64,000 bases of DNA from Thermomicrobiales bacterium. Its GTDB lineage: Bacteria; Chloroflexota; Chloroflexia; Thermomicrobiales; UBA6265. Shown piece by piece: positions 1 to 64,000 of this stretch. The position numbers and the translations under genes are program-made. Position 1 is the first letter of the stretch. Every line of letters begins with the position of its first letter. A model generated the notes under the pieces. The model ran no database searches. It had not been told where the DNA came from and saw only the letters and a list, made by a program, of their open reading frames with translations. The stretch covers positions 130,216 through 194,215 of the forward strand of contig JAXLWU010000003.1 in the NCBI GenBank assembly GCA_046328335.1, written 5' to 3'.

Positions 1-43
1 GACAAGTATAGCCAAAACGCCGCGTTCCAGACGGAATTGACGA

Positions 44-1054
44 TCAGCGAATCGTGAACGACCTGGTGCCGGTGGGAGACGCTGGGGTGCGAGAGACTGC
101 GGTCACGCGGGCCGCCGGGGGTCCGATTTCACACCAGGAGATGAACGCGTCGACGGCAGGTAACACCCCTTCGACATCGACCTCGACCGCGCCATCCGGA
201 GTGTTGCGCACCCAACCGCCAAGGTGGTGCTGGTGGGCCTGACGAAGCGTGGCGGCGCGGAACCCGACGCCCTGAACGCGCCCTTCGATCCGGAGTACGA
301 AGCGAACTGGCAACGACTCGTCTGACATGGTGCCTTCCCCCCGGAGTCTCCAGACCAGAACGGCCGCTTCCGCGACGATCCGCCGCGAGAGCTTGGAGGC
401 TCCGGCCACCCTGTCGGTGAACAGGATTGGCACCTCCCGCACACGGGCCCCGGCACGGATGGCGCGCCACGTGGTCTCGATGGCGAATCCGTAGCCGTCC
501 GAGCGGATGGCATCCAGATCGAGCGCGGCCAGCGTCTCACGCCGCCAGACTTTGAAGCCACCGGTGAGATCGCTGATCGGCACATCCAGAACGGCCCGCG
601 CGTAGCGTCCACCCATCCTGCTAAGCAACTGGCGCCAGAAAGGCCAGCCGACGGTGCCACCTCCGGAAATGTACCGGGAGCCGATCACCAAATCCGCCTC
701 CCGCGCGGCGGCGACCAGCGCCGGCAATGCCGCCGGGTCGTGGGAGAGATCGGCGTCCATTTGGGCGATGAGATCGGGCCGGAGGCTAAGCGCGTGGCGG
801 AACCCCGCGATATACGCCGGGCCCAGCCCTCCCTTCCCCGGGCGATGAAGCACGGTGACCCGGCCGGGATGGTCCGCGGCGAGATCGTCCGCCAGCTCGC
901 CGGTGCCGTCGGGCGAGCCATCATCCACGATGACGAGGCGGTAGTTATCGCCGAGGCCAAGCACGCCCGAGGCGAGCGTCTGGATATTGAGCCGCTCGTT
1001 GTAAGTCGGCACAACAACGACGACGGAGGCTTTGCCCGCGGCGAATTTCCTCAC
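44..1054 (-). CDS. GT2 polyprenol-phosphate mannosyltransferase (Dpm1/Ppm1-like) fused to a C-terminal acylphosphatase domain
   Basis: 336-aa ORF. N-terminus VVVVPTYNE..LVIVDDGSPDGT..QMDADLSHDP is a GT-A/Dpm1-like fold. The last ~90 aa, VRFVLRIEGRVQGVGFRAATLRQA..GWVRNTPDGAVEVDVEG, carry the acylphosphatase signature. Confidence 0.8.
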   Translation of the reverse strand: MRKFAAGKASVVVVVPTYNERLNIQTLASGVLGLGDNYRLVIVDDGSPDGTGELADDLAADHPGRVTVLHRPGKGGLGPAYIAGFRHALSLRPDLIAQMDADLSHDPAALPALVAAAREADLVIGSRYISGGGTVGWPFWRQLLSRMGGRYARAVLDVPISDLTGGFKVWRRETLAALDLDAIRSDGYGFAIETTWRAIRAGARVREVPILFTDRVAGASKLSRRIVAEAAVLVWRLRGEGTMSDESLPVRFVLRIEGRVQGVGFRAATLRQAHQHHLGGWVRNTPDGAVEVDVEGVLPAVDAFISWCEIGPPAARVTAVSRTPASPTGTRSFTIR

Positions 1055-2415
1055 GGACCGTCCGCCGCATCAGCGGTTGCCGCCGCATCGGGCACGAACT
1101 GGATCCGCGGAACGGTGGCGAAATCGAACTCCGTGAGCCTGTCTCGTCCTAGTTCGCGCATTCGTTCGAGCGCCGCCTGACTCTCTGCCACCAGTCGCCC
1201 GGTTTCGATGCCGAGACAGACGGGCGCAAAGTCGATGACCTTGTCGATACCATCCCCCAGAAGAAGCAGGGCCCCGGTGTGGTTGCCGCGCAAGGCATGG
1301 AGAAAGCCGACTCCGATCTGGAGGATCCCCTGATAGAGCTTGCGAATGGACCGTGTCTCAGCGTGCCATTCGTGCTCGATCGCCTCGTGACAGGCATAGA
1401 ACTCCCCCTGGTTGAACAGCCTGATGCCCTCAACCAGTCCCGGGGGAGCCTTCGCCTCGCACGGCGAAACGGTCTCTGCGAGGACATCGCGCAGGATTGG
1501 ATCGAGAAAGCGACGGGCGCTTTCCAGCCGCGCCGGGTCGTCGCCGATTGCGGATTCGAGCATCAGCGGACCACTGTAGGCACCAGAAATCGCGCGCAGG
1601 AGCGCCGGCCAGGGCAGGTCGCCAGCGCCGGGAGGAAGATGTCGATTCCCGGAGTCGTGCTCGCGCCGGTCGCTGAGATGCACGTCGAAGACGCGCCCCT
1701 GCATTGCAGCAAGGACCATGAACGGATTGGCCCCTGCTTCATCCGCTTGAAAAGGATCGAACGCGAATCCGATCCGCTCCGCGCGCGGATCGAAGTCCTG
1801 AACATTCGCGGCAAGGGCGAGGACGTCGCGAACCGATGCTACCGCGCACCAGGAGACATTCTCGATGGCCAGTTTGACCCCGGCCGCGGCACAGGCGCTG
1901 CCGCGATCGGCAATGGCATCGAGCATTCGCGCCTGATCGTCGGGACCGCGCACCTCAGCGCGTTTCGGGCCGTGCCAGACGACGACTTTGGCGCCAAGTT
2001 CGACCGCGCCCTCGATTGCCCGGCCAAACAGCATTCGTCCTTCGCGGGCGCGCCTGGCATATGGCGACAGGAGCGGGTGGAGTTCCTGCCAGAGGTGGAC
2101 CGCGTGAATCCGGCAACCGGCGGTCCGGCTGCGCGAGGCGAGTTCATGAATGAACCCGGCGCCGTACTCACCGGGAGTCTGCAACATGATCTCGAGATCG
2201 AACAGGCCCGCACGAGCCGCGGCATCGGGAACGTCTTCCGTCGGCATGGGGTAGAGGGCGCCAGTAGAGAGACCGAGTCGGAGCCGAGGCGGCTGCAAGA
2301 CACGGAGCGTGCCCCGTCTGTCAGCGCGAACCGCGGTGCGAACATCGGACACGAGCGATCGTCCTCCCCCTGGCCACCGGGCGCGTTGCCTGCCCCCAAA
2401 CGCCGATGGTACCAT
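1051..2415 (-). CDS. Xylose-isomerase-like TIM-barrel (sugar phosphate isomerase/epimerase family) protein with C-terminal DUF309 domain
   Basis: 454-aa ORF. LRLGLSTGALY..VHLWQE..VVWHGP..LAIENV matches the AP-endonuclease-2/xylose-isomerase TIM-barrel pattern. C-terminus GIRLFNQGEFYACHEAIEHEWH..YQGILQIGVGFLHALRGNHTGA matches DUF309. Its stop overlaps the start of the downstream GT2 gene by 4 nt. The exact start is uncertain. Confidence 0.7.
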   Translation of the reverse strand: MVPSAFGGRQRARWPGGGRSLVSDVRTAVRADRRGTLRVLQPPRLRLGLSTGALYPMPTEDVPDAAARAGLFDLEIMLQTPGEYGAGFIHELASRSRTAGCRIHAVHLWQELHPLLSPYARRAREGRMLFGRAIEGAVELGAKVVVWHGPKRAEVRGPDDQARMLDAIADRGSACAAAGVKLAIENVSWCAVASVRDVLALAANVQDFDPRAERIGFAFDPFQADEAGANPFMVLAAMQGRVFDVHLSDRREHDSGNRHLPPGAGDLPWPALLRAISGAYSGPLMLESAIGDDPARLESARRFLDPILRDVLAETVSPCEAKAPPGLVEGIRLFNQGEFYACHEAIEHEWHAETRSIRKLYQGILQIGVGFLHALRGNHTGALLLLGDGIDKVIDFAPVCLGIETGRLVAESQAALERMRELGRDRLTEFDFATVPRIQFVPDAAATADAADGP

Positions 2416-2481
2416 CCGGCCCTCGCCGGGCAGTCACATTCTGATGCCGGAGCAGATGTCGTGCCGGGGGCCGCCGCCGCG

Positions 2482-5400
2482 ATGACCGACGACGTGACCC
2501 CGTTGCGTTCGCCCCGTCTCACCCGCCTCGAGATTCAGGGTTTCAAGAGTTTTCTCCACCGCACAGTCATCGCGTTCGAGCCGGGGATCACGGCGGTTGT
2601 CGGCCCGAACGGCAGCGGTAAATCGAACGTGGCTGACGCCATCCGGTGGGTTCTCGGCGAACAGGGTCAGCAGGCGTTGCGGGCGCGCAAAACCGAAGAG
2701 GTCATTTTCAGCGGCGGCCAGGGTCGCGCGCCGGCAGGGATGGCCGAGGCCACGCTGACATTCGACAATAGCGACGGCTGGCTCCCAAGCGAATTCTCGG
2801 AAGTCTCCGTCACCCGGCGTGCCTATCGCTCCGGGGAAAACCATTACCTCATCAACGGAAGACGCGTACGCCTCAGGGATGTGGCGCTGCTCACCGCCAG
2901 TCTGGGGCAGAGTCACGTGGTGGTCGGCCAGGGTTTGGTCGATGCCGCGCTCAGTCTCAAGGCCGACGAACGGCGGAGTCTGTTCGAACACGCCGCGGAC
3001 CTGACCGGTCTACGGCTGAAGTTGGCGGAAGCAGAGCGCAATCTCGCGGAAACGGAAGCCAACACCGCACGGTTGAATGACCTCCTGTTCGAAATCGAAC
3101 CTCGGCTCAAGAGTCTGGAGCGCGCCGCACGCCAGGCACGAGAGTGGCAGGGCCTTCGCGATCGTCTGCTGATTCTGCAGCGCGCGCATTACCGCGAAGT
3201 CTTCGCGGTGGCCGCCTGCCGGGTCGCCGAGACCGAGGAGTCGGTGCGGGCGTCGCTAACGGCGGTAACCAGCGCGCGTGTCGAAGTCGCCCGTCTCGCT
3301 GATGGCGGGGACCGAGCCAGCACGCGCATGACCGAGGCGAGAGAGCAGCTGACGCGCCATGACGAACGGCGCGGCGCACTCGAAGACCAGGTGAGGCGCC
3401 ACACGCACGAGCGGGATCTGGCGCAGGCGCGGCTCGAATCGTTGGACCGACGGCGCGCGGACATGCTCGACGCGCGAATGGGACTTGACGAGCGTGTCGC
3501 CAGCGTTACCACCGATCTCGAGAAGCTGCATTCGGATCTGCGCGAACTGGAGCGTGTCACAGCCGACACGCGAGAGGGAGCGGCACGACATCGCCGCGCC
3601 GCCGCCGCGAGTCGAGCGGCACGGAGCGCGATCGAGCAGCAGTTGGCGGCAGCGGCCGATGCCATCGCTGCGAGCGAGCGTCGGGAGACCGACTTGCAGC
3701 GAGAGCGCGCGGTCCTCGGCGAGCGGATCGAGGCCCACGAGCGGGAGTCCGCGTCTCTGCGCATGGCGATTTCCGACCGAAACGAGCGGATCGAAGCATT
3801 GCGCGCGGAGCGAGGGCAGGTCGACGAACACTCCCGGGCCGATGAGCGGAAACTGATCGAGGCGACCGCTCACCGGGAACGCGTGTCGACCGATCTGGCC
3901 GAATGCCAGCGCGCCCTCGTCGCGGCGCGCGATCACCGCGACCGTCTTGATCGCCAGTTGGCCGAGGACCGCACCCGGCTGGACGTGCTGCGCCGCCTCC
4001 ATGAGAGTGGGACAGGTCTGCATGCGGGCGTGCGCGAAGTGCTGTCCGCCGGCCGCAGTGGCCGGTTGCAGGGCATTCGCGGCACCGTCGCCGAACTGCT
4101 GGACGTTCCCCAGAGGTATGAGGTTGCGATCGAGGTTGCCCTGGGCGGCCGTCTCCAGGATCTGGTGGTTGAAACGTGGCCGGACGCCGAAGCCGCCATC
4201 GCGATGCTGAAGCATACCGGCGCCGGACGGGCAACCTTCCACCCACTGGATACGATCCGGAGCGGCAGGGGTCGGCTCGACATTGCGATCGCCCGCGTGA
4301 CCGGAGTCCACGGCATCGCGTCCGAATTGCTTACGGTTGCACCGGACATTACGCCGGTCATCGCCGCGCTGCTGGGGCGGACCGTGGTGGTCGACGATCT
4401 CGATATCGCCCGGATCGTGCTGCCGAAGTTGGCGTCCGGTTGGAGTGCGGTGACCCTCGGGGGCGAGATTGCCCGCGCCGGAGGCTCGGTCACGGGGGGC
4501 GCTCCGACGAGAGAAAGTGGCACGCTTGGCCGGGAGCGAGAGTTGCGTGAACTGCCGGATCAGGTCGCCGAACTGGACCGAAAGTTTGGCGTCGCGCAAT
4601 CTCAGGCCGCTGCCGGCGAGGATAACCTCCAGGCCTTTCAGGTGTCGCTACAAGATATCGACGAGCGGCTCGCCGCCTTCCGTACCGCAGCGGTGGAGCG
4701 GGAACGTGAAGCCGAGCGTCTCGACCGATGGCTAAGCGAACTGGCTATGGAGGGGGAGCAGACCGAACGTCGCCGCGCGGCCCTGCAGCAACAGTCCGCG
4801 GCCGCAACCCAACGCCTGGCGGAGATCGATGTCGACATCACCGCATGTCGCGACCAGCGAAGCGACGCGGCGAAGCGAAGGCAGGCGGCGGAGACGAACC
4901 TGGCCGAGTCGATCGGATCGACGGCCGCCGCCGAACGGGCCGAGGCGGAAGAAGGGCGCCGCCTCGCCGGACTCGAAGAACGACTTCGTCTCGAACGCAG
5001 ACGAGAGGCGGGGTTGCGCGCGCAGGAGCGGGCGCTCGCGGAAGAACTCGAACTGCGGACGGAGCGGATGGCGACGCTCGACCGGGAGCGCGAAGCGCTG
5101 CGGGCGGAACACGCCCGACTGGTGGATGAAACGTCGGTCAGCGCAGCAGCCCTCGCCGAACTTGTAGCGGAACGGGAGCCGCTGCGGCTCGAAGTCATGG
5201 GCGCGGAGATCGCGGCGTCTCGTCTCGCTGAGTCGCTACAGGCGGCTCGGACCGCGCTGGTCGAACGTGAGCGAGAGCACGACCAGACCAATTTCGCCTA
5301 TGAACGGGCCGCACAAGAACTGACCTCGATTCGAGACCGGATCGCGGACGACCTCGATTGCGCGCGCGCCGAAGACCTTCTCGTTGCGGGGGAGGAGTCC

Positions 5401-6075
5401 GTCATCGGGTCGCAGGAAGAGCGAGCGGCGGAAATCGGCCGGCTCAGGGAGCGACTGAGGCGGGTCGGATACGTCGGCGATGACGCCGTTGCCGAGTACG
5501 AGCGCGAAGCGGCCTACCAGACCGACTTGCGAAACCAGTTACGCGACGTGGAAGGGGCGGCGACGGCGCTGCGAGCGCTGCTCACGGATCTGAGACAGAC
5601 GATGCGCGCGCGGTTTGCCTCCTCTTTTGCCCAGGTCGCGGCCGAATTCTCCGAGATCTTCGCGATCCTCTTTGGCGGCGGCACGGCGCAGTTGGTGCTT
5701 GTCGGTGGCGATAACGGGGAAGAACCAGGGATCGATATCATCGCGCAGCCACCAGGAAAGCGGCTGCAAAATCTGTCGTTGCTCTCCGGTGGAGAGCGGG
5801 CGCTGACGGCGGTCGCGCTGCTGCTGGCCATCCTGCATGTGAACCCGGTGCCGTTCTGTCTGCTCGACGAAGTCGACGCCGCGCTCGACGAGGCGAACGT
5901 CGTTCGCTTTCGTCAGCGGCTGCAATTGCTCGCGACGCACACCCAAGTGATCGTGGTCACCCACAACCGGGGCACGATCGAGATCGCCGATACCCTGTAC
6001 GGCATCAGCATGAGCGCCGATGGGGTCTCTCAGGTGCTCTCCTTGCGGATGAGCGAGTCGCTACCCGCGGACTGA
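2482..6075 (+). CDS. smc: Chromosome segregation protein SMC
   Basis: ATG at 2482 gives [47 protein letters not shown] (Walker A). Long coiled-coil Arg/Glu/Ala-rich arms, a hinge ([26 protein letters not shown]), and a C-terminal [26 protein letters not shown] signature/Walker B. ~1197 aa. The track ORF (from 1279) is an artefactual 5' extension antisense to the TIM-barrel gene. Confidence 0.92.
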
Positions 6076-6245
6076 TCAGGCGAGAGCTTTTCCCATGACG
6101 AGCCACATCCCTTGGGCGGGGAACTTGCGAGTCATGAGAATCCGGTTGAGAGCTTGAACCGAAGTGAAGAACGTAGCAGATCTTCATTCCCTTGCTGGAT
6201 ACCCGTCCCCCTCTGGGAAAATACCGCTACGTCCTTTTTGCCGGT

Positions 6246-7178
6246 TCAACAGCCTGTTGCTCCTTCATCGTCGAAGCAATTGTCGCCAATGTCGGCAGTG
6301 TTGCCCGAAATTCCAGTATTTCTGCGGTCGAGGCTACCGCCGTTGAGGACGCCACCGCCACGCCCTTTCGTCGTTTCGGTGTGGGCAACATTGTCGGTTA
6401 TCGTGCAATCCTGTAGCGTCAACTCGGCCCGCGGCCCATTGAAGATGCCGCCGCCGTAGCCCGCCGTGTTTCCGGAAATGACGCAATCAACAACCGAGAG
6501 TTCCCCAGTGGTGACTATGCCTCCACCGGATCCCTCGTCATTTCGTCCTCCCGTGATCGTGAGCCAAGCCAGATTGGCAGTGAAGAGATTGCCGATGACC
6601 GACGAGAATCCGCTTCCACTCCCCTTCAGCGTCGTAAGGCCCGCTCCAGCTCCAAGCAGTGCGACGCCTCCAGGCAACTCCAGGTCTGAAACCGAGATCG
6701 TCGGTGCAGGCAGCGCATACTCCCCTGCGTCAAGGCAAATCGTGTAGTGGTCTTTGGTTTCGGCGGTCGAAACCGCGTCCAGCAACTGTGCGGTGGTGCT
6801 AACTCGGACATCGCAGGCGCCGCCAGGGCAAGTCCCTCCCTGACAAGCTTGGCCGGTCGCGCATTGCTTGCCGCAGCCTCCGCAGTTGGTGGCATCGTTG
6901 GCGGTGTCGACGCACTTCTCGCCACAACGCGTCTGACCGCTGGGACAAGTCGGCGGCTTCGTCTTCTTCTTTTTTTTCTTCTTTGCGGAAAGAGGGGTGG
7001 GTCCTGAAAGGCCAAGGGCGGTCAGCACGGCCGCGATCGTGGCGACTATCGAGCGGCGACTCGTTCGAGTTTTGTCTGGATTCGTGGATGGCACGGCACT
7101 CTCGCTGTCCACGCTGCGCTCCTTTGCGACGACGGAAGTTTCCACGTTGTTGGATACCTGGCAGTATGTCACGCACAT
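6246..7178 (-). CDS. Secreted protein: twin-arginine-like signal, poly-Lys linker, Stig1-like Cys-rich module, right-handed beta-helix repeats
   Basis: 310-aa ORF. TSRRSIVATIAAVLTALGL signal, AKKKKKKKTKPP linker, CPSGQTRCGEKCVDTANDATNCGGCGKQCATGQACQGGTC (NCGxCG Cys-rich module), then Gly-rich repeats (ITGGRNDEGSGGGI, ISGNTAGYGGGIFN, VLNGGS) typical of parallel beta-helix proteins. The start codon is uncertain. Confidence 0.6.
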   Translation of the reverse strand: MCVTYCQVSNNVETSVVAKERSVDSESAVPSTNPDKTRTSRRSIVATIAAVLTALGLSGPTPLSAKKKKKKKTKPPTCPSGQTRCGEKCVDTANDATNCGGCGKQCATGQACQGGTCPGGACDVRVSTTAQLLDAVSTAETKDHYTICLDAGEYALPAPTISVSDLELPGGVALLGAGAGLTTLKGSGSGFSSVIGNLFTANLAWLTITGGRNDEGSGGGIVTTGELSVVDCVISGNTAGYGGGIFNGPRAELTLQDCTITDNVAHTETTKGRGGGVLNGGSLDRRNTGISGNTADIGDNCFDDEGATGC

Positions 7179-7287
7179 CTGCTTCGTGTCGACAGTTCGC
7201 GCCTCCGGGAACCATGGCGAGGTCCGACGCTGCGCCGCGCTACAACCCCCGCAATGTCACCATCCAGGTGATGCCATCAAGCCGTGG

Positions 7288-7530
7288 CTATCGATCAGCG
7301 CGATCAGCTCCGAAAACGGCAGTGACGTACGCCGCGATGTCCTCGCGGTCTTCCGTACCGTCGAGCAGCATGGCTTCCATGACTTCGACGCTCTCGGGAT
7401 GCATCTCATCCAGCGCCTTGACGACAAGCCGCTCGTTCCGCGACGGGCGCGGATCGGTCACGAAGGCCCAGATGGCGTTGGTAAGTTGATCGAGATCGAC
7501 TTCGAAGCGAAAGAACGGGTCGGTTGACAT
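7288..7530 (-). CDS. Small acidic hypothetical protein (80 aa)
   Basis: Internal ATG at 7530 (MSTDPFFRFEVDLDQL...), 10 nt downstream of the rhomboid stop on the same strand. No recognisable domain. The longer track ORF (to 7743) would overlap the rhomboid gene. Confidence 0.4.
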   Translation of the reverse strand: MSTDPFFRFEVDLDQLTNAIWAFVTDPRPSRNERLVVKALDEMHPESVEVMEAMLLDGTEDREDIAAYVTAVFGADRADR

Positions 7531-7540
7531 TGCAGGCTCT

Positions 7541-8278
7541 CTAGTTCGGACCGCGGCGGTTGCCCGATCGAGCTGGCGCGCGCCGCCATGCGATCTGGTC
7601 GGCGCGAACGGCGTTCTGGCGAGCGACCGCATCCTTGTCCCGGAAAATCCAGACCAGGAGCGTCCCGGCGATGAAACCGCCGACGTGCGCCCAGAAGGCA
7701 ACCCCTCCGGAGTCGGCACCGGCCCCGAGCGAACCAATGCCACTGATCAACTGCATCAGGAACCAGATGCCGATCATCACCCAGGAGGGCACCAACAGCA
7801 CCTGCCAGAAGTATGGGAGCAGAACCGCCGCGCGGACGTTGCCACGCGGGAAGAGCACGAGGTACGCACCCATCACTCCCGAGATGGCGCCAGACGCGCC
7901 GACCATCGGAATCGTCGAGGTTGGATCGAGCAGGACCTGCGCGACCGCCGCGGCGATGCCACACAGCAAGTAGAAAAGCACATATGAGATGTGGCCCATT
8001 GCGTCTTCGATGTTATCGCCAAAGACGAAGAGGAACAGCATGTTCCCGCCAATATGGGCGAGACCACCGTGGAGAAACATCGAGGTGAGGAGCGTGTAGA
8101 GATTGTGAAACTGGGAGATGTTCGCGGGAACCGCGCCGTAGTTGAAGAACAAGGCGTCGAGCCCACGCGGACCCACTGCGAGTTCATAAAGAAAGACGAT
8201 GATGTTGATACCGATCAGCGTCCAGTTGGCAACCGGAGTGGTGACCTGGCCGGCATTCTCGTCGCCAATCGGGATCAC
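7541..8278 (-). CDS. Rhomboid family intramembrane serine protease
   Basis: 245 aa with multiple TM segments. MFLHGGLAHIGGNMLFLFVFG, the catalytic GASGAISGVMGAY motif, and HVGGFIAG (catalytic His). Confidence 0.85.
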   Translation of the reverse strand: MIPIGDENAGQVTTPVANWTLIGINIIVFLYELAVGPRGLDALFFNYGAVPANISQFHNLYTLLTSMFLHGGLAHIGGNMLFLFVFGDNIEDAMGHISYVLFYLLCGIAAAVAQVLLDPTSTIPMVGASGAISGVMGAYLVLFPRGNVRAAVLLPYFWQVLLVPSWVMIGIWFLMQLISGIGSLGAGADSGGVAFWAHVGGFIAGTLLVWIFRDKDAVARQNAVRADQIAWRRAPARSGNRRGPN

Positions 8279-8345
8279 CGCTCATGCTCCTTGCCGTGAC
8301 CGGTCAAGCCGGGGTCGTGTTCCGAGGACGAGTGGCGGTAACGAA

Positions 8346-8576
8346 TCAGCCCACGTTCTCCCTTGGCCGCTCGAAACGAACGCGCTCACTGACCTGCTGA
8401 TCGACATTCGCCAGTTGTTGTGCGGTGCGTTCCTCGATATCGTGCCACCGCTCCATGTATCGTGCCCACGTTTCTGCTCCTGGCCTGGGCGCGTTCATGA
8501 GCGCAACGAGTCCACCGAGAGCGCCACCCACCGCGGCCCCGACCAGAAAGGCGACAACGTGCTTCTCATTCGTCAC
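8346..8576 (-). CDS. YtxH-like small membrane-anchored protein
   Basis: 76 aa. N-terminal Gly/Ala-rich helix VVAFLVGAAVGGALGGLVALMNAPRPGAETW resembles the YtxH domain. GTG start with a GGAAGAGGA RBS. Confidence 0.55.
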   Translation of the reverse strand: MTNEKHVVAFLVGAAVGGALGGLVALMNAPRPGAETWARYMERWHDIEERTAQQLANVDQQVSERVRFERPRENVG

Positions 8577-8632
8577 GATTCATCCTCTTCCTGTGTTCTC
8601 CCGCTCAACCCATTTGGCCGTTTGTAGCAGGT

Positions 8633-9925
8633 TCATTGTGTAATCGCATCACCATGTTCAGCCCCCAGCGGGCTGGAGAGCGCCGATGGATAGACTTGCG
8701 TCGTGAGGAGAGCCCGAAACCTTGCTCGCTTTTCCGCATCCGAACGTCCGGCCATCCAGTTCGCAAGCAGATCATGGCCAACGTGATACGTGAAAATGTA
8801 GGCGCGCCATAACGGGTCGGCGATGAAGCGAACCTGCTGCCTCGCTTTCGCTTCTGGCGACAACGCATACCGCTGCACATAGGCGACGACCTCATCTTCC
8901 GCGGCTCTCCCCTCGTGGAGCAACAGCGCGGCATTGCCAGACACCGATCGCAGAGCCTGTTCCGCCTGGAGCACCTCCCGCTCCAGCGCGGCGTCGGCGG
9001 TGATACCAGCCAACGGGTAGACCTGCTCGGCGCGAAACGCGATGACCTCGTCAGGCTCGAACGCCATCTCCTGCGCGGTGGTGGCAATGCCTTCGGAGAT
9101 CACGCATTCTGGGGTGTTGATCAATTGCAGGGCGTGCTCACCCAATCCATCTTCGGTATAGAGCCGCTCCTTCAACATGTGCTCGGTGTGATGCCCGGGA
9201 TAGGCTTCGTGCGCCAGCAAGTCCGTCAGGCGGAACGCGTGGATCGGCAGATCGGTGTTGAGTTCGACGCGTGACCGGCCGCCGCCGAGATACCAGTTGT
9301 ACCCCGACCAGGGCTGATCCTGGACGAGGCGAATTTCGACATCTTCGTCGCCAGGAAGATCGACAATTCGCCCTGTGCGAGTCTTGAATTCGGGCAGGAT
9401 GACATTGACGACGTCGGCGAGACGCTCAGGTGGAATCGTGTACGTGGCACGCCAGGCGTTCATCCTCGCGGCGACCGAACCTGATCCTGGCAGCAGCTGA
9501 TCAAGGGTCGCGATTGCCGCATCGAACACGGCTTCCGGAGTCGCCGCCGGAGTCACATCGAAAAGCAGCGCCACTTCGTCCCGGTACGGCAAAGTGTCCC
9601 CCGCGAGTTTGCGGGCGGTGGCGGCCATGGCTCGTGCCTGCGTGCGGAGATAGCCTTGGCGCAGGTCCCCGCTGTCGAGCGTTTCAATTCGGTCCAACAG
9701 GGCATTGGCCGCCCTGATCAGATCCTCAGGAGGCGGCGGGGATTCGGGGTCGAGTTTCGCCCGGTCATCGTCCGAGCCGAGCCAGGCATCGATGTAGCCG
9801 GGAACATGATGGGCGATGCCAAAGGCAAGCGCGGCATAGTCACGGCCGATATCGTCCAGGGCGGGTTTGCCGGTCACAAGGCGTCCTCTCAAATCAAGTT
9901 CAATCGATGCGCGACATGCGTGCAA
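8633..9925 (-). CDS. DUF885-family (metallopeptidase-like) protein
   Basis: 430 aa. The LLAHEAYPGHHTEH motif resembles the conserved HExxPGHH motif of DUF885. This is recall-based, so family assignment is moderate. Confidence 0.45.
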   Translation of the reverse strand: MHACRASIELDLRGRLVTGKPALDDIGRDYAALAFGIAHHVPGYIDAWLGSDDDRAKLDPESPPPPEDLIRAANALLDRIETLDSGDLRQGYLRTQARAMAATARKLAGDTLPYRDEVALLFDVTPAATPEAVFDAAIATLDQLLPGSGSVAARMNAWRATYTIPPERLADVVNVILPEFKTRTGRIVDLPGDEDVEIRLVQDQPWSGYNWYLGGGRSRVELNTDLPIHAFRLTDLLAHEAYPGHHTEHMLKERLYTEDGLGEHALQLINTPECVISEGIATTAQEMAFEPDEVIAFRAEQVYPLAGITADAALEREVLQAEQALRSVSGNAALLLHEGRAAEDEVVAYVQRYALSPEAKARQQVRFIADPLWRAYIFTYHVGHDLLANWMAGRSDAEKRARFRALLTTQVYPSALSSPLGAEHGDAITQ

Positions 9926-9969
9926 GCGAACGTGATGTTAGCGACAATGTTGCCGACCGGGGAGGGGGC

Positions 9970-10377
9970 GTGGAAACTCAGAGCCTGACGCTGCTCATCA
10001 GCGAAGTAATCGATCTAACGGGCGTGGCGATCATCGCGATTGGCGCCGCGCTGGGGATCGCGCTCTTCTTTCGCGATCTGCTCACCTCGGCCCCGACGAA
10101 TCAAGCATACAACCAGGTACGGACGTTCCTCGGACGGTCACTGCTCTTGGGCCTGGAGTTCCTGGTGGCAGGCGACATCATCAAGACGGTGGCAATCGAG
10201 CCGACGTTCGACAGTGTCATTGTCCTCGCCATCATCGTGCTCGTGCGGACGGTACTGAGCCTGAGCATCGATGTGGAAATCGATGGCCATTGGCCCTGGC
10301 AGGCGGCGCAGGTCGAAGCGAGCCGTTCGGTTTCGGCGGCGCTGATCGACAAGTCAAGCGACGGCAAGCCGGGGTAG
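9970..10377 (+). CDS. DUF1622 family membrane protein
   Basis: LLLGLEFLVAGDIIKTVAIEPTFDSV and flanking TM helices match DUF1622. I prefer the GTG at 9970, preceded by GGAGG, over the track start 9907, which would overlap the divergent gene. Confidence 0.6.
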   Translation: METQSLTLLISEVIDLTGVAIIAIGAALGIALFFRDLLTSAPTNQAYNQVRTFLGRSLLLGLEFLVAGDIIKTVAIEPTFDSVIVLAIIVLVRTVLSLSIDVEIDGHWPWQAAQVEASRSVSAALIDKSSDGKPG

Positions 10378-10382
10378 CAACT

Positions 10383-10404
10383 GGGGCGGCACTGTAGCCG
10401 CCCC
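10383..10404. terminator. GC-rich hairpin between convergent genes (candidate bidirectional terminator)
   Basis: GGGGCGGC-ACTGTA-GCCGCCCC is a perfect 8-bp stem lying between the stops of the DUF1622 gene and glnA. There is no clear U-tract. Confidence 0.45.
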
Positions 10405-10435
10405 GGTGCATGACGAGCCAGTTGACCCTGACGAG

Positions 10436-11818
10436 TTAGTAGATCTCGAGGTAGCGATCTCGCTCCCATTGCGAAACGTGGCGGCGGAAATCGTCCCACT
10501 CGCTCTGTTGCGCATCGGTCAGGCGCTCGAAGACGTGATCGCCCAGTGCTTCCCGGATTAGCGGATCGGCGCGCATTTCGGAGACGGCCTCCCCCAGCGT
10601 CGAGGGCAGGGTCGGAATATTGCGGCGGGTGAGATCCTCATCCGTGAAGTGATAGAGGTTCTCCTCGACCGGTTCCGGCAGCGATAGCTCACGCTGCATG
10701 CCATCCATACCCGCCGCCAACATCACGGCGAAGGCGAGGTACGGGTTGCAGGAGGGATCCGGGCAGCGCAGTTCGACGCGGGTAGCAGAGACATGGCCAC
10801 CGTGGATGGCGGGAACCCTGACCAGCGCCGAGCGGTTGGTGCGCGCCCAGGAGACATAGACTGGTGCCTCGAACCCGGGCACCAGGCGGCGATACGAGTT
10901 GACCAACGGCGAAAGGACACCGGACATACCGCGCGCGTGGGTCAGCAGACCAGCGATGAAGTGGCGGGCTTCCTTGGAAAGACCGTATGGATCATCCGTA
11001 TCGACGAAGGCGTTGCCCTTCTTGTCGAGGAAACCGAGGCTCATGTGGACGTGCATGCCGGAGCCGTTGATCCCCTCCAGCGGCTTCGGCATGAAGGTGG
11101 CGTGCAGACCGTGCTGCTGCGCGGTTGCCTTCAAGACCGACTTGAAGGTCGTGGCGCGGTCGGCGGTCTTGATCGCGTCGCCGTACTCGAAGTCGATCTC
11201 GTGCTGGCCGATGGCGACCTCGTGGTGACTGGCTTCGACGTCGATGCCCATTTCGCCAAGGGCTTTGACCATGTCCTTGCGGACGGTGTAGGCGAGGTCG
11301 GTGGAGTAATCGAAATAACCAGCGCGGTCGTGGGGCAGCGGCGCGATTTCGTCACCGATCTTCTGGAAGAGGAAGAACTCCAGTTCCGGACCGGTCTTGA
11401 ACGTGTAGCCCAGCTCCGCGAGCTTTTCGAGCTGGCGCAGCAGGACGCCGCGTGGATCACCCGGAAACGGGGTGCCATCGGGCCGGTGAACCCAGCAAAT
11501 GATGCGGGCCGTGGTGTGTTCGCCACGGGTCCACGGGATGACTGCATATGTCGACAGATCAGCCGTGAGAAACATGTCCGATTCGGCGATGCGGGTAAAC
11601 CCGGCGATTGACGAACCGTCAATCCACTGGCCGCCATCGATGACATGCTCGACGATCGAAGCGGGGATGGTCACGCTCTTGACATGACCCATAACATCCG
11701 TGAACTGGAGGTCGATAAACTCGACGCCGTCTTCCTTCACCCGGTTGAGGATCTCGGCCTTACTCGGGCTATCGCCGAGAATCTGCTCGAGCAACCTGGA
11801 ATCTTCAGCCACAGCCAT
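10436..11818 (-). CDS. glnA: Glutamine synthetase, type I
   Basis: 460 aa. VEFIDLQFTDVMGHVKSVTIP (beta-grasp domain), ..GSGMHVHMSL.., ..NRSALVRVP.. and other canonical GS-I motifs. ATG at 11818 with an AAGGAAAG RBS. Confidence 0.93.
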   Translation of the reverse strand: MAVAEDSRLLEQILGDSPSKAEILNRVKEDGVEFIDLQFTDVMGHVKSVTIPASIVEHVIDGGQWIDGSSIAGFTRIAESDMFLTADLSTYAVIPWTRGEHTTARIICWVHRPDGTPFPGDPRGVLLRQLEKLAELGYTFKTGPELEFFLFQKIGDEIAPLPHDRAGYFDYSTDLAYTVRKDMVKALGEMGIDVEASHHEVAIGQHEIDFEYGDAIKTADRATTFKSVLKATAQQHGLHATFMPKPLEGINGSGMHVHMSLGFLDKKGNAFVDTDDPYGLSKEARHFIAGLLTHARGMSGVLSPLVNSYRRLVPGFEAPVYVSWARTNRSALVRVPAIHGGHVSATRVELRCPDPSCNPYLAFAVMLAAGMDGMQRELSLPEPVEENLYHFTDEDLTRRNIPTLPSTLGEAVSEMRADPLIREALGDHVFERLTDAQQSEWDDFRRHVSQWERDRYLEIY

Positions 11819-11901
11819 CGTGTCGATCTTTCCTTGTCGTCTCGCCAGCCGTCACGGCATGGCGCATCCCTCGGGCGCGCCCCGCGCCCACCAATCTCAA
11901 G

Positions 11902-11930
11902 AGTCTAGAAATGGCGTGGGGTACTGTCAT
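11902..11930 (-). promoter_or_regulatory. Candidate sigma70-type promoter of glnA
   Basis: On the minus strand: ATGACA (11930..11925), 17 nt, TAGACT (11907..11902). This lies ~85 nt upstream of the glnA ATG. Confidence 0.4.
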
Positions 11931-11960
11931 CGTGCATTGTGTATGGCTTTACCCTCGGTT

Positions 11961-11973
11961 TTCGTGCAATTTG
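11961..11973. promoter_or_regulatory. Perfect palindrome GTGCAA-T-TTGCAC upstream of the glnA promoter (candidate operator)
   Basis: A 6-1-6 inverted repeat ~30 nt upstream of the candidate -35 element, in the glnA / Excalibur-gene divergent region. Confidence 0.3.
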
Positions 11974-12123
11974 CACAAGTCGCGGAGAACGAGGACGATG
12001 GCGAAACCTGAATGCCTCTCCCTTCGTACTCTGTTGCAGGGAGATAGACGGGGCGTGGGTGCCGACAGCGATGTTGCGCCTGTGCTGCTGATCGACTATG
12101 CGGAACACTCGTGGAGGACCGGG

Positions 12124-12609
12124 ATGGCGAAAAAACACGTGCTTCCTGTCATTGGCGCGGCCGCGCTGGGCCTGATGCTCTGCTTCAACAGTGTGGGAAG
12201 TGTCTGGGCGCAGACCGAGAATGCAACGGCCGAGGACGGCAATTCGTCTCCGGAGGCAACGGAGACACCCACCGTGCCGAATGTGCCGCTCGGGGCCAAT
12301 CTCACCCCACCGGTAGGCATCACGCCCCCCGGACCGGCGCTGATCACTCCGCCTGGCACTGGGCAGTCGGGGTCATCGACGGTCTCGATGGCGCCGGGTA
12401 CGCTCACCACCGGTACCGCGCATGAGGGAAGAAACGCGCGTCACGAACCGGAAGCGGCCCCTGACCCGGCGTCGGTGCCGACCTGTGGCGATTATCCAAC
12501 CTGGTACGACGCGCAACTCGCGCTGGAAGCGGCCGTCGATGACGCGACGAGAGCATCGCTCGATCCGGACGGCAACACCATCGCGTGTGAAGAGGTCATG
12601 TACCCCTAG
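12124..12609 (+). CDS. Secreted protein with C-terminal Excalibur calcium-binding domain
   Basis: Internal ATG at 12124 gives MAKKHVLPVIGAAALGLMLCFNSVGSVWAQ (signal peptide), then a Pro/Thr-rich linker. C-terminus CGDYPTWYDAQLALEAAVDDATRASLDPDGNTIACEE matches the Excalibur C..(DxDxDG)..C pattern. Confidence 0.65.
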   Translation: MAKKHVLPVIGAAALGLMLCFNSVGSVWAQTENATAEDGNSSPEATETPTVPNVPLGANLTPPVGITPPGPALITPPGTGQSGSSTVSMAPGTLTTGTAHEGRNARHEPEAAPDPASVPTCGDYPTWYDAQLALEAAVDDATRASLDPDGNTIACEEVMYP

Positions 12610-12649
12610 CGAACGATCTCGATTTGCTAGAAGGCCGTTACCTGGCGGT

Positions 12650-12687
12650 CCCGGCCGTTCCCAATCGGGGACGGCCGGGGTCGTTTC
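12650..12687 (+). terminator. Candidate intrinsic terminator
   Basis: CCCGGCCGTTCCC-AATC-GGGGACGGCCGGG (13-bp stem with one G.U pair) followed by GTCGTTTCC. It lies 40 nt after the Excalibur-gene stop. Confidence 0.5.
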
Positions 12688-12859
12688 CATGCCATGGCTA
12701 ACAAAGCGAATCACGCCGGCACGATTCGCATGCAGTCGCCAACTCACGTTCTTGGCTTGAATTCCGGCATCCCGCGAACCGTTCTTCCGCGCGTCGCCTC
12801 ATGCCGATATGATCCTATGCCGTGCATTGATTTCGGCCACAAGACACAAAGGGGCGGCT

Positions 12860-14020
12860 GTGAAGATCACGGGGGTGCATGGGTTTCCGGTCAAGGTGGG
12901 TTTTCGCAATCAATTCATCGTCGTCGTCGAGACCGACGAGGGGATCCGCGGTGTCGGGGAAGGGGGAATCTCCTGGCGGGAGCACGCGATGCTGGGAATG
13001 CTTCAGCACTACAGCCGCTTCCTGATCGGCGAGGACCCCCGCCGGATCGAGCATCTCTGGCAGACGATGTACCGCGGCGCCTACTTCGAGGGGGGCAAGA
13101 TCAGCGCGGCGACCATCTCCGCCATCGATATCGCGCTCTGGGACATTCTCGGCAAGTCGCTCGGCGTCCCGGTTTACCAGCTGCTTGGCGGCGCTTGCCG
13201 GGAACGGGTCCAGTGCTTCGCCACCCCGGGGCTGTTGATCGGGCCCGAGGTTGTCGAACAGGCGCGGGCGCTGAACGATGCGGGCTGGCGATATATGCGC
13301 TTCGTTCCTGGAATGCCGGGGGCGCATTGGGTCGGTCAGACTGGCGAAATCTACGAGCCGTTCGAATCGATCGACCTCGCGGTGCACTGGCTCGGGGAAC
13401 TGCGGCGCGAACTCGGCTCCGGCGTCGAACTATCGATCGATTTTCACCACCGGCTGTCGGTCGCGGAAGCCGCGATCTTCTGCCAGCGGGTGGAGCATTT
13501 GCATCTCCAGTTCGTCGAGGAACCGATCCGGGCCGAGAGCGCGGCGGCGTACCGGCAACTGCGCAGCATGACGCGGGTCCCTTTCGCCATTGGCGAGGAG
13601 TTCTCCAGCAAATGGGTCTTCGCGCCATTCATCGAGGAGGGACTGCTGAACTACGCTCGAATCGATGTCTCGAATATTGGCGGATTGACCGAGGCGAAAA
13701 AGGTCTCCGGCTGGTGCGAAGCGCATTACGTCGATGTGATGCCGCACAACCCACTGGGACCCGTGACCACCGCGGCAACTATCCATCTCGCGGCGAGTCT
13801 GCCCAACTTCGCCCAGATCGAATATCAGCACCGGGTAGCCGCCGATTTCCCGCCCGATCTGTTCCCGGTGATGCCCGCGCTGGAAGGAGATGGATTCCCG
13901 CTGCCGACGGCGCCTGGGCTAGGCGTGGAATTCAATGTCGACGCGGTCGCGGACCACGCTTACGAATGGAGCGAGGCGCCGCACTGGAAACGGCGGGACG
14001 GGAGTTATACGAACTGGTAG
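12860..14020 (+). CDS. Enolase-superfamily acid-sugar dehydratase (galactonate dehydratase-like, MR/MLE family)
   Basis: GTG at 12860 preceded by AAAGGGG. VKITGVHGFPVKVG..VVVETDEGIRGVGEGG..AISAIDIALWDILGKSLGVPVYQLLGG and metal-ligand regions (DFHHRL, EEP) are typical of the family. Confidence 0.8.
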   Translation: MKITGVHGFPVKVGFRNQFIVVVETDEGIRGVGEGGISWREHAMLGMLQHYSRFLIGEDPRRIEHLWQTMYRGAYFEGGKISAATISAIDIALWDILGKSLGVPVYQLLGGACRERVQCFATPGLLIGPEVVEQARALNDAGWRYMRFVPGMPGAHWVGQTGEIYEPFESIDLAVHWLGELRRELGSGVELSIDFHHRLSVAEAAIFCQRVEHLHLQFVEEPIRAESAAAYRQLRSMTRVPFAIGEEFSSKWVFAPFIEEGLLNYARIDVSNIGGLTEAKKVSGWCEAHYVDVMPHNPLGPVTTAATIHLAASLPNFAQIEYQHRVAADFPPDLFPVMPALEGDGFPLPTAPGLGVEFNVDAVADHAYEWSEAPHWKRRDGSYTNW

Positions 14021-14067
14021 GGATGGGGTCATTTGGCGAGAGCGGTGTGCCAACGGTGTGTCATCAC

Positions 14068-14141
14068 GAGCCGCCACGAGGAACTTCGGCGGTCATGATC
14101 GCTCGCTACCGCGCCGAGGTCCCTCCTGCGTCGGGACGACC
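14068..14141 (+). repeat. Repeat family A, degenerate copy (A1)
   Basis: GAGCCGCCACGAGGAACTTCGGCGG..CGCCGAGGTCCCTCCTGCGTCGGGACGACC aligns with the copies at 15656, 24309, 45284 and 54243 (minus). It sits in a convergent intergenic gap. Confidence 0.5.
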
Positions 14142-14279
14142 CCGATGGCGTTCGCCTGCACGACACCACTATTGCACGTCGCTGTAGCGGCAAGCGCGGG
14201 TGAAGAGTACGCGCTGTCGAACGTGACTTTGGCTCGGACAGCACTCCTCGATCAGCAAGAACCGTGGCAGGAAATGGCT

Positions 14280-15578
14280 TCACGGCCGCTGCATCGTTCC
14301 GTCCCGCAGGCGGACGGGCGGCCATGCGCCGTTGAGGGGATGCGTCGGAAATGGGAAGCGAGCGGCCAGCGCTTCATCGAGGTCGATGCCGAGACCGGGA
14401 AGGTCGTTAGCCCACATCATCCCGTTCCGAATTTCCGGCGATCCGGGAAACACGGCGCGGCAGACATCAGTGAAGAGATGCGCCTCCTGGATACCGAAAT
14501 TGGGCGACGCCAGATCGAGGTGCAGATTGGCGGCGTGCCCGACCGGCGAGACGTCGCCCGGGCCGTGCCAGGCGGTGCGAATCCCAAAGAACTCGCAGAG
14601 CGCGGCCAATTTCCGCGCGGGGGTGATGCCGCCGATCGCCGACAGATGGACGCGCAGAAAATCGATCAGGCGATTCTGGATCAACGGAAGAATCTCGTTC
14701 ACGTTGACGAAGAGTTCGCCCATCGCGATCGGGATCGCGCTCTGCTGCCGCAGTTGGCCGAAATAGCCGAGGTCTTCCGGCGCGAACGGGTCTTCCAGGA
14801 AAAAGAGACGATAGGGCTCCAGGGCTTTGGCCAAGCCGATTGCCGTGATCGGCGGCACTCTTTCGTGAATGTCGTGGAGCAGTTCGACCGAGTGGCCGAG
14901 CGCGTTCCGGAGATGCTCGAACAGGGACGGGATCGACGTGGCGTATGCCTCGGGATGCCAGGGATCCTGTCGCAATTGAAGATAAAGAGGAACTGGATCG
15001 TCGTCATGGCGGTCGATGCCGTACGTCGCGGTCCCCGGGATTTCGACCTGGCAGCGGATGAGGGTGAAGCCACGCTCCAGGAATGCGCGCGCCGCGTCTT
15101 CGACCTCCATTGCGTCGCGGCCCGACGCGTGGACATAGACCGTCGCGGCGGTGCGGCAGCGGCCTCCGAGGAGGTCGTACAGCGGCATCCCGGCGAGTTT
15201 GCCCTTGATATCCCAGAGCGCCATATCGATGCCGGACATGGCGTTGAAATGGATGGGCCCGCTGCGCCAGTAGCCACTGAGGGAAAGCATCGACCAGATG
15301 TCTTCGATGTCGTGGACGGCGCGGCCGATGACTTGCGGTTTGAGATAGTCGTCGATAGTGGCGGCAACCGCGAGCGGGCGTTGGGTGAAGGTGGCGCAGC
15401 CGAGTCCGTAGAGTCCGGGTTCGTCGGTCTCGATCTTCACCACCACCAGCCGGATACCTTCCGGGGCGGTCAGGATGACGCGGACATCCCGAATGCGCGG
15501 ACTCCGCGCGGAATCGTCGTCCCACGGGGGTGGGAGAAGCGGATGGGGAACAGCTGGAGAAGTTGTTGATCCGGTCAC
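14280..15578 (-). CDS. Enolase-superfamily D-mannonate dehydratase-like (ManD/RspA subgroup) protein
   Basis: 432 aa. IRDVRVILTAPEGIRLVVVKIETDEPGLYGLGCATFTQRP..MSGIDMALWDIKGKLAGMPLYDLLGG is characteristic of the ManD subgroup. The N-terminal ~25 aa and the start codon are uncertain. Confidence 0.8.
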   Translation of the reverse strand: MTGSTTSPAVPHPLLPPPWDDDSARSPRIRDVRVILTAPEGIRLVVVKIETDEPGLYGLGCATFTQRPLAVAATIDDYLKPQVIGRAVHDIEDIWSMLSLSGYWRSGPIHFNAMSGIDMALWDIKGKLAGMPLYDLLGGRCRTAATVYVHASGRDAMEVEDAARAFLERGFTLIRCQVEIPGTATYGIDRHDDDPVPLYLQLRQDPWHPEAYATSIPSLFEHLRNALGHSVELLHDIHERVPPITAIGLAKALEPYRLFFLEDPFAPEDLGYFGQLRQQSAIPIAMGELFVNVNEILPLIQNRLIDFLRVHLSAIGGITPARKLAALCEFFGIRTAWHGPGDVSPVGHAANLHLDLASPNFGIQEAHLFTDVCRAVFPGSPEIRNGMMWANDLPGLGIDLDEALAARFPFPTHPLNGAWPPVRLRDGTMQRP

Positions 15579-15655
15579 GGCGAACCCACGTTCAGGGATG
15601 CATCGCTATGCGGCGCGCGTATCGTCGCGATGACAAGGCGCGGTTCCCATAGAGG

Positions 15656-15723
15656 GTGAGGAACCTCGCGTTTCGTTATGGCCGATCTGAACGCCGAGGT
15701 TCCTCGTTCCTCGGAACGACACC
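15656..15723 (+). repeat. Repeat family A copy (A2)
   Basis: GTGAGGAACCTCGCGTTTCG..ACGCCGAGGTTCCTCGTTCCTCGGAACGACACC. It contains the inverted repeat GAGGAACCTCG / CGAGGTTCCTC and the core hairpin TCGTTC-CTCG-GAACGA. Confidence 0.6.
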
Positions 15724-15765
15724 GGCTGCACCCATCGCTGTCAGTGGTTGCGAGAGCGACGCGCA

Positions 15766-16896
15766 TCAGTCGGGCAGCGGCGCGTCGCCGTATTTCGCCA
15801 CCGCATCGAGATTCAAGGTTATGCCGAGACCGGGGCGATCGGGAATAGCGAGCATGCCATCCGCGTCGAGTTGCCACGGTTCTGCCACGAGTTCATCGAC
15901 GTACGGCGAGCCGTCGATGTACTCGACGAGATTGGTATCAGGGAACGCCGAGGCGAGATGGAGATCGGCGGCGAGGCCGACAGCGGTATTCCACCCATGC
16001 GGAATGAAGCGGATGCTATGCTCCTGGGCCATCCAGCCAATGCGCCGTTCCTCGGAGATGCCGCCGACCTTGGTGACATCGGGCTGGACCACATCGAAGG
16101 CGCCGGCGCGTAGCCAGGGAACGAATGACTGGCGGCGGGTGAGGACCTCGCCGCCAGCGATAGGGACGCGGGACTGACGCCGCAGTTCGACGTAGTCTTC
16201 GAGCGCATCAGGGCGCAGCGCCTCCTCGAACCAGGCCACGTCGTAGTCAACGAGCATGTCGGCCGTGCGGAGCGCCCACTTGAGCCCATTCGGCCAGAAC
16301 CCATCGCTGCCGCCGGCATCGACCATCAGTACGCCGTTCTCGCCGACGTTCTCCACCGCGGCGCGGACGATCTCCTCGTCCAGTTCGTCGCGCACGCGGC
16401 CGAAGGGACCCCAGCCAATCTTCACGGCGCGAAATCCGCGCGCCACCACGGCCGCGACATGGTCAGCCATGATCCCCGGTTCGTCCATCAGGAGCGAGGC
16501 GTACGGGCGGACACGATCACGGTAACGACCGCCAAGCAGCCGGCCCACCGGCTGACCCGTGGCCTGACCGAGGATGTCCCAGAGGGCGATATCAATGCCG
16601 CTGATGGTGTGGGTGAGACTGCCGCCCCTTCCGAGCCAGAAGGTGTTCTGGTGCAGTTTCTCGCTGACGCGCTCCGGCTCGAGCGCGTCTTCACCGCGAT
16701 AGAGCGGCTCCATCACCGCGAGGGCGCCCCGTACGAGATCGGAACTGGTGAAAACGCTACCGACACCAGTGACGCCTTCATCGGTGCGGACGAAGACCAT
16801 GGTGTGGACGGTGCTTTCGGGCTGGAGTTCTTCGGTCCAGCCCCCCTTCGGGGTAGCCCCGCGCAGTCCGATCGCGTGGATATCACGAATCCTCAC
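15766..16896 (-). CDS. Mandelate racemase/muconate lactonizing enzyme family protein (enolase superfamily, specificity unknown)
   Basis: 376 aa with a GTG start. VFVRTDEGVTGVGSV..ISGIDIALWDILGQATGQPVGRLLGG..VMVDAGGS..WFEE are enolase-superfamily barrel motifs. Confidence 0.8.
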   Translation of the reverse strand: MRIRDIHAIGLRGATPKGGWTEELQPESTVHTMVFVRTDEGVTGVGSVFTSSDLVRGALAVMEPLYRGEDALEPERVSEKLHQNTFWLGRGGSLTHTISGIDIALWDILGQATGQPVGRLLGGRYRDRVRPYASLLMDEPGIMADHVAAVVARGFRAVKIGWGPFGRVRDELDEEIVRAAVENVGENGVLMVDAGGSDGFWPNGLKWALRTADMLVDYDVAWFEEALRPDALEDYVELRRQSRVPIAGGEVLTRRQSFVPWLRAGAFDVVQPDVTKVGGISEERRIGWMAQEHSIRFIPHGWNTAVGLAADLHLASAFPDTNLVEYIDGSPYVDELVAEPWQLDADGMLAIPDRPGLGITLNLDAVAKYGDAPLPD

Positions 16897-17016
16897 AGCA
16901 AACTCCGGGACGGTTGTGTTTCGCCGCCAATTCCGCGTTTCGATGGCTTCGCACGCTACTATAGCGATTCGGGGCAGAGAGTCCGGCGGTTGATCATGTT
17001 CCGGGAGTAGGTAGCA

Positions 17017-18204
17017 ATGAAATCACGGTCGACGTTGGCGCAGGGATTGCCGCGCTCGGGAATTCGCGAAGTCATGGATATGGCCCGGCAGATGGATGAC
17101 GTCATCGTCCTGGTCGTCGGCGAGCCGAGTTTCAACACCCCGAAGCACATCATCGAAGCCGCGGCCAACGCGGCACACCAGGGAACCACCAAGTACACGC
17201 CGAACTCCGGATTGCCCGGTATTCGCGCCGCGGTCGCGGAGCGCTACACCGAGCGCTTTGGGCGTCCCGTCACTCCGGCGGAAGTGCTCGTTACGGCGGG
17301 CGCGGTGAACGCGCTGGCGGCGCTGGTGGCCGCGATCGCTGAAGAGGGCGACGAAATCCTCGTCCCCGATCCGGGCTGGCCGAACTACATGTCGATGATC
17401 GGACTCGCGCGCGCGGAGCCGGTGCGGTATCCACTGCTGCCGGAGAACGGCTACCTGCCGCAAATCGCCGACATCGAAGCGCGAATCACGCCGCGCACAA
17501 AGGCGCTGATCATCAACAATCCTTCGAACCCGACCGGCGCCGTTTTCCCCGAGGAAACCGTGCGGGCGCTGGTCGAGGTTGCCCGCAAGCATGATCTCTG
17601 GCTGATTTCGGACGAGGTTTACGAGGATCTGATCTTTTCCGGCAAGCACGTTCCCGCGGCGAAGTTCGACGCGGAACGGGTGATCACCGTCTCCGGCGCC
17701 TCGAAGAGTTACGCCATGACCGGCTGGCGGATCGGCTGGGCGATCACCAATCCGGAGTTGGTGGCCCTGTGCGGCAAGATCCAGGAGGCGCTCGTCTCGT
17801 GCCCATCCGCGCCATCGCAGGCTGCCGCGGAGGCAGCGGTGCGGGGTCCGCAGGATGCGGTCGAGGAGATGCGGCAGGCGTATCAACGACGGCGCGATCT
17901 GGTCCGCGAGATTCTGGAACCGGTTGGTCTCCTGCCGACCATTCCCCAAGGCGCCTTCTACGCCATGGTCGATCTGCGAGGCGCGAAAATTCCGAGCCGG
18001 GAACTCTCGAAACTGCTGCTGGAAGAAGAACGCGTCGCGGCGGCGCCGGGTTCGACTTTCGGTGATGTGGCCGAAGGCATGGTGCGGATCTCGCTGGCAA
18101 CCGCTGACGAGGACCTCGCGGAGGGTTGCCGGCGAATCGTCCGCTTCGCGGAGCGACATGGCGCGCTGGCGCAGATGCCGGTTGGCGCCGGGATGGCCGG
18201 GTAG
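17017..18204 (+). CDS. Class I/II PLP-dependent aminotransferase (aspartate/aromatic aminotransferase-like)
   Basis: 395 aa. INNPSNPTGAVF and SGASKSYAMTGWRIGWA (PLP lysine motif). GGGAG RBS 9 nt upstream of the ATG. Confidence 0.85.
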   Translation: MKSRSTLAQGLPRSGIREVMDMARQMDDVIVLVVGEPSFNTPKHIIEAAANAAHQGTTKYTPNSGLPGIRAAVAERYTERFGRPVTPAEVLVTAGAVNALAALVAAIAEEGDEILVPDPGWPNYMSMIGLARAEPVRYPLLPENGYLPQIADIEARITPRTKALIINNPSNPTGAVFPEETVRALVEVARKHDLWLISDEVYEDLIFSGKHVPAAKFDAERVITVSGASKSYAMTGWRIGWAITNPELVALCGKIQEALVSCPSAPSQAAAEAAVRGPQDAVEEMRQAYQRRRDLVREILEPVGLLPTIPQGAFYAMVDLRGAKIPSRELSKLLLEEERVAAAPGSTFGDVAEGMVRISLATADEDLAEGCRRIVRFAERHGALAQMPVGAGMAG

Positions 18205-18255
18205 CGGCGAGCGCAACCCAGTGAGGCGGTTCATGGTGAGGTGGGGAGGGAACTC

Positions 18256-19146
18256 GTGATTCTGCTCACGTTCGACGATGGTGGGGCACTTAGACTCGGC
18301 GTCCTGACACATCGAGGTGTCATCGATGCCGCCGCTGCTGCTGCGCTCGGGGTCGATGGCGTGCCAGGTTCGATGGACGACGCCATTGCCAGCGGCGCTG
18401 GCGCGGTCGAGGCATTGCAGCGACTGGCCGATCATGCTGGCGAATATGGTGAACTCAACGCGCCATGGCTGCGCGATGAGTCGTCATTGAAACTGGGGCC
18501 GGCGGTTCCCGCTCCAGGCAAGATCATTTGCGTCGGGCTCAACTATCGCAAGCACGCCGAGGAGTCCGGCGCGGCCATTCCCAAGACGCCGGTGCTCTTT
18601 TCCAAGTTCACCAATACGATCGCCGCCCACGGTGACGATGTGCCGCTCGCGGACGTCGCGGTCGAGTACGACTACGAAGTGGAACTGGCAATCGTCATTG
18701 GCAAGAGGGCGAAGGGCGTTTCAGAGACCGATGCGCTCGGGACGGTCTTTGGCTACTCCACGGCAAATGACATCAGCGCCCGCGATCTGCAAATGCGCAC
18801 GAGCCAGTGGTTGCTGGGGAAGACCCTGGAACGGTTCCTGCCGATTGGCCCATATCTCGTCACCGCCGATGCGGTGCCGAACCCGCAGGCGTTGGCGCTG
18901 AAGACATGGCTGAACGGTGAACTTCGGCAGAACTCCAACACCGCCGACATGATCTTCTCCTGCGCCGAGATCATCGCCTATGTGAGCAAGCACATTGCGC
19001 TGGAACCGGGTGACGTGATCATCACCGGCACGCCGGAAGGCGTGATCATGGGAACCGCCGAGAAGAGGTGGATGGTGCCCGGGGATGTGGTCGAGGTCGA
19101 GGTCGAAGGACTCGGCAAACTCCGCAATCGCATGGTCAAGGGATAG
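18256..19146 (+). CDS. Fumarylacetoacetate hydrolase (FAH) family protein
   Basis: KIICVGLNYRKHAEE..YEVELAIVIGK..DISARDLQ..GKTLERFLPIGP..GDVIITGTPEGV are canonical FAH-fold motifs. I prefer the GTG at 18256 (GGGGAGGG RBS) over the track start 18241. Confidence 0.85.
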   Translation: MILLTFDDGGALRLGVLTHRGVIDAAAAAALGVDGVPGSMDDAIASGAGAVEALQRLADHAGEYGELNAPWLRDESSLKLGPAVPAPGKIICVGLNYRKHAEESGAAIPKTPVLFSKFTNTIAAHGDDVPLADVAVEYDYEVELAIVIGKRAKGVSETDALGTVFGYSTANDISARDLQMRTSQWLLGKTLERFLPIGPYLVTADAVPNPQALALKTWLNGELRQNSNTADMIFSCAEIIAYVSKHIALEPGDVIITGTPEGVIMGTAEKRWMVPGDVVEVEVEGLGKLRNRMVKG

Positions 19147-19183
19147 CATTTCCTTCCATCGGCGCAATTCAAACATTCGCGTT

Positions 19184-19209
19184 CGAGGACGACCGCAAGG
19201 CCGTCCTCG
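19184..19209 (+). terminator. Candidate terminator hairpin after the FAH gene
   Basis: CGAGGACGACC-GCAA-GGCCGTCCTCG (10 of 11 bp paired), 38 nt after the stop. The U-tract is weak. Confidence 0.35.
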
Positions 19210-19381
19210 TTGCTGCTGCCTGCGACGTCGCATGAGCAGGCGACGTTCGGACGTCGAGGGGCCGCTGCTTTGGCTCTTGCCGGGGAGCGCGATCGGTGCG
19301 ACGCTACCGAAATGGCGTTCAGCGAAGCGTTTGTCGGGGGGCGTCTTGCGGGCGGCCACCGGCTTGGGAAAGGTGCGGACA

Positions 19382-21145
19382 GTGGCGGAATCTGTTTCGG
19401 TCCAGATCGAGCAGGATGTCCCGGTTGAGATGCGCGACGGTACGGTATTGCGCGCCGATGTCTATCGGCCCGCCGATCACGCTCGCCGTCCGGTCCTCCT
19501 CCAGCGAACGCCCTACAACAAGCAACTTCTCGGCCTGGCGCCGCTCCACGTCGATCTCCTGAAAGCGGTCAGTCGTGGGTATGTCGTCGTGATCCAGGAC
19601 TGCCGAGGCCGCTATCGCTCCGACGGCGATTTCAATCCGTTTCACCAGGAGATCCCGGATGGGTACGACACGGTGGAGTGGTGCGCGGCGCAGTCATGGT
19701 CGGACGGCAACGTCGGGATGTTCGGCACGTCGTACGTTGGCGCGGTGCAGTGGCTGGCCGCGATTGGCACGCCACCGGGCCTGAAATGCATGATCCCGAT
19801 CTTCACCGCCTCTGACTATTACGAAGGGTGGACCTACCAGGGCGGCGCGTTCCAGTGGGGCTTCATGTGCAACTGGGTGCTGCCGTTCCTGACCTCGGCG
19901 GACATGATCCGCGCCCACGATCGCAATCCAGCGATCGACATCGAGGCGTGGCGCGAGAAGACCATCGACGCCGTCGACCACATGAGCGAGACGGCACGCA
20001 CGCTGCCGCTCAAGGATTTCCCGGTCAACCCGGAGTGGACACCGTACTTCGCCGACTGGCTGTCGCATGCCACCCGGGACGACTTCTGGACCAGCGTCTC
20101 CATCGAGGACCGGCACGAGAAGATCCAGGTTCCCGCGCTGAATGTTGGTGGCTGGTACGACATCTTCCTCGACGGCACCTTGCGCAACTTCAGTGGGGTG
20201 CGGGCGAAAGGCGCAACCGAAGCGGCGCGGACCGGAAGTCGCCTCCTGCTGGGCCCCTGGACGCACACCACCCCACCGCAGCCGCAATCGGGAGCGTTCG
20301 ATTTCGGCCTGCGCGCCGGGCAGAATCTATCGCCGTTGACGATGGACATTGACCGGGAATACTTCCGCTTCCTCGACTTCTGGCTGCGCGGGATCGACGA
20401 CGGGTACTCCAGCGAACCGCCGGCCAGGATCTGGGTGATGGGCGAGGGCGTCTGGCGGTCAGAGAACGAATGGCCGCTGGCTCGCGCCGTGAATACCGAA
20501 TTCTTCCTGGGTAGTGATGGCAACGCGAACTCGATTGCCGGCGATGGCACGTTGGCGACGACGACTCCCAGCGGGGACCGGCCGGATGTGTTCCTCTACG
20601 ATCCGTTCCACGCCGTGCCGTCCGTTGGTGGTCAACTCTGCTGCTACCCGGCCCAATTCGCTCCAGGCGCTTTCGACCAGCGCTCGGTCGAGGAACGGAA
20701 CGACGTGCTCGTCTACACCACACCGCCGTTGGAGCAGGATGTCGAGGTAACGGGACCGGTGCGCCTCCACCTCTGGGCGGCGACCACGGCGGTGGATACC
20801 GATTTCACGGGCAAGGTGGTCGACATCGCGCCGGACGGATACACACAGAATCTCACCGACGGCATCGTTCGCGCCCGCTACCGGCTCGGCACTGACAAGG
20901 CGCGCCCGATCACGCCCGGGGAGCCGACCGAGTACGTGATCGATCTCTGGGCCACGAGCAATCTTTTCAAGCGGGGGCACCGCATCGCGCTGGAGGTAAG
21001 CAGCAGCAATTTCCCGCGATTCGACCGCAATTTGAACACCGGACACACGCTTGGTGAAGACGCAGCGATGGTACCGGCAATCCAAACGGTCTACCACGAT
21101 CAGAACCATCCTTCACGCCTGATCCTGCCGATCGTGCCACGATAG
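19382..21145 (+). CDS. CocE/NonD family hydrolase (S15 X-Pro dipeptidyl-peptidase fold), paralogue 1
   Basis: VEMRDGTVLRADVYRP..LLQRTPYNK..GMFGTSYVG..VPALNVGGWYDIFL..SSNFPRFDRNLNTG. The start is set at GTG 19382 with GGGAAAGG upstream. The 5' part of the track ORF is Arg-rich junk. Confidence 0.8.
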   Translation: MAESVSVQIEQDVPVEMRDGTVLRADVYRPADHARRPVLLQRTPYNKQLLGLAPLHVDLLKAVSRGYVVVIQDCRGRYRSDGDFNPFHQEIPDGYDTVEWCAAQSWSDGNVGMFGTSYVGAVQWLAAIGTPPGLKCMIPIFTASDYYEGWTYQGGAFQWGFMCNWVLPFLTSADMIRAHDRNPAIDIEAWREKTIDAVDHMSETARTLPLKDFPVNPEWTPYFADWLSHATRDDFWTSVSIEDRHEKIQVPALNVGGWYDIFLDGTLRNFSGVRAKGATEAARTGSRLLLGPWTHTTPPQPQSGAFDFGLRAGQNLSPLTMDIDREYFRFLDFWLRGIDDGYSSEPPARIWVMGEGVWRSENEWPLARAVNTEFFLGSDGNANSIAGDGTLATTTPSGDRPDVFLYDPFHAVPSVGGQLCCYPAQFAPGAFDQRSVEERNDVLVYTTPPLEQDVEVTGPVRLHLWAATTAVDTDFTGKVVDIAPDGYTQNLTDGIVRARYRLGTDKARPITPGEPTEYVIDLWATSNLFKRGHRIALEVSSSNFPRFDRNLNTGHTLGEDAAMVPAIQTVYHDQNHPSRLILPIVPR

Positions 21146-21157
21146 CGAACCGTCCCT

Positions 21158-21187
21158 AGTCGTTGCTTCCGGCCGGAAGCAACGACT
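21158..21187. terminator. 30-nt perfect palindrome directly after the CocE/NonD stop
   Basis: AGTCGTTGCTTCCGG/CCGGAAGCAACGACT, 13 nt after the stop codon in a convergent gap. There is no U-tract. Confidence 0.45.
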
Positions 21188-21259
21188 GGAACCATGTCAA
21201 TCAATCCGCGCGAACCCTACGGAATCTGGATGATGACTGCCGTTTTCATGCAGCGCCGG

Positions 21260-21305
21260 CCCTCACCCCAACCCCTCTCCCTCCCGGCGGGAGAGGGGCT
21301 CACCA
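21260..21305 (+). repeat. Repeat family B, short copy (B1)
   Basis: CCCTCACCCCAACCCCTCTCCCTCCCGGCGGGAGAGGGGCTCACC shares the CCCTCACCCCAACCC module with the copies at 29424 and 33781. It contains the hairpin CCCCTCTCCC / GGGAGAGGGG. Confidence 0.6.
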
Positions 21306-21357
21306 TCCTGGTCAAAGATCAAGTCTTCAACAGGATTCAGTGCAACAGGTGCTCAAC

Positions 21358-24228
21358 TCAGCGAAAGAAGACAACGGGCAGATCGTCTGGGCTCAGGGAC
21401 GCCCCAATCAGAGCGGCGCGGCGGAACGGTTCATCGCCAAGCTCGGAGTGTATCGTCGCGACCAGCCGGTCGTGTTCTGAGACATAGATCGGGGCGAGCG
21501 GGGCGCCGATGTGTTCCCGGAGCGACGCGGCGGCGCCGCACGCTCTTGCGGCCTTGTCGAATTCGTGTCGGGCAGCGGCGAGCGTGGCAAAGACTTCGAG
21601 TCCGCGCGCCATCCCCTCCGTATCCCCGGTTGCGCGGGAGAGCGTCGCTGCCTCCTCGAGCAACGAGGCCGCCAAATCGAACGCCTCCCGGCCGATCTCG
21701 ATCTCGGCCTGCGTCACCAGCGTCGATGCCATAGCCCGCTGATCGCCGATCTCTTGCAACAGGACCAACGCATGTTGGTAGAGGTCGTCGGCTTGTTGGA
21801 AGTCGCCGCGGCGGAACCTGACTTCTCCGAGATTGGAGAGAAGGAGTCCTTCGCTGGCGCGAGCGCCAACAGCGCGAAAGATGCCCAACGCTTCGTCATA
21901 GCACTGGACGGCCTGATCAAGGTCGCCGTTCAGGAACGCCAGTCTCCCGAGATTGGAGAGGGCCGTCCCGAGTCCCCAGGCGTCACCGAGTGCGCGAAGC
22001 AAGGCAACACCTTCAGTCAGATGCAGCGATGCGGCCGTTGTGTCGCCTCTTTGCGCCGCGACCGTTCCCAACCCGACCAGCGCCTGCGCGGCGCCGGCGT
22101 CATCGTTCGCGGCGCGGAACCGTGGCAAAGCCGCCTCGAACTTCTGGCGTGCCGCGTCGAAATGACCGTGGTCCTGGGCGATCACGGCAAGCGCCAACTG
22201 AACGCGGGCCGCTTCGTGATCATCTCCGGCGGTCTCCGCCAGCCGCAACGCCTCCTCGTGCAATGCGATCGCCCGCGTGTAGTTGCCCTGTGCTTCGGCG
22301 ATCGACCCCGCGCCGGTGAGGATTGCGATGCGATCGGGAATGGGCACCTCTCCCGGGAGGGCGAGGACCTGTTCCATCCAGGCCATCCCTTCGCTTAGGT
22401 AGCCGCGGAGCCACCAGAACCACCAGAGTGTTCCGGCAAGGCGGAACGCCCGTTGGCTGGCTTGGTCCCCGATGAGGAAGCGGAGCGCGGCACGGAACTC
22501 GTCGTGATCGGTCTCAAACGTCGCGAGCAGTTCACCCTGCCGCGATCCCGTGAGATCCGGTCTCGCCACATCGGCAAACGCTAAGAAATGACCGGCATGC
22601 CGCTCGCACACCACCTGCAATTCGAGGGATTGCGTCAATTGCTCCTGGGCGTAGGCCCGAATGGTCTGCAACATGCCAAATCGCGACTCACCGGTCGCAT
22701 CGATTGTCTGTTGGAGAAGGCTTTCTTCCACAAGGGAGGCAACGGCGTCAAACGTTGCAGCCGACGCCTCGATATCGACGACGGCTTCGATGGAGGTCAG
22801 CGTTGGCGCGCCGGCAAAGACCGCCAACCGGCGGAATGCGATTTGTGCTTCTTCCGAGAGGAGATCGTGACTCCAGGCGATGGCGGCGTGCAGCGTCTGC
22901 TGCCGCGCCGGAGCATCGCGCGAACCACTCGACAAGAGTTTCAGCCGGTCTTCGAGCCGGGTCAAGAGTTCCCTGGGCGGCAGGACGCGCACGCGGGCCG
23001 CGGCCAACTCGATCGCCAGTGGCAATCCGTCAAGCCGGCGGCAGATTTCGACCACCGCGTTGACATTGTCTTCGGTCACGTCGAACGCCGGTCTCGCCGC
23101 TCGCGCCCGATCGACGAAGAGTTGGACCGCATTTGAATCAAGTGCCGACGCGATCGTGGCCGTGCCGAAACTGGCGCTTGGCGCGTCCAATGGCGGCACC
23201 GCGAACTCCCGTTCGCCGCGAATGCGCAGCGGCGCCCGGCTGGTTGCGAGTACGCGCAGTCCAGGCGCCGCGGCGAGTAACTCGGCAATACGGGGAGCCG
23301 CCCTCAGGAGATGTTCGAGATTGTCCAGTACCAGCAGAAGGGTCCGGGGCTTCAGATAGTCGGCGACGAGATCGGGGAGTGGACGGCCGTCGCCCTCCCG
23401 GACGCCCAAGACCCGCGCGATCGCTGGCAGCACCAGCGTGTGGTCCTGAATCGAGGCAAGATCGACGAACCAGACGCCGTCCGGGAAGGCACTGAAGTCC
23501 GTGATTGCCGCTTCGAGCGCGAGGCGTGTTTTGCCTACGCCGCCGGGACCGGTCAGCGTCAGAAGCCGCACGGCGGGTTCGTTGAGAAGATCCGTGACCT
23601 GCGCGAGTTCGGTCGTCCTCCCGATGAGCGGGTTCGCGGGCGCGGGCAGATTGTGCAGTTGGCGGTCGAGCGAGAGGAGGGGTGGGAACTCATGCGGAAC
23701 ATCGGGGTGAACAATCTGAAACACGGGCTCCGCATCGGTCAAATCTCGAAGCCGGTGGACACCGAGATCGCGGAGTGCCGCCCCCGCGGGCAGACTCGCG
23801 CGGACAAGATTCGCCGCGGCATCAGTCAGGAGAATCTGTCCCCCGTGACCAGCGGATAGCAAACGGGCGAGCCGGTTCAGCGCAGGCGCAAGGTAATCCC
23901 GTCCAACCGGTGTTGCCTCACCGACGTGGACGGCGGCCCGGACCAGCAGCGGCTGACCGTCGAGCCATGACTCGGCATGGAGCGCGCGTTCGCCGTCGAG
24001 AGCCGCGCTCACCGCCGCCGCGACCGTGGGAAATGCGGCCTGCACGGCATCTCCCACCGTCTTGAAGCGAATGCCACCATGGGTCGCGATTGCTGAATCG
24101 AGAAGCTCGAAATGGCGGTCCACTATGCGCCGCATCGTTGCGGGATCTCGTTCCCAACGCCGCGTGCTCCCCTCGATGTCCGTGAAGAGAAAGGCGACAG
24201 TTCCGGTGGGGAGATCCGGTTCATTCAC
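21358..24228 (-). CDS. Class III adenylate/guanylate cyclase domain - STAND (NB-ARC-like) P-loop NTPase - TPR repeat protein
   Basis: 956 aa. N-terminus GTVAFLFTDIEGSTRRWE..RFKTVGDAVQAAF (cyclase metal-binding Asp residues), Walker A LTLTGPGGVGKTRLALEAA, LLVLDNLEH (Walker B), and a C-terminal ~400 aa of TPR-like repeats (NLGEVRFRRGDFQQADDLYQHAL etc.). No HTH was seen. Confidence 0.85.
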   Translation of the reverse strand: MNEPDLPTGTVAFLFTDIEGSTRRWERDPATMRRIVDRHFELLDSAIATHGGIRFKTVGDAVQAAFPTVAAAVSAALDGERALHAESWLDGQPLLVRAAVHVGEATPVGRDYLAPALNRLARLLSAGHGGQILLTDAAANLVRASLPAGAALRDLGVHRLRDLTDAEPVFQIVHPDVPHEFPPLLSLDRQLHNLPAPANPLIGRTTELAQVTDLLNEPAVRLLTLTGPGGVGKTRLALEAAITDFSAFPDGVWFVDLASIQDHTLVLPAIARVLGVREGDGRPLPDLVADYLKPRTLLLVLDNLEHLLRAAPRIAELLAAAPGLRVLATSRAPLRIRGEREFAVPPLDAPSASFGTATIASALDSNAVQLFVDRARAARPAFDVTEDNVNAVVEICRRLDGLPLAIELAAARVRVLPPRELLTRLEDRLKLLSSGSRDAPARQQTLHAAIAWSHDLLSEEAQIAFRRLAVFAGAPTLTSIEAVVDIEASAATFDAVASLVEESLLQQTIDATGESRFGMLQTIRAYAQEQLTQSLELQVVCERHAGHFLAFADVARPDLTGSRQGELLATFETDHDEFRAALRFLIGDQASQRAFRLAGTLWWFWWLRGYLSEGMAWMEQVLALPGEVPIPDRIAILTGAGSIAEAQGNYTRAIALHEEALRLAETAGDDHEAARVQLALAVIAQDHGHFDAARQKFEAALPRFRAANDDAGAAQALVGLGTVAAQRGDTTAASLHLTEGVALLRALGDAWGLGTALSNLGRLAFLNGDLDQAVQCYDEALGIFRAVGARASEGLLLSNLGEVRFRRGDFQQADDLYQHALVLLQEIGDQRAMASTLVTQAEIEIGREAFDLAASLLEEAATLSRATGDTEGMARGLEVFATLAAARHEFDKAARACGAAASLREHIGAPLAPIYVSEHDRLVATIHSELGDEPFRRAALIGASLSPDDLPVVFFR

Positions 24229-24308
24229 TTCAGCGCCCCGGTCCGGTCAGGGAAACTGCCCAGCGTAAACCTCGCAGCTAGTGCGGCCTGCAAAGTCTGT
24301 GTCGTGCT

Positions 24309-24386
24309 GAGCCGCCGCGAGGACACTTGGCGTTTCGCCCCGGCGGAGCACCACGACGAGGCCCCTCGTTCCTCGGGACGACACAC
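24309..24386 (+). repeat. Repeat family A copy (A3)
   Basis: GAGCCGCCGCGAGGACACTTGGCGTTTCGCCCCGGCGGAGCACCACGACGAGGCCCCTCGTTCCTCGGGACGACACAC. Confidence 0.65.
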
Positions 24387-24476
24387 TTTTTACGTCGCGG
24401 TAACGCCTCTAGATGTGCCGCGGCTGCGTTGGCGGTGCGTTCCCGAACGATCCATACTCGCGGACTGGCGACGTTG

Positions 24477-25070
24477 CTATCGAGAGAGCGGAGCGCGGCG
24501 AACTCGCTGAAATCCCCCGGAGCCGGAAGGACACATGGTGCCGTCCGATTTCAGCACGCAGCCCAGCACCGCGTCACAGCGGCACTCTTCAGGGCAGCAG
24601 AGGCTGACGTTGCAAACGAACTCATCCTTGCAGACGCAGACGCCATTGTCGCAGCGGCGGGTGACGGGGTCACAGCAGAAATCGCCGCACACGTTCTCCT
24701 CCGGGCAGCAGAATTCCCTGGCGTGAGAATGCTTGTTCTGGCAGGTCGGAAATGCGTGCTTCGTCCCAGCACAGCAGAAATCGTGGTTCCTGCGGCACAG
24801 ACAGTCAATCGAACACTCGACGAAGAGGCGGTCTTTGGGGCAACAGGCCCGGTCTACGCAGGAATTCCGGCCGCAGCATCTTCGCCCGGCCCCGCAGCGC
24901 TGCCCGGTCTGCCGGCACTGTTTCCTGTTCGCCGACGTGGCTGCCGCAGCGGGGTCGCTTTGACGGTCCCCGCATGTGGCAAAGGCAAGACCGAGCAGGG
25001 CGACGGCTTTGCGCCGCGAGCCAGGTGCGGAAAAAGAGCGGGTCAGTATGTCAAACCGGTTTCCGTCCAT
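24477..25070 (-). CDS. Extremely Cys-rich secreted protein (twin-arginine-like signal)
   Basis: Internal ATG at 25070 gives MDGNRFDILTRSFSAPGSRRKAVALLGLAFATCG (signal). The mature ~165 aa contain about 29 Cys, including six CC doublets (RRCC, RACC, DFCC, EFCC, DFCC, SLCC). No family was recognised. Confidence 0.55.
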   Translation of the reverse strand: MDGNRFDILTRSFSAPGSRRKAVALLGLAFATCGDRQSDPAAAATSANRKQCRQTGQRCGAGRRCCGRNSCVDRACCPKDRLFVECSIDCLCRRNHDFCCAGTKHAFPTCQNKHSHAREFCCPEENVCGDFCCDPVTRRCDNGVCVCKDEFVCNVSLCCPEECRCDAVLGCVLKSDGTMCPSGSGGFQRVRRAPLSR

Positions 25071-25190
25071 TTCATGTCCCGCGCAGTTAGATCGATGTTG
25101 TCGCGGCAGGCCAGTCAGGAGAACTGCCGGTCTGTCAGCAGCGTAGCCTGACATCAAATGGACGCAAGCGCAACCCGGAACCAGCACATG

Positions 25191-25220
25191 GCCTCCGGTC
25201 ACTCAGGCTTGACCGGAGGC
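25191..25220. terminator. Hairpin after the dienelactone hydrolase gene
   Basis: GCCTCCGGTCA-CTCAGGCT-TGACCGGAGGC (11-bp perfect stem), ~50 nt downstream of the minus-strand stop at 25268. Confidence 0.45.
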
Positions 25221-25267
25221 TGTTGCTGCCGCGGCACGTGTCGCGGATCGGAGGATCCAGGTCCCGA

Positions 25268-26248
25268 TCAGGCGACAGGCGTTGCCGTGCCGGAGGCACC
25301 AAGAACGTAGGTCGCGAACCAGGCGAGGGTGTCGTGCCATGCCTGGAGCGCCTGTTCCTCGTTCCAGCGCGGACCGGTATCGTTGTGGAAGGCGTGCTGG
25401 GTGCCCGGGTAGATATTGATCTGGTACGTGATCCCGGCGGCATCGAGCGCCGCGATCAGTTCATCCCGGCCTTCGTTGGCAAAATCATCGGGATCATCGG
25501 AATAGATCCCGAGCACCGCGGCCTTGATGTTCGGCACATCCTCGAGTGGCGGCGGCGGGCCGTAGTACGGAGCGGCGGCTTTCAATTCGGGCATCTGGGT
25601 TGCGCAACGCCAGGTGATGCCGCCGCCAAAACAGAAGCCGGTCATCGCCATGCGATTGGCGTCGGCATGAGGCTCCGCAGCGTAGAAGGCGGCCGCCGCC
25701 TTGAAGTCGTCGACATGACGCTGCGGATCGGCCTGGCGGGTGAGCAACGCCGGAATCTCCGCTGGATCGGCGACCCCTCCCGTACCACCCTCACGACTGA
25801 GCAGATCGACGGCGCAGGCGAGATACCCCTGAGCCGCGTAACGGCGAGCGACATCCCGAATATGCGGGGTCAATCCCCGATTCTCATGGCAAATCAGGAC
25901 GACCGGGAAAGGACCGTCTCCGGACGATGGCATCGCCTGATAGGCCCTTATCTCGGCCCCATCCAGGCCCTGGAATGTGATGTCGGCAGCGGTTACACGC
26001 GGATCATTCTCCGCGACACTAACCGAACTCCGCGGTCCCGTCGGGGTCGGCGCTGGCGGCGGGGTGGCTTCCTGAGCGGAAGCGACCGGCACGCCAAGGC
26101 TGGTGAGAATCGTCGCCGTGGCGGCCACCCCGCCGGTGATATGGAGAACCCGGCGCACCATATCGCGCCGGGACATGATGCCATCGACGTAGTCGTCGAC
26201 GAATTCATGGACCAGGTAGTTCTCGAACTGACTCAGTTCTCGCACCAT
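25268..26248 (-). CDS. Dienelactone hydrolase family protein with Tat-type signal
   Basis: ATG at 26248 with a GGGAGG RBS. SRRDMVRRVLHITGGVAATATIL is the Tat signal. VVLICHENRGLTPHIRDVARR..MTGFCFGGG..HAFHND is the DLH catalytic Cys/His pattern. Confidence 0.8.
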   Translation of the reverse strand: MVRELSQFENYLVHEFVDDYVDGIMSRRDMVRRVLHITGGVAATATILTSLGVPVASAQEATPPPAPTPTGPRSSVSVAENDPRVTAADITFQGLDGAEIRAYQAMPSSGDGPFPVVLICHENRGLTPHIRDVARRYAAQGYLACAVDLLSREGGTGGVADPAEIPALLTRQADPQRHVDDFKAAAAFYAAEPHADANRMAMTGFCFGGGITWRCATQMPELKAAAPYYGPPPPLEDVPNIKAAVLGIYSDDPDDFANEGRDELIAALDAAGITYQINIYPGTQHAFHNDTGPRWNEEQALQAWHDTLAWFATYVLGASGTATPVA

Positions 26249-26270
26249 GCGTAGCCTCCCGTCGCGGGGT

Positions 26271-27074
26271 TCAGACCAGCTCCGACCCACAGATGAATTG
26301 AACGCTTGCAAGATTCACGCCGAATGTATTGGCGCTGCCGTCGCGCAACAAGGCGATCACGGCTCGCTCGTCGTCCGCGGTCAGTGTCAAGCGCTGTGCC
26401 GCCCAGAAGGCGCTGGCGCGATCCCGTGGGACATCCTCCCGATCGACCAGGGTGGGGATCCATTCACCCCGGCGACGTAGACCGGTGTCACGCAGTTGCG
26501 CCAGGAATCCAGTCACCAGATTCACCGCGGTTGCCGGAGCCGAGCGAGGGGCGAGCGCCACATGCGTTACCACCGGCAAAGCCGTGAGAATGAACCAGGC
26601 ACGCGCCAGGTCTTCGCTGAACCCGCCCTCGGGTTCACGCAACGCTTCGGCGCCCTCGACGATGACGACCTGCGCGTGCGCGGCCTCGGGTGATGTATCG
26701 TCCCGAATCCAGGTTGTCGGCGTGATGCCATAAAAGCGGTCGAGGACCGCGCGCGCCAACGTCTCCGCGAGGTCGCCCGCGTCGAAGAGCCGCACCGGGG
26801 ACTGATCGATTTCGTCGGGCCGCACCGGGGTGCGCAGCGCGATGTCGCCGACCCCCTGGGAGATCGCCGCGATATCTCGCATCACGACATGAGAGGTTGC
26901 GAGCCGTGTCAGCGCGGTCGAGGGCGCCAGTGCTGCCGAGTCTGCGTCGATTGCAGCGCCATTCAAACGAGGAACGAGTGAGACTTCCAATCCACCTGGG
27001 GCGGAAATCCAGCCGGAGCGGACAGGCGCCGTGAAGACCGACGTAGCGAACGAATCGTCAATCAGCAACCGCAT
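26271..27074 (-). CDS. Divergent MqnA/MqnD-like (futalosine-pathway, periplasmic-binding-protein fold) protein
   Basis: 267 aa. DLARAWFILTALPVVTHVALAPRS resembles the DLG..W..WTGLPFVFAVWA block of MqnA. The N-terminal IPYLN-type motif was not recognised. Assignment is tentative. Confidence 0.35.
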   Translation of the reverse strand: MRLLIDDSFATSVFTAPVRSGWISAPGGLEVSLVPRLNGAAIDADSAALAPSTALTRLATSHVVMRDIAAISQGVGDIALRTPVRPDEIDQSPVRLFDAGDLAETLARAVLDRFYGITPTTWIRDDTSPEAAHAQVVIVEGAEALREPEGGFSEDLARAWFILTALPVVTHVALAPRSAPATAVNLVTGFLAQLRDTGLRRRGEWIPTLVDREDVPRDRASAFWAAQRLTLTADDERAVIALLRDGSANTFGVNLASVQFICGSELV

Positions 27075-27208
27075 TGGTCTTGGGACCTTTCACACGCTGC
27101 CTGTGCTCACGCACCATGACATGAAGAATTGCACGGGCGCAATCGCAGGCTGGGCGTTGGACGACGACCGCGGTAGCACGCAATACCGCCCATTCGGCCC
27201 GGCGGCGT

Positions 27209-28075
27209 TCAGTCCAGCGGTTGGCCCGCGTCCAATGCGGCCCGCAGCGATTCGAACGGAAATCGCGGATACGAGCCGAAGATCTTCAACATCAGACTCT
27301 TCTCGGCGATCTCGTCCAGCACGTTGCTTACGCGTGGATCGACGCGATGTCCTTCGATATCGACGAGGAAGACGTACTCGCCGAGCCATCCTTTTGTCGG
27401 CCGGCTTTCGATCTTCGTCATCTGGAGACCTTCGTCCGCGATGCTGGTCAGGATCCAGTGCAGCACGCCGGGAACGTTCTCCTTGACGCGAAACCCGATC
27501 GAGGTCTTGTCGTCACCGGTCGGCGGGGCATCCTCCCGGGCGAGAACGACGAAACGGGTGACATTCGATTTGGCGTCCTGGATATCGTGCGCGAGGATCG
27601 CGCCACCGTAGATCTCCGCCGCGCGGCGCGTACCGATGGCGGCCCGCGTGGGGTCGCCTCCTTCCGAGACTTCCTGGACCGCGAGCGAGGTCGAGAGCGC
27701 GGCGACTTCCTCGACGCCAGGGAGACAGCGATCGAGGAAGCGGCGGCATTGGCCAAGCCCCTGCGGGTGCGAGGTGACGACCTTGATGTCCTCGATCCGC
27801 GCCCCCGGAATGGTGACCAGGAACTGGCGCACCGGAAGCACCAGTTCGCCGGCGATGCGAAGTGAGGTCTCGTGGATCAGGAGGTCGAGCGTTGTGCTTA
27901 CCGACCCCTCGATCGAGTTTTCGATGGGGATCACCGCTTCGTCGGCGAGCCCAGTCTCAACGGCAGAGACCAGCGCCGGGAACGAGGACATCGCGATCAG
28001 GTGATCGGAAGCGGTGCGCATCAGCGCGGCCTCTTCGCTGAACGAACCCCGTGGTCCCAGCGTCGCAGTCGTCAT
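27209..28075 (-). CDS. pheA: Prephenate dehydratase
   Basis: ATG at 28075 gives MTTATLGPRGSFSEEAA..VIPIENSIEGSV (PDT domain). The C-terminal ACT domain is TSIGFRVKENVPGVLHWILTSIADEGLQMTKIESRP. Confidence 0.85.
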   Translation of the reverse strand: MTTATLGPRGSFSEEAALMRTASDHLIAMSSFPALVSAVETGLADEAVIPIENSIEGSVSTTLDLLIHETSLRIAGELVLPVRQFLVTIPGARIEDIKVVTSHPQGLGQCRRFLDRCLPGVEEVAALSTSLAVQEVSEGGDPTRAAIGTRRAAEIYGGAILAHDIQDAKSNVTRFVVLAREDAPPTGDDKTSIGFRVKENVPGVLHWILTSIADEGLQMTKIESRPTKGWLGEYVFLVDIEGHRVDPRVSNVLDEIAEKSLMLKIFGSYPRFPFESLRAALDAGQPLD

Positions 28076-28159
28076 CGTGCTCGTTGCTCCTCGGGCGCTC
28101 CTGGTCCCGGCGTACGCGATCTTCAGGAATCTCGACACCTGGCTCCTATACTACCCGCC

Positions 28160-28843
28160 ATGTCTTCACCTGGCTCGCGTTCCACTCCGGCTCGGACTTC
28201 CGCCACCCAGGCGGTGGATGCGCCGTGGCGATTGTTCCTGGCGGCGCCGCTGACCGCTGAGGTCAAGACATTGATCGGGAATGAAATCGCATCACTCGAG
28301 AAGGAGGGATGGCCGGTACGCTGGACGCAGCCAGAAGCCGCACACCTGACGCTCCATTTCCTCGGGGAAACGCCGCCGGAGCGGGCGGAACTCCTCCGCC
28401 TCGCCTTGCCTTCGGTCGTGACCGCGCACGAAGCGTTCGATCTTCGCACCGCCGCCTTTGGTGTCTTTCCCCATTTTCGAGCCCCCCGGGTGCTCTGGTT
28501 GGGGTTGCATGGTCCCGTGCACCGCCTGCAGTCATTACAGAACGACCTTGGACAGACGCTGGCCGAATTCGATTTCCCGGTAGAACCTGGTCCTTATCAC
28601 CCGCACATCACACTCGGCCGCGTGCGTCGCGCCGAAGACATCCGCCAGGGTGGCCGGGGACTCGCCGATGCGATCAAGCGACGGTTCGTCAACAGCGCCA
28701 CGGGCGCCGCGGTGGCGCCGCCGTCACTGGCTGTGCCGGTGCGCGAGGTGCTGCTGATGCGGAGCCACCTCGGGCGTGACGGCTCCCGCTACGAGGAGAT
28801 CGCGGCGTTTCCCCTGCGGCAGACGCCGGAGCAAGCGGAATGA
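28160..28843 (+). CDS. thpR: RNA 2',3'-cyclic phosphodiesterase (2H phosphoesterase, ThpR/LigT family)
   Basis: ATG at 28160. The two HxT/S motifs are AHLTLHFLG and HPHITLGRV. 227 aa. Confidence 0.8.
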   Translation: MSSPGSRSTPARTSATQAVDAPWRLFLAAPLTAEVKTLIGNEIASLEKEGWPVRWTQPEAAHLTLHFLGETPPERAELLRLALPSVVTAHEAFDLRTAAFGVFPHFRAPRVLWLGLHGPVHRLQSLQNDLGQTLAEFDFPVEPGPYHPHITLGRVRRAEDIRQGGRGLADAIKRRFVNSATGAAVAPPSLAVPVREVLLMRSHLGRDGSRYEEIAAFPLRQTPEQAE

Positions 28844-29364
28844 GCGCGGTCGCGGTGCGTGCGCTCAGAATTGCGGTTTGCGCTCCCGGCACCGCGTCGG
28901 ACGAGGAACTCCTGCTGGCGGGAAGGGTGGGGACATTGCTCGCCGAAAGCGGATGTACGCTGGTTTGTGGCGGGCTCGGCGGCGCGATGGCCGCGGCCTG
29001 TCGTGGCGCCAAGGAAGCAGGAGGCACGACGATCGGCATCATCCCCGGGTATGACGACCGCGCGGCGAATCCCTGGGTCGATCACGTGATCTGCACCGGA
29101 CTCGGGCAGGCCCGAAACACGCTGGTCGCGGCGACCGGACAAGCGCTCATCGCGGTTGGCGGGGGCTGGGGCACGCTCTCGGAGATCGCCCTCGGGCTGC
29201 GCCTGGGGCGTTCCGTGGTGCTCCTTGGCGGTTGGTCCGAGCGATTTACGGCTGATGCGTTGGCGGAAGCGGAGATGCTCGGCGGCACGATCCTGGTGGC
29301 GTCGACGCCGGAAGAAGCGGTATCGTCCGCGATTTCCTCGGTGCGCGGTGCGGCCGCGAGCTAG
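28840..29364 (+). CDS. TIGR00725/LOG-like (SLOG superfamily) Rossmann-fold protein
   Basis: 174 aa. LVCGGLGGAMAAACRGA and AVGGGWGTLSEIALGL match the GGxGxM / PGGxGTxxE pattern of LOG/TIGR00725 proteins. Its start overlaps the thpR stop (ATGA). Confidence 0.65.
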   Translation: MSAVAVRALRIAVCAPGTASDEELLLAGRVGTLLAESGCTLVCGGLGGAMAAACRGAKEAGGTTIGIIPGYDDRAANPWVDHVICTGLGQARNTLVAATGQALIAVGGGWGTLSEIALGLRLGRSVVLLGGWSERFTADALAEAEMLGGTILVASTPEEAVSSAISSVRGAAAS

Positions 29365-29423
29365 CGCGGGCATCTCGTCGATGCGTCACCCATGAGCCAA
29401 TTTCATACCGATAGCGGGTAGTC

Positions 29424-29676
29424 ACTGCCGTCTCTTCTTGAAGCGCACCCTCACCCCAAACCCCTCTCCCGTCGAGCCCTGACAGGGGGAGGTAGGGCAG
29501 TCTCGTCGCGCGAACCCTCACCCCAACCCCTGGCTCCCTCCCGCTGCTCCCTCCCGTGCCTCCCTCCGCCGGAGGGAGGGGTCCCCCTCCACGGGAGGGA
29601 GGAGTCCCCCGTCGAGCCGGGAGAAGGGCTTTCGGCATGGTCAGTGGTGGGTATTCCTCGCGTCTTCATCCGGATT
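29424..29676 (+). repeat. Repeat family B, long composite copy (B2)
   Basis: ACTGCCGTCT..CACCCTCACCCCAA (present twice)..GCCTCCCTCCGCCGGAGGGAGG..CCCGTCGAGCCGGGAGAAGGGCTTT..CCTCGCGTCTTCATCCGGATT is collinear with 33781..33943. It fills a convergent gap. Confidence 0.7.
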
Positions 29677-29681
29677 CCGTA

Positions 29682-30044
29682 TCAGGCGTAGAGTTCGTCC
29701 GTCTTCGCCGCCATGATGAAATCGTTGCGGTGGAGACCGCGGATCTTGCGCGACCACCAGGCGACGGTGACGCGGCCCCACTCGGTCAGCAGCGCCGGAT
29801 GGTGACCCTGTTCCTCGGCGAGCTCGCCGACGCGGACGGAAAAGGTGAGCGCCTCGCGGAAATTGGGGAAGCGGTAGGTACGCACCAGCCGCGGCACCCC
29901 TTCCTGGATCTGCTCCTCCCAGTCTGGAATGAGCGGGCCAAGTTCGGCCGCCTCCTCCGGCGTTACCAGTGGTGAATCGCGACGGCAGGCCTCGCAGTGT
30001 TGAGAGCGCAGTTCGGCCAACTGCGGCACGAGTTCATCGGCCAC
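29682..30044 (-). CDS. Pterin-4-alpha-carbinolamine dehydratase (PCD/DCoH family)
   Basis: C-terminus [38 protein letters not shown] is the PCD signature. The start is set at GTG 30044 with an AAGGAG RBS 9 nt upstream. It overlaps the upstream gene by 11 nt. Confidence 0.8.
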
Positions 30045-31158
30045 GCCGGGGTGCTCCTTTCGCTGGCTGCCGCTGTCGGCCGTGACGAAATGGTGCGCGG
30101 CGCGGACGCTTCGCGGCCGCGATCGTGAGCCCATGCTCGAGTTCGGTGAGGGAGCGCAGCATCATATCGATGGCGGCGCGAAGCAGACTGGGCGGACGCT
30201 CCGCAACCCCGGCTGGATAGGCCTGCACGAGCAATTGACCGGTGGTTGCCACCGCATCCAGCGCGGCTATCGCGGGGAGTACGCGCCGTTCGGCGGGCGG
30301 GAGCGCGACTCGCTCGCTGTACGCGCCAATCGCCGCCTCCACCGCTTCTTCCGACCATCCCCTGAGACGAACAATCGCCTGGCTCAAATCGAGAAGGGGA
30401 GAACCGGCAACCGCGCGTTCCCAGCCGAGGAGCCCGGTGATGGAATCTTCTGATCGCAGGACGTGGGACGGCCAGAGATCGAGATGGACCGCGGCGACCG
30501 GGAGGGCGCCGGTCGCCGTGGCGTCGACGATCACAGGTTCGGCAGCCGCCAAGAGGCGTTCTCCGGTCGCCAGCCAGCGCTGGATGGCCGGTTCACGCGG
30601 GGCGCGCGCGCGCAGTGAGGCAAGTTGCCGCGCCTGCGCCTGACGGACGATGTCAGGCAACGCCGCGATCGGTGCCGCGGGAACCCCTGGTTGCGCGGCA
30701 AGCGTGGTGGTTGAGCCATGGACAATGGCGATCGCGGCGATCACCTGAGCAAAGAGCGGTACCGGGAGCGCTGCTGGTAGATCGATCCGGTCGTTCGCCT
30801 CGGGCCAGAATGTCTCCGCCCGCGGTGGCGGCTGCCCTGGCAACCAGTCCTGAGCATCAAAGAGGCGAGTTCCAATACGAAGAACCGTCTCGTTTGAGTC
30901 TGGCAATGACAGCACCGCGGGAACGGTCTCGAGACCGGAATCGCGCGCCGCTGAGATCACCTCGTGGCCGAATGCGAGATCGCCATGGGTGGCGGCCGCT
31001 GGCCATTGCCTGACCTTTCGCGTCCCTGTCGATGATTGCACCTTCACGATATCAGGGTGTCCCTGAATTGCTTCACATTGTGATGCGTCGGGAACGAACG
31101 CGCGGGCAGCTACGGCGAGGTCGTCGGTGCAGATCGAGGTGGGCGAAGAGTCAACCAT
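30034..31158 (-). CDS. Aminoglycoside-phosphotransferase/CotS-like kinase-fold protein
   Basis: 374 aa. [12 protein letters not shown] resembles the HxDxxxxN catalytic loop of APH/choline-kinase-fold proteins, followed by LLGWERA..DLSQ. The similarity is weak and recall-based. Confidence 0.45.
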
Positions 31159-31178
31159 ATCGGGAGTATAGGCCTCTG

Positions 31179-32957
31179 TCAGTCAATTTCCGCGAGCGGA
31201 TCACCGATGCGCACGGCCATCCCAGGGTTCGCGATCAGGCGAGTCATGACTCCGTCACGGTGCGCGCTGACATCGTTTTCCATCTTCATCGCTTCGATGA
31301 CACAGATGGTCTGCCCGCGCTGAACGACGCTTCCTTCCTGGAGTGGCACGCGAACCACCGTCCCCTGGATCGGGCTGCGCAACAAAGCATCGGTCGCCCC
31401 CGCGGTGTGCCCGTTGCCGGCGCCGATGCGGGCGGGTCGCACGCCGCGGGACGAGCCGGTAGCACTGCCGTGATCAAGGCCATGAATCCGGACATCAAAG
31501 CGACGACCATTGACCACCGCGGTCAGGTCCGTTGCAGGCTCTGACGACGTTGCCGGGCTTGTCACACTCTGGCTGGGAGGCGGCAGGACGTCAGGAAAGC
31601 GATCGATGAACGTCGTGGCCGCAATCTCGTCCCGCCATCCCGGGTGATCGAGTACGCGCAGGTGGAAATCGCGCGTGGTCGGGACTCCGGTGACTTCCAG
31701 TTCCAGCAACGCCCGGCGCATCCGGGCGATCGCTTCTGGACGGTCGCGGCCCCAGGCGATCACCTTGGCAATGAGCGAGTCATACGTAGGGTGGATTCTC
31801 GTGCCGCTGGCCGCGGCGGTGTCGACGCGAATACCCATCCCGGCCGGGGCGTGAAACGAGACGATCGTGCCCGGCGCCGGGGCAAACCCCTGACCCGGAT
31901 CCTCGGCGTTGATGCGGCATTCAATCGCGTGGCCGCGCGGCGCTACTCGGTCCGCTGTGAACGAAAGCGGCCTTCCGGCGGCAACGAGGAATTGCTCTCG
32001 CACCAGGTCGATGCCGGTCGTCGCCTCGGTAATCGGATGTTCGACCTGGATGCGCGTGTTCATCTCCAGGAAGGCAAACGTGCCATCGGCGGCCAGGATG
32101 AACTCGACGGTGCCGGCGTTGACGTACTTCACCTCACGGGCGAGCGCGACCGCGGCGTCGGCCATCGCCTGCCGCGTCGATGGTGATAGTCCGACGGCGG
32201 GCGCTTCTTCGAGCAACTTCTGGTGACGGCGTTGCAGGGAGCAATCACGATTGCCGACGGCGACCACGTTGCCAAAGACGTCGGCCATGATCTGAACTTC
32301 GATGTGGCGCGGATGCTCGAGATAGCGTTCCAGATAGACCTCGGGGTTCGCGAACGAACGAGCCGCCTCCCCGGTAGCGCCAAGAAACGCGGTCTCCATC
32401 TCCTCCGGGTGCCGGGCGACCCGGAACCCGCGGCCGCCTCCTCCTCCGGACGCCTTGATCGCGACGGGGTAGCCGAAGCGCTTGCCCCAGGCGAGCGCCT
32501 CCTCGATGGTCGTGACCGCGCCATCAGAACCCGGTACCACCGGCACGTTTGCCTGATGCGCCAGACGCCGTGAGGCGATCTTGTCGCCCATCGCGGCAAT
32601 GGCGGGCGCTGGTGGTCCAACGAACACCAATCCGGCGTCCTGGCAGGCGAGGGCAAATTCGGCATTTTCCGAAAGGAATCCGTAACCGGGGTGAATCGCT
32701 GCCGCGCCGGAGCGTTTCGCCACATCGATAATGGCCGGGATATCGAGGTACGGAATGGCGGAAGCCGACGGGATCCGGAACGCGTCGTCCGCGAGGCGGA
32801 CATGAAAATCATGCTCTTCACCATCGCCGAAGAGGGCCACGGTACTGAGTCCGAGATCACGAGCGGCGCGGATGATGCGCACCGCGATCTCGCCCCGATT
32901 GGCGACGAGCACTGTCCGGAACGGAAGATCATGCGCAAGAATCGATGCATCGGTCAT
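31179..32957 (-). CDS. Acyl-CoA carboxylase alpha subunit (biotin carboxylase fused to biotin carboxyl carrier domain)
   Basis: 592 aa. VLVANRGEIAVRIIRAA, ATP-grasp motifs (VAIKASGGGGGRG, EMNTRIQVEHPITE), and a C-terminal biotinyl motif CVIEAMKMEN. Confidence 0.9.
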   Translation of the reverse strand: MTDASILAHDLPFRTVLVANRGEIAVRIIRAARDLGLSTVALFGDGEEHDFHVRLADDAFRIPSASAIPYLDIPAIIDVAKRSGAAAIHPGYGFLSENAEFALACQDAGLVFVGPPAPAIAAMGDKIASRRLAHQANVPVVPGSDGAVTTIEEALAWGKRFGYPVAIKASGGGGGRGFRVARHPEEMETAFLGATGEAARSFANPEVYLERYLEHPRHIEVQIMADVFGNVVAVGNRDCSLQRRHQKLLEEAPAVGLSPSTRQAMADAAVALAREVKYVNAGTVEFILAADGTFAFLEMNTRIQVEHPITEATTGIDLVREQFLVAAGRPLSFTADRVAPRGHAIECRINAEDPGQGFAPAPGTIVSFHAPAGMGIRVDTAAASGTRIHPTYDSLIAKVIAWGRDRPEAIARMRRALLELEVTGVPTTRDFHLRVLDHPGWRDEIAATTFIDRFPDVLPPPSQSVTSPATSSEPATDLTAVVNGRRFDVRIHGLDHGSATGSSRGVRPARIGAGNGHTAGATDALLRSPIQGTVVRVPLQEGSVVQRGQTICVIEAMKMENDVSAHRDGVMTRLIANPGMAVRIGDPLAEID

Positions 32958-33089
32958 GGCGCGATGATAGCCCGGACGGCTTCATGGCGGCGGAATCGCG
33001 CGGCGTGAGCACGATCCGAATCGGTGACGATTGGGGCTTATCCTGGTGCTAGACTCGGGCGTAGAAGGTGTCCACGGAGGAACGTCGAG

Positions 33090-33740
33090 GTGACGAAGAT
33101 GGTGCTTCACGCCAGTGGGATGCGGCAGGAATACAAGCGCTCCGGACTTGACTTCGCGGACCTCGACGGCGATCCACTGAAGCAGTTCAAGCGGTGGTTC
33201 GAAGATGCGCTGGAAGCGAGCGGAGGCGAGGCGAACGCGATGATCCTGGCGACCTCCTCGGCCGAGGGCGTGCCCTCGGCGCGAGTGGTCCTGCTCAAGG
33301 GCGTCGACGAGCGGGGCTTCGTTTTCTACTCCAACTACGAGAGCGCCAAGGGCCGGGACCTCGACGCCAACCCACGCGCCGCGCTGACGTTTTTCTGGCC
33401 CGCGTTGGAGCGCCAGGTGAGGATTTCGGGCCGCGCGGAGCGGATCAGCCGCGAGGAGTCGAGCGAGTACTTCAGTAGCAGGCCGCTCGGCAGCCAGATT
33501 GGCGCGAATCTTTCTCGCCAAAGCGAGGTCATCCCGAGCCGGGAATACCTGGAAACCGAATTCGCCAAGCTGGAAGCGCTCTTCGGGGACGGTCCCGTTC
33601 CGCTGCCTGATTACTGGGGCGGTTATCGCGTCGTCCCGGAACAGGTCGAATTCTGGCAGGGGCGGCCCAGCCGCCTGCATGACCGGCTGCGCTATCGACA
33701 GGATGGAAGCGGCTGGACGATCGAACGCCTGTCGCCGTGA
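33090..33740 (+). CDS. pdxH: Pyridoxamine 5'-phosphate oxidase
   Basis: [78 protein letters not shown] are canonical PdxH motifs. GTG at 33090 lies 9 nt after GGAGG; ATG at 33099 is the alternative. Confidence 0.85.
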
Positions 33741-33780
33741 GATTCCGCCACCCAACCCATTGTCAAATGGAATCCGGCTG

Positions 33781-33943
33781 ACTGCCGTCTTGGCGCCGCA
33801 GCCACCCTCACCCCAACCCTATCTCCCTCCCATGGCTCCCTCCCAAGCCTCCCTCCGCCGGAGGGAGGAGTCTCCCGTCGAGCCGGGAGAGGGGCTTTTT
33901 GGCTGGGTCATTGGGGTGATTTCCTCACGTCTTCATCCGGATT
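33781..33943 (+). repeat. Repeat family B, long copy (B3)
   Basis: ACTGCCGTCT..CACCCTCACCCCAACCC..GCCTCCCTCCGCCGGAGGGAGG..CCCGTCGAGCCGGGAGAGGGGCTTT..CCTCACGTCTTCATCCGGATT. It sits in a convergent gap between pdxH and glgP. Confidence 0.7.
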
Positions 33944-33965
33944 GTGTGAGAGTCCAGGTCGACTG

Positions 33966-36179
33966 CTAATCCCCGCCCGCGCCGACTGACTCGCGGACCC
34001 ATTTGGCGCCGCCTTCCGATGCCGGGAGATAGAGCCGGGTGATGTAATCGATGACCATGCGCCGGGCAGAGAAGCGGGGAGCGATGGTGCAGATCGCCTC
34101 CCTCGACCGGGCGATCCACTTCCGGGGCAACCCCTGATCGTCGCGGTCGTAGAAGAGCGGCACGAGTTCATTTTCGAGTGCGCTGTAGATCGCTTCGGCG
34201 TCGGCGCTATCGCCTGGTCCGTCCGGCAATTCCGACGGTTCCAAGCCCCAACCATTGGACGCGTTGGCCTGCCAGCCCTCGATCCACCAGCCATCCAGAA
34301 TCGAGAGATTCAGCACGCCGTTGGCTCCGGCCTTCATGCCGGAGGTGCCACTTGCTTCCAGCGGCGCGCGCGGATTGTTGAGCCAGACATCGACGCCCGC
34401 GTACAGTCGGCTGGCAAGCAGCATGTCATAGTCTTCGGCAAACGCGATGCGGCCTCCAAAACGAGGATCGAGCGAGCGCCAGAAGATCTCCTGGATCAGC
34501 CGTTTGCCGCCGTCGTCGGCGGGATGAGCCTTGCCGGCAAAGATGATCTGGACCGGGCGGTCGGGATTGGTGAGGATTCGCGCCAATCGGTCGGCGTCGT
34601 TGAAGATCAACGTGGCCCGCTTGTAGGTCGCAAAGCGGCGAGCGAATCCGATAGTCAGGACATCCGACTTGAGGAAGGGCGCCCCGACGACGACCTGTTT
34701 CGGATCGAGTTCACCGGAAGTCCAGCGGCGGCGCGCATATTCCCGCAGATAGGCGAGGAGGGTCTCCTTGTTCGCCATCTTGACCGACCAGAGGGCTTCG
34801 TCCGGGATATCTCGTACCGGTTCCCAGGTCTCAGGCTCCTGCAACCGGTCACGCCAACCTTCCGGCATCCATTCATCGAGGAGTTTCTGCAGCGGGTCCG
34901 AAAGCCACGTCAGCAGGTGAACCCCGTTCGTGATGGAGGTGATCGGCACCTTCGGCGTTGGAACGTCCGGCCAGAGGTCATGCCACATGGCCCGGGTGAT
35001 CTCGCCGTGCCGGGAGGAAACGCCATTGCGAAAGTCCGAGAGCCGCATCGACAGCGCGGTCATGTTGAAGCCGTCGCCGCTGGCGTCATGGTGGCCGAGC
35101 GCAAGAAACTCGTCACGGGTCAAACCGAGTTCCGGCCAGAAATAACTGAAATAGCGGTCGATCAGAAATGGTGGGAAGACATCGTGGCCGGCCGGGACCG
35201 GTGTGTGCGAGGTGAACACGGACGAGGCTGCCACCCGCTCTGCCGCTGCGGTGAAGGTCAGGCCCTGAGCAACCCACTCCCGGGCGCGCTCGAGTAAGTG
35301 AAACCCGGCGTGCCCTTCGTTGCCATGCCAATAGACTGGGTCGATTTCCATCGCCCGCAGCGCCCGCACCCCGCCGATGCCGAGGATCTTCTCCTGGCGT
35401 AGCCGATGCTCCTGGTCGCCGCCATAGAGACGCGAGGAGATCGTACGCGTCCAATCGGGATTCCCCTCGACATCGGCGTCGAGGAGATAGAGGGGAACCC
35501 GGCCGACCTGGACTTTCCAGATCTGCAGCCGTACCGGCATGGTCGGGTCGTCGAAGACGATTTCGACCTGGAGCGGCTGGCCATCCGCGCCCAGCACGAG
35601 GCTCGTCGGTTCGGCGCCGGGTTCGAGGCTCGGTGTGACATCGAGTTGCCAACCGTCATGCGTCAATCGCTGCCGGAGATAGCCCTGCCGGTAGAGGAGC
35701 GAGACGGCGACCAACGGCAGGCCCAAATCGCTGGAGGCCTTGGTGTGGTCCCCCGCGAGAACACCCAAACCGCCAGAGTAAATCGGAAGCGAAGGATGAA
35801 CGCCGAATTCGGCGGAGAAGTAGGCCACGGTTCGGTCCACCAGTTCTTCGTGGTGGCTCCCCACCCAGGTGGCACGGGGTGGAGCGGAGAACGCGGCGTC
35901 GAACTCGGCGAGAACCGCATCGTAGTGGGCCAGGTACTCCGGGTTCGTTGCCGCCTCCCGGAGCCGCTTCTGATCGACGTCGCGCAGGAGGATGACCGGG
36001 TTTTCCTCGACCGAGTCGAACAGGATCGGGTCGAGTTGGCGATAGAGGCTCTCGGCCTCCGGGTGCCAACTCCACCACAGATTCTCGGCCAGCGGACCAA
36101 GCCCGCTGATGCGCTCAGGCAGCGTTGCCGGCGGCGCCACGTCCGATCCTGTCATCTCGCGACTACTCCTCAAGTGCAT
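33966..36179 (-). CDS. glgP: Alpha-glucan (glycogen/maltodextrin) phosphorylase, GT35
   Basis: 737 aa. [41 protein letters not shown] and [25 protein letters not shown] (PLP-Lys region). Confidence 0.9.
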
Positions 36180-36319
36180 TGTCGTGACTGCGCGTGCATA
36201 ATCAACAAAGGCGCAATGGCGCGGATATCCATGCAGGGTATCACGTTGCCGTCACGGTGTTGGTCGTTTTGAGGTCAGATGTGATGACGTTGTTGTAGCG
36301 GAGTGACCGCGAGCAGGAC

Positions 36320-37765
36320 TCAACGATCCGCGCTCACGGCCCGCGACGATCGCCGCGAGGACTCCTGGTAACTGAGCCCGACCGCATCGGCGGCCTTCTC
36401 ACCTGAGGCGATAGCGTCGGGGATGCCGACGCCGTACAGGGCATTGCTGGCCAGGAACAGACCGGGCACAGTTCCAGCCAGTTCCTCGATCCGCTTTACT
36501 CGTTCGCGGTGTCCAAGAAGGTACTGGGGCATGCCACGCGGCCAGCGCTGGACGCGCAGGAGATCAGGGGGGGCACCAATGCCAAGACGAGTACCGAGTT
36601 CGTCTCTTGCGACGCGAACGAGAGCATGATCGTCTGCCGCGAGGATGTCATCCTGGCCGGTCCGACCGAGAAAGACGCGGATCAGTTCCCAGCCTTGCGG
36701 CGCCCGGTGCCGCCACTTCCGGGACGACCAGGTGCAGGCCAGGATCGGACCGCCCATGGCACGTGGAACGACATAACCGTGGGCATCGAGCGGATGCCTG
36801 AGGTGGTCGCCCCTGAACGCGAACGTGACGATGGCCGTCGAGGAATAGGGAATCGCACGGAGTTCGTTGGCAAGGGCTGAATCCAAGCCCGAAACGAGAT
36901 CTCCGGCGATAAACGCCGGGACCGCCAGGATGACTGCCGCGGTGCTGATGGTGGGGCCTCGCTCGAGTTCGAGTTCAAACGCACCGGGCGAACCCGTGAT
37001 CGACACGACTGGCGCGTCGGTCAATATCGTTACTCCGGCGAGAGAGAGTCGTTCGGTGAGGGCCTCGACGAGCTGGCTCAATCCCAGCTTCGGGGTGAGA
37101 AAGGCTGGTTTCGGCGCTTGGTCCGTCGCGGAGTGTTTCCGGTTGGCAAGTACGCCACGGATCAGGCTGCCGTGGGTTTGCTCGGCCAGGCGCAGCTGCG
37201 GGAATGTCGCCATCAGACTCAAGGCATCGCCATCGGCGGCGTAGATGCCGGCCATCAGCGGCTCGACAAGGCGTTCCCAGGCTTCCGCACCGAGTCGACG
37301 CCGGATGAAGCCGCCGAGCGGTTCGTCCTCGGATAGCTCCCGTGCCGGAATCAGGTAGTCCGCGGCGGCCCTGGCTTTGCCGATGGGCGAGAGCAACGAT
37401 GAGCGGGCCAGGGGCCCGAGGCGGGTGGGGACGAGCCCCGTCAGTCCTTCCGGAAGTTCGTGGAGTCGGTTCCGCCAGAGGACGTAGGCGCGGTGGCCAC
37501 GTGGGGTGACGGCAATCAGGTCGTCACGCAGCCCGACTTCTGCGGCGAGACCGATGCCGCGCGGCTTTGCGGCGAGAAAGGAATCGGGTCCGGATTCGAT
37601 GATGAATTCACCGATGTGTTCGGTGCTGATCTTGCCGCCAAGTCGAGAATTTGCTTCGACAAGCGTTATCAGGCGGCCATCGAGGTATCTGGTGAGCCGG
37701 TAGGCGGCGGCCAAGCCACTGATTCCGCCGCCGACAATAGTAACCCGCGGGTGATCCTGGTCCAT
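36320..37765 (-). CDS. hemY: Protoporphyrinogen/coproporphyrinogen III oxidase (HemY/CgoX type, FAD-dependent)
   Basis: ATG at 37765 gives MDQDHPRVTIVGGGISGLAAAYRL (FAD dinucleotide fold). Length 481 aa with overall HemY-like motifs (GKISTE, FLGR.G, LASNALYGVGIPD). The upstream part of the track ORF overlaps the SDR gene and is rejected. Confidence 0.8.
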   Translation of the reverse strand: MDQDHPRVTIVGGGISGLAAAYRLTRYLDGRLITLVEANSRLGGKISTEHIGEFIIESGPDSFLAAKPRGIGLAAEVGLRDDLIAVTPRGHRAYVLWRNRLHELPEGLTGLVPTRLGPLARSSLLSPIGKARAAADYLIPARELSEDEPLGGFIRRRLGAEAWERLVEPLMAGIYAADGDALSLMATFPQLRLAEQTHGSLIRGVLANRKHSATDQAPKPAFLTPKLGLSQLVEALTERLSLAGVTILTDAPVVSITGSPGAFELELERGPTISTAAVILAVPAFIAGDLVSGLDSALANELRAIPYSSTAIVTFAFRGDHLRHPLDAHGYVVPRAMGGPILACTWSSRKWRHRAPQGWELIRVFLGRTGQDDILAADDHALVRVARDELGTRLGIGAPPDLLRVQRWPRGMPQYLLGHRERVKRIEELAGTVPGLFLASNALYGVGIPDAIASGEKAADAVGLSYQESSRRSSRAVSADR

Positions 37766-37773
37766 GCCAACGC

Positions 37774-38574
37774 TCAAACGGCGGTCCATCCCCCGTCGAT
37801 CGTCATGGCCGAGCCGGTGATCATGGCCGCCTGCGGACTCGCCAGAAACACGATCGCGGCGGCCACTTCTTCCGGGGTGGCGAGGCGGCCGGTGGGAGTC
37901 CGATCCAGGATGTCGGTCTTGATCGCCACATTCTCGAACATCACCTTCGTCAGCGGCGTCTCGACAAAGGTGGGACAGACGGCGTTGACCCTGATCGCAT
38001 GGGGCGCCCACTCGATGGCGAGAACTCGGGAGAGATTGACGACGCCTGCTTTCGATGAACAGTAGGCGGCCCGGTCGAAGTAGCCGATGAGGCCCATGAT
38101 CGAGGCGACGTTGATGATGCTCCCGCCGCTAGGGGTTGCGTCTCGCATCACCCGGCCTGCTGCCTGCGCCATGAAGAACAGACCCTTGAGATTGGTGTCG
38201 AGCACAAGGTCCCAGGCATCTTCCGTGACGTCAAACGCCGGCTGCCGGACGTTGAGACCCGCGTTGTTGACCAGGATGTCGAGTTGGCCCGATCCAAATT
38301 CGACGGCCGATGCGACGGCGTTCGAGATCTGCGGGAGTTGACGGACATCCAGGGGGATAGCGATGGCGGACCCACCGGCGGCTTCGATGCGAGCAACGGT
38401 ATCTGCGGCGCGATCGAGACGATCGGCCAACTCCGTCACCACGATCCGGGCCCCGCTCTCAGCCAGAGCCAGTGCTGTGGCCTGGCCGATGCCGGATCCG
38501 GCCCCAGTAACTAGTGCCGTCCGGCCGATCAATCCAGGACTGTAATTCGCGGGACGATTGACAGAGGTCTCCAT
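37774..38574 (-). CDS. SDR family oxidoreductase
   Basis: ATG at 38574 gives METSVNR..ALVTGAGSGIGQA (TGxxxGxG), NNAG, and the YCSSK catalytic motif. 266 aa. Confidence 0.85.
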   Translation of the reverse strand: METSVNRPANYSPGLIGRTALVTGAGSGIGQATALALAESGARIVVTELADRLDRAADTVARIEAAGGSAIAIPLDVRQLPQISNAVASAVEFGSGQLDILVNNAGLNVRQPAFDVTEDAWDLVLDTNLKGLFFMAQAAGRVMRDATPSGGSIINVASIMGLIGYFDRAAYCSSKAGVVNLSRVLAIEWAPHAIRVNAVCPTFVETPLTKVMFENVAIKTDILDRTPTGRLATPEEVAAAIVFLASPQAAMITGSAMTIDGGWTAV

Positions 38575-38670
38575 GCCGCTAAGGATAGTCGCAGACGTGG
38601 ACGCGAGGAACGCGTCAAGGCGTGGGAGCGACTGGCGCCGGCCCGCGATTGCCTTGCCGCTGGAGGAACG

Positions 38671-39534
38671 ATGAGTCACAGACTGCGGTTCGGGGTCGTG
38701 CGAAATCAGAACTTGCCGTGGGACACGTTGATCCAGCACTGGCGAGTCTTCGAGGATCTCGAGTTCGATTCGATCTGGCACGCGGACCACTACCAGCGGC
38801 CAAGCGTGCCGGATTTGCCATTCCTCGAAGGGTGGACCTTGCTGGCCGCGCTGGCCCTGAAAACAACAAAACCGCGCATTGGCATTCTCGTCAGTTCCAA
38901 CACCTTCCGCCATCCGCCGCTGCTGGCCAAGCAGGCGGTGACGGTCGATCACATCTCCGGGGGAAGACTGGAGTTCGGCCTCGGCACCGGCTGGTTCAAG
39001 GGAGAACACGAACGATTCGGTGTGCCGTTTCCGGACGCGCCAGAACTGGTTGACCGCTTCGCGGAAGCGGTGGAACTGATCGCCACCCTGTTCCGGAACG
39101 ATCGCGTCACCTGGGAAGGGGAGTACTATCAGGTTCGCGATGCGCCATTTCGCCCGGCGCCGCTGCAGGAGCGGGTCCCGATCACGCTCGGCGCCCATGG
39201 TCCCCGCATGTTGCGGATCGTGGCTCGCTTCGCCGACCGCTGGAACTCGTACGGAACAACCGCCGAGGTCAAAGAACGCAACGTGCGACTCGACGAGGCG
39301 TGCATCGCGATCGGGCGCGATCCTGGCGAAATCATCCGCTCGCTCTACGGCTGGACGATCCCGATGGGCGCCGATCCCTGGTCTTCACCCGATGCCTTCG
39401 CCGATGTCGTGGGCCGCTATCGGGAAGCAGGGATGAGCGAGTTCCTGATGGAAGCCCCGCATGAAGCGCAGTTTCCGGTGATGGAGCAGATCGCGGCAGA
39501 CGTGCTGCCGCGTCTGAGAGCGCAATCAACATGA
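38671..39534 (+). CDS. LLM-class (luciferase-like) flavin/F420-dependent oxidoreductase
   Basis: 287 aa. FGVV..FDSIWHADHY..LEFGLGTGW.. are luciferase-like monooxygenase motifs. GGAGG RBS. Confidence 0.8.
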   Translation: MSHRLRFGVVRNQNLPWDTLIQHWRVFEDLEFDSIWHADHYQRPSVPDLPFLEGWTLLAALALKTTKPRIGILVSSNTFRHPPLLAKQAVTVDHISGGRLEFGLGTGWFKGEHERFGVPFPDAPELVDRFAEAVELIATLFRNDRVTWEGEYYQVRDAPFRPAPLQERVPITLGAHGPRMLRIVARFADRWNSYGTTAEVKERNVRLDEACIAIGRDPGEIIRSLYGWTIPMGADPWSSPDAFADVVGRYREAGMSEFLMEAPHEAQFPVMEQIAADVLPRLRAQST

Positions 39535-39676
39535 TCGTTCACACCGGTGCCGCACCTGCGCGGCCGGCTGCGTACCGTTCGGAATCACCTCCATGAGAGA
39601 GGTCTTTCAGAGATGCAATCCGCGATCTCACCCCATTCACCTCAACCAAATGGGATTGGCTATTCGGAATCCGGCG

Positions 39677-39705
39677 TTGACCCCGCCCACATGCTGTGCT
39701 ACGTT
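39677..39705 (+). promoter_or_regulatory. Candidate promoter in the long gap upstream of the sugar ABC operon
   Basis: TTGACC, 17 nt, TACGTT. Confidence 0.3.
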
Positions 39706-39763
39706 CGGCCCCACGCAACCGGGATCGAAGTTTGTGCACGCGGTGCAGGCAGTCAACGTAGCG

Positions 39764-39795
39764 ACGGAGCCACGTTCTTGCGGCGCCGTTTTATT
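39764..39795 (+). terminator. Terminator-like hairpin with U-tract inside the ABC-operon leader (attenuator or sRNA 3' end)
   Basis: ACGGAGCC-ACGTTCTTGC-GGCGCCGT followed by TTTTATT. It lies 230 nt after the upstream stop and 165 nt before the SBP start. Confidence 0.4.
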
Positions 39796-39959
39796 CGTGA
39801 GCCCGGTCAACGGCAGGCGGCAGGCCTGAACAATCCATTTCCATCGGTCCTGATCCCGGAGTGCGGGCTGGCAACGGCGCGGCAACCGGGCATGGCAACA
39901 GGGACGCCGGCGGTGGTCGCCGGCAAGGACGTCGTCGAGTCCAGGTGGAGGTTGCAGCG

Positions 39960-41087
39960 ATGGAAGAAATCGTGGAGCGCGGTCCGCTCGCCGGGCTGGA
40001 GCTGGAATTCGTTGGCGACCGGCTGAAGAAGGGTTTCCGCCGTCGCGATACGTTCAAGGGCAGTTTTGCGATGCTCGGCGCCCTCGCGGTCGCCACGGGC
40101 GTCGGCCGCGGCACGACCGCGGCACAGGGGTTGGCGTCGCTCGGGTTGCTCCCTGAGGATCTGCCGGCGAAAAAGTACACCGCCGCGACTTCGGAAGTCG
40201 GCGCCGGTTCGACGTGGGTTTCCCATGGCATGGAAGTCGCCAAGTTCTTCGGCGACCTCCTCGGCGTCGACGTCACCTCCTTCGATGGTGAGTTCAGCGT
40301 CGAGAAGCAACTACAGGACCTGCAGACGATCGCGTCGCAGGACTTCGATTACGTGGCCGTTCATCCATCGGCCAGCGATGCCCTGATCGACGCGGCGAAC
40401 CAGATCATCGCCAAGGGGGTGCCGCTGATCGACATGGACACGCGGCTCGTTCAGGACCCGGAGAAATTCGCGAGCTTTGGTCACCTGACGTTCTTCGAGC
40501 CGGACAATATTTACATGGGTTCGACTGTCGCCGAAGAACTCTTCAAGGCCATGAACTACGAAGGGCAGGTCATCCACACCCAGGGCCAGTTGGCGCACAC
40601 CGGGGCGCAGGGTCGCGCTCAGGGTTTCCACGAAACCGTTGCCAAGTATCCGAAGATCGAAGTCGTTGACGAGACTCCGGGCGACTGGAAGATCGATCAG
40701 GTCGCCACGCTCTGGCAGGACCTGCTGCAGCGCTTCCCGGACGTCAAGGGCGGTTTCTTCCACTCGGACGACATGGCGCTTGCGGCGCAAAGCGTCATCG
40801 AGGCCGCGGGCAAGCAGGATCAGATCAAGATCGTCGGTGTTGATGGCTTGCGCAACGCGAGCGAGGCCATTCTGCAGGACAAGATGCTTGCTTCGGTGAT
40901 CAACCCGAGCGGGCGCATCCATGGCGGCGCCATTTGGGCAGGCTATTTCACGGTCTCCGGCACTGACAACTACAAGGGGTACGAGGGAGACTCGACCATT
41001 CCGAAGTTCATCCGCACCGATGGTGGACCGATCACGAAGCAGAATGCCCTCGGGTACATCTGGTTGCACGACAACATGCAGTACTAG
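39960..41087 (+). CDS. Sugar ABC transporter substrate-binding protein (RbsB/LacI-type PBP) with Tat-like signal
   Basis: ATG at 39960 with a GGTGGAGG RBS. FRRRDTFKGSFAMLGALAVATGVG is the signal. The periplasmic-binding-protein type I pattern is present (IDMDTR, VIHTQGQLAHTGAQGR, VGVDG). Confidence 0.8.
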   Translation: MEEIVERGPLAGLELEFVGDRLKKGFRRRDTFKGSFAMLGALAVATGVGRGTTAAQGLASLGLLPEDLPAKKYTAATSEVGAGSTWVSHGMEVAKFFGDLLGVDVTSFDGEFSVEKQLQDLQTIASQDFDYVAVHPSASDALIDAANQIIAKGVPLIDMDTRLVQDPEKFASFGHLTFFEPDNIYMGSTVAEELFKAMNYEGQVIHTQGQLAHTGAQGRAQGFHETVAKYPKIEVVDETPGDWKIDQVATLWQDLLQRFPDVKGGFFHSDDMALAAQSVIEAAGKQDQIKIVGVDGLRNASEAILQDKMLASVINPSGRIHGGAIWAGYFTVSGTDNYKGYEGDSTIPKFIRTDGGPITKQNALGYIWLHDNMQY

Positions 41088-41129
41088 GAGACGATGTCGC
41101 GTCGGGTGACGGGGTGAGGGCTTGCGTTC

Positions 41130-42686
41130 ATGGCTGTGCCACAGACCAGTGATACCGGTGCTTTTCCCGCGCCCGGCGTACCCGAAGCGGACCCCGCGCA
41201 GCCGATTCTCGAATTGCGTGGAGTCACCAAGCGATTTGGCGGCGCCACCGCGCTCGACAACGTCAATTTCACGCTCTACCCAGGCGAGATCCACGGACTC
41301 GTGGGGGAAAACGGGGCGGGCAAGAGTACGTTGATGAAAATCCTCTCCGGCGTGCATACGCCGGATGAGGGGGAGATCGTGCTGCGAGGCGAGGCGGTGC
41401 AGTTCTCGTCGCCCGCTGAAGCCAAGGCGCGCGGCGTCGGCATGATCTATCAGGAGTTGTCCTGCATGCCGGCGCTCAGCGTGGCCGAGAACGTCTTTCT
41501 CGGCCGCCAGCCGACATCGTCCACCGGATTGATCGACTGGAAGCGGATGCGACGGGAGGCGGCGGAGCACCTCGCTTCGCTCGGGTTCGATGTCGATGTC
41601 AGCAACCGGCTGGGGTCGATGTCGCTCGGCGCCCAGCAACTGGTCGAGATCGCGCGTGTCGTCTTTTCCGGGGCGTCGATCATCGTTCTCGATGAGCCGA
41701 CGTCAGCGCTCTCCGCGCCGGAGGCGAAACGGCTCTTTGCCGCGATGGCGGAACTGAAATCCCGCGGCGCAAGCCTCGTCTTCATCTCTCACTTTCTGGA
41801 GGATGTGCTCGCCGTCTCCGATCGCGTGACGGTGTTGAAGAACTCACGGAACGTGGCAACGCTGCCAAACCGCGGGCTGACCAAACATCAGCTGATCCAG
41901 TTGATGATCGGCCGGGACGCGGATACCCTGGCGGAGAGTTACGAGGGAGGGGTGATGCTGCCGCGGGCATCGACCAACCCCGTCGTGCTCGAGGTCGAGA
42001 ACCTGTCGCTCGCGGGCGAGTTCGAGAACGTCTCGTTTGCGGCGCGCTCCGGGGAGATTCTCGGCGTGTTCGGGAATCTCGGCGCGGGGATGACCGAGGT
42101 GGCACGGGTGATTTTCGGGCGCATGCGTCCGACCTCTGGCACGATCGCCCTCGATGGCAAGAGCATCGCACCGAAGACGACACAAGAGGCGAAGAAGTTG
42201 GGCATCGCCTATCTCTCGGAGAACCGGCGCGCCACCATCTTTCCCCGACATGAGATCTACAAGAACATCACGCTCGCGCACCTCGATGACATCGTTGGCG
42301 GGATTGTGCGGAAGCCGCGCGAGGTCAGGATTGCGGATGACCTGGTCAAACGGACCGGGGTCCGTCCGCCCCGGCCGGAATTGGCCGCTGGAAATCTGAG
42401 CGGAGGAAACCAGCAGAAAGTCGTCCTCGCCAAATGGCTCACGGTGCAGCCGAAGGTGCTCATTCTCAACGAACCGACCCGAGGCATGGACGTGGGAGCC
42501 AAGCGTGAGGTGCTCGACCTGATCAAGGCGCTCAAGGCGGAAGGGGTCGCCATCATCCTGATCTCGACTGAGCCGGAAACCGTCCTTGCCGAATCAGACC
42601 GGATCTTGGTCATGGCGAAAGGGCACGTCGCCAGGGAACTTAGCGGCGAGCAGGTCACCAAGGATCTGCTCATGAGTTACGCCTAG
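41130..42686 (+). CDS. Sugar ABC transporter ATP-binding protein (duplicated ABC domains, RbsA/MglA-like)
   Basis: 518 aa. Walker A GENGAGKST, signatures LSLGAQQ and LSGGNQQK, Walker B IIVLDEPT / ILNEPTRG. Confidence 0.9.
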   Translation: MAVPQTSDTGAFPAPGVPEADPAQPILELRGVTKRFGGATALDNVNFTLYPGEIHGLVGENGAGKSTLMKILSGVHTPDEGEIVLRGEAVQFSSPAEAKARGVGMIYQELSCMPALSVAENVFLGRQPTSSTGLIDWKRMRREAAEHLASLGFDVDVSNRLGSMSLGAQQLVEIARVVFSGASIIVLDEPTSALSAPEAKRLFAAMAELKSRGASLVFISHFLEDVLAVSDRVTVLKNSRNVATLPNRGLTKHQLIQLMIGRDADTLAESYEGGVMLPRASTNPVVLEVENLSLAGEFENVSFAARSGEILGVFGNLGAGMTEVARVIFGRMRPTSGTIALDGKSIAPKTTQEAKKLGIAYLSENRRATIFPRHEIYKNITLAHLDDIVGGIVRKPREVRIADDLVKRTGVRPPRPELAAGNLSGGNQQKVVLAKWLTVQPKVLILNEPTRGMDVGAKREVLDLIKALKAEGVAIILISTEPETVLAESDRILVMAKGHVARELSGEQVTKDLLMSYA

Positions 42687-42703
42687 GGAAGAAGGACAAG
42701 GGG

Positions 42704-43747
42704 ATGGTGGGAGAGGTACCGCGGGTGGAGAGCGGTCCCGGCGGTGAAGCGCGGCGTCCGCAAGGGCAGGCGGCACTCGGCTGGGCCAGCCGCAATGCCC
42801 GGTTGCTGGCGCCGTTGCTGACGCTGGTCGTCATGGTGATCTTTTTCAGCGTTGTCACCGATGTCTTTCTGACCACCCAGAATCTGCAGAACATCGTGAC
42901 CCAGATCGCGCCGATCGCCGTGGCGGCGACTGGGGTCACCTTCGTCTTGCTTTGCGCCGAGATCGACCTCAGCATCGCGTCCGTGGCGACCCTGACGGGG
43001 GTGCTCGCGGCATGGTTCTGGGTCGGCGAGGTCGTATCGCTTGGAAATTGGGGCATTCCAGCGGCGCTGATCGTGGCGCTGCTCATCGGCCTCCTAAACG
43101 GGGTGATGGTCGCCTATGTGGGAATCCCGTCATTCATGATGACCCTCGCCATGTTGACGATCGCCCGCGGAATGTCAGTGTTCGTCAGCAGTGGAAAGCC
43201 GATCTTCGACGTGCCGCCGGTGCTTAAGCAACTCGGCAGCGTCAGCAGCCAGGTGCTCGGCATTCCAGTCATTGGGCTGTTCGCGCTCGCCGTGTTGATC
43301 GTTGGCGACTTCATTCTGTCCTTCACGAAATTCGGACGCTACGTCTACATGACCGGCGCCAATCGCGAGGCGGCGGAGATGTCCGGAGTCAATACCCGAC
43401 ACGTGGTGATGATGACCATGGTCATCTCCGCGTTCACCGCTGGTCTAACGGGTCTTCTCTATATCGGCCGCCTCAGCAGCGCCAACCCCTCAGCGGGAGA
43501 AGACATCCTGATCAGCACCATTGCGGCGGTCGTGCTTGGGGGAACCTCGCTTTTCGGCGGCGAGGGCGGCATGCGGAATACCGTTCTCGGTCTCCTGATT
43601 TTTGGTGTTCTGTCGAACGGGTTGAACCTCTTGCCAAATATCCCGATTACGTTCAAGCAGGCACTGCAGGGGATCGTGTTGCTGGCCGCGCTGTTGCTCA
43701 ACGTCTTCGCGCTGCGCATCGAGCGGGTGCAAACGAAAAACGAGTAA
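42704..43747 (+). CDS. Sugar ABC transporter permease (RbsC/branched-chain type)
   Basis: 347 aa, multi-TM. AVVLGGTSLFGGEGG is a motif typical of RbsC-family permeases. Confidence 0.85.
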   Translation: MVGEVPRVESGPGGEARRPQGQAALGWASRNARLLAPLLTLVVMVIFFSVVTDVFLTTQNLQNIVTQIAPIAVAATGVTFVLLCAEIDLSIASVATLTGVLAAWFWVGEVVSLGNWGIPAALIVALLIGLLNGVMVAYVGIPSFMMTLAMLTIARGMSVFVSSGKPIFDVPPVLKQLGSVSSQVLGIPVIGLFALAVLIVGDFILSFTKFGRYVYMTGANREAAEMSGVNTRHVVMMTMVISAFTAGLTGLLYIGRLSSANPSAGEDILISTIAAVVLGGTSLFGGEGGMRNTVLGLLIFGVLSNGLNLLPNIPITFKQALQGIVLLAALLLNVFALRIERVQTKNE

Positions 43748-43756
43748 CTATAACGC

Positions 43757-44131
43757 TCAACGCGAGATGATCCGGCCCAATCCCAAGCCAATGCCGCAAG
43801 CCACCAAGCCAAACAACAGGCTGCCCCCGACGTAGAGCAGGGCGGATTCCCAGCGGCGCGCTTCGAGCAAGGCCAACGCCTCGAAGGAAAACGAACTGAA
43901 CGTGGTGAACCCGCCGAGGAACCCGGTCACCAGGAGCAAGCGGTAGGCCGGATCGGCCTGCCTGGCAGCGAGAACCGCCATGAGCAAGCCGATGATGAGC
44001 GATCCGACGAGGTTGACGGTGAGCGTTCCCCAGGGAAACGACCAACCGAAGCGATTCCCGGCCCACTGGGAGACGCCGTAACGGCTCGCCGCACCGGCCG
44101 CGCCGCCAATCGCCACCCAGATGAACTCCAT
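43757..44131 (-). CDS. crcB: Fluoride ion channel CrcB/FluC
   Basis: ATG at 44131 gives MEFIWVAIGGAAGAASRYGV..WGTLTVNLVGSLIIG..FLGGFTTFSSFS (canonical CrcB motifs). 124 aa. Confidence 0.85.
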   Translation of the reverse strand: MEFIWVAIGGAAGAASRYGVSQWAGNRFGWSFPWGTLTVNLVGSLIIGLLMAVLAARQADPAYRLLLVTGFLGGFTTFSSFSFEALALLEARRWESALLYVGGSLLFGLVACGIGLGLGRIISR

Positions 44132-44361
44132 GCCGCGCTCCGCCGTTTCTCGCCAGTCCGTTCGCGCGGCGACCTTAGCGGACGTTGAAGGCCACGTCAA
44201 TCGGTTGCGCTTCAAAAATTTCATACAAATGAGTGATACCGTTCGACATTCGCAGGTTTTACAATTTTCGACAATGACTGGCGAATTGGGTAGGTGGACC
44301 AACTGATAACAGCTTGGAAGCCCACTGAGTCAGGTCTTGATTGGTATGAGGAGTAGTGCTG

Positions 44362-45096
44362 ATGACACGGGTGTTGGTTGTCGAGGATTCACCGGAGATC
44401 GCCCGATTGGTGCAACGGAGTCTTCTCCTCGAAGGGTACGAGGTCGATGTCGCCGGTGACGGCCGAGGCGCGCTGTCCGTCGTGCGCGATACGCCGCCGG
44501 ACATGATTGTGCTTGATCTGATGCTTCCCGATATTGATGGGATGGAAATTTGCCGCCGCGTGCGGGCGATGGAAGCCGCGTATGGACAGGCGCCGATTCC
44601 GATTCTGATGCTCACCGCGCTCGATTCCGTGCCGGACCGCGTAGCGGGACTCGACGCCGGCGCCGATGACTATGTGCCCAAGCCGTTCGCGATTACGGAG
44701 TTGATGGCGCGGGTGCGGTCGCTGATGCGCCGTTCGCGAGCGCCGGAAGTCCGGCCACGGCAGAAGGATGTGCTGACCTACGAGGATCTCACCCTCGATC
44801 CAAGCGCGCGCACCGTGTTTCGCGGGGACCGCGAGATTTTCCTCACGGCAAAACAGTTCGATCTGCTGGCCGTGCTTATGGAACACCCCAACCAGGTAAT
44901 GTCCTATGACACCGTGATGCAGCGAGTCTGGGGCGGCCAGTTCCGAGGCGAATCAAATGTTCTGGCCGTTACCGTTTCGACCGTACGCAAGGCACTCGAA
45001 GAAGGCGGTGAGCCGCGCCTGATTCAGACCGTGCGCGGGGTTGGTTACGTGATGCGCCCTGCCAAGGGTCGAAAATCGGCCGACGTGGCGGCCTAA
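44362..45096 (+). CDS. OmpR/PhoB-family response regulator (no cognate kinase in window)
   Basis: RVLVVEDSPEI..MIVLDLMLPDIDG (receiver domain) plus a winged-helix C-terminus (LTAKQFDLLAVLMEHPNQV..IQTVRGVGYVM). ATG at 44362 lies 7 nt after GAGGAG. Confidence 0.9.
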   Translation: MTRVLVVEDSPEIARLVQRSLLLEGYEVDVAGDGRGALSVVRDTPPDMIVLDLMLPDIDGMEICRRVRAMEAAYGQAPIPILMLTALDSVPDRVAGLDAGADDYVPKPFAITELMARVRSLMRRSRAPEVRPRQKDVLTYEDLTLDPSARTVFRGDREIFLTAKQFDLLAVLMEHPNQVMSYDTVMQRVWGGQFRGESNVLAVTVSTVRKALEEGGEPRLIQTVRGVGYVMRPAKGRKSADVAA

Positions 45097-45115
45097 CCTC
45101 GCCGGCATCTGTTGC

Positions 45116-45158
45116 AGGAAACCCGGGCAGGTGATCCTGCCCGGGTTTCCTGTTTTTC
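45116..45158 (+). terminator. Canonical Rho-independent terminator
   Basis: AGGAAACCCGGGCAG-GTGATC-CTGCCCGGGTTTCCT (15-bp perfect stem) followed by GTTTTT, 20 nt after the response-regulator stop. Confidence 0.85.
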
Positions 45159-45283
45159 AGAGTGGTCAATACAGGTTCTATGGGTTGACGTTCCGGGCCG
45201 TTCGCGTTGTACGGCAGGTTGCTTCATCCAGCCCTTCGCGCAGCAGGCGATACTACAGCAGCGAGCAAAACTCGTGTCATAGC

Positions 45284-45358
45284 GAGCCGCCGCGGGGACA
45301 GTCGGCCTTTTACTACGGCGGACCACGCCGAGGGCCTTCGTTCCTCGGGACGACACAT
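45284..45358 (+). repeat. Repeat family A copy (A4)
   Basis: GAGCCGCCGCGGGGACAGTCGGCCTTTTACTACGGCGGACCACGCCGAGGGCCTTCGTTCCTCGGGACGACACAT. Confidence 0.65.
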
Positions 45359-45419
45359 CGTTTGCCCGTCGCTGTGGTAGGCGAGGAACCGAGCATAACC
45401 AATCGGGGAAGGGAGAAGT

Positions 45420-46511
45420 ATGGCTCATCGGGTCACTGTACTTGGCGGTGGAAATACCGCGTTCAGCATGGCGGCGAATCTGGCGCTTGCCGGCCATGAG
45501 GTCCTCCTCTGGGAACATCCAGAATTTGCGCACATCCTGGAGCCAATTCGATCCTCTCTCACCATCCATCTCGATGGCGCCGCCAGAACCGGCGCCGCGA
45601 AGCTGGCGGGGGTCACCACCGATCCCGCGGAGGCGCTTGCCTGGTCGGAGACGCTGGTCTGCTCAGTTCCCTCGTATGCGCACCAGCCGTTTCTGGAGCA
45701 GATCCTTCCTCACCTGCGGCCGGGTCACATTCTGGCGTGGTTGCCGGGGAATCTCGGGGCGCTGGCGACGGCCGAGGCACTGCGGGAAGCCGGCATCGAG
45801 GGGGTGATCGTCGCCGAGTCGGATACGGCTCCCTACGTGTGTCGCAAGAGCGCACCGGACCGAGCGGTGATCTGGGGAACCGTCAGCGCGCTGGGCATCG
45901 GGATCGAGCCCGCATCACAAACGGAAGAAGCCATGCCGGTGCTGAAGGCGCTTTTTCCCGGTGCGACGGCATACCACAGCGCTCTGGAGGCGGGGCTCTC
46001 CGCGTTGAATCCGGTCGTCCATCCGCCCGGGGTCCTGATGAACGCGGGCCGCATCGAGCGCAGCCGCGGCGAATTCTGGTTCTACGACGAAGGTGTCACG
46101 CCTTCGGTCGTCAATGCCATCGAGGCGATCGATCGCGAGCGGCGGGCGCTGGGCGCCGCACTGGGCCTCGAGCTGACGCCGGTCGCCGCGGCCTTCCATG
46201 CGGCGGGATTTGGACCGTCGGGAGACCTCTGGGCGACGATCAACGGGTCGAAAATGCTGACCGCGTTGCGGGCACCCGGGCAGGTCAATACCCGCTGGCT
46301 GACGGAAGACATTCCGTATGGTCTGGCGACCTGGGCGGCGCTTGGCGATCGCCTCGGCGTGCCTACGCCGACCATGGATGCCCTGGTTTCGCTCGCGGCC
46401 GTCGTGCTGCAGCGCGAATTCTCGGCGGAGACGCGTGGTCTGGAGGCGCTCGGACTGAACGACCGCTCTGATGACGAGTTGCGAACGCTGGCGGCGGGAA
46501 GACAAGGTTGA
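45420..46511 (+). CDS. NAD/NADP octopine/nopaline (opine) dehydrogenase family protein
   Basis: 363 aa. N-terminus VTVLGGGNTAFSMAANLALAGHEV (Rossmann fold), ESDTAPYVCR and LNPVVHPPGVLMN match opine-dehydrogenase family blocks. Strong GGGAAGGGAG RBS. Confidence 0.7.
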   Translation: MAHRVTVLGGGNTAFSMAANLALAGHEVLLWEHPEFAHILEPIRSSLTIHLDGAARTGAAKLAGVTTDPAEALAWSETLVCSVPSYAHQPFLEQILPHLRPGHILAWLPGNLGALATAEALREAGIEGVIVAESDTAPYVCRKSAPDRAVIWGTVSALGIGIEPASQTEEAMPVLKALFPGATAYHSALEAGLSALNPVVHPPGVLMNAGRIERSRGEFWFYDEGVTPSVVNAIEAIDRERRALGAALGLELTPVAAAFHAAGFGPSGDLWATINGSKMLTALRAPGQVNTRWLTEDIPYGLATWAALGDRLGVPTPTMDALVSLAAVVLQREFSAETRGLEALGLNDRSDDELRTLAAGRQG

Positions 46512-46624
46512 GGCTCTTTATCTCGTGCCGTCGTTCAATCCTGAAACGGCGTTGACGGCGCTGGCGACGATTCGTATGCTCGCCTCCGAAGCGTCGATCG
46601 AGATTCATCCAGTGAGGTGTTGCG

Positions 46625-48367
46625 GTGCCTGCGAATGATCGCGCCCGACCACTCCCCGGTCTGCCGGACGTCACGCTGGAACGGAATGTTCCCTGCGTGA
46701 CGCGGGATGGCACGACTCTTTTCGCGGATGTGTACCGACCGCGAGGAGATGGGCTATTTCCGGTCGTCCTCATGCGCTTGCCATATGACAAGACGCAGGC
46801 CGAGAACATCTCCTACGCCGACCCGTCCTGGTACGCGCGCCACGGCTACATCGTGGTGATCCAGGACACGCGAGGCTGCTGCACGGCGGAAGGGGAGTTT
46901 GTGCCCTTTCTGCGCGAGGCAGAAGATGGATACGATGCCATTGAGTGGGCGGCGCGGTTGCCGGGAGCCAATGGCAAGGTCGGGATGTATGGCTTCTCCT
47001 ATGCCGGCGCCACTCAGTTGATGCCCGCCACGCTGCGTCCGCCGAGCCTGACGACCGTCTGTCCGGCGATGACCGCTTCCGAGTATTACGAGGGGTGGAC
47101 CTACAACCAGGGCGCACTCGCGCTGGGGTTCACCATGTCGTGGGCGACCGATTTGGCGTCGCGGCAGGCGCGGCGGGCGGGCGATGATGCGGCCGTAGGC
47201 GATCTGTTCACCACCTTTGCCAATATCAAAGGTTGGAACTGGTTTCTGCCGCTCGCCGGATTTCCGCCTCTTGCCGGTTCCTACGGTCACTTCTTCCGCG
47301 ACTGGCTGTCCCATCCGACAAACGACGACTACTGGCGGCGCTGGAGCATCAACCGCGACTATGGGCGGCTCACGGTCCCCGCGTTGCACGTCGGTGGCTG
47401 GTACGACATCTTCCTCTCGGGAACGGTCGAGAATTTCCGCGGCATGCGTGCCGGGGCCGGGACGGACGAAGCCCGCGCGGCGCAGAAACTCGTGATCGGT
47501 CCCTGGCTGCACATGCCCTGGAAGCCGGTCAATGGCTCCCCCGATGGGCGTGGCGTGGAGCCGACCGTCGTCGATGACCTGCAACTGCGCTGGTTCGACC
47601 AGTTCCTGAAGGGGCAGGACAGCGGCCTGCTCGACAATCCGGTTTCGCTCTTCATCATGGGCGCCGACACCTGGCGAGACTACCCGGATTGGCCGCCACC
47701 GGGAACGGTCGAGACCAATTGGTACCTACACTCCGGAGGGCGAGCGAACTCTCGCTTCGGTGATGGAACCCTCTCGCGCGAAGCGCCTGGCGATGAGTCG
47801 CCGGATCGGTTCACCTACGATCCGCTCTATCCGACGCCGAGCGCCGGCGGTCATTCCTGCTGCCTGGAATTCGCGGCGCCAATGGGCCCGGCCGATCAGC
47901 GCGGAGTGGAAGCGTTCAATGGCGTCCTCGTCTACACCAGCGAACCACTCGCCGAACCACTTGAGATCATTGGTGACGTGTCGGTGACACTGTACGCCGC
48001 AACCACGGCATGTGATACGGACTGGACGGCGCGGCTGTGCGAGGTCTTTCCCGACGGCCGATCGATCAACCTGCAGGAAGGGATCGTTCGCGCGCGCTAC
48101 CGTGAAAGCTTGACTGATCCGTCCCTGCTCGAACCGGATCGCGTCTATCGCTACCGGATTCCGCTCGGACCGGTGGGAGCGCGCATTGCCGCCGGAAATT
48201 GCTTACGAGTGACGATTTCATCGAGCGATTTCCCGCAGTGGGACCGCAATCTCAACACCGGCGGGCCGTTGTTTGGCGAGCAGGTATCGGCGGCTGTGGT
48301 TGCAACGCAGACCATTCTTCACGACGCCGAGAACGCGTCGTTTGTCACGTTACCCGTGGTCCGATGA
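46625..48367 (+). CDS. CocE/NonD family hydrolase, paralogue 2
   Basis: 580 aa. VTRDGTTLFADVYRP..LMRLPYDK..GMYGFSYAG..VPALHVGGWYDIFL..SSDFPQWDRNLNTG is collinear with the paralogue at 19382..21145. Confidence 0.8.
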   Translation: MPANDRARPLPGLPDVTLERNVPCVTRDGTTLFADVYRPRGDGLFPVVLMRLPYDKTQAENISYADPSWYARHGYIVVIQDTRGCCTAEGEFVPFLREAEDGYDAIEWAARLPGANGKVGMYGFSYAGATQLMPATLRPPSLTTVCPAMTASEYYEGWTYNQGALALGFTMSWATDLASRQARRAGDDAAVGDLFTTFANIKGWNWFLPLAGFPPLAGSYGHFFRDWLSHPTNDDYWRRWSINRDYGRLTVPALHVGGWYDIFLSGTVENFRGMRAGAGTDEARAAQKLVIGPWLHMPWKPVNGSPDGRGVEPTVVDDLQLRWFDQFLKGQDSGLLDNPVSLFIMGADTWRDYPDWPPPGTVETNWYLHSGGRANSRFGDGTLSREAPGDESPDRFTYDPLYPTPSAGGHSCCLEFAAPMGPADQRGVEAFNGVLVYTSEPLAEPLEIIGDVSVTLYAATTACDTDWTARLCEVFPDGRSINLQEGIVRARYRESLTDPSLLEPDRVYRYRIPLGPVGARIAAGNCLRVTISSSDFPQWDRNLNTGGPLFGEQVSAAVVATQTILHDAENASFVTLPVVR

Positions 48368-48380
48368 AGAGGGAATCGTC

Positions 48381-49505
48381 GTGAGCAGCGATTCAGAGGG
48401 GATTGTTATTGTCGGTGGCGGGGTGATCGGCAGCGGCATCGCCTTCGCTCTGGCTTCTCGGGGCGTTCCGGTGACCCTCATCGAGCGGGGCCGGATCGGG
48501 GGCGAAGCCTCATGGGCCTCCGCGGGAATCATCTCCCTTCCCAGCCGGCCGTGGATGCGCGCCGAGCGGGTCGAACTGGGGAGGATGAGCCTCGAATCGT
48601 ATCCCGCGCTGGTCGCGGATCTGGAAGCGCGTACCGGTCTCGATATTGGGTATCGGCGGCCGGGCGAATGGGTGATCGCCGTCGACGCCGAGCATGCCGA
48701 GGCGGAACAGGCCGTGGCCGACTGGCAACATGGCTTGGGGCTACATGTCGAACCGGTGGACCCGGTCGATGCTCGCCGCAGGGAACCGGCGCTGCCGGAG
48801 AACCTGGCGGCGGCCTGGTTTCACCCGAATGTCGGTTCGCTCTCCGTCTATCGTCTCGCTCAGGCGCTGGCTGCTGCCGCGAAGGGGTTGGGCGCGATCG
48901 TCCTGGAAGAGACACCCGTCGGTGGGTTGATCGTCCAGGATGGCCGGATTCTGGGCGTGCGCGTGCTGGACGGTGAGATGCGGGCGGCAACCACCGTGCT
49001 CGCGACCGGCGCCTGGACGCGATTCCTCAGCGACGCCATCGGTGTCAGGCTCCCCACGAAACCGGTGAAAGGCCAATTGATTGCCTTCGCCGGCGCGCCC
49101 TTGCGGCCCGCGACGGTGCTCTCCGGTCATGGCGGCTACGTGCGGCCGCGGCCAGATGGAACCACGCTGGTGGCGGCGACGGAAGAGGACGCGGGATTCG
49201 ACCGGCGCGTGACCGGCGATGGCGTCGCCTGGTTACTCGGGCTAGCACGCACGCTCTGCCCGGTCCTGCTGCAAGGCGAACTCGTCGAGTCATGGAGCGG
49301 GTTGCGGCCGGGATCGGAGACCGGCGATCCGCTGATCGGTCCAGTTCCGGGATTCGATGGCCTTTGGGTCTGCGCCGGTCATTTCCGTACTGGGGCGAAA
49401 GAGGCGCCGGCGACGGCGACGCTCGTCGCGGAGGCGCTGACATCGGGGAACACCCCGCCGTTGTTGGAGGCGTTCTCTCCGGCGGCGCAGGGAATTGGGG
49501 CATGA
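48381..49505 (+). CDS. FAD-dependent oxidoreductase (glycine/D-amino-acid oxidase, ThiO/DAO-like)
   Basis: GTG at 48381 gives VSSDSEGIVIVGGGVIGSGIAFALASRG (GxGxxG). The C-terminus GHFRTGAKEAPATA is typical of the DAO family. Confidence 0.8.
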   Translation: MSSDSEGIVIVGGGVIGSGIAFALASRGVPVTLIERGRIGGEASWASAGIISLPSRPWMRAERVELGRMSLESYPALVADLEARTGLDIGYRRPGEWVIAVDAEHAEAEQAVADWQHGLGLHVEPVDPVDARRREPALPENLAAAWFHPNVGSLSVYRLAQALAAAAKGLGAIVLEETPVGGLIVQDGRILGVRVLDGEMRAATTVLATGAWTRFLSDAIGVRLPTKPVKGQLIAFAGAPLRPATVLSGHGGYVRPRPDGTTLVAATEEDAGFDRRVTGDGVAWLLGLARTLCPVLLQGELVESWSGLRPGSETGDPLIGPVPGFDGLWVCAGHFRTGAKEAPATATLVAEALTSGNTPPLLEAFSPAAQGIGA

Positions 49506-50434
49506 CCATCGCGCGGCCCGAGCGCAGCATTCTGGCCACGCCGGGGTCGAACCCGAGGATGATCGAAAAGGCGTTGGCAAGCGACGCCGATGTCGTGATG
49601 ATCGACCTCGAGGATGCGGTCGCGCCGGAAGCGAAATCGGAGTCCCGCGTGATCGTGGCGGCGGCCCTGCGTGATGGAGACTGGCGAGGACGACCGCGCA
49701 CCTTTCGCATGAACGCCCTCGATACGCCCTGGTTCGTGCGCGATCTTGTCGATATCACGGAGCAGACAGGGGCAGCGCTCGATCGCATCGTGCTGCCGAA
49801 GGCGAGATGTTCTACCGATGTCGTGACGGTTGCAACGATGCTGAATGCCCTGGAAGCGGGGAGAGACCATGTGGAGCCGATCGGACTCGACGTTCAGATC
49901 GAAAGCGCGGCCGGGCTCGTGCACTGCGAGGCGATCGCCACCGCGAGCACTCGGATCCAGGCGCTTGTCTTCGGCCCCGGCGATTACGCGGCGACCGTGG
50001 GTATGCCGTTGACCGCTATCGGCACACCCGACGAGTGGGATACTTCCTATCCTGGACATCGTTGGGACTATCCGATGCACCGGCTCGTTGTTGCCGCGCG
50101 AGCAGCCGGTGTTCGCACCATAGACGGGCCCTATGCCGATTTTCGTGACGAAGCGGGGTTTCGCCGCTCGTGTCTGATCGCCCGTGCGCTCGGTTTCGAC
50201 GGCAAATGGTGCATTCACCCGGCGCAGGTGCCGATCGCGAATGAGGTCTTCACGCCTACAAGCGAAGAAATCGCGTGGGCGAGAGAGGTGCTTTCAGCGA
50301 ACGAAGCCGCAGCAGTGGCGGGACGTGGCTCGTTCGCGCTCGATGGGCGGATGATCGACGCCGCGAGTCTGCGCATGGCGCGGGCAACGCTGGCCCGCGC
50401 CGGGCAGGATGAATTTACAACCGACGCCGGTTAG
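49502..50434 (+). CDS. HpcH/HpaI aldolase / citrate lyase beta (CitE, malyl-CoA lyase-like) family protein
   Basis: ATG at 49502 overlaps the upstream stop (ATGA). RSILATPGSNPRMIEKALASDADVVMIDLEDAV..VRMNAL..IESA.G are CitE-family motifs. Confidence 0.8.
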   Translation: MTIARPERSILATPGSNPRMIEKALASDADVVMIDLEDAVAPEAKSESRVIVAAALRDGDWRGRPRTFRMNALDTPWFVRDLVDITEQTGAALDRIVLPKARCSTDVVTVATMLNALEAGRDHVEPIGLDVQIESAAGLVHCEAIATASTRIQALVFGPGDYAATVGMPLTAIGTPDEWDTSYPGHRWDYPMHRLVVAARAAGVRTIDGPYADFRDEAGFRRSCLIARALGFDGKWCIHPAQVPIANEVFTPTSEEIAWAREVLSANEAAAVAGRGSFALDGRMIDAASLRMARATLARAGQDEFTTDAG

Positions 50435-51518
50435 CGGGTCTCAACGTCGCGCATCCGACTGCGGCAAGCAAGCCACCGCCGGCTGCCGCGGCGATCAAAG
50501 CCAGATCGATTCCGTCCGCAAGCCATCCTGAACCGGTGCGCGGCACCTGAACGACCGTGGGGTTGGCCGACGGGAGTGATGAGCAGGCAAAGCCGTCACC
50601 GTTCGGATCGAGATTGAACGGGTCGGATGGATCCAGGTTGTATTGGGCCTGTGCTTCTTCCTGCGTGGCGAAATCGGCGCAATCGAGATCGCGAATGGCG
50701 ACCGGAGTTGGCTCGTTGGCTGGCGTCGGTTCAGGGGTTTGGTTCCCGTTCTGGCGAGCCTGCCGCTTGGCTTCGCGCTGCGCCGCTCGATCCTGGTTAT
50801 CGGTCGGAGTCGGCTCGGTTGTCGCGAGTTCTTCGCAAACGACTCCGTCTCCATCCTCATCGAGGGCAGCGAGGCCTTCCTTGTCGGCATCGAACGCGGC
50901 CTGGGCGTCCTCCTGCGTCGCGAAGTCCGCGCACGTTACTTCGGTGGTCGTCGATTCGTCGTCCTTCCGATTTCGTTTCGTCTTCTGGTTCTTGTTGCCA
51001 TTGTTGTTGCTGTTGTCGGTTTCCTGCGCCGCTTGATCGTTGCCGTTGCCGTTGCCAGCGTTGTCCGCGGCGACGCTGGCTGCTGACGGCAGAAGCGCGC
51101 AGGCAATGCCATCACCGTTGGGATCGAGGTTGTTGGGATCGGTGGGGTCGGCTTCGAGAACGGCCTGCGCCTCTTCCTGGGTCGTGAAATCCGCACAATC
51201 CACATCTTCGTCCGCGCTCTGTTGCTCGGTGGCAACCTGCTGGTCCGATCCGCCGTTGCCGGACCCGTTGCCGCCACTCTGCGGATCTCTGGTTTCAAGC
51301 CCGAAATAGACTTCGCAGGCTTGCCCGTCGCCGTCGTCGTCGATGGCCGTGGCCGCTTCGGGATGAGCGGAATAGTAGTCGTTCGCTTCTTCGATCGAGG
51401 CAAATGACTTGCAGTCGACGGGCGTATCCTGCGCGGCCGAGGCACTCCATGGGGCAAACGGAAGCGCGGCAAGAACCATGGTGACGAAGATGAGGGCTCG
51501 AATTCGCGTCACAGGCAT
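50415..51518 (-). CDS. Cell-surface protein: signal peptide, four Excalibur Ca-binding domains, LPXTG sorting signal
   Basis: 367 aa. The signal is MPVTRIRALIFVTMVLAALPFAPWSASA. Four C-x-(D/S)F..(E/D)EA(Q/N)..D(P/D)(N/D)GDG(x)AC modules are present. The C-terminus is LPRTG plus a hydrophobic segment plus RPANRRRL. Its 3' end overlaps the convergent CitE-like gene by 20 nt. Confidence 0.75.
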   Translation of the reverse strand: MPVTRIRALIFVTMVLAALPFAPWSASAAQDTPVDCKSFASIEEANDYYSAHPEAATAIDDDGDGQACEVYFGLETRDPQSGGNGSGNGGSDQQVATEQQSADEDVDCADFTTQEEAQAVLEADPTDPNNLDPNGDGIACALLPSAASVAADNAGNGNGNDQAAQETDNSNNNGNKNQKTKRNRKDDESTTTEVTCADFATQEDAQAAFDADKEGLAALDEDGDGVVCEELATTEPTPTDNQDRAAQREAKRQARQNGNQTPEPTPANEPTPVAIRDLDCADFATQEEAQAQYNLDPSDPFNLDPNGDGFACSSLPSANPTVVQVPRTGSGWLADGIDLALIAAAAGGGLLAAVGCATLRPANRRRL

Positions 51519-51756
51519 GCCTCTCGATTCAACCTGGTATTCACTCGTATCCGATTGCGCCGTTGCCGCGCCAACTCTCAGACGAGCAGCGAGGCACCCT
51601 CGTTACGCGCTGCCTCGCATGAAATCGTGCCGATCGATTTGGAGAACCTCGCTACTCGGCGGCGGTCGGTAACGGCACGCTTCTGGACCGGGAAGCGACC
51701 TCCTGTCCGTACAGGGGCACGGTGACACGAAGTCGGTAGTTTGGCAAGTCCCGCGG

Positions 51757-52215
51757 TCACGATTCTGGTTGCGCGAGCGCTGCCGCATCGGCCCAGGCTC
51801 GATCAGGATGTGCGGCTCGCCACCCGCTCACCACCTGACTGATGGCCAGCGCAAGGTCTTCGAGTTCGATCGGCGCGACTACTCCCTGATCGGCGCCGGC
51901 GGTGACCACCGCTGCCACGTTTGCGCTGTTCTCCCCGATCGCCAGAATGGGGATGTCCGTGCGAGGCGTCCCCCCGGCGCGGCCATCGCCATCTCGCAAG
52001 CGACGTACCAGTTCGACCGCACCGATGCCGCCGATTGCGCTATCGATCAACATGGCATCGAACGACCGCAAGCGAAAAACCTCGATAGCCTGTAACGCGC
52101 TCGCGATCACACTCGTCCAGAAGCCAACGTAAACCAGTCCTTCGCCCAGAAAATCGCTTAGGTCACGGTCGTCGCTGACAATCAGGACATGGGGGCGTTG
52201 CAACGCAGAAGGCAC
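51757..52215 (-). CDS. Stand-alone receiver-domain (CheY-like) response regulator
   Basis: HVLIVSDDRD..FDAMLIDSAIGG..ILAIGE is a receiver-domain pattern with no output domain. I prefer the GTG at 52215 (GGGAG RBS) over the track start 52296. Confidence 0.6.
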   Translation of the reverse strand: MPSALQRPHVLIVSDDRDLSDFLGEGLVYVGFWTSVIASALQAIEVFRLRSFDAMLIDSAIGGIGAVELVRRLRDGDGRAGGTPRTDIPILAIGENSANVAAVVTAGADQGVVAPIELEDLALAISQVVSGWRAAHPDRAWADAAALAQPES

Positions 52216-52258
52216 ACTCGACTCCCATCCGACTGAATAACGGCGCGCACTATGCGCT

Positions 52259-52870
52259 ATGATGCAATCACCCCGCAATACCATTCGACGTGCCATGCCC
52301 GAGACGTGGCGCGGAACGAAGGCGCAGGATCTCCGCTTGCACTGGCACGTTGAACATGAAGAGACGCGGCTCCTCCTGGAGCGCTACATCGCGGTACTGG
52401 CGTTGCCGACGGACCGGTTGCGGGTGACCACCGAGCGGCGAGAGTTTGCAACCTGGCTAGGGCGTGAAGTGCGGGCGTCGATCGGTGGCGCCTATGCCTT
52501 CAAGCCTTCCACCCGAGAACATCTCGTGTTCATCCATCTGGCGCGCATCGATCTTTCCCAGCCGAAATCGCTCGAAGTCGTTGTCGCGGAAGAGTTGATC
52601 CACATGCGTGATCGGCTTGATGGCGATCTGAGGCGTCATGCTCGACATGGCTACGACCGAATTGCGCGTCGGGTGGCGGCGGTCACCGGGGCATCGCTGG
52701 AAGAGGTGCGGGCCGCGGTCATTCCGCCGAAGCGGCGACCGGCACGCTTTGTGTATGCCTGCGCGTCGTGCGGGCTCGAAGTGCCGCGGCGGACAACCGG
52801 AACCTGGTCGTGCGGCCGCTGCTCGCCCCACTTTGACGCGAGGTATCTGTTGCGGCTGGTGTCCGCTTGA
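52259..52870 (+). CDS. Hypothetical protein with C-terminal CxxC..CxxC zinc ribbon
   Basis: 203-aa ORF divergent from the receiver gene. The C-terminus is YACASCGLEVPRRTTGTWSCGRC. AEELIHM only loosely resembles a SprT-like HExxH motif (the first His is missing). The start is uncertain. Confidence 0.4.
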   Translation: MMQSPRNTIRRAMPETWRGTKAQDLRLHWHVEHEETRLLLERYIAVLALPTDRLRVTTERREFATWLGREVRASIGGAYAFKPSTREHLVFIHLARIDLSQPKSLEVVVAEELIHMRDRLDGDLRRHARHGYDRIARRVAAVTGASLEEVRAAVIPPKRRPARFVYACASCGLEVPRRTTGTWSCGRCSPHFDARYLLRLVSA

Positions 52871-52985
52871 ATGAAAGGTTTGATGTCACCCGGCAGCCGG
52901 CCGCATCGTGCGTTAGGCTATGAGGTGGAGCATCTCGTCCATCGCGGACCGGCGATGACAGGGGACTGGGGAAGGTAGGGCGACA

Positions 52986-54110
52986 ATGGGCGGCTGGGAT
53001 CGATTCAGTGAATGGGTTGCCACGCTCGTGGTCGCGGCGATGACCTGGACATCCGGCGTCCTTGCCCCGCAACCACCGCATGACGCTGTATCCACGGCAG
53101 ATCCTGTTCCAGCCGCGATGCAAGCATGGGCGATCGCGCTGCCAGCGCAACTCGATTCGCCGCAGATCGAGCCGCAAACCGACGATGTCGAAACGCTCGA
53201 TGAGGGAGCACCTCCGACTGCTACGAGCACAACCACCGATCAGTCGGGAACGTCGGCGCCGATCGAGGCGACCGGCGATCAAGATATCGAACTGCTCGAT
53301 CAGGGAACGCCGCCGCCGACCCAGGTCACGACATCAGAACCGGTGGCGGTGACCAGTGAACCGGCACCGGTTTCGAGTGAGCCGGCTCCGGTGGCAGCGG
53401 CGCCGATGTCGGCGGAGACGACGAGTGCCGCTCCTGTGGCGTCGGGACCAGTGCTGCCGCCGGGATTTGGCACGGGGCGGGTGCAGGTGGCGGCGGGAAA
53501 CAACGGATTTCCAACGGGACTTGCCAATTGCCACGTTGGCGCCGTGACGGGCCGTGCCTACGTCGGTATCGACTGCGGCGACACAGATGATGCGTTCGTC
53601 GGTCACGCGGCGTCGTTCACCGATTTTCCGTTCGTCGTTGAAGCGCCGTTTCCATTCAACGACTCGAATGAACCGGCCGGCACAACGTCAACGGTCGACG
53701 ACAACCCCAGTGCGAACGATCAATTCGTCCTGAACAACACCGGGGCCGACTCTTTCTTCGTGCGCGATCCGCGTGTCCCGAACGTGGAGACGAACGGATC
53801 GAGCGGATCGGTCGTTTCGCTGGCGCAGAAATCTGGGGAGCACCCCCGGGATCGAATCGAACAGCAGGGTTCGCACAAGGCGCGTTCACAACACGGCGGT
53901 TCATCTACGAAGGCCCAGCGAGCCGATGACTCGAACACCGATGTCGGCTCGGCAAGCAAGGACAGCAAGCAGAAGCATCACAAGAGCGAGAAGAAAAAGG
54001 ACAAGAGTAAAGAAAAGAACAAGAAAGAAGATAAGAAGGATTCCAAGGATAAGAAGAAGAAAGACAAGAATGGTCAAAATAGGAAGAGCGACAAAGACGA
54101 GAACAAGTGA
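52986..54110 (+). CDS. Membrane-anchored/secreted hypothetical protein with Pro/Ala/Ser-rich repeats and extremely Lys-rich C-terminal tail
   Basis: 374 aa. The N-terminal TM is WVATLVVAAMTWTSGVLA. SEPVAVTSEPAPVSSEPAPV repeats are present. The last ~60 aa are KDSKQKHHKSEKKKDKSKEKNKKEDKKDSKDKKKKDKNGQNRKSDKDENK. Confidence 0.5.
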   Translation: MGGWDRFSEWVATLVVAAMTWTSGVLAPQPPHDAVSTADPVPAAMQAWAIALPAQLDSPQIEPQTDDVETLDEGAPPTATSTTTDQSGTSAPIEATGDQDIELLDQGTPPPTQVTTSEPVAVTSEPAPVSSEPAPVAAAPMSAETTSAAPVASGPVLPPGFGTGRVQVAAGNNGFPTGLANCHVGAVTGRAYVGIDCGDTDDAFVGHAASFTDFPFVVEAPFPFNDSNEPAGTTSTVDDNPSANDQFVLNNTGADSFFVRDPRVPNVETNGSSGSVVSLAQKSGEHPRDRIEQQGSHKARSQHGGSSTKAQRADDSNTDVGSASKDSKQKHHKSEKKKDKSKEKNKKEDKKDSKDKKKKDKNGQNRKSDKDENK

Positions 54111-54242
54111 GCTGCAACTCCCCCGGCGAGTCCCAGTTCAGCTTTGACGCGGGAGTGTAGCCGGGGCGGTACAGGGGCGTTTGACACTCTCTGGGTTACA
54201 AGATCAAAGGCGATCTGTTTCCTAACGACGCCGTGCGGGAGG

Positions 54243-54310
54243 TGTGTCGTCCCGAGAAACGAGGGACCGCGTCGTTCGGCCCGGGGCACGACGGACGACG
54301 CGCTGCGTAG
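54243..54310 (-). repeat. Repeat family A copy (A5, inverted orientation)
   Basis: The reverse complement reads ..CCGAACGACGCGGTCCCTCGTTTCTCGGGACGACACA. Confidence 0.6.
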
Positions 54311-54336
54311 GATGGACACATAGTCTGCCCGCCGCG

Positions 54337-55122
54337 CTAACTGTTGAAATCGACGTTGTTGTTGCCGCCGTCTGATGATGGCGTTGGTACTGGCGTCAGA
54401 TTTGTCGTGCCTGACGTATCGGTACCGGTGCGAATGAGTTTGGCGCCGTCCGGGCCGGAGATGGCCGTGACCCCGTCCGAGCGGGCAAACGCGAAGCCGC
54501 CGCGTCCACTCACCTGCGCGATCACATCCGGATTCGACTGAACGGTCAGGTCGACATTGGACGAATCATCGGGCGACGGGGTTGGGAATGTGACGTTGGG
54601 ATTGGTCGACGGCGGGGAGGACGGCGTCGGGGTCGGCGAGGGGTTGTCATCGGCGCGGCCGCGCTGCGCGAAGTCCGCGTCGCCATCACTGCTGTTATCG
54701 TCGTCGCGGTTATCGTCATCGCTGGTGTCGTTACTGTTACTGGCGGATTGGGAGTGATCCGACTTCCGATCGGACTTGTCACTGTCTCCGGTGTCGCCGC
54801 GGTTCCGGTTCTTCCCTCCGCCGTCGGAACCACTATCCTGGGCCGAATCCTTTTCGGCGCGGCGATCGCGGGACGCGTCGTCCTTGCTGCTCGATTCGCT
54901 ATCGTCGTTCTTGTTGCCGTTGTCTTTGTTGCTCGCGGTGTCGTCGGATTCCGCGTGGTCAAATCGCTGCTTGTTACCCTTGCGCGCCGCTCCAAATCCG
55001 ACAGGAATCAGTGATGTCAACCCGAGGGCCGCGAGGATTCGCGCCGGACGTGTCGTCAGGCCCTGGCGTGCGTCAGCCAGCGACGGAATGTGCACGATTC
55101 GATTCCCTTCCCCACCGATCAC
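54337..55122 (-). CDS. Secreted hypothetical protein with long Asp/Ser/Asn-rich acidic low-complexity region
   Basis: 261 aa. The N-terminal signal-like segment is TTRPARILAALGLTSLIPVGFGAA. The central ~120 aa are D/S/N/K/R low complexity (SDDTASNKDNGNKNDDSESSSKDD...), followed by a Pro/Thr/Ser-rich C-terminus. Confidence 0.5.
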   Translation of the reverse strand: MIGGEGNRIVHIPSLADARQGLTTRPARILAALGLTSLIPVGFGAARKGNKQRFDHAESDDTASNKDNGNKNDDSESSSKDDASRDRRAEKDSAQDSGSDGGGKNRNRGDTGDSDKSDRKSDHSQSASNSNDTSDDDNRDDDNSSDGDADFAQRGRADDNPSPTPTPSSPPSTNPNVTFPTPSPDDSSNVDLTVQSNPDVIAQVSGRGGFAFARSDGVTAISGPDGAKLIRTGTDTSGTTNLTPVPTPSSDGGNNNVDFNS

Positions 55123-55302
55123 CTGGCGACCATTGTCCGCAAGAGTGGCGTCCGGACCAAAAAGGTGATCGGTGCTTCCCTGCGTGCTCGTCAGTCTCCC
55201 TCACCAACGAGCAACGGCGCGCTCGCGTTTCCTGAAAGTCGCAGTATTGACGGCGAGCGCTCTGACGAGTCTAACACGATGACCGGCGCTGCTGGTCTAC
55301 CG

Positions 55303-55324
55303 GATTCGCGTACGTACGCGAATC
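55303..55324. repeat. 22-nt perfect palindrome GATTCGCGTAC/GTACGCGAATC overlapping the LLM gene stop codon
   Basis: The palindrome is read directly from the sequence. It lies between the LLM gene (stop 55323..55325) and the start of the acidic secreted protein gene. Confidence 0.6.
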
Positions 55325-56327
55325 AGTCCAATGCATTCACCGTTAGCATGGGCAGCATCTCGCTTGTCGCCAGGACCATCGATTCTTCGTCGTCCGGATC
55401 GAGTGTCTGGACGACAAAGTATTCGATCCCGACATCGACGTAACGCTGGTAATAGGCGGCGGCCTGCCCTGGCGTTCCCCACACCAGGAACGCGCCCCAG
55501 AATGCGTCGAGTCCATTCGGAAAGTAGCGGGCAACTTTGGCCTGCGCTTCCGCTTCGGTCGGTGCCAGTATCAACCAATGGGTGAAGTGACTGCGGAGGA
55601 TATCGTCGTAGGTTCGTCCCTGTTCGAGGCACTTGTCGGCGAGAACGGCGAGTCGGGACCTTGCCGCTTCGGGATTGTCGACCTGCCCTGCCGGACCCGG
55701 ACCGAAATTGCAGATGTCCGCAAGCCGCGCCACTTGGTCCAAGGTGCGGTCGCCGGCACCGGCAATCACGAGAGGAGGGCCACCGGCCTGGACCGGCGGG
55801 TCGACATTGGCCTCACGCGCTCGGTAGTACCGGCCGTCGAAGGTGAACAGCTCGGGTGCCCAGAGGCCGCGGATGATGGCGATGGCTTCCACGAGTGCTT
55901 TCTGGCGATCGGGTACCGGAGGATACGGAATACCCATGCGATCGAATTCGTTCGTGCCGAGGCCATAGTCCGCGGCGTTCCAGCCGATGCCCAAGCCAAG
56001 AATGGAGCGCCCGTTGCTCACCCGATCGAGATCGGCCTGGAGGCGAGCGGTGAGCAGCGGGGCGCGGTAGGGGACCGCGGCGACCATCTGGCCGAGTCCT
56101 ATGCGCTGTGTGCGCGAGGCGACAAGGGCGAGATGGAGCCAGCAGTCGGGCGCCCAGGCCGGATGATCGCCGAGAAAGAAGGCATCGAACCCATGCCGCT
56201 CAGCCCGCTCACCGGCACGCTGGAGGGCGTCGCCGCGGTCGCCATCACTGTGCGCGGCAACTGCTTGCAGGGCAAGATTGATGCGGCCCTTGCGCGCGGC
56301 GACCCAGGGATGACGTGCTCTGTCCAT
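55323..56327 (-). CDS. LLM-class flavin/F420-dependent oxidoreductase
   Basis: ATG at 56327 directly after GGAGGGAGGG. GFDAFFLGDHP..ILGLGIGW.. are luciferase-like motifs. 334 aa. Confidence 0.8.
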   Translation of the reverse strand: MDRARHPWVAARKGRINLALQAVAAHSDGDRGDALQRAGERAERHGFDAFFLGDHPAWAPDCWLHLALVASRTQRIGLGQMVAAVPYRAPLLTARLQADLDRVSNGRSILGLGIGWNAADYGLGTNEFDRMGIPYPPVPDRQKALVEAIAIIRGLWAPELFTFDGRYYRAREANVDPPVQAGGPPLVIAGAGDRTLDQVARLADICNFGPGPAGQVDNPEAARSRLAVLADKCLEQGRTYDDILRSHFTHWLILAPTEAEAQAKVARYFPNGLDAFWGAFLVWGTPGQAAAYYQRYVDVGIEYFVVQTLDPDDEESMVLATSEMLPMLTVNALD

Positions 56328-56570
56328 TACCCTCCCTCCAACAGCGCGCGTCGGTGTTGTGACATCTTCAGCTGGCGGGCTTGCACGGTCAAGCAACCTT
56401 GGCTCATGGTGAACCGGAGTCGATTGCTTGCTTGATGTGGTCCTGAACGCTCCCTATGGCTCGTGGCGGCTGGACTGCTCACCTGATGCAACCAGGATCG
56501 GCCCGGATCTTCAATGCTGACGAATGCATCCGAACCAGAATTGCTGACAGGAAGGGAGTAAAGGAAAACC

Positions 56571-57224
56571 ATGACTCTGGAGGCGGCAGATCGAAAATCG
56601 CTTTCGCGCGAGCAACCGGTCAAGTCCTCGCGCTGGCCACGCACCGAACGGCGCCAGGCGCGGATCGCGGCGGTCCTCGCGAGGCGACAACCCGACCTCA
56701 CCGTGGTGCTGGAGAATGTCCACGATCCGCACAACGTCAGCGCGATCCTGCGAAGTTGCGATGCGGTCGGCGTGCTGCGCGTCCATGTGATCTACACCGT
56801 GGAAGAGGCGCCGGAGTCCGCGTTCGCCCGCCAGACATCCGCGAGCGCCGCGAAATGGGTCGAGGTCGAGCGGCACGATTCCGTGGAGACCTGTTTCGAC
56901 GCACTGCGCGCGAATGGCTTGACGATCCTGGCGACGGCCCTCGGAGAGGTGGCTCAGCCGTTGTTCGATGTCGATCTACGACGCCCGGTGGCCCTGGTCT
57001 TTGGCAATGAGATGCGGGGCGTTTCTGCCGAGGTCCTGGCACACTGCGATGGTCTGCTCGAGATTCCGATGGCGGGGATGGTGCAGAGCCTGAATGTTTC
57101 AGTGGCGGCCGCCGTTTGTTTGTACGAGGCATTCCGGCAGCGTTCTGCCGCGGGAGCCTACGATTCGCCGCGGCTCAGCAGCGATCAACGGCAGGCGCTG
57201 CAGGAGGACTGGTTGCTGCGCTAG
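56571..57224 (+). CDS. trmH: SpoU/TrmH-family RNA 2'-O-methyltransferase
   Basis: LTVVLENVHDPHNVSAILRSCDAVG, LVFGNEMRGVS, and IPMAGMVQSLNVSVAAAVCLYE are the three SPOUT motifs. Confidence 0.85.
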   Translation: MTLEAADRKSLSREQPVKSSRWPRTERRQARIAAVLARRQPDLTVVLENVHDPHNVSAILRSCDAVGVLRVHVIYTVEEAPESAFARQTSASAAKWVEVERHDSVETCFDALRANGLTILATALGEVAQPLFDVDLRRPVALVFGNEMRGVSAEVLAHCDGLLEIPMAGMVQSLNVSVAAAVCLYEAFRQRSAAGAYDSPRLSSDQRQALQEDWLLR

Positions 57225-57242
57225 GGATGCAACAGATCGCGC

Positions 57243-57698
57243 TCACTCGTCCTTGAGGTCGAAGCGAACTTCGACCTCGTGCAGAATCGTTACGGAAACG
57301 ACCGTGGCGATCGTCGCCACCGCGCCAAGAACGAAGAAGCCCGCGCCAATGAGAAGACCGATTGCCGCGGCTACCCAGATGCCGGCCGCGGTGGTGAGAT
57401 TCTTGACCGATTTGCCCTGGGTGAGAATCAGGCCACCGGCGATGAAACCGATGCCCTGGACCACGGTAGAGGCGATGCGCGTCGGATCGGAGACGTGTCC
57501 GCTGGCCATCACCTGGCCGCTGACCAGAATCGAAAGGATCATGAAGAGCGCCGCGCCTTCGACCACCAGCATGTAGGTGCGAATGCCGGCCGGTTTGTTG
57601 GCGCGACGCCGCTCGAAACCGAGCACGATGCCTGCCACCATGGCCAGGGCCAGGCGCTGAATCGATTCGATATCCGATGGGATCTCCACGTCAGGCAC
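57243..57698 (-). CDS. MgtC/SapB family membrane protein
   Basis: 151 aa. RLALAMVAGIVLGFERRRANKPAGIRTYMLV is the MgtC N-terminal signature. Confidence 0.8.
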   Translation of the reverse strand: MPDVEIPSDIESIQRLALAMVAGIVLGFERRRANKPAGIRTYMLVVEGAALFMILSILVSGQVMASGHVSDPTRIASTVVQGIGFIAGGLILTQGKSVKNLTTAAGIWVAAAIGLLIGAGFFVLGAVATIATVVSVTILHEVEVRFDLKDE

Positions 57699-57776
57699 CC
57701 GGCCCGGCGCGTTGTCTGAGCATCGCGGCTAAGGACCAGCTCATCTCCGTGCCCCGATCCGCGCTGGCCCTTTGCC

Positions 57777-58331
57777 TTAGAACTGCAGGATGACCGAGTG
57801 TTCCTCGCCGTCCCGCAGGAACCGTGCCGTGGCCTTGTCGCCCGCTTTGAGCGTCTCGACCATCTGATCCAGCGCCGCCATATTGCGAACGCGCTTGCCG
57901 GCGAAGGTGGTAATGATGTCCCCTGGTCGAATTCCCGCTCGCTCCGAGACCGTATCAGGCCGGATCTTGCCGATGTAAATCCCCTTGGTCCCGGCAGGAA
58001 CGTTCTCCGCCTTTTCCGGGTGCTTTGTCAGGTATTCCTCCGCATCGGCGGCGAGAATGCCGAGTGGCGGCCGCTTCGGTCCGGCGAACTTCTCCGCCAG
58101 TTTGGAGAATTTGCGCTGGTCGAACCCGAGGATGACCTCGCCATCAGCGACCGTCACGGGAACGCCCTGCTGTCCGCTGAGCCGAATCATTTCCAACGCG
58201 GCGTTGTAATCGCGAGCGACATCTTTCTCGACGAAGGGAACCTTGCTGCGGCTAAGGAACTCCTTAGCTCTGTCGCACCACGGTCAGGTGTCCGTGGTGT
58301 AAATCGTTACCTGGGGGAGCGCCTCTGCCAT
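57777..58331 (-). CDS. Candidate selenoprotein: glutaredoxin-like (YruB/NrdH-type, U-P-W-C) domain fused to a PDZ domain; in-frame TGA at 58286..58284
   Basis: The same frame as track ORF 57777..58196 extends upstream to ATG 58331: MAEALPQVTIYTTDT[TGA]PWCDRAKEFLSRSKVPFVEKDVARDYNAALEMIRLSGQQGVPVTVADGEVILGFD, then the PDZ domain (GIYIGKIRPDTVSERAGIRPGDIITTFAGKRV). A GAGG RBS lies 6 nt before the ATG, and a hairpin follows 15 nt after the TGA. Confidence 0.6.
58244..58277 (-). promoter_or_regulatory. SECIS-like hairpin downstream of the in-frame UGA
   Basis: Minus-strand RNA: UGCG-ACAGA-GCUAAGG-AGUU-CCUUAGC-CGCA. This is a 7-bp upper stem, a GU-containing tetraloop, a 5-nt bulge and a 4-bp lower stem. 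The lower stem begins 6 nt and the upper stem 15 nt after the UGA. Confidence 0.45.
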
Positions 58332-58442
58332 CTGGTGCCTCGTCTCGAGCAATCTGTAAACCGGGTGGCTGATTCACCACCTGGAGACCCAATGCCGTTA
58401 TGGTACCAGCACCGCGTCTCATGACATGAATGCGTTCATGCC

Positions 58443-60035
58443 TTATTCCCACTCGATGGTGGCGGGCGGTTTGGAGGAGATGTCGTACACGACGCGGGTG
58501 ATGCCATGAACTTCGTTGACGATGCGATTACTGATGCGCGCCAGTGTCTCATGTGGGAGGCGGGCCCAATCCGCGGTCATCGCATCCTCAGAGGTCACAG
58601 CGCGGACGGCGCAGACCCGGCCATAGGTCCGGTCGTCACCCATGACCCCGACGGAGCGCACCGGCAGGAGGACCGCGAAGTACTGCCACACCGGTTCTTC
58701 GGCAATGGTGGCATCGATTTCTTCGCGCACGATCGCGTCCGCGCCACGGAGCAGGTCCAGGTCTTCGCGCGTGACCGGACCAAGGATCCGCACCGACAGC
58801 CCTGGTCCGGGAAACGGCTGCCGGTCGACGATCGCGGCGGGAAGACCGAGAGCGCGCCCGACGTGGCGGACTTCGTCTTTGAAGAGAAATCGCAGCGGTT
58901 CGAGCAGCGGAAAGCGGAGATCCTCCGGGAGACCGCCGACGTTGTGGTGCGTTTTGATCTTGGCCGCGGCTTTGGTGTCCGCGGTCGTGCTTTCGATTAC
59001 GTCGGGATAGAGCGTGCCCTGGGCGAGGAAATCGAATGGACCGAGCCGGTCCGCCTCGGCCTCGAACACCCGGATGAACTCCTCGCCGACGATCTTGCGC
59101 TTGGCCTCGGGATCGTCAACGCCGTGCAAACGCGTCAGAAAGCGCTCAGACGCGTCGACGAAGACCAACGGCATGCCGAACGCTTCGCCGAAGACCTGGC
59201 GCACTAATTTTGCTTCACCGAGACGGAGGAGACCGTTGTCGACAAAGACCGGCGTGAGGCGGTCGCCGATGGCGCGGTGAATCAGCGCGGCCGCGACCGA
59301 TGAATCGACGCCACCGCTGAGACCGAGGAGGACCTGGCCGTCTCCAACGGTCGCCCTGATCTGATCGACCGCGGCGTCGATGAAATGTTCCGGCGTCCAA
59401 TCGGCACGGCAACCGCAGACATCGACCAGGAAGTTGCGGATGACTTCCCGGCCCAGGGGCGTATGGACGACCTCGGGGTGGAACTGAATGCCAAATCGCG
59501 TGCCGTCGCTCATTCCCGCCAGGGGAGCATTCGGCGAACGGGCGATGGCGGCAAAACCCCGCGGCAGACGAGCGACGTGGTCTCCGTGGCTCATCCAGAC
59601 TTGCATGGTCGGCGGCAGATCCGTGAACAGCGGCGATGTTGCGTCAACCGCGACGACCGCGGGCCCATATTCACGGCGTGACGCGGGTTCGACCTGGCCG
59701 CCCGCGGCCAACGCGAGGAGTTGCATGCCGTAGCAAATGCCGAGTACTGGCTTGTCGTAATCACGCATCCATGTCGGCAGACTCGGCGCACCCGGCGCAT
59801 AGACACTGGCTGGACCACCGGAGAGGATGATTCCCCGCGGCTCGAGCGCCATGATGTCCGGCAACGGGGTATCCCAGGGGAGCAGCACGCTGTAGACGCC
59901 CGCTTCACGCACCCGGCGCGCGATGAGTTGGCTGTACTGGCTGCCGAAATCGAGAACGATGACGGTGTCGAACGATGTTTTCGCGCTCTGCTCGCGCGAA
60001 GTGGCCGTGGCTTCAGGGGGGGTCGTCGCGGTCAT
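58443..60035 (-). CDS. guaA: GMP synthase (glutamine-hydrolysing)
   Basis: [25 protein letters not shown] (GATase), ICYGMQL, and SGGVDSSV (ATP-PPase P-loop), ending in IEWE. The start is at ATG 60035; GTG at 60041 is an alternative. The upstream part of the track ORF overlaps rusA and is rejected. Confidence 0.9.
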
Positions 60036-60510
60036 CGTCACCTGTCTTTTCGTCTCCTTCACCGTCGGATGCACCAAGGTAATAGTATGTGCGATCGAAT
60101 TCCCACTCGGTGATTGTCTCGATTTCCACCTCGACTCGCGGCCGCAGCGGGTCGATCCGCTTCGACAGGTGGACGTCAACGATGGCCCGGTCGTCGAAAC
60201 CGAGGGCCCGTCCCAGCGCATCGAGCGTGATCTTCAGCCCGCCGTCCAGGTCCCGGCGGTGTGGCGTCGCGAAAAAGTAGTCGAGATAGACGCCAAGCAG
60301 CGATTGACCGAAGGAGCGTTCGATTGACGGCAGCAGGAGGCCCTTGCCGCGAAGTTGGGCGATCGTCTTGTCGACATCGCGATTGAACGACCGGGCCTCG
60401 GCACTGAGCACGCGGCGACGTCCGACCGTGGCGTACTGGCTGTTGACGCTGGGCGGTAGAGGAAGGGCCAGACGAAGAGATGCCGGCGCAGCCGGCGTTT
60501 TCTCGGGCAT
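60013..60510 (-). CDS. rusA: RusA-family Holliday junction resolvase with acidic C-terminal tail
   Basis: [53 protein letters not shown] aligns with E. coli RusA blocks (LPWPPSNNRYY, RRRDLDNLQKAAFDAL, DDAQVVD). Its 3' end overlaps the guaA start by ~23 nt. Confidence 0.75.
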
Positions 60511-60674
60511 TGGTTCCGATCCAGACGCGGGGACACAGGCAGTTTAGTTTTCCCTTTTGCCGCGCGGCAACGGCTATAGACGCGAGCGCGGGTTGGGCAT
60601 AACCGACGGAGAGCGAAAACTTCGAGGGACTACACTCAAAGTGATATGCACACCTTCGCCGACACAATTCAGTC

Positions 60675-61616
60675 ATGATCGACATCATGCTCCTCGGGAC
60701 GGGAGCGATGCTCCCATTACCTGGACGCTGGCTTTCCAGCGTGATCGCGCGCTGCGACGGCGCCACCATCCTCGTCGACTGTGGCGAAGGAACGCAGATC
60801 GCGTGGAAGGCGCAGGGTTGGGGTTTCCGACGGCTCTCTGCCATCTGCATCAGCCACACGCATGCCGATCACATAGCCGGTCTGCCTGGCCTGTTGCACA
60901 CCGTGGCGAACTCCGGGCGAATCGAGCCGATCGATCTCTTCGGACCCCCGGGCATCGTGGATGTCGTGTGGGGACTGCGCTCGATCGCCCCGGATTTGCC
61001 GTATGACCTACGCGTGAAGGAATTGGTCTCCGGTGAACAATTCGAACTGCCCGGTGGTCTGCGGGGCGGCTGTGTCGCTGGAGAACACCAGTTGCCGGTG
61101 CTGGCATACCGCTTCGACCTGCCGCGGACGAGAGCCTTTCTCCCGGATCGAGCGCGCGAGCTGCAGGTCCCGATTCGCTACTGGGGACGTCTTCAGCGCG
61201 GCGAACGGGTCGAATGGGACGGGCGGACCATTGATCCGGCCGCCGTCCTCGGTCCGCCCCGGCGCGGGCTGGCGTTTGCCGTCATCACCGACACGCGACC
61301 GACTGGCGACTTCGTCAACCTGGCCAGAGGAGTCGATTTGCTCGTCTGTGAGGGTACTTACGGCAGCGACGACGATCGGCCGAAAGCGGTTCGCAACCAG
61401 CACATGACCTTTCGTGAGGCGGCCACGATCGCGCGCGAGGCCGGCGCGAGGGAACTCTGGTTGACCCACTTCAGCCCGGCGCTGACCGCACCGGAGTCGT
61501 TCGCCGGGAACGCGACCGAGGTCTTCCCGGCAACCACGATCGGCCGGGCAGGACTTGCCATCTCACTCGAATTCGACGACGAAGCGACCGCGTCAGCGAT
61601 CCTTCCCGGCGAGTGA
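60675..61616 (+). CDS. rnz: Ribonuclease Z (MBL fold)
   Basis: MIDIMLLGTGAMLP..ILVDCGEGTQ..ICISHTHADHIAGLPGLL (HxHxDH), with C-terminal THFS. Confidence 0.85.
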   Translation: MIDIMLLGTGAMLPLPGRWLSSVIARCDGATILVDCGEGTQIAWKAQGWGFRRLSAICISHTHADHIAGLPGLLHTVANSGRIEPIDLFGPPGIVDVVWGLRSIAPDLPYDLRVKELVSGEQFELPGGLRGGCVAGEHQLPVLAYRFDLPRTRAFLPDRARELQVPIRYWGRLQRGERVEWDGRTIDPAAVLGPPRRGLAFAVITDTRPTGDFVNLARGVDLLVCEGTYGSDDDRPKAVRNQHMTFREAATIAREAGARELWLTHFSPALTAPESFAGNATEVFPATTIGRAGLAISLEFDDEATASAILPGE

Positions 61617-62462
61617 CTGGGTTCGCTGATAGGCGGCAAAGACGGCGCGGGAGAGGACGGTCCGTAGCCCACCTTTCTCCATTTGGTAGATCGCCTCGGC
61701 CGACGTTCCCCCCGGCGACGTCACCATGTTTCGCAGCTCGGCCATATGCTTGCCGGAGTCACGGGCGAATGCCACCGAGCCGGAGACGGTCTGCAACACG
61801 ATCTGCTCGGCAATGCGCCGCGGGAAGCCCATATGCACACCAGCATCGATCAGCGCTTCCATCATCAGGAAGACATAGGTAGGGCCGGTCCCGGAGAGCG
61901 CGGTGGCCATATCGACGTACTTTTCCTCATCGACCCAGAGTTCTTGACCGAGCGCCGCCAGCGCCGCCCGGACGCGGCGCCGTTGAGGCTCGCTCACCGA
62001 GGGGGTCGCATGCCAGACGCTCATCCCTTCGCCGATCTGGGCCGGGGTGTTCGGCATGACGCGGACGATCTGTTCGTGGCCTAGCCCGTGGATCAGCGTC
62101 TCGATCGGCGCTCCGGCGATCACCGAAACGACAACCTGATCCTGTTCCAGGCTGCCGAACAACTGACGCATCACGGTCTGCAGCACCTGGGGTTTGATCG
62201 TCAAGAGGACCAGATCGGCGCCACGCGCGGCATCTCGGTTGCTTTCGACGACCTCGATCCCGAAGCGTGAGGTGAGACGCTGGCGGCGATCGTCGCGGGG
62301 GTGGCTGGCGACGATGCTTGTGGGAGGCAGCAAGGACTTCTTGAGGATGCCGGCGATCATCGATTCCGCCATGACGCCCGCCCCGACGAACGCCAAGCGG
62401 GAGCCGGCCAGCGGGTTGTCCTGATCGTCTGCCGCGTTGACTACAGTTGCCGGTGAATCCAT
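61593..62462 (-). CDS. proC: Pyrroline-5-carboxylate reductase
   Basis: ATG at 62462 gives MDSPATV..LAFVGAGVMAESMIAG (NADP fold), LLTIKPQ, and SPGGTSAEAI. 289 aa. Its 3' end overlaps the convergent rnz by 24 nt. Confidence 0.85.
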   Translation of the reverse strand: MDSPATVVNAADDQDNPLAGSRLAFVGAGVMAESMIAGILKKSLLPPTSIVASHPRDDRRQRLTSRFGIEVVESNRDAARGADLVLLTIKPQVLQTVMRQLFGSLEQDQVVVSVIAGAPIETLIHGLGHEQIVRVMPNTPAQIGEGMSVWHATPSVSEPQRRRVRAALAALGQELWVDEEKYVDMATALSGTGPTYVFLMMEALIDAGVHMGFPRRIAEQIVLQTVSGSVAFARDSGKHMAELRNMVTSPGGTSAEAIYQMEKGGLRTVLSRAVFAAYQRTQSLAGKDR

Positions 62463-62569
62463 CTCAAATGTACCCCTTCGCACCATCTGTGCGACCATTG
62501 TAGAGGGACGCGCCAGAGCAATTGTGGCCCCGCGCGCCGCCCGATCAGCCAGCCAGAAAGCGAGCAGTA

Positions 62570-64000
62570 GTGGCAAACCGATTGGCCCAAGAGACGAGCC
62601 CGTATCTCCTTCAACACGCCAACAATCCCGTCGATTGGTTTCCCTGGGGTGAGGAAGCGCTCGCCAGGGCGCGCGAAGAAGACAAACCGATCCTGGTCAG
62701 CATCGGGTACTCCGCATGCCACTGGTGTCACGTCATGGAGCACGAGTCGTTCGAGAATCCCGACATCGCGGCCCTCATGAACGATCTCTTCGTCAACATC
62801 AAGGTCGATCGCGAGGAACGGCCCGATCTCGATTCGCTCTACATGTCCGCCGTCCAGGCGATGTCCGGGCATGGCGGGTGGCCGCTCAATGTCTTCCTGA
62901 CCCCGGATGGCACGCCATTCTACGGGGGTACCTATTTTCCGCCCGAGGACCGCACCGGGATGCCCGGATTCCCGAAGGTGCTCACGGCGGTGGCCGATGC
63001 CTACCGCGACAAGCGCAACGAAGTCGATGAAAACGCAACGCAGATTCGGGAGCTGTTGCGACGGGTCACCAGTGAATTGCCAAGAGCCGACGAACTGACG
63101 CCGGACATTCTGACCGAAGCCGTGGACCAACTGGCAAGTTCGTTCGATGCGCGCAACGGTGGGTTCGGTGCCGCGCCGAAGTTCCCCCAGCCGGCGGCGA
63201 TTGAATTCCTCTTGCGGGAAGCGCATCGCTCCGGGAGCCAGAAGGCGACACTGATGGCGCAGCGGACGCTCGATCGAATGGCGGCCGGCGGCATCTACGA
63301 CCAGATCGGTGGTGGTTTCCATCGCTACGCCGTCGATGCGATCTGGCTCGTACCACACTTCGAGAAGATGCTCTACGACAATGCGCAACTCGCTTCGGCG
63401 TACCTTGCCGCATCGGTCGCGTTCGGGGAAGAGCGGTATCGCCGCGTGGCGGAGGAGACGCTCGATTTCGTGGCACGGGAGATGGCCGACGAACGGGGCG
63501 GGTTCCATGCCACGCTCGATGCCGATTCGGCTGGGCACGAGGGCACGTTCTACACCTGGACCCCGGAGGAACTGGAAACGGTCCTGGGGGACGATGACGC
63601 TCGCATCGCCGCGCTCTGGTTCGGGGTGGAAGCGGGTGGGAACTTCGAGGGGCGAAGTGTCCTTTCCGCGCGGCGCACGGTAGCGGATGTCGCCGATCGG
63701 CTTGGTCTCGACCCCGCGGTCCTGGCGGAGCGGTTACAGTCGATCGCCGCCAGGATGCGGGAAGCACGGGCGCTGCGCGAACGTCCGGCCCGCGATGAGA
63801 AGGTCATTACCGCCTGGAACGGACTGATGCTCCGCGCATTCGCCGACGGCGCTCGCATCTTGGGCCGCGACGATTTCCGCGAAGTGGCGGTTCGCAACGC
63901 CGAATTCATCCTCACCCATCTCCAGCGGGATGGGCGCCTGTTGCGCATCTGGAAGGATGGCGAGACCAAGATCGAGGGATTTCTCGAAGACTACGCCTTT
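62570..64000 (+). CDS. Thioredoxin-domain protein YyaL/DUF255 family (partial, continues past window end)
   Basis: This gene is not in the ORF track because no stop falls within the window. GTG at 62570 gives (M)[85 protein letters not shown]. The frame stays open to 64000. Confidence 0.85.

Follow-up and report, generated by a model that had tools for sequence, protein, structure and literature searches.

A probable selenocysteine-containing glutaredoxin fused to an HtrA-type PDZ domain in Thermomicrobiales and other Chloroflexota

In a 64-kb stretch of Thermomicrobiales DNA (hereafter the window), a minus-strand reading frame is broken once, by a TGA at the first Cys position of a glutaredoxin CPWC motif, which would give U-P-W-C. 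Sequence comparison makes it highly probable that the locus codes for one cytoplasmic protein of 184 residues, and not for the 139-aa fragment of the ORF list, with UGA at codon 16 specifying selenocysteine (Sec) and a SECIS hairpin lying just downstream. The original prediction of a selenoprotein cut short by gene callers, in which Sec takes the first Cys position of CxxC and a SECIS element follows downstream, passed every comparative test that was applicable. The C-terminal part of the protein is an HtrA-type PDZ domain, and relatives from many Chloroflexota carry either the TGA or a Cys codon at the same place.

Results

Reading frame and features of the locus

Between the ATG at 58331..58329 and the TAA at 57779..57777, the TGA at 58286..58284 is the sole stop, and the translation of the long frame runs MAEALPQVTIYTTDT up to this stop and PWCDRAKEFLS...VILQF after it. 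What had been read from the letters of this frame, namely its extent, the single TGA interruption, the ATG and the GAGG 6 nt upstream of it, is correct throughout. The only entry in the ORF list, 57777..58196 (139 aa), had been suspected of starting in the middle of a domain; it does, since the TTG taken as its 'start' codes for Leu46 of the complete protein. The features of the locus are collected in Table 1.

Table 1. Features of the probable Sec-glutaredoxin/PDZ locus, in window coordinates
Feature	Position	Strand	Remarks
Sec-glutaredoxin/PDZ CDS	57777..58331	minus	184 codons plus TAA 57777..57779; codon 16 is UGA; one-frame translation
Shine-Dalgarno-like GAGG	58338..58341	minus	6 nt 5′ of ATG 58329..58331; read from the sequence, putative function
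Candidate Sec16 codon, in-frame UGA	58284..58286	minus	next nucleotide is C (UGAC)
Redox motif U16-P-W-C19	58275..58286	minus	C16 and C19 never vary in Cys forms, P17 and W18 hardly ever
Putative SECIS upper stem-loop GCUAAGG-AGUU-CCUUAGC	58251..58268	minus	encodes A22-K-E-F-L-S27; UGA to stem 15 nt, UGA to loop 22 nt
Extended fold, UGCG 58277..58274 with CGCA 58250..58247	58247..58277	minus	in the minimum-free-energy fold of the window copy; not conserved
Glutaredoxin domain	58131..58310	minus	Pfam residues 8–67; fold in the model reaches about residue 82
HtrA-type PDZ domain, residues 85–184	57780..58079	minus	includes first strand and loop P89-L-G-I92 (58056..58067)
MgtC-family membrane protein gene, downstream neighbour	57243..57698	minus	Pfam MgtC, E 2e-33

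Domain architecture and structural model

With the TGA read as Cys, the Pfam family Glutaredoxin (PF00462) matches residues 8–67 with 56.7 bits against a cut-off of 22.9 (E 2.9e-15), bearing out the proposal of a glutaredoxin fold whose N-terminal redox Cys coincides with the TGA, and PDZ_2 (PF13180) matches residues 110–180 with 39.9 bits against a cut-off of 27 (E 5e-10). For the structure, we used an AlphaFold model of P0002, a Cys homologue with 81% identity. The model has a mean pLDDT of 87.7 and shows a glutaredoxin fold at residues 8–82, with the element order strand–helix–strand–helix–strand–strand–helix, and a second domain at residues 92–183; residues 16–19, the UxxC motif, lie at the start of the helix formed by residues 17–28. 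With a pTM of 0.56, the model does not define how the two domains are placed relative to each other.

The two halves have separate relatives among known proteins. A family profile aligns positions 1–75 with small glutaredoxins and positions 77–180 with residues 255–353 of DegP (E 4e-18). The solved chains closest to the glutaredoxin half are the glutaredoxins 7c10 and 1fov, and in a Foldseek search the C-terminal half superposes on the HtrA PDZ domain 7l71 with a TM-score of 0.76 and an rmsd of 2.4 Å over 103 columns; we found no solved structure that holds both a glutaredoxin and a PDZ domain. At the beginning of the PDZ part, P85, K86, R87, P89, L90 and G91 are invariant in an alignment of 13 sequences, and in an alignment of 60 sequences P85, R87, L90 and G91 remain invariant while K86 and P89 reach a conservation of 90% or more. 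This P85-K-R-P-P-L-G91 stretch matches K-R-G-E-L-G-I of DegP, which we take to be the strand and loop where HtrA PDZ domains bind the carboxylate of a ligand. By profile and model, then, the C-terminal 100 residues are a PDZ domain of the HtrA type, and the U-P-W-C redox module stands where HtrA has its protease module. Targeting to the envelope had also been suggested, but the protein has no signal peptide and no hydrophobic or membrane segment, and for this reason we regard it as cytoplasmic.

Sec and Cys forms among relatives

We scanned one genome per species and found 140 stretches that encode a relative, of which the best 80 were kept; all 80 come from Chloroflexota MAGs, assigned to Thermomicrobiales, Sphaerobacteraceae, Anaerolineae and Chloroflexia. 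The fusion of glutaredoxin and PDZ, which had been called unusual in itself, is thus not rare within its lineage, and half of the best 80 are plain Cys forms. Codon 16 was read in frame from the DNA of 79 of these 80 species-level genomes, and it is TGA in 39 and TGC or TGT in 40, which together with the gene in the window gives 40 TGA forms and 40 Cys forms. The nucleotide after the UGA is C in all 40 TGA forms.

In a protein search, full-length relatives of 181–190 aa contain both domains and are 60–81% identical to the window protein, the 184-aa Cys homologues among them being 73–81% identical across 100% of the length. Alignment with these Cys homologues, proposed as a check on the Sec codon, places the TGA at the first Cys of the CPWC motif (rarely CSWC), and C16 is invariant in both the 13- and the 60-sequence alignments and in the 40 Cys-form genomes. 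The N-terminal glutaredoxin half, whose absence or decay in close relatives would have pointed to a pseudogenised fusion, is intact in the relatives, and the gene is therefore not a decayed fusion.

The same search returned short relatives of 126–154 aa, which are 76–99% identical, lack the glutaredoxin half and begin at several different internal starts. Two of these short database entries (P0026 and P0045) share contigs with TGA loci found in the genome scan (L001 and L006, respectively), and the short proteins are therefore artefacts that gene callers produce at the TGA. About 58 of the 120 top database clusters of glutaredoxin–PDZ relatives are such N-terminally truncated calls. A GenBank copy that is 99% identical to the window protein, MFN8590753.1, is a 126-aa 'PDZ domain-containing protein', and JGI names fragments of this kind 'S1-C subfamily serine protease', a label that is wrong because glutaredoxin replaces the protease domain. 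This is a systematic annotation error, and entries under either name are probably selenoprotein glutaredoxins.

In a neighbour-joining tree the Sec and Cys forms are interleaved, showing at the level of sequence that the gene has switched between Sec and Cys repeatedly within Chloroflexota, in agreement with Zhang et al. 2006 (PMC1794560), who described exchange between Sec and Cys as dynamic. Some Cys forms (L064, L050, L055 and L067) retain the hairpin, as expected if their Sec was replaced by Cys recently.

The hairpin as a probable SECIS element

The hairpin that had been noticed 15 nt 3′ of the TGA is present (Table 1). The fold of this region in the window has a minimum free energy of −22 kcal/mol (z = −1.9, with 12 of 200 shuffles equally stable) and is only mildly better than shuffles, so that the significance of the hairpin comes from the comparison with relatives. 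At least six of the seven stem pairs form in 40/40 Sec forms compared with 16/40 Cys forms (Fisher p = 8e-10), and in the TGA forms the stem position is fixed at 18 nt past the T of TGA. Since 16 Cys forms pair fairly well at this site too, the amino-acid sequence K-E-F-L alone must favour some self-complementarity.

The stem occurs in two registers. The Thermomicrobiales type, to which the hairpin in the window belongs, is GCUAAGG-AGUU-CCUUAGC with a 4-nt loop and a 7-bp stem, whereas the Anaerolineae/Chloroflexia type is GCGAAAGA-GUU-UCUUUCGC, with a 3-nt loop and an 8-bp stem in the Anaerolineae-type relatives. Between the registers a Ser codon changes from AGC to UCG and the 3′ arm slides by 1 nt, and the stem is kept: 98.6% and 95.4% of cells are paired in the two groups, compared with 28–69% when the partner is slid. 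Three stem pairs show compensatory changes on both sides (U-A/G-C, C-G/U-A and A-U/G-C). The loop is AGUU, AGUA, GUU or GUA in all 40 TGA forms, the G33 and T34 columns being invariant, and the loop lies 22 nt from the UGA in the window and 23 nt from it in the 8-bp form.

The coding sequence under the hairpin is constrained in the Sec forms. The Leu codon within it is CUU in 38/40 Sec forms compared with 10/40 Cys forms. The clearest sign is the nucleotide divergence over the six hairpin codons, which amounts to 0.06 and 0.14 for the two groups of Sec forms and to 0.36 and 0.46 for their respective Cys counterparts (3–6 times lower in TGA than in Cys forms), while the flanks diverge alike. 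The 40 Sec and 40 Cys forms can thus be read as a natural experiment, in which a SECIS element imposed on a coding sequence fixes A-K-E-F-L-S together with the rare CUU codon, and in which the Cys forms show how the element decays after Sec is replaced by Cys.

The extension of the hairpin by a UGCG/CGCA lower stem across a 5-nt bulge fared less well. It is part of the minimum-free-energy fold in the window, but only 61% of its cells are paired among 20 close TGA-bearing relatives, and we therefore place it outside the conserved element. The upper stem-loop agrees with all four published constraints on bacterial SECIS elements, which ask for a loop of 3–9 nt, an upper stem of 4–16 bp, a UGA-to-loop distance of 16–37 nt, and a G as the first or second loop nucleotide, with G or U as its usual 3′ neighbour (PMC13188914); the corresponding values in the window are 4 nt, 7 bp, 22 nt and A-G-U-U. 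No SECIS or tRNA-Sec family of Rfam matched, either at the gathering threshold on the window or at E ≤ 10 on 58150..58400, an expected outcome because bacterial SECIS elements are gene-specific.

Translation through the TGA and alternative explanations

Selection for coding extends across the TGA. About half of the codon differences among relatives are synonymous in the eight codons before the TGA, and the same fraction applies to the 29 codons that separate the TGA from the most upstream internal start used by gene callers; in the five codons 3′ of the TGA, the Thermomicrobiales forms differ only synonymously. We looked for the Sec-insertion machinery with the motifs GDKLLGGPQ (SelA) and GxGC/UxxK (SelD), with EF-type P-loops, and with tblastn from an approximate E. 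coli SelD query. These searches detected no selA, selB or selD anywhere in the window, nor in the 1.1 Mb of 10-kb flanks that surround the 39 TGA loci, and ARAGORN found no tRNA-Sec in the 39 TGA loci and no tRNA in the window; these absences say little, since such regions cover only about 2% of each genome. Chloroflexota are documented users of Sec, with up to 49 selenoproteins per genome. A crude scan of the window for further selenoprotein genes required an in-frame TGA with coding signal on either side of it and an accompanying SECIS-like hairpin; apart from four off-frame artefacts, it picked out this gene alone.

An error in sequencing or assembly, or a pseudogene, would also put a TGA into this frame, through a TGC or TGT that was misread or mutated and a glutaredoxin half that is dead. 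The window is a MAG-type sequence, and two of the related loci (L049 and L021) do have truncating defects elsewhere in the gene; the identical TGA nevertheless recurs in 39 species-level assemblies that are independent of one another and stem from many projects, the residues on both sides of it are under coding constraint, the second Cys and every glutaredoxin invariant are retained, and the linked RNA hairpin is conserved in the TGA forms only. We regard this explanation as extremely improbable. We would give equally little credence to a reading in which UGA codes for Trp or Gly throughout the genome, as it does in certain other bacteria. The one argument in its favour is the presence of a TGA within the frame, and a reassigned code is in practice excluded by the neighbouring MgtC, ProC and metallo-beta-lactamase-fold genes, which end normally at TGA where expected; moreover, the TGA is found only at the Cys position, and the crude scan yielded no further credible in-frame TGA in the window.

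If the TGA were an ordinary stop, the locus would make a 15-residue peptide and a separate PDZ-only protein from an internal start. PDZ proteins of 126–154 aa do stand in public annotations, and some termination at the UGA must occur when selenium is lacking. However, gene callers have chosen at least five internal starts (giving 154, 151, 147, 139 and 126 aa), so that none of them is conserved; the 29 codons leading to the first called start are kept as glutaredoxin sequence with synonymous variation, and a hairpin linked to the TGA would have no reason to exist for a PDZ-only product. An ordinary stop is thus very unlikely. The remaining alternative accepts the recoding and concerns the amino acid: SECIS- and SelB-dependent reading of the UGA could insert Cys, via a non-canonical tRNA-Cys or via thiophosphate at low selenium. 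Recoding by non-canonical tRNA-Cys is described for some bacteria where PMC13582414 cites Vargas-Rodriguez et al. 2018, and the ease with which Sec and Cys interchange among the glutaredoxin–PDZ relatives would suit it. Insertion of Cys is, on the other hand, rare, Chloroflexota are Sec users as noted above, and the UGA and its SECIS element have been kept in 40 species with no obvious advantage over TGC, which leaves this explanation unlikely. Sec at codon 16 remains our preferred reading.

Gene neighbourhood

The MgtC gene starts 78 nt downstream of the Sec-glutaredoxin/PDZ gene in the window and on the same strand, and the two may be co-transcribed. Of the 48 Thermomicrobiales-type loci, 43 have a same-strand MgtC gene 0.4–0.7 kb downstream; none of the Anaerolineae-type loci has this neighbour. 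Binding of the MgtC C-terminus by the PDZ domain was considered and ruled out, as MgtC tails are variable and acidic and not conserved. Upstream of the Sec-glutaredoxin/PDZ gene lies guaA.

Discussion

Proposed function

The comparative evidence suggests a mechanism in which UGA at codon 16 would be decoded as Sec during translation, with the SECIS element (7-bp stem, A-G-U-U loop) binding SelB-GTP-Sec-tRNA(Sec) and delivering it to a ribosome paused at UGA-C. The U16-P-W-C19 centre of the protein would then cycle between selenol/thiol and selenenylsulfide. In the PDZ domain, the conserved P-L-G-I loop appears to occupy the position of the carboxylate-binding loop, and the domain might capture client proteins by peptides at their C-terminus or in exposed beta-strands. 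A captured client would be presented to the selenol and its disulfides or mixed disulfides reduced, so that the HtrA capture module would be coupled to a reductase and not to a protease.

It is possible, but on the whole doubtful, that the Chloroflexota glutaredoxin–PDZ proteins constitute a separate class of redox repair enzyme directed at clients, in which the PDZ domain feeds the exposed C-termini or strands of damaged proteins to a selenol/thiol reductase and frequent switching between Sec and Cys adjusts catalytic power to the selenium available or to the oxidative load. Within this redox-repair reading the PDZ domain was probably derived from an HtrA protease. If true, redox repair would be a new function for glutaredoxin–PDZ proteins.

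Comparison with known systems

The PDZ domain and the strand that precedes it resemble PDZ1 of HtrA, DegP and DegQ, in sequence as in superposition on HtrA PDZ structures. The resemblance ends with this domain, as these proteins have a protease domain where the window protein carries glutaredoxin; only DegP positions 235–323 of 434 are matched, with a glutaredoxin as the N-terminal half, so that the protein falls outside the HtrA protease family. A PDZ domain joined to a Sec redox module has a precedent in the Trx7/PDZ (seleno)proteins (NF041199), in which a CxxU module of the thioredoxin fold is fused to PDZ. The window protein scores 26.7 bits with this family against a cut-off of 300, through its PDZ part only, and NF041199 differs in having a Thioredoxin_7 CxxU domain, 390 positions and another domain order.

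Among named groups, the closest relative is the YruB-like one. YruB-family TIGR02196 is the best NCBIfam match, with 77.7 bits below its cut-off of 88.55, and the Uxx-star family NF041212 gives 64.0 bits below its cut-off of 66 when U is replaced by C, so that by score the protein belongs to neither. Uxx-star proteins (NF041212/NF041114) share with it a distant glutaredoxin-like fold and Sec at the first motif position, and one Cys-form relative (P0064) bears the Uxx-star name at NCBI; family 1, however, has UxxT and two Sec, whereas in the window protein a UxxC motif with a single Sec is followed by a PDZ tail.

The hairpin is like the bacterial SECIS elements captured by the bSECISearch model, with E. 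coli fdhF as the prototype, in its small apical loop with G and then U, its upper stem of 7–8 bp and its place within the coding sequence. It differs from the fdhF element in lacking any sequence resemblance, the conserved bulged U and a conserved lower stem, and its G-U is presumably 4 nt farther from the UGA than G23/U24 of the fdhF loop. The recoding mechanism is otherwise the standard one of bacterial selenoproteins.

The nearest known kind is the Sec-containing glutaredoxin (PF00462, UxxC), an experimentally verified family (Kim et al. 2011; Zhang et al. 2006, PMC1794560; PMC13188914) with members such as Grx1 of Alkaliphilus (Clostridium) oremlandii OhILAs and the glutaredoxins of Geobacter and Moorella (PMC1794560; PMC13188914). 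Common to these and the window protein are the glutaredoxin fold, UxxC with Sec for the N-terminal Cys, a SECIS element in the coding sequence just past the UGA, and Cys orthologues. The known Sec-glutaredoxins, in contrast, are single-domain proteins of about 80–90 aa, while the window protein has the motif U-P-W-C and adds an HtrA-type PDZ domain of 100 residues. As far as the scanned genomes show, with the best 80 of 140 stretches kept, the fused form is restricted to Chloroflexota. Our literature search found no paper on a glutaredoxin–PDZ selenoprotein and none specifically on Sec use in Thermomicrobiales. The list of Sec-glutaredoxins gains lineages in Thermomicrobiales, Anaerolineae and Chloroflexia and a new domain architecture. 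In summary, the protein is of a known kind, the Sec-glutaredoxin, currently misannotated, and its sole distinctive feature is the uncharacterised fusion to an HtrA-type PDZ domain.

Hairpin register in Sec forms and hairpins in Cys forms

Relatives of the Grx-PDZ gene carry either TGA (Sec forms) or TGC/TGT (Cys forms) at codon 16. The codon for Ser27 (58251..58253 in the window) is AGC in the Thermomicrobiales-type Sec forms and UCG in the Anaerolineae-type Sec forms (the L053–L080 equivalents). Despite this switch a 1-nt displacement of the 3′ arm preserves the stem, giving 7 bp with a 4-nt loop in the Thermomicrobiales type and 8 bp with a 3-nt loop in the Anaerolineae type. A full hairpin of 7–8 bp also occupies the SECIS position in the Cys-form loci L064, L050, L055, L067, L040, and L041, and these look like relict SECIS elements left after recent Sec-to-Cys replacement. 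Frameshift-like defects have shortened the gene copies at two further Chloroflexota loci, L049 and L021 (protein P0064), to 90 and 153–159 aa; P0064 is a Cys form, yet its NCBI name is ‘Uxx-star family glutaredoxin-like (seleno)protein’.

Features of the window and of related loci
Feature	Coordinates	Strand	Remarks
guaA ORF	58443..60221	-	N-terminal extension of ~62 residues
RusA-like resolvase ORF	60013..60510	-	overlapped by the guaA ORF's N-terminal extension
MgtC-family membrane protein gene	57243..57698	-	immediately downstream of the Grx-PDZ gene, same strand
Conserved hydrophobic tail of the Grx-PDZ protein	57780..57788	-	C-terminal end
Long ORF, low-complexity Ser/Asp/Lys/Thr-rich protein	52986..54110	+	no Pfam match
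Long ORF, low-complexity Ser/Asp/Lys/Thr-rich protein	54337..55122	-	no Pfam match
Hairpin present in six Cys-form loci			about 18–37 nt past the Cys codon

Genomic neighbourhood

The pairing with MgtC is kept in 43 of the 48 Thermomicrobiales-type loci, equally for Sec and Cys forms, whereas Anaerolineae-type loci have no MgtC neighbour; the C-termini of the MgtC neighbours are variable. Upstream, guaA itself probably begins at Met63 (near 60035), and the RusA–guaA adjacency was seen again in 16 relatives. Across the entire 64-kb window (1..64000), ARAGORN found no tRNA genes and a crude scan found no candidate selenoprotein gene besides Grx-PDZ. Example tails in the two low-complexity ORFs are KKDKSKEKNKKEDKK.

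C-terminus of the Grx-PDZ protein

The Grx-PDZ protein ends in -[LF]-Q-F in Thermomicrobiales and in -V-R-L or similar in Anaerolineae, and across the 60-sequence alignment F184 does not vary. This hydrophobic tail may be merely the last PDZ strand, or it may be a ligand for head-to-tail PDZ binding.
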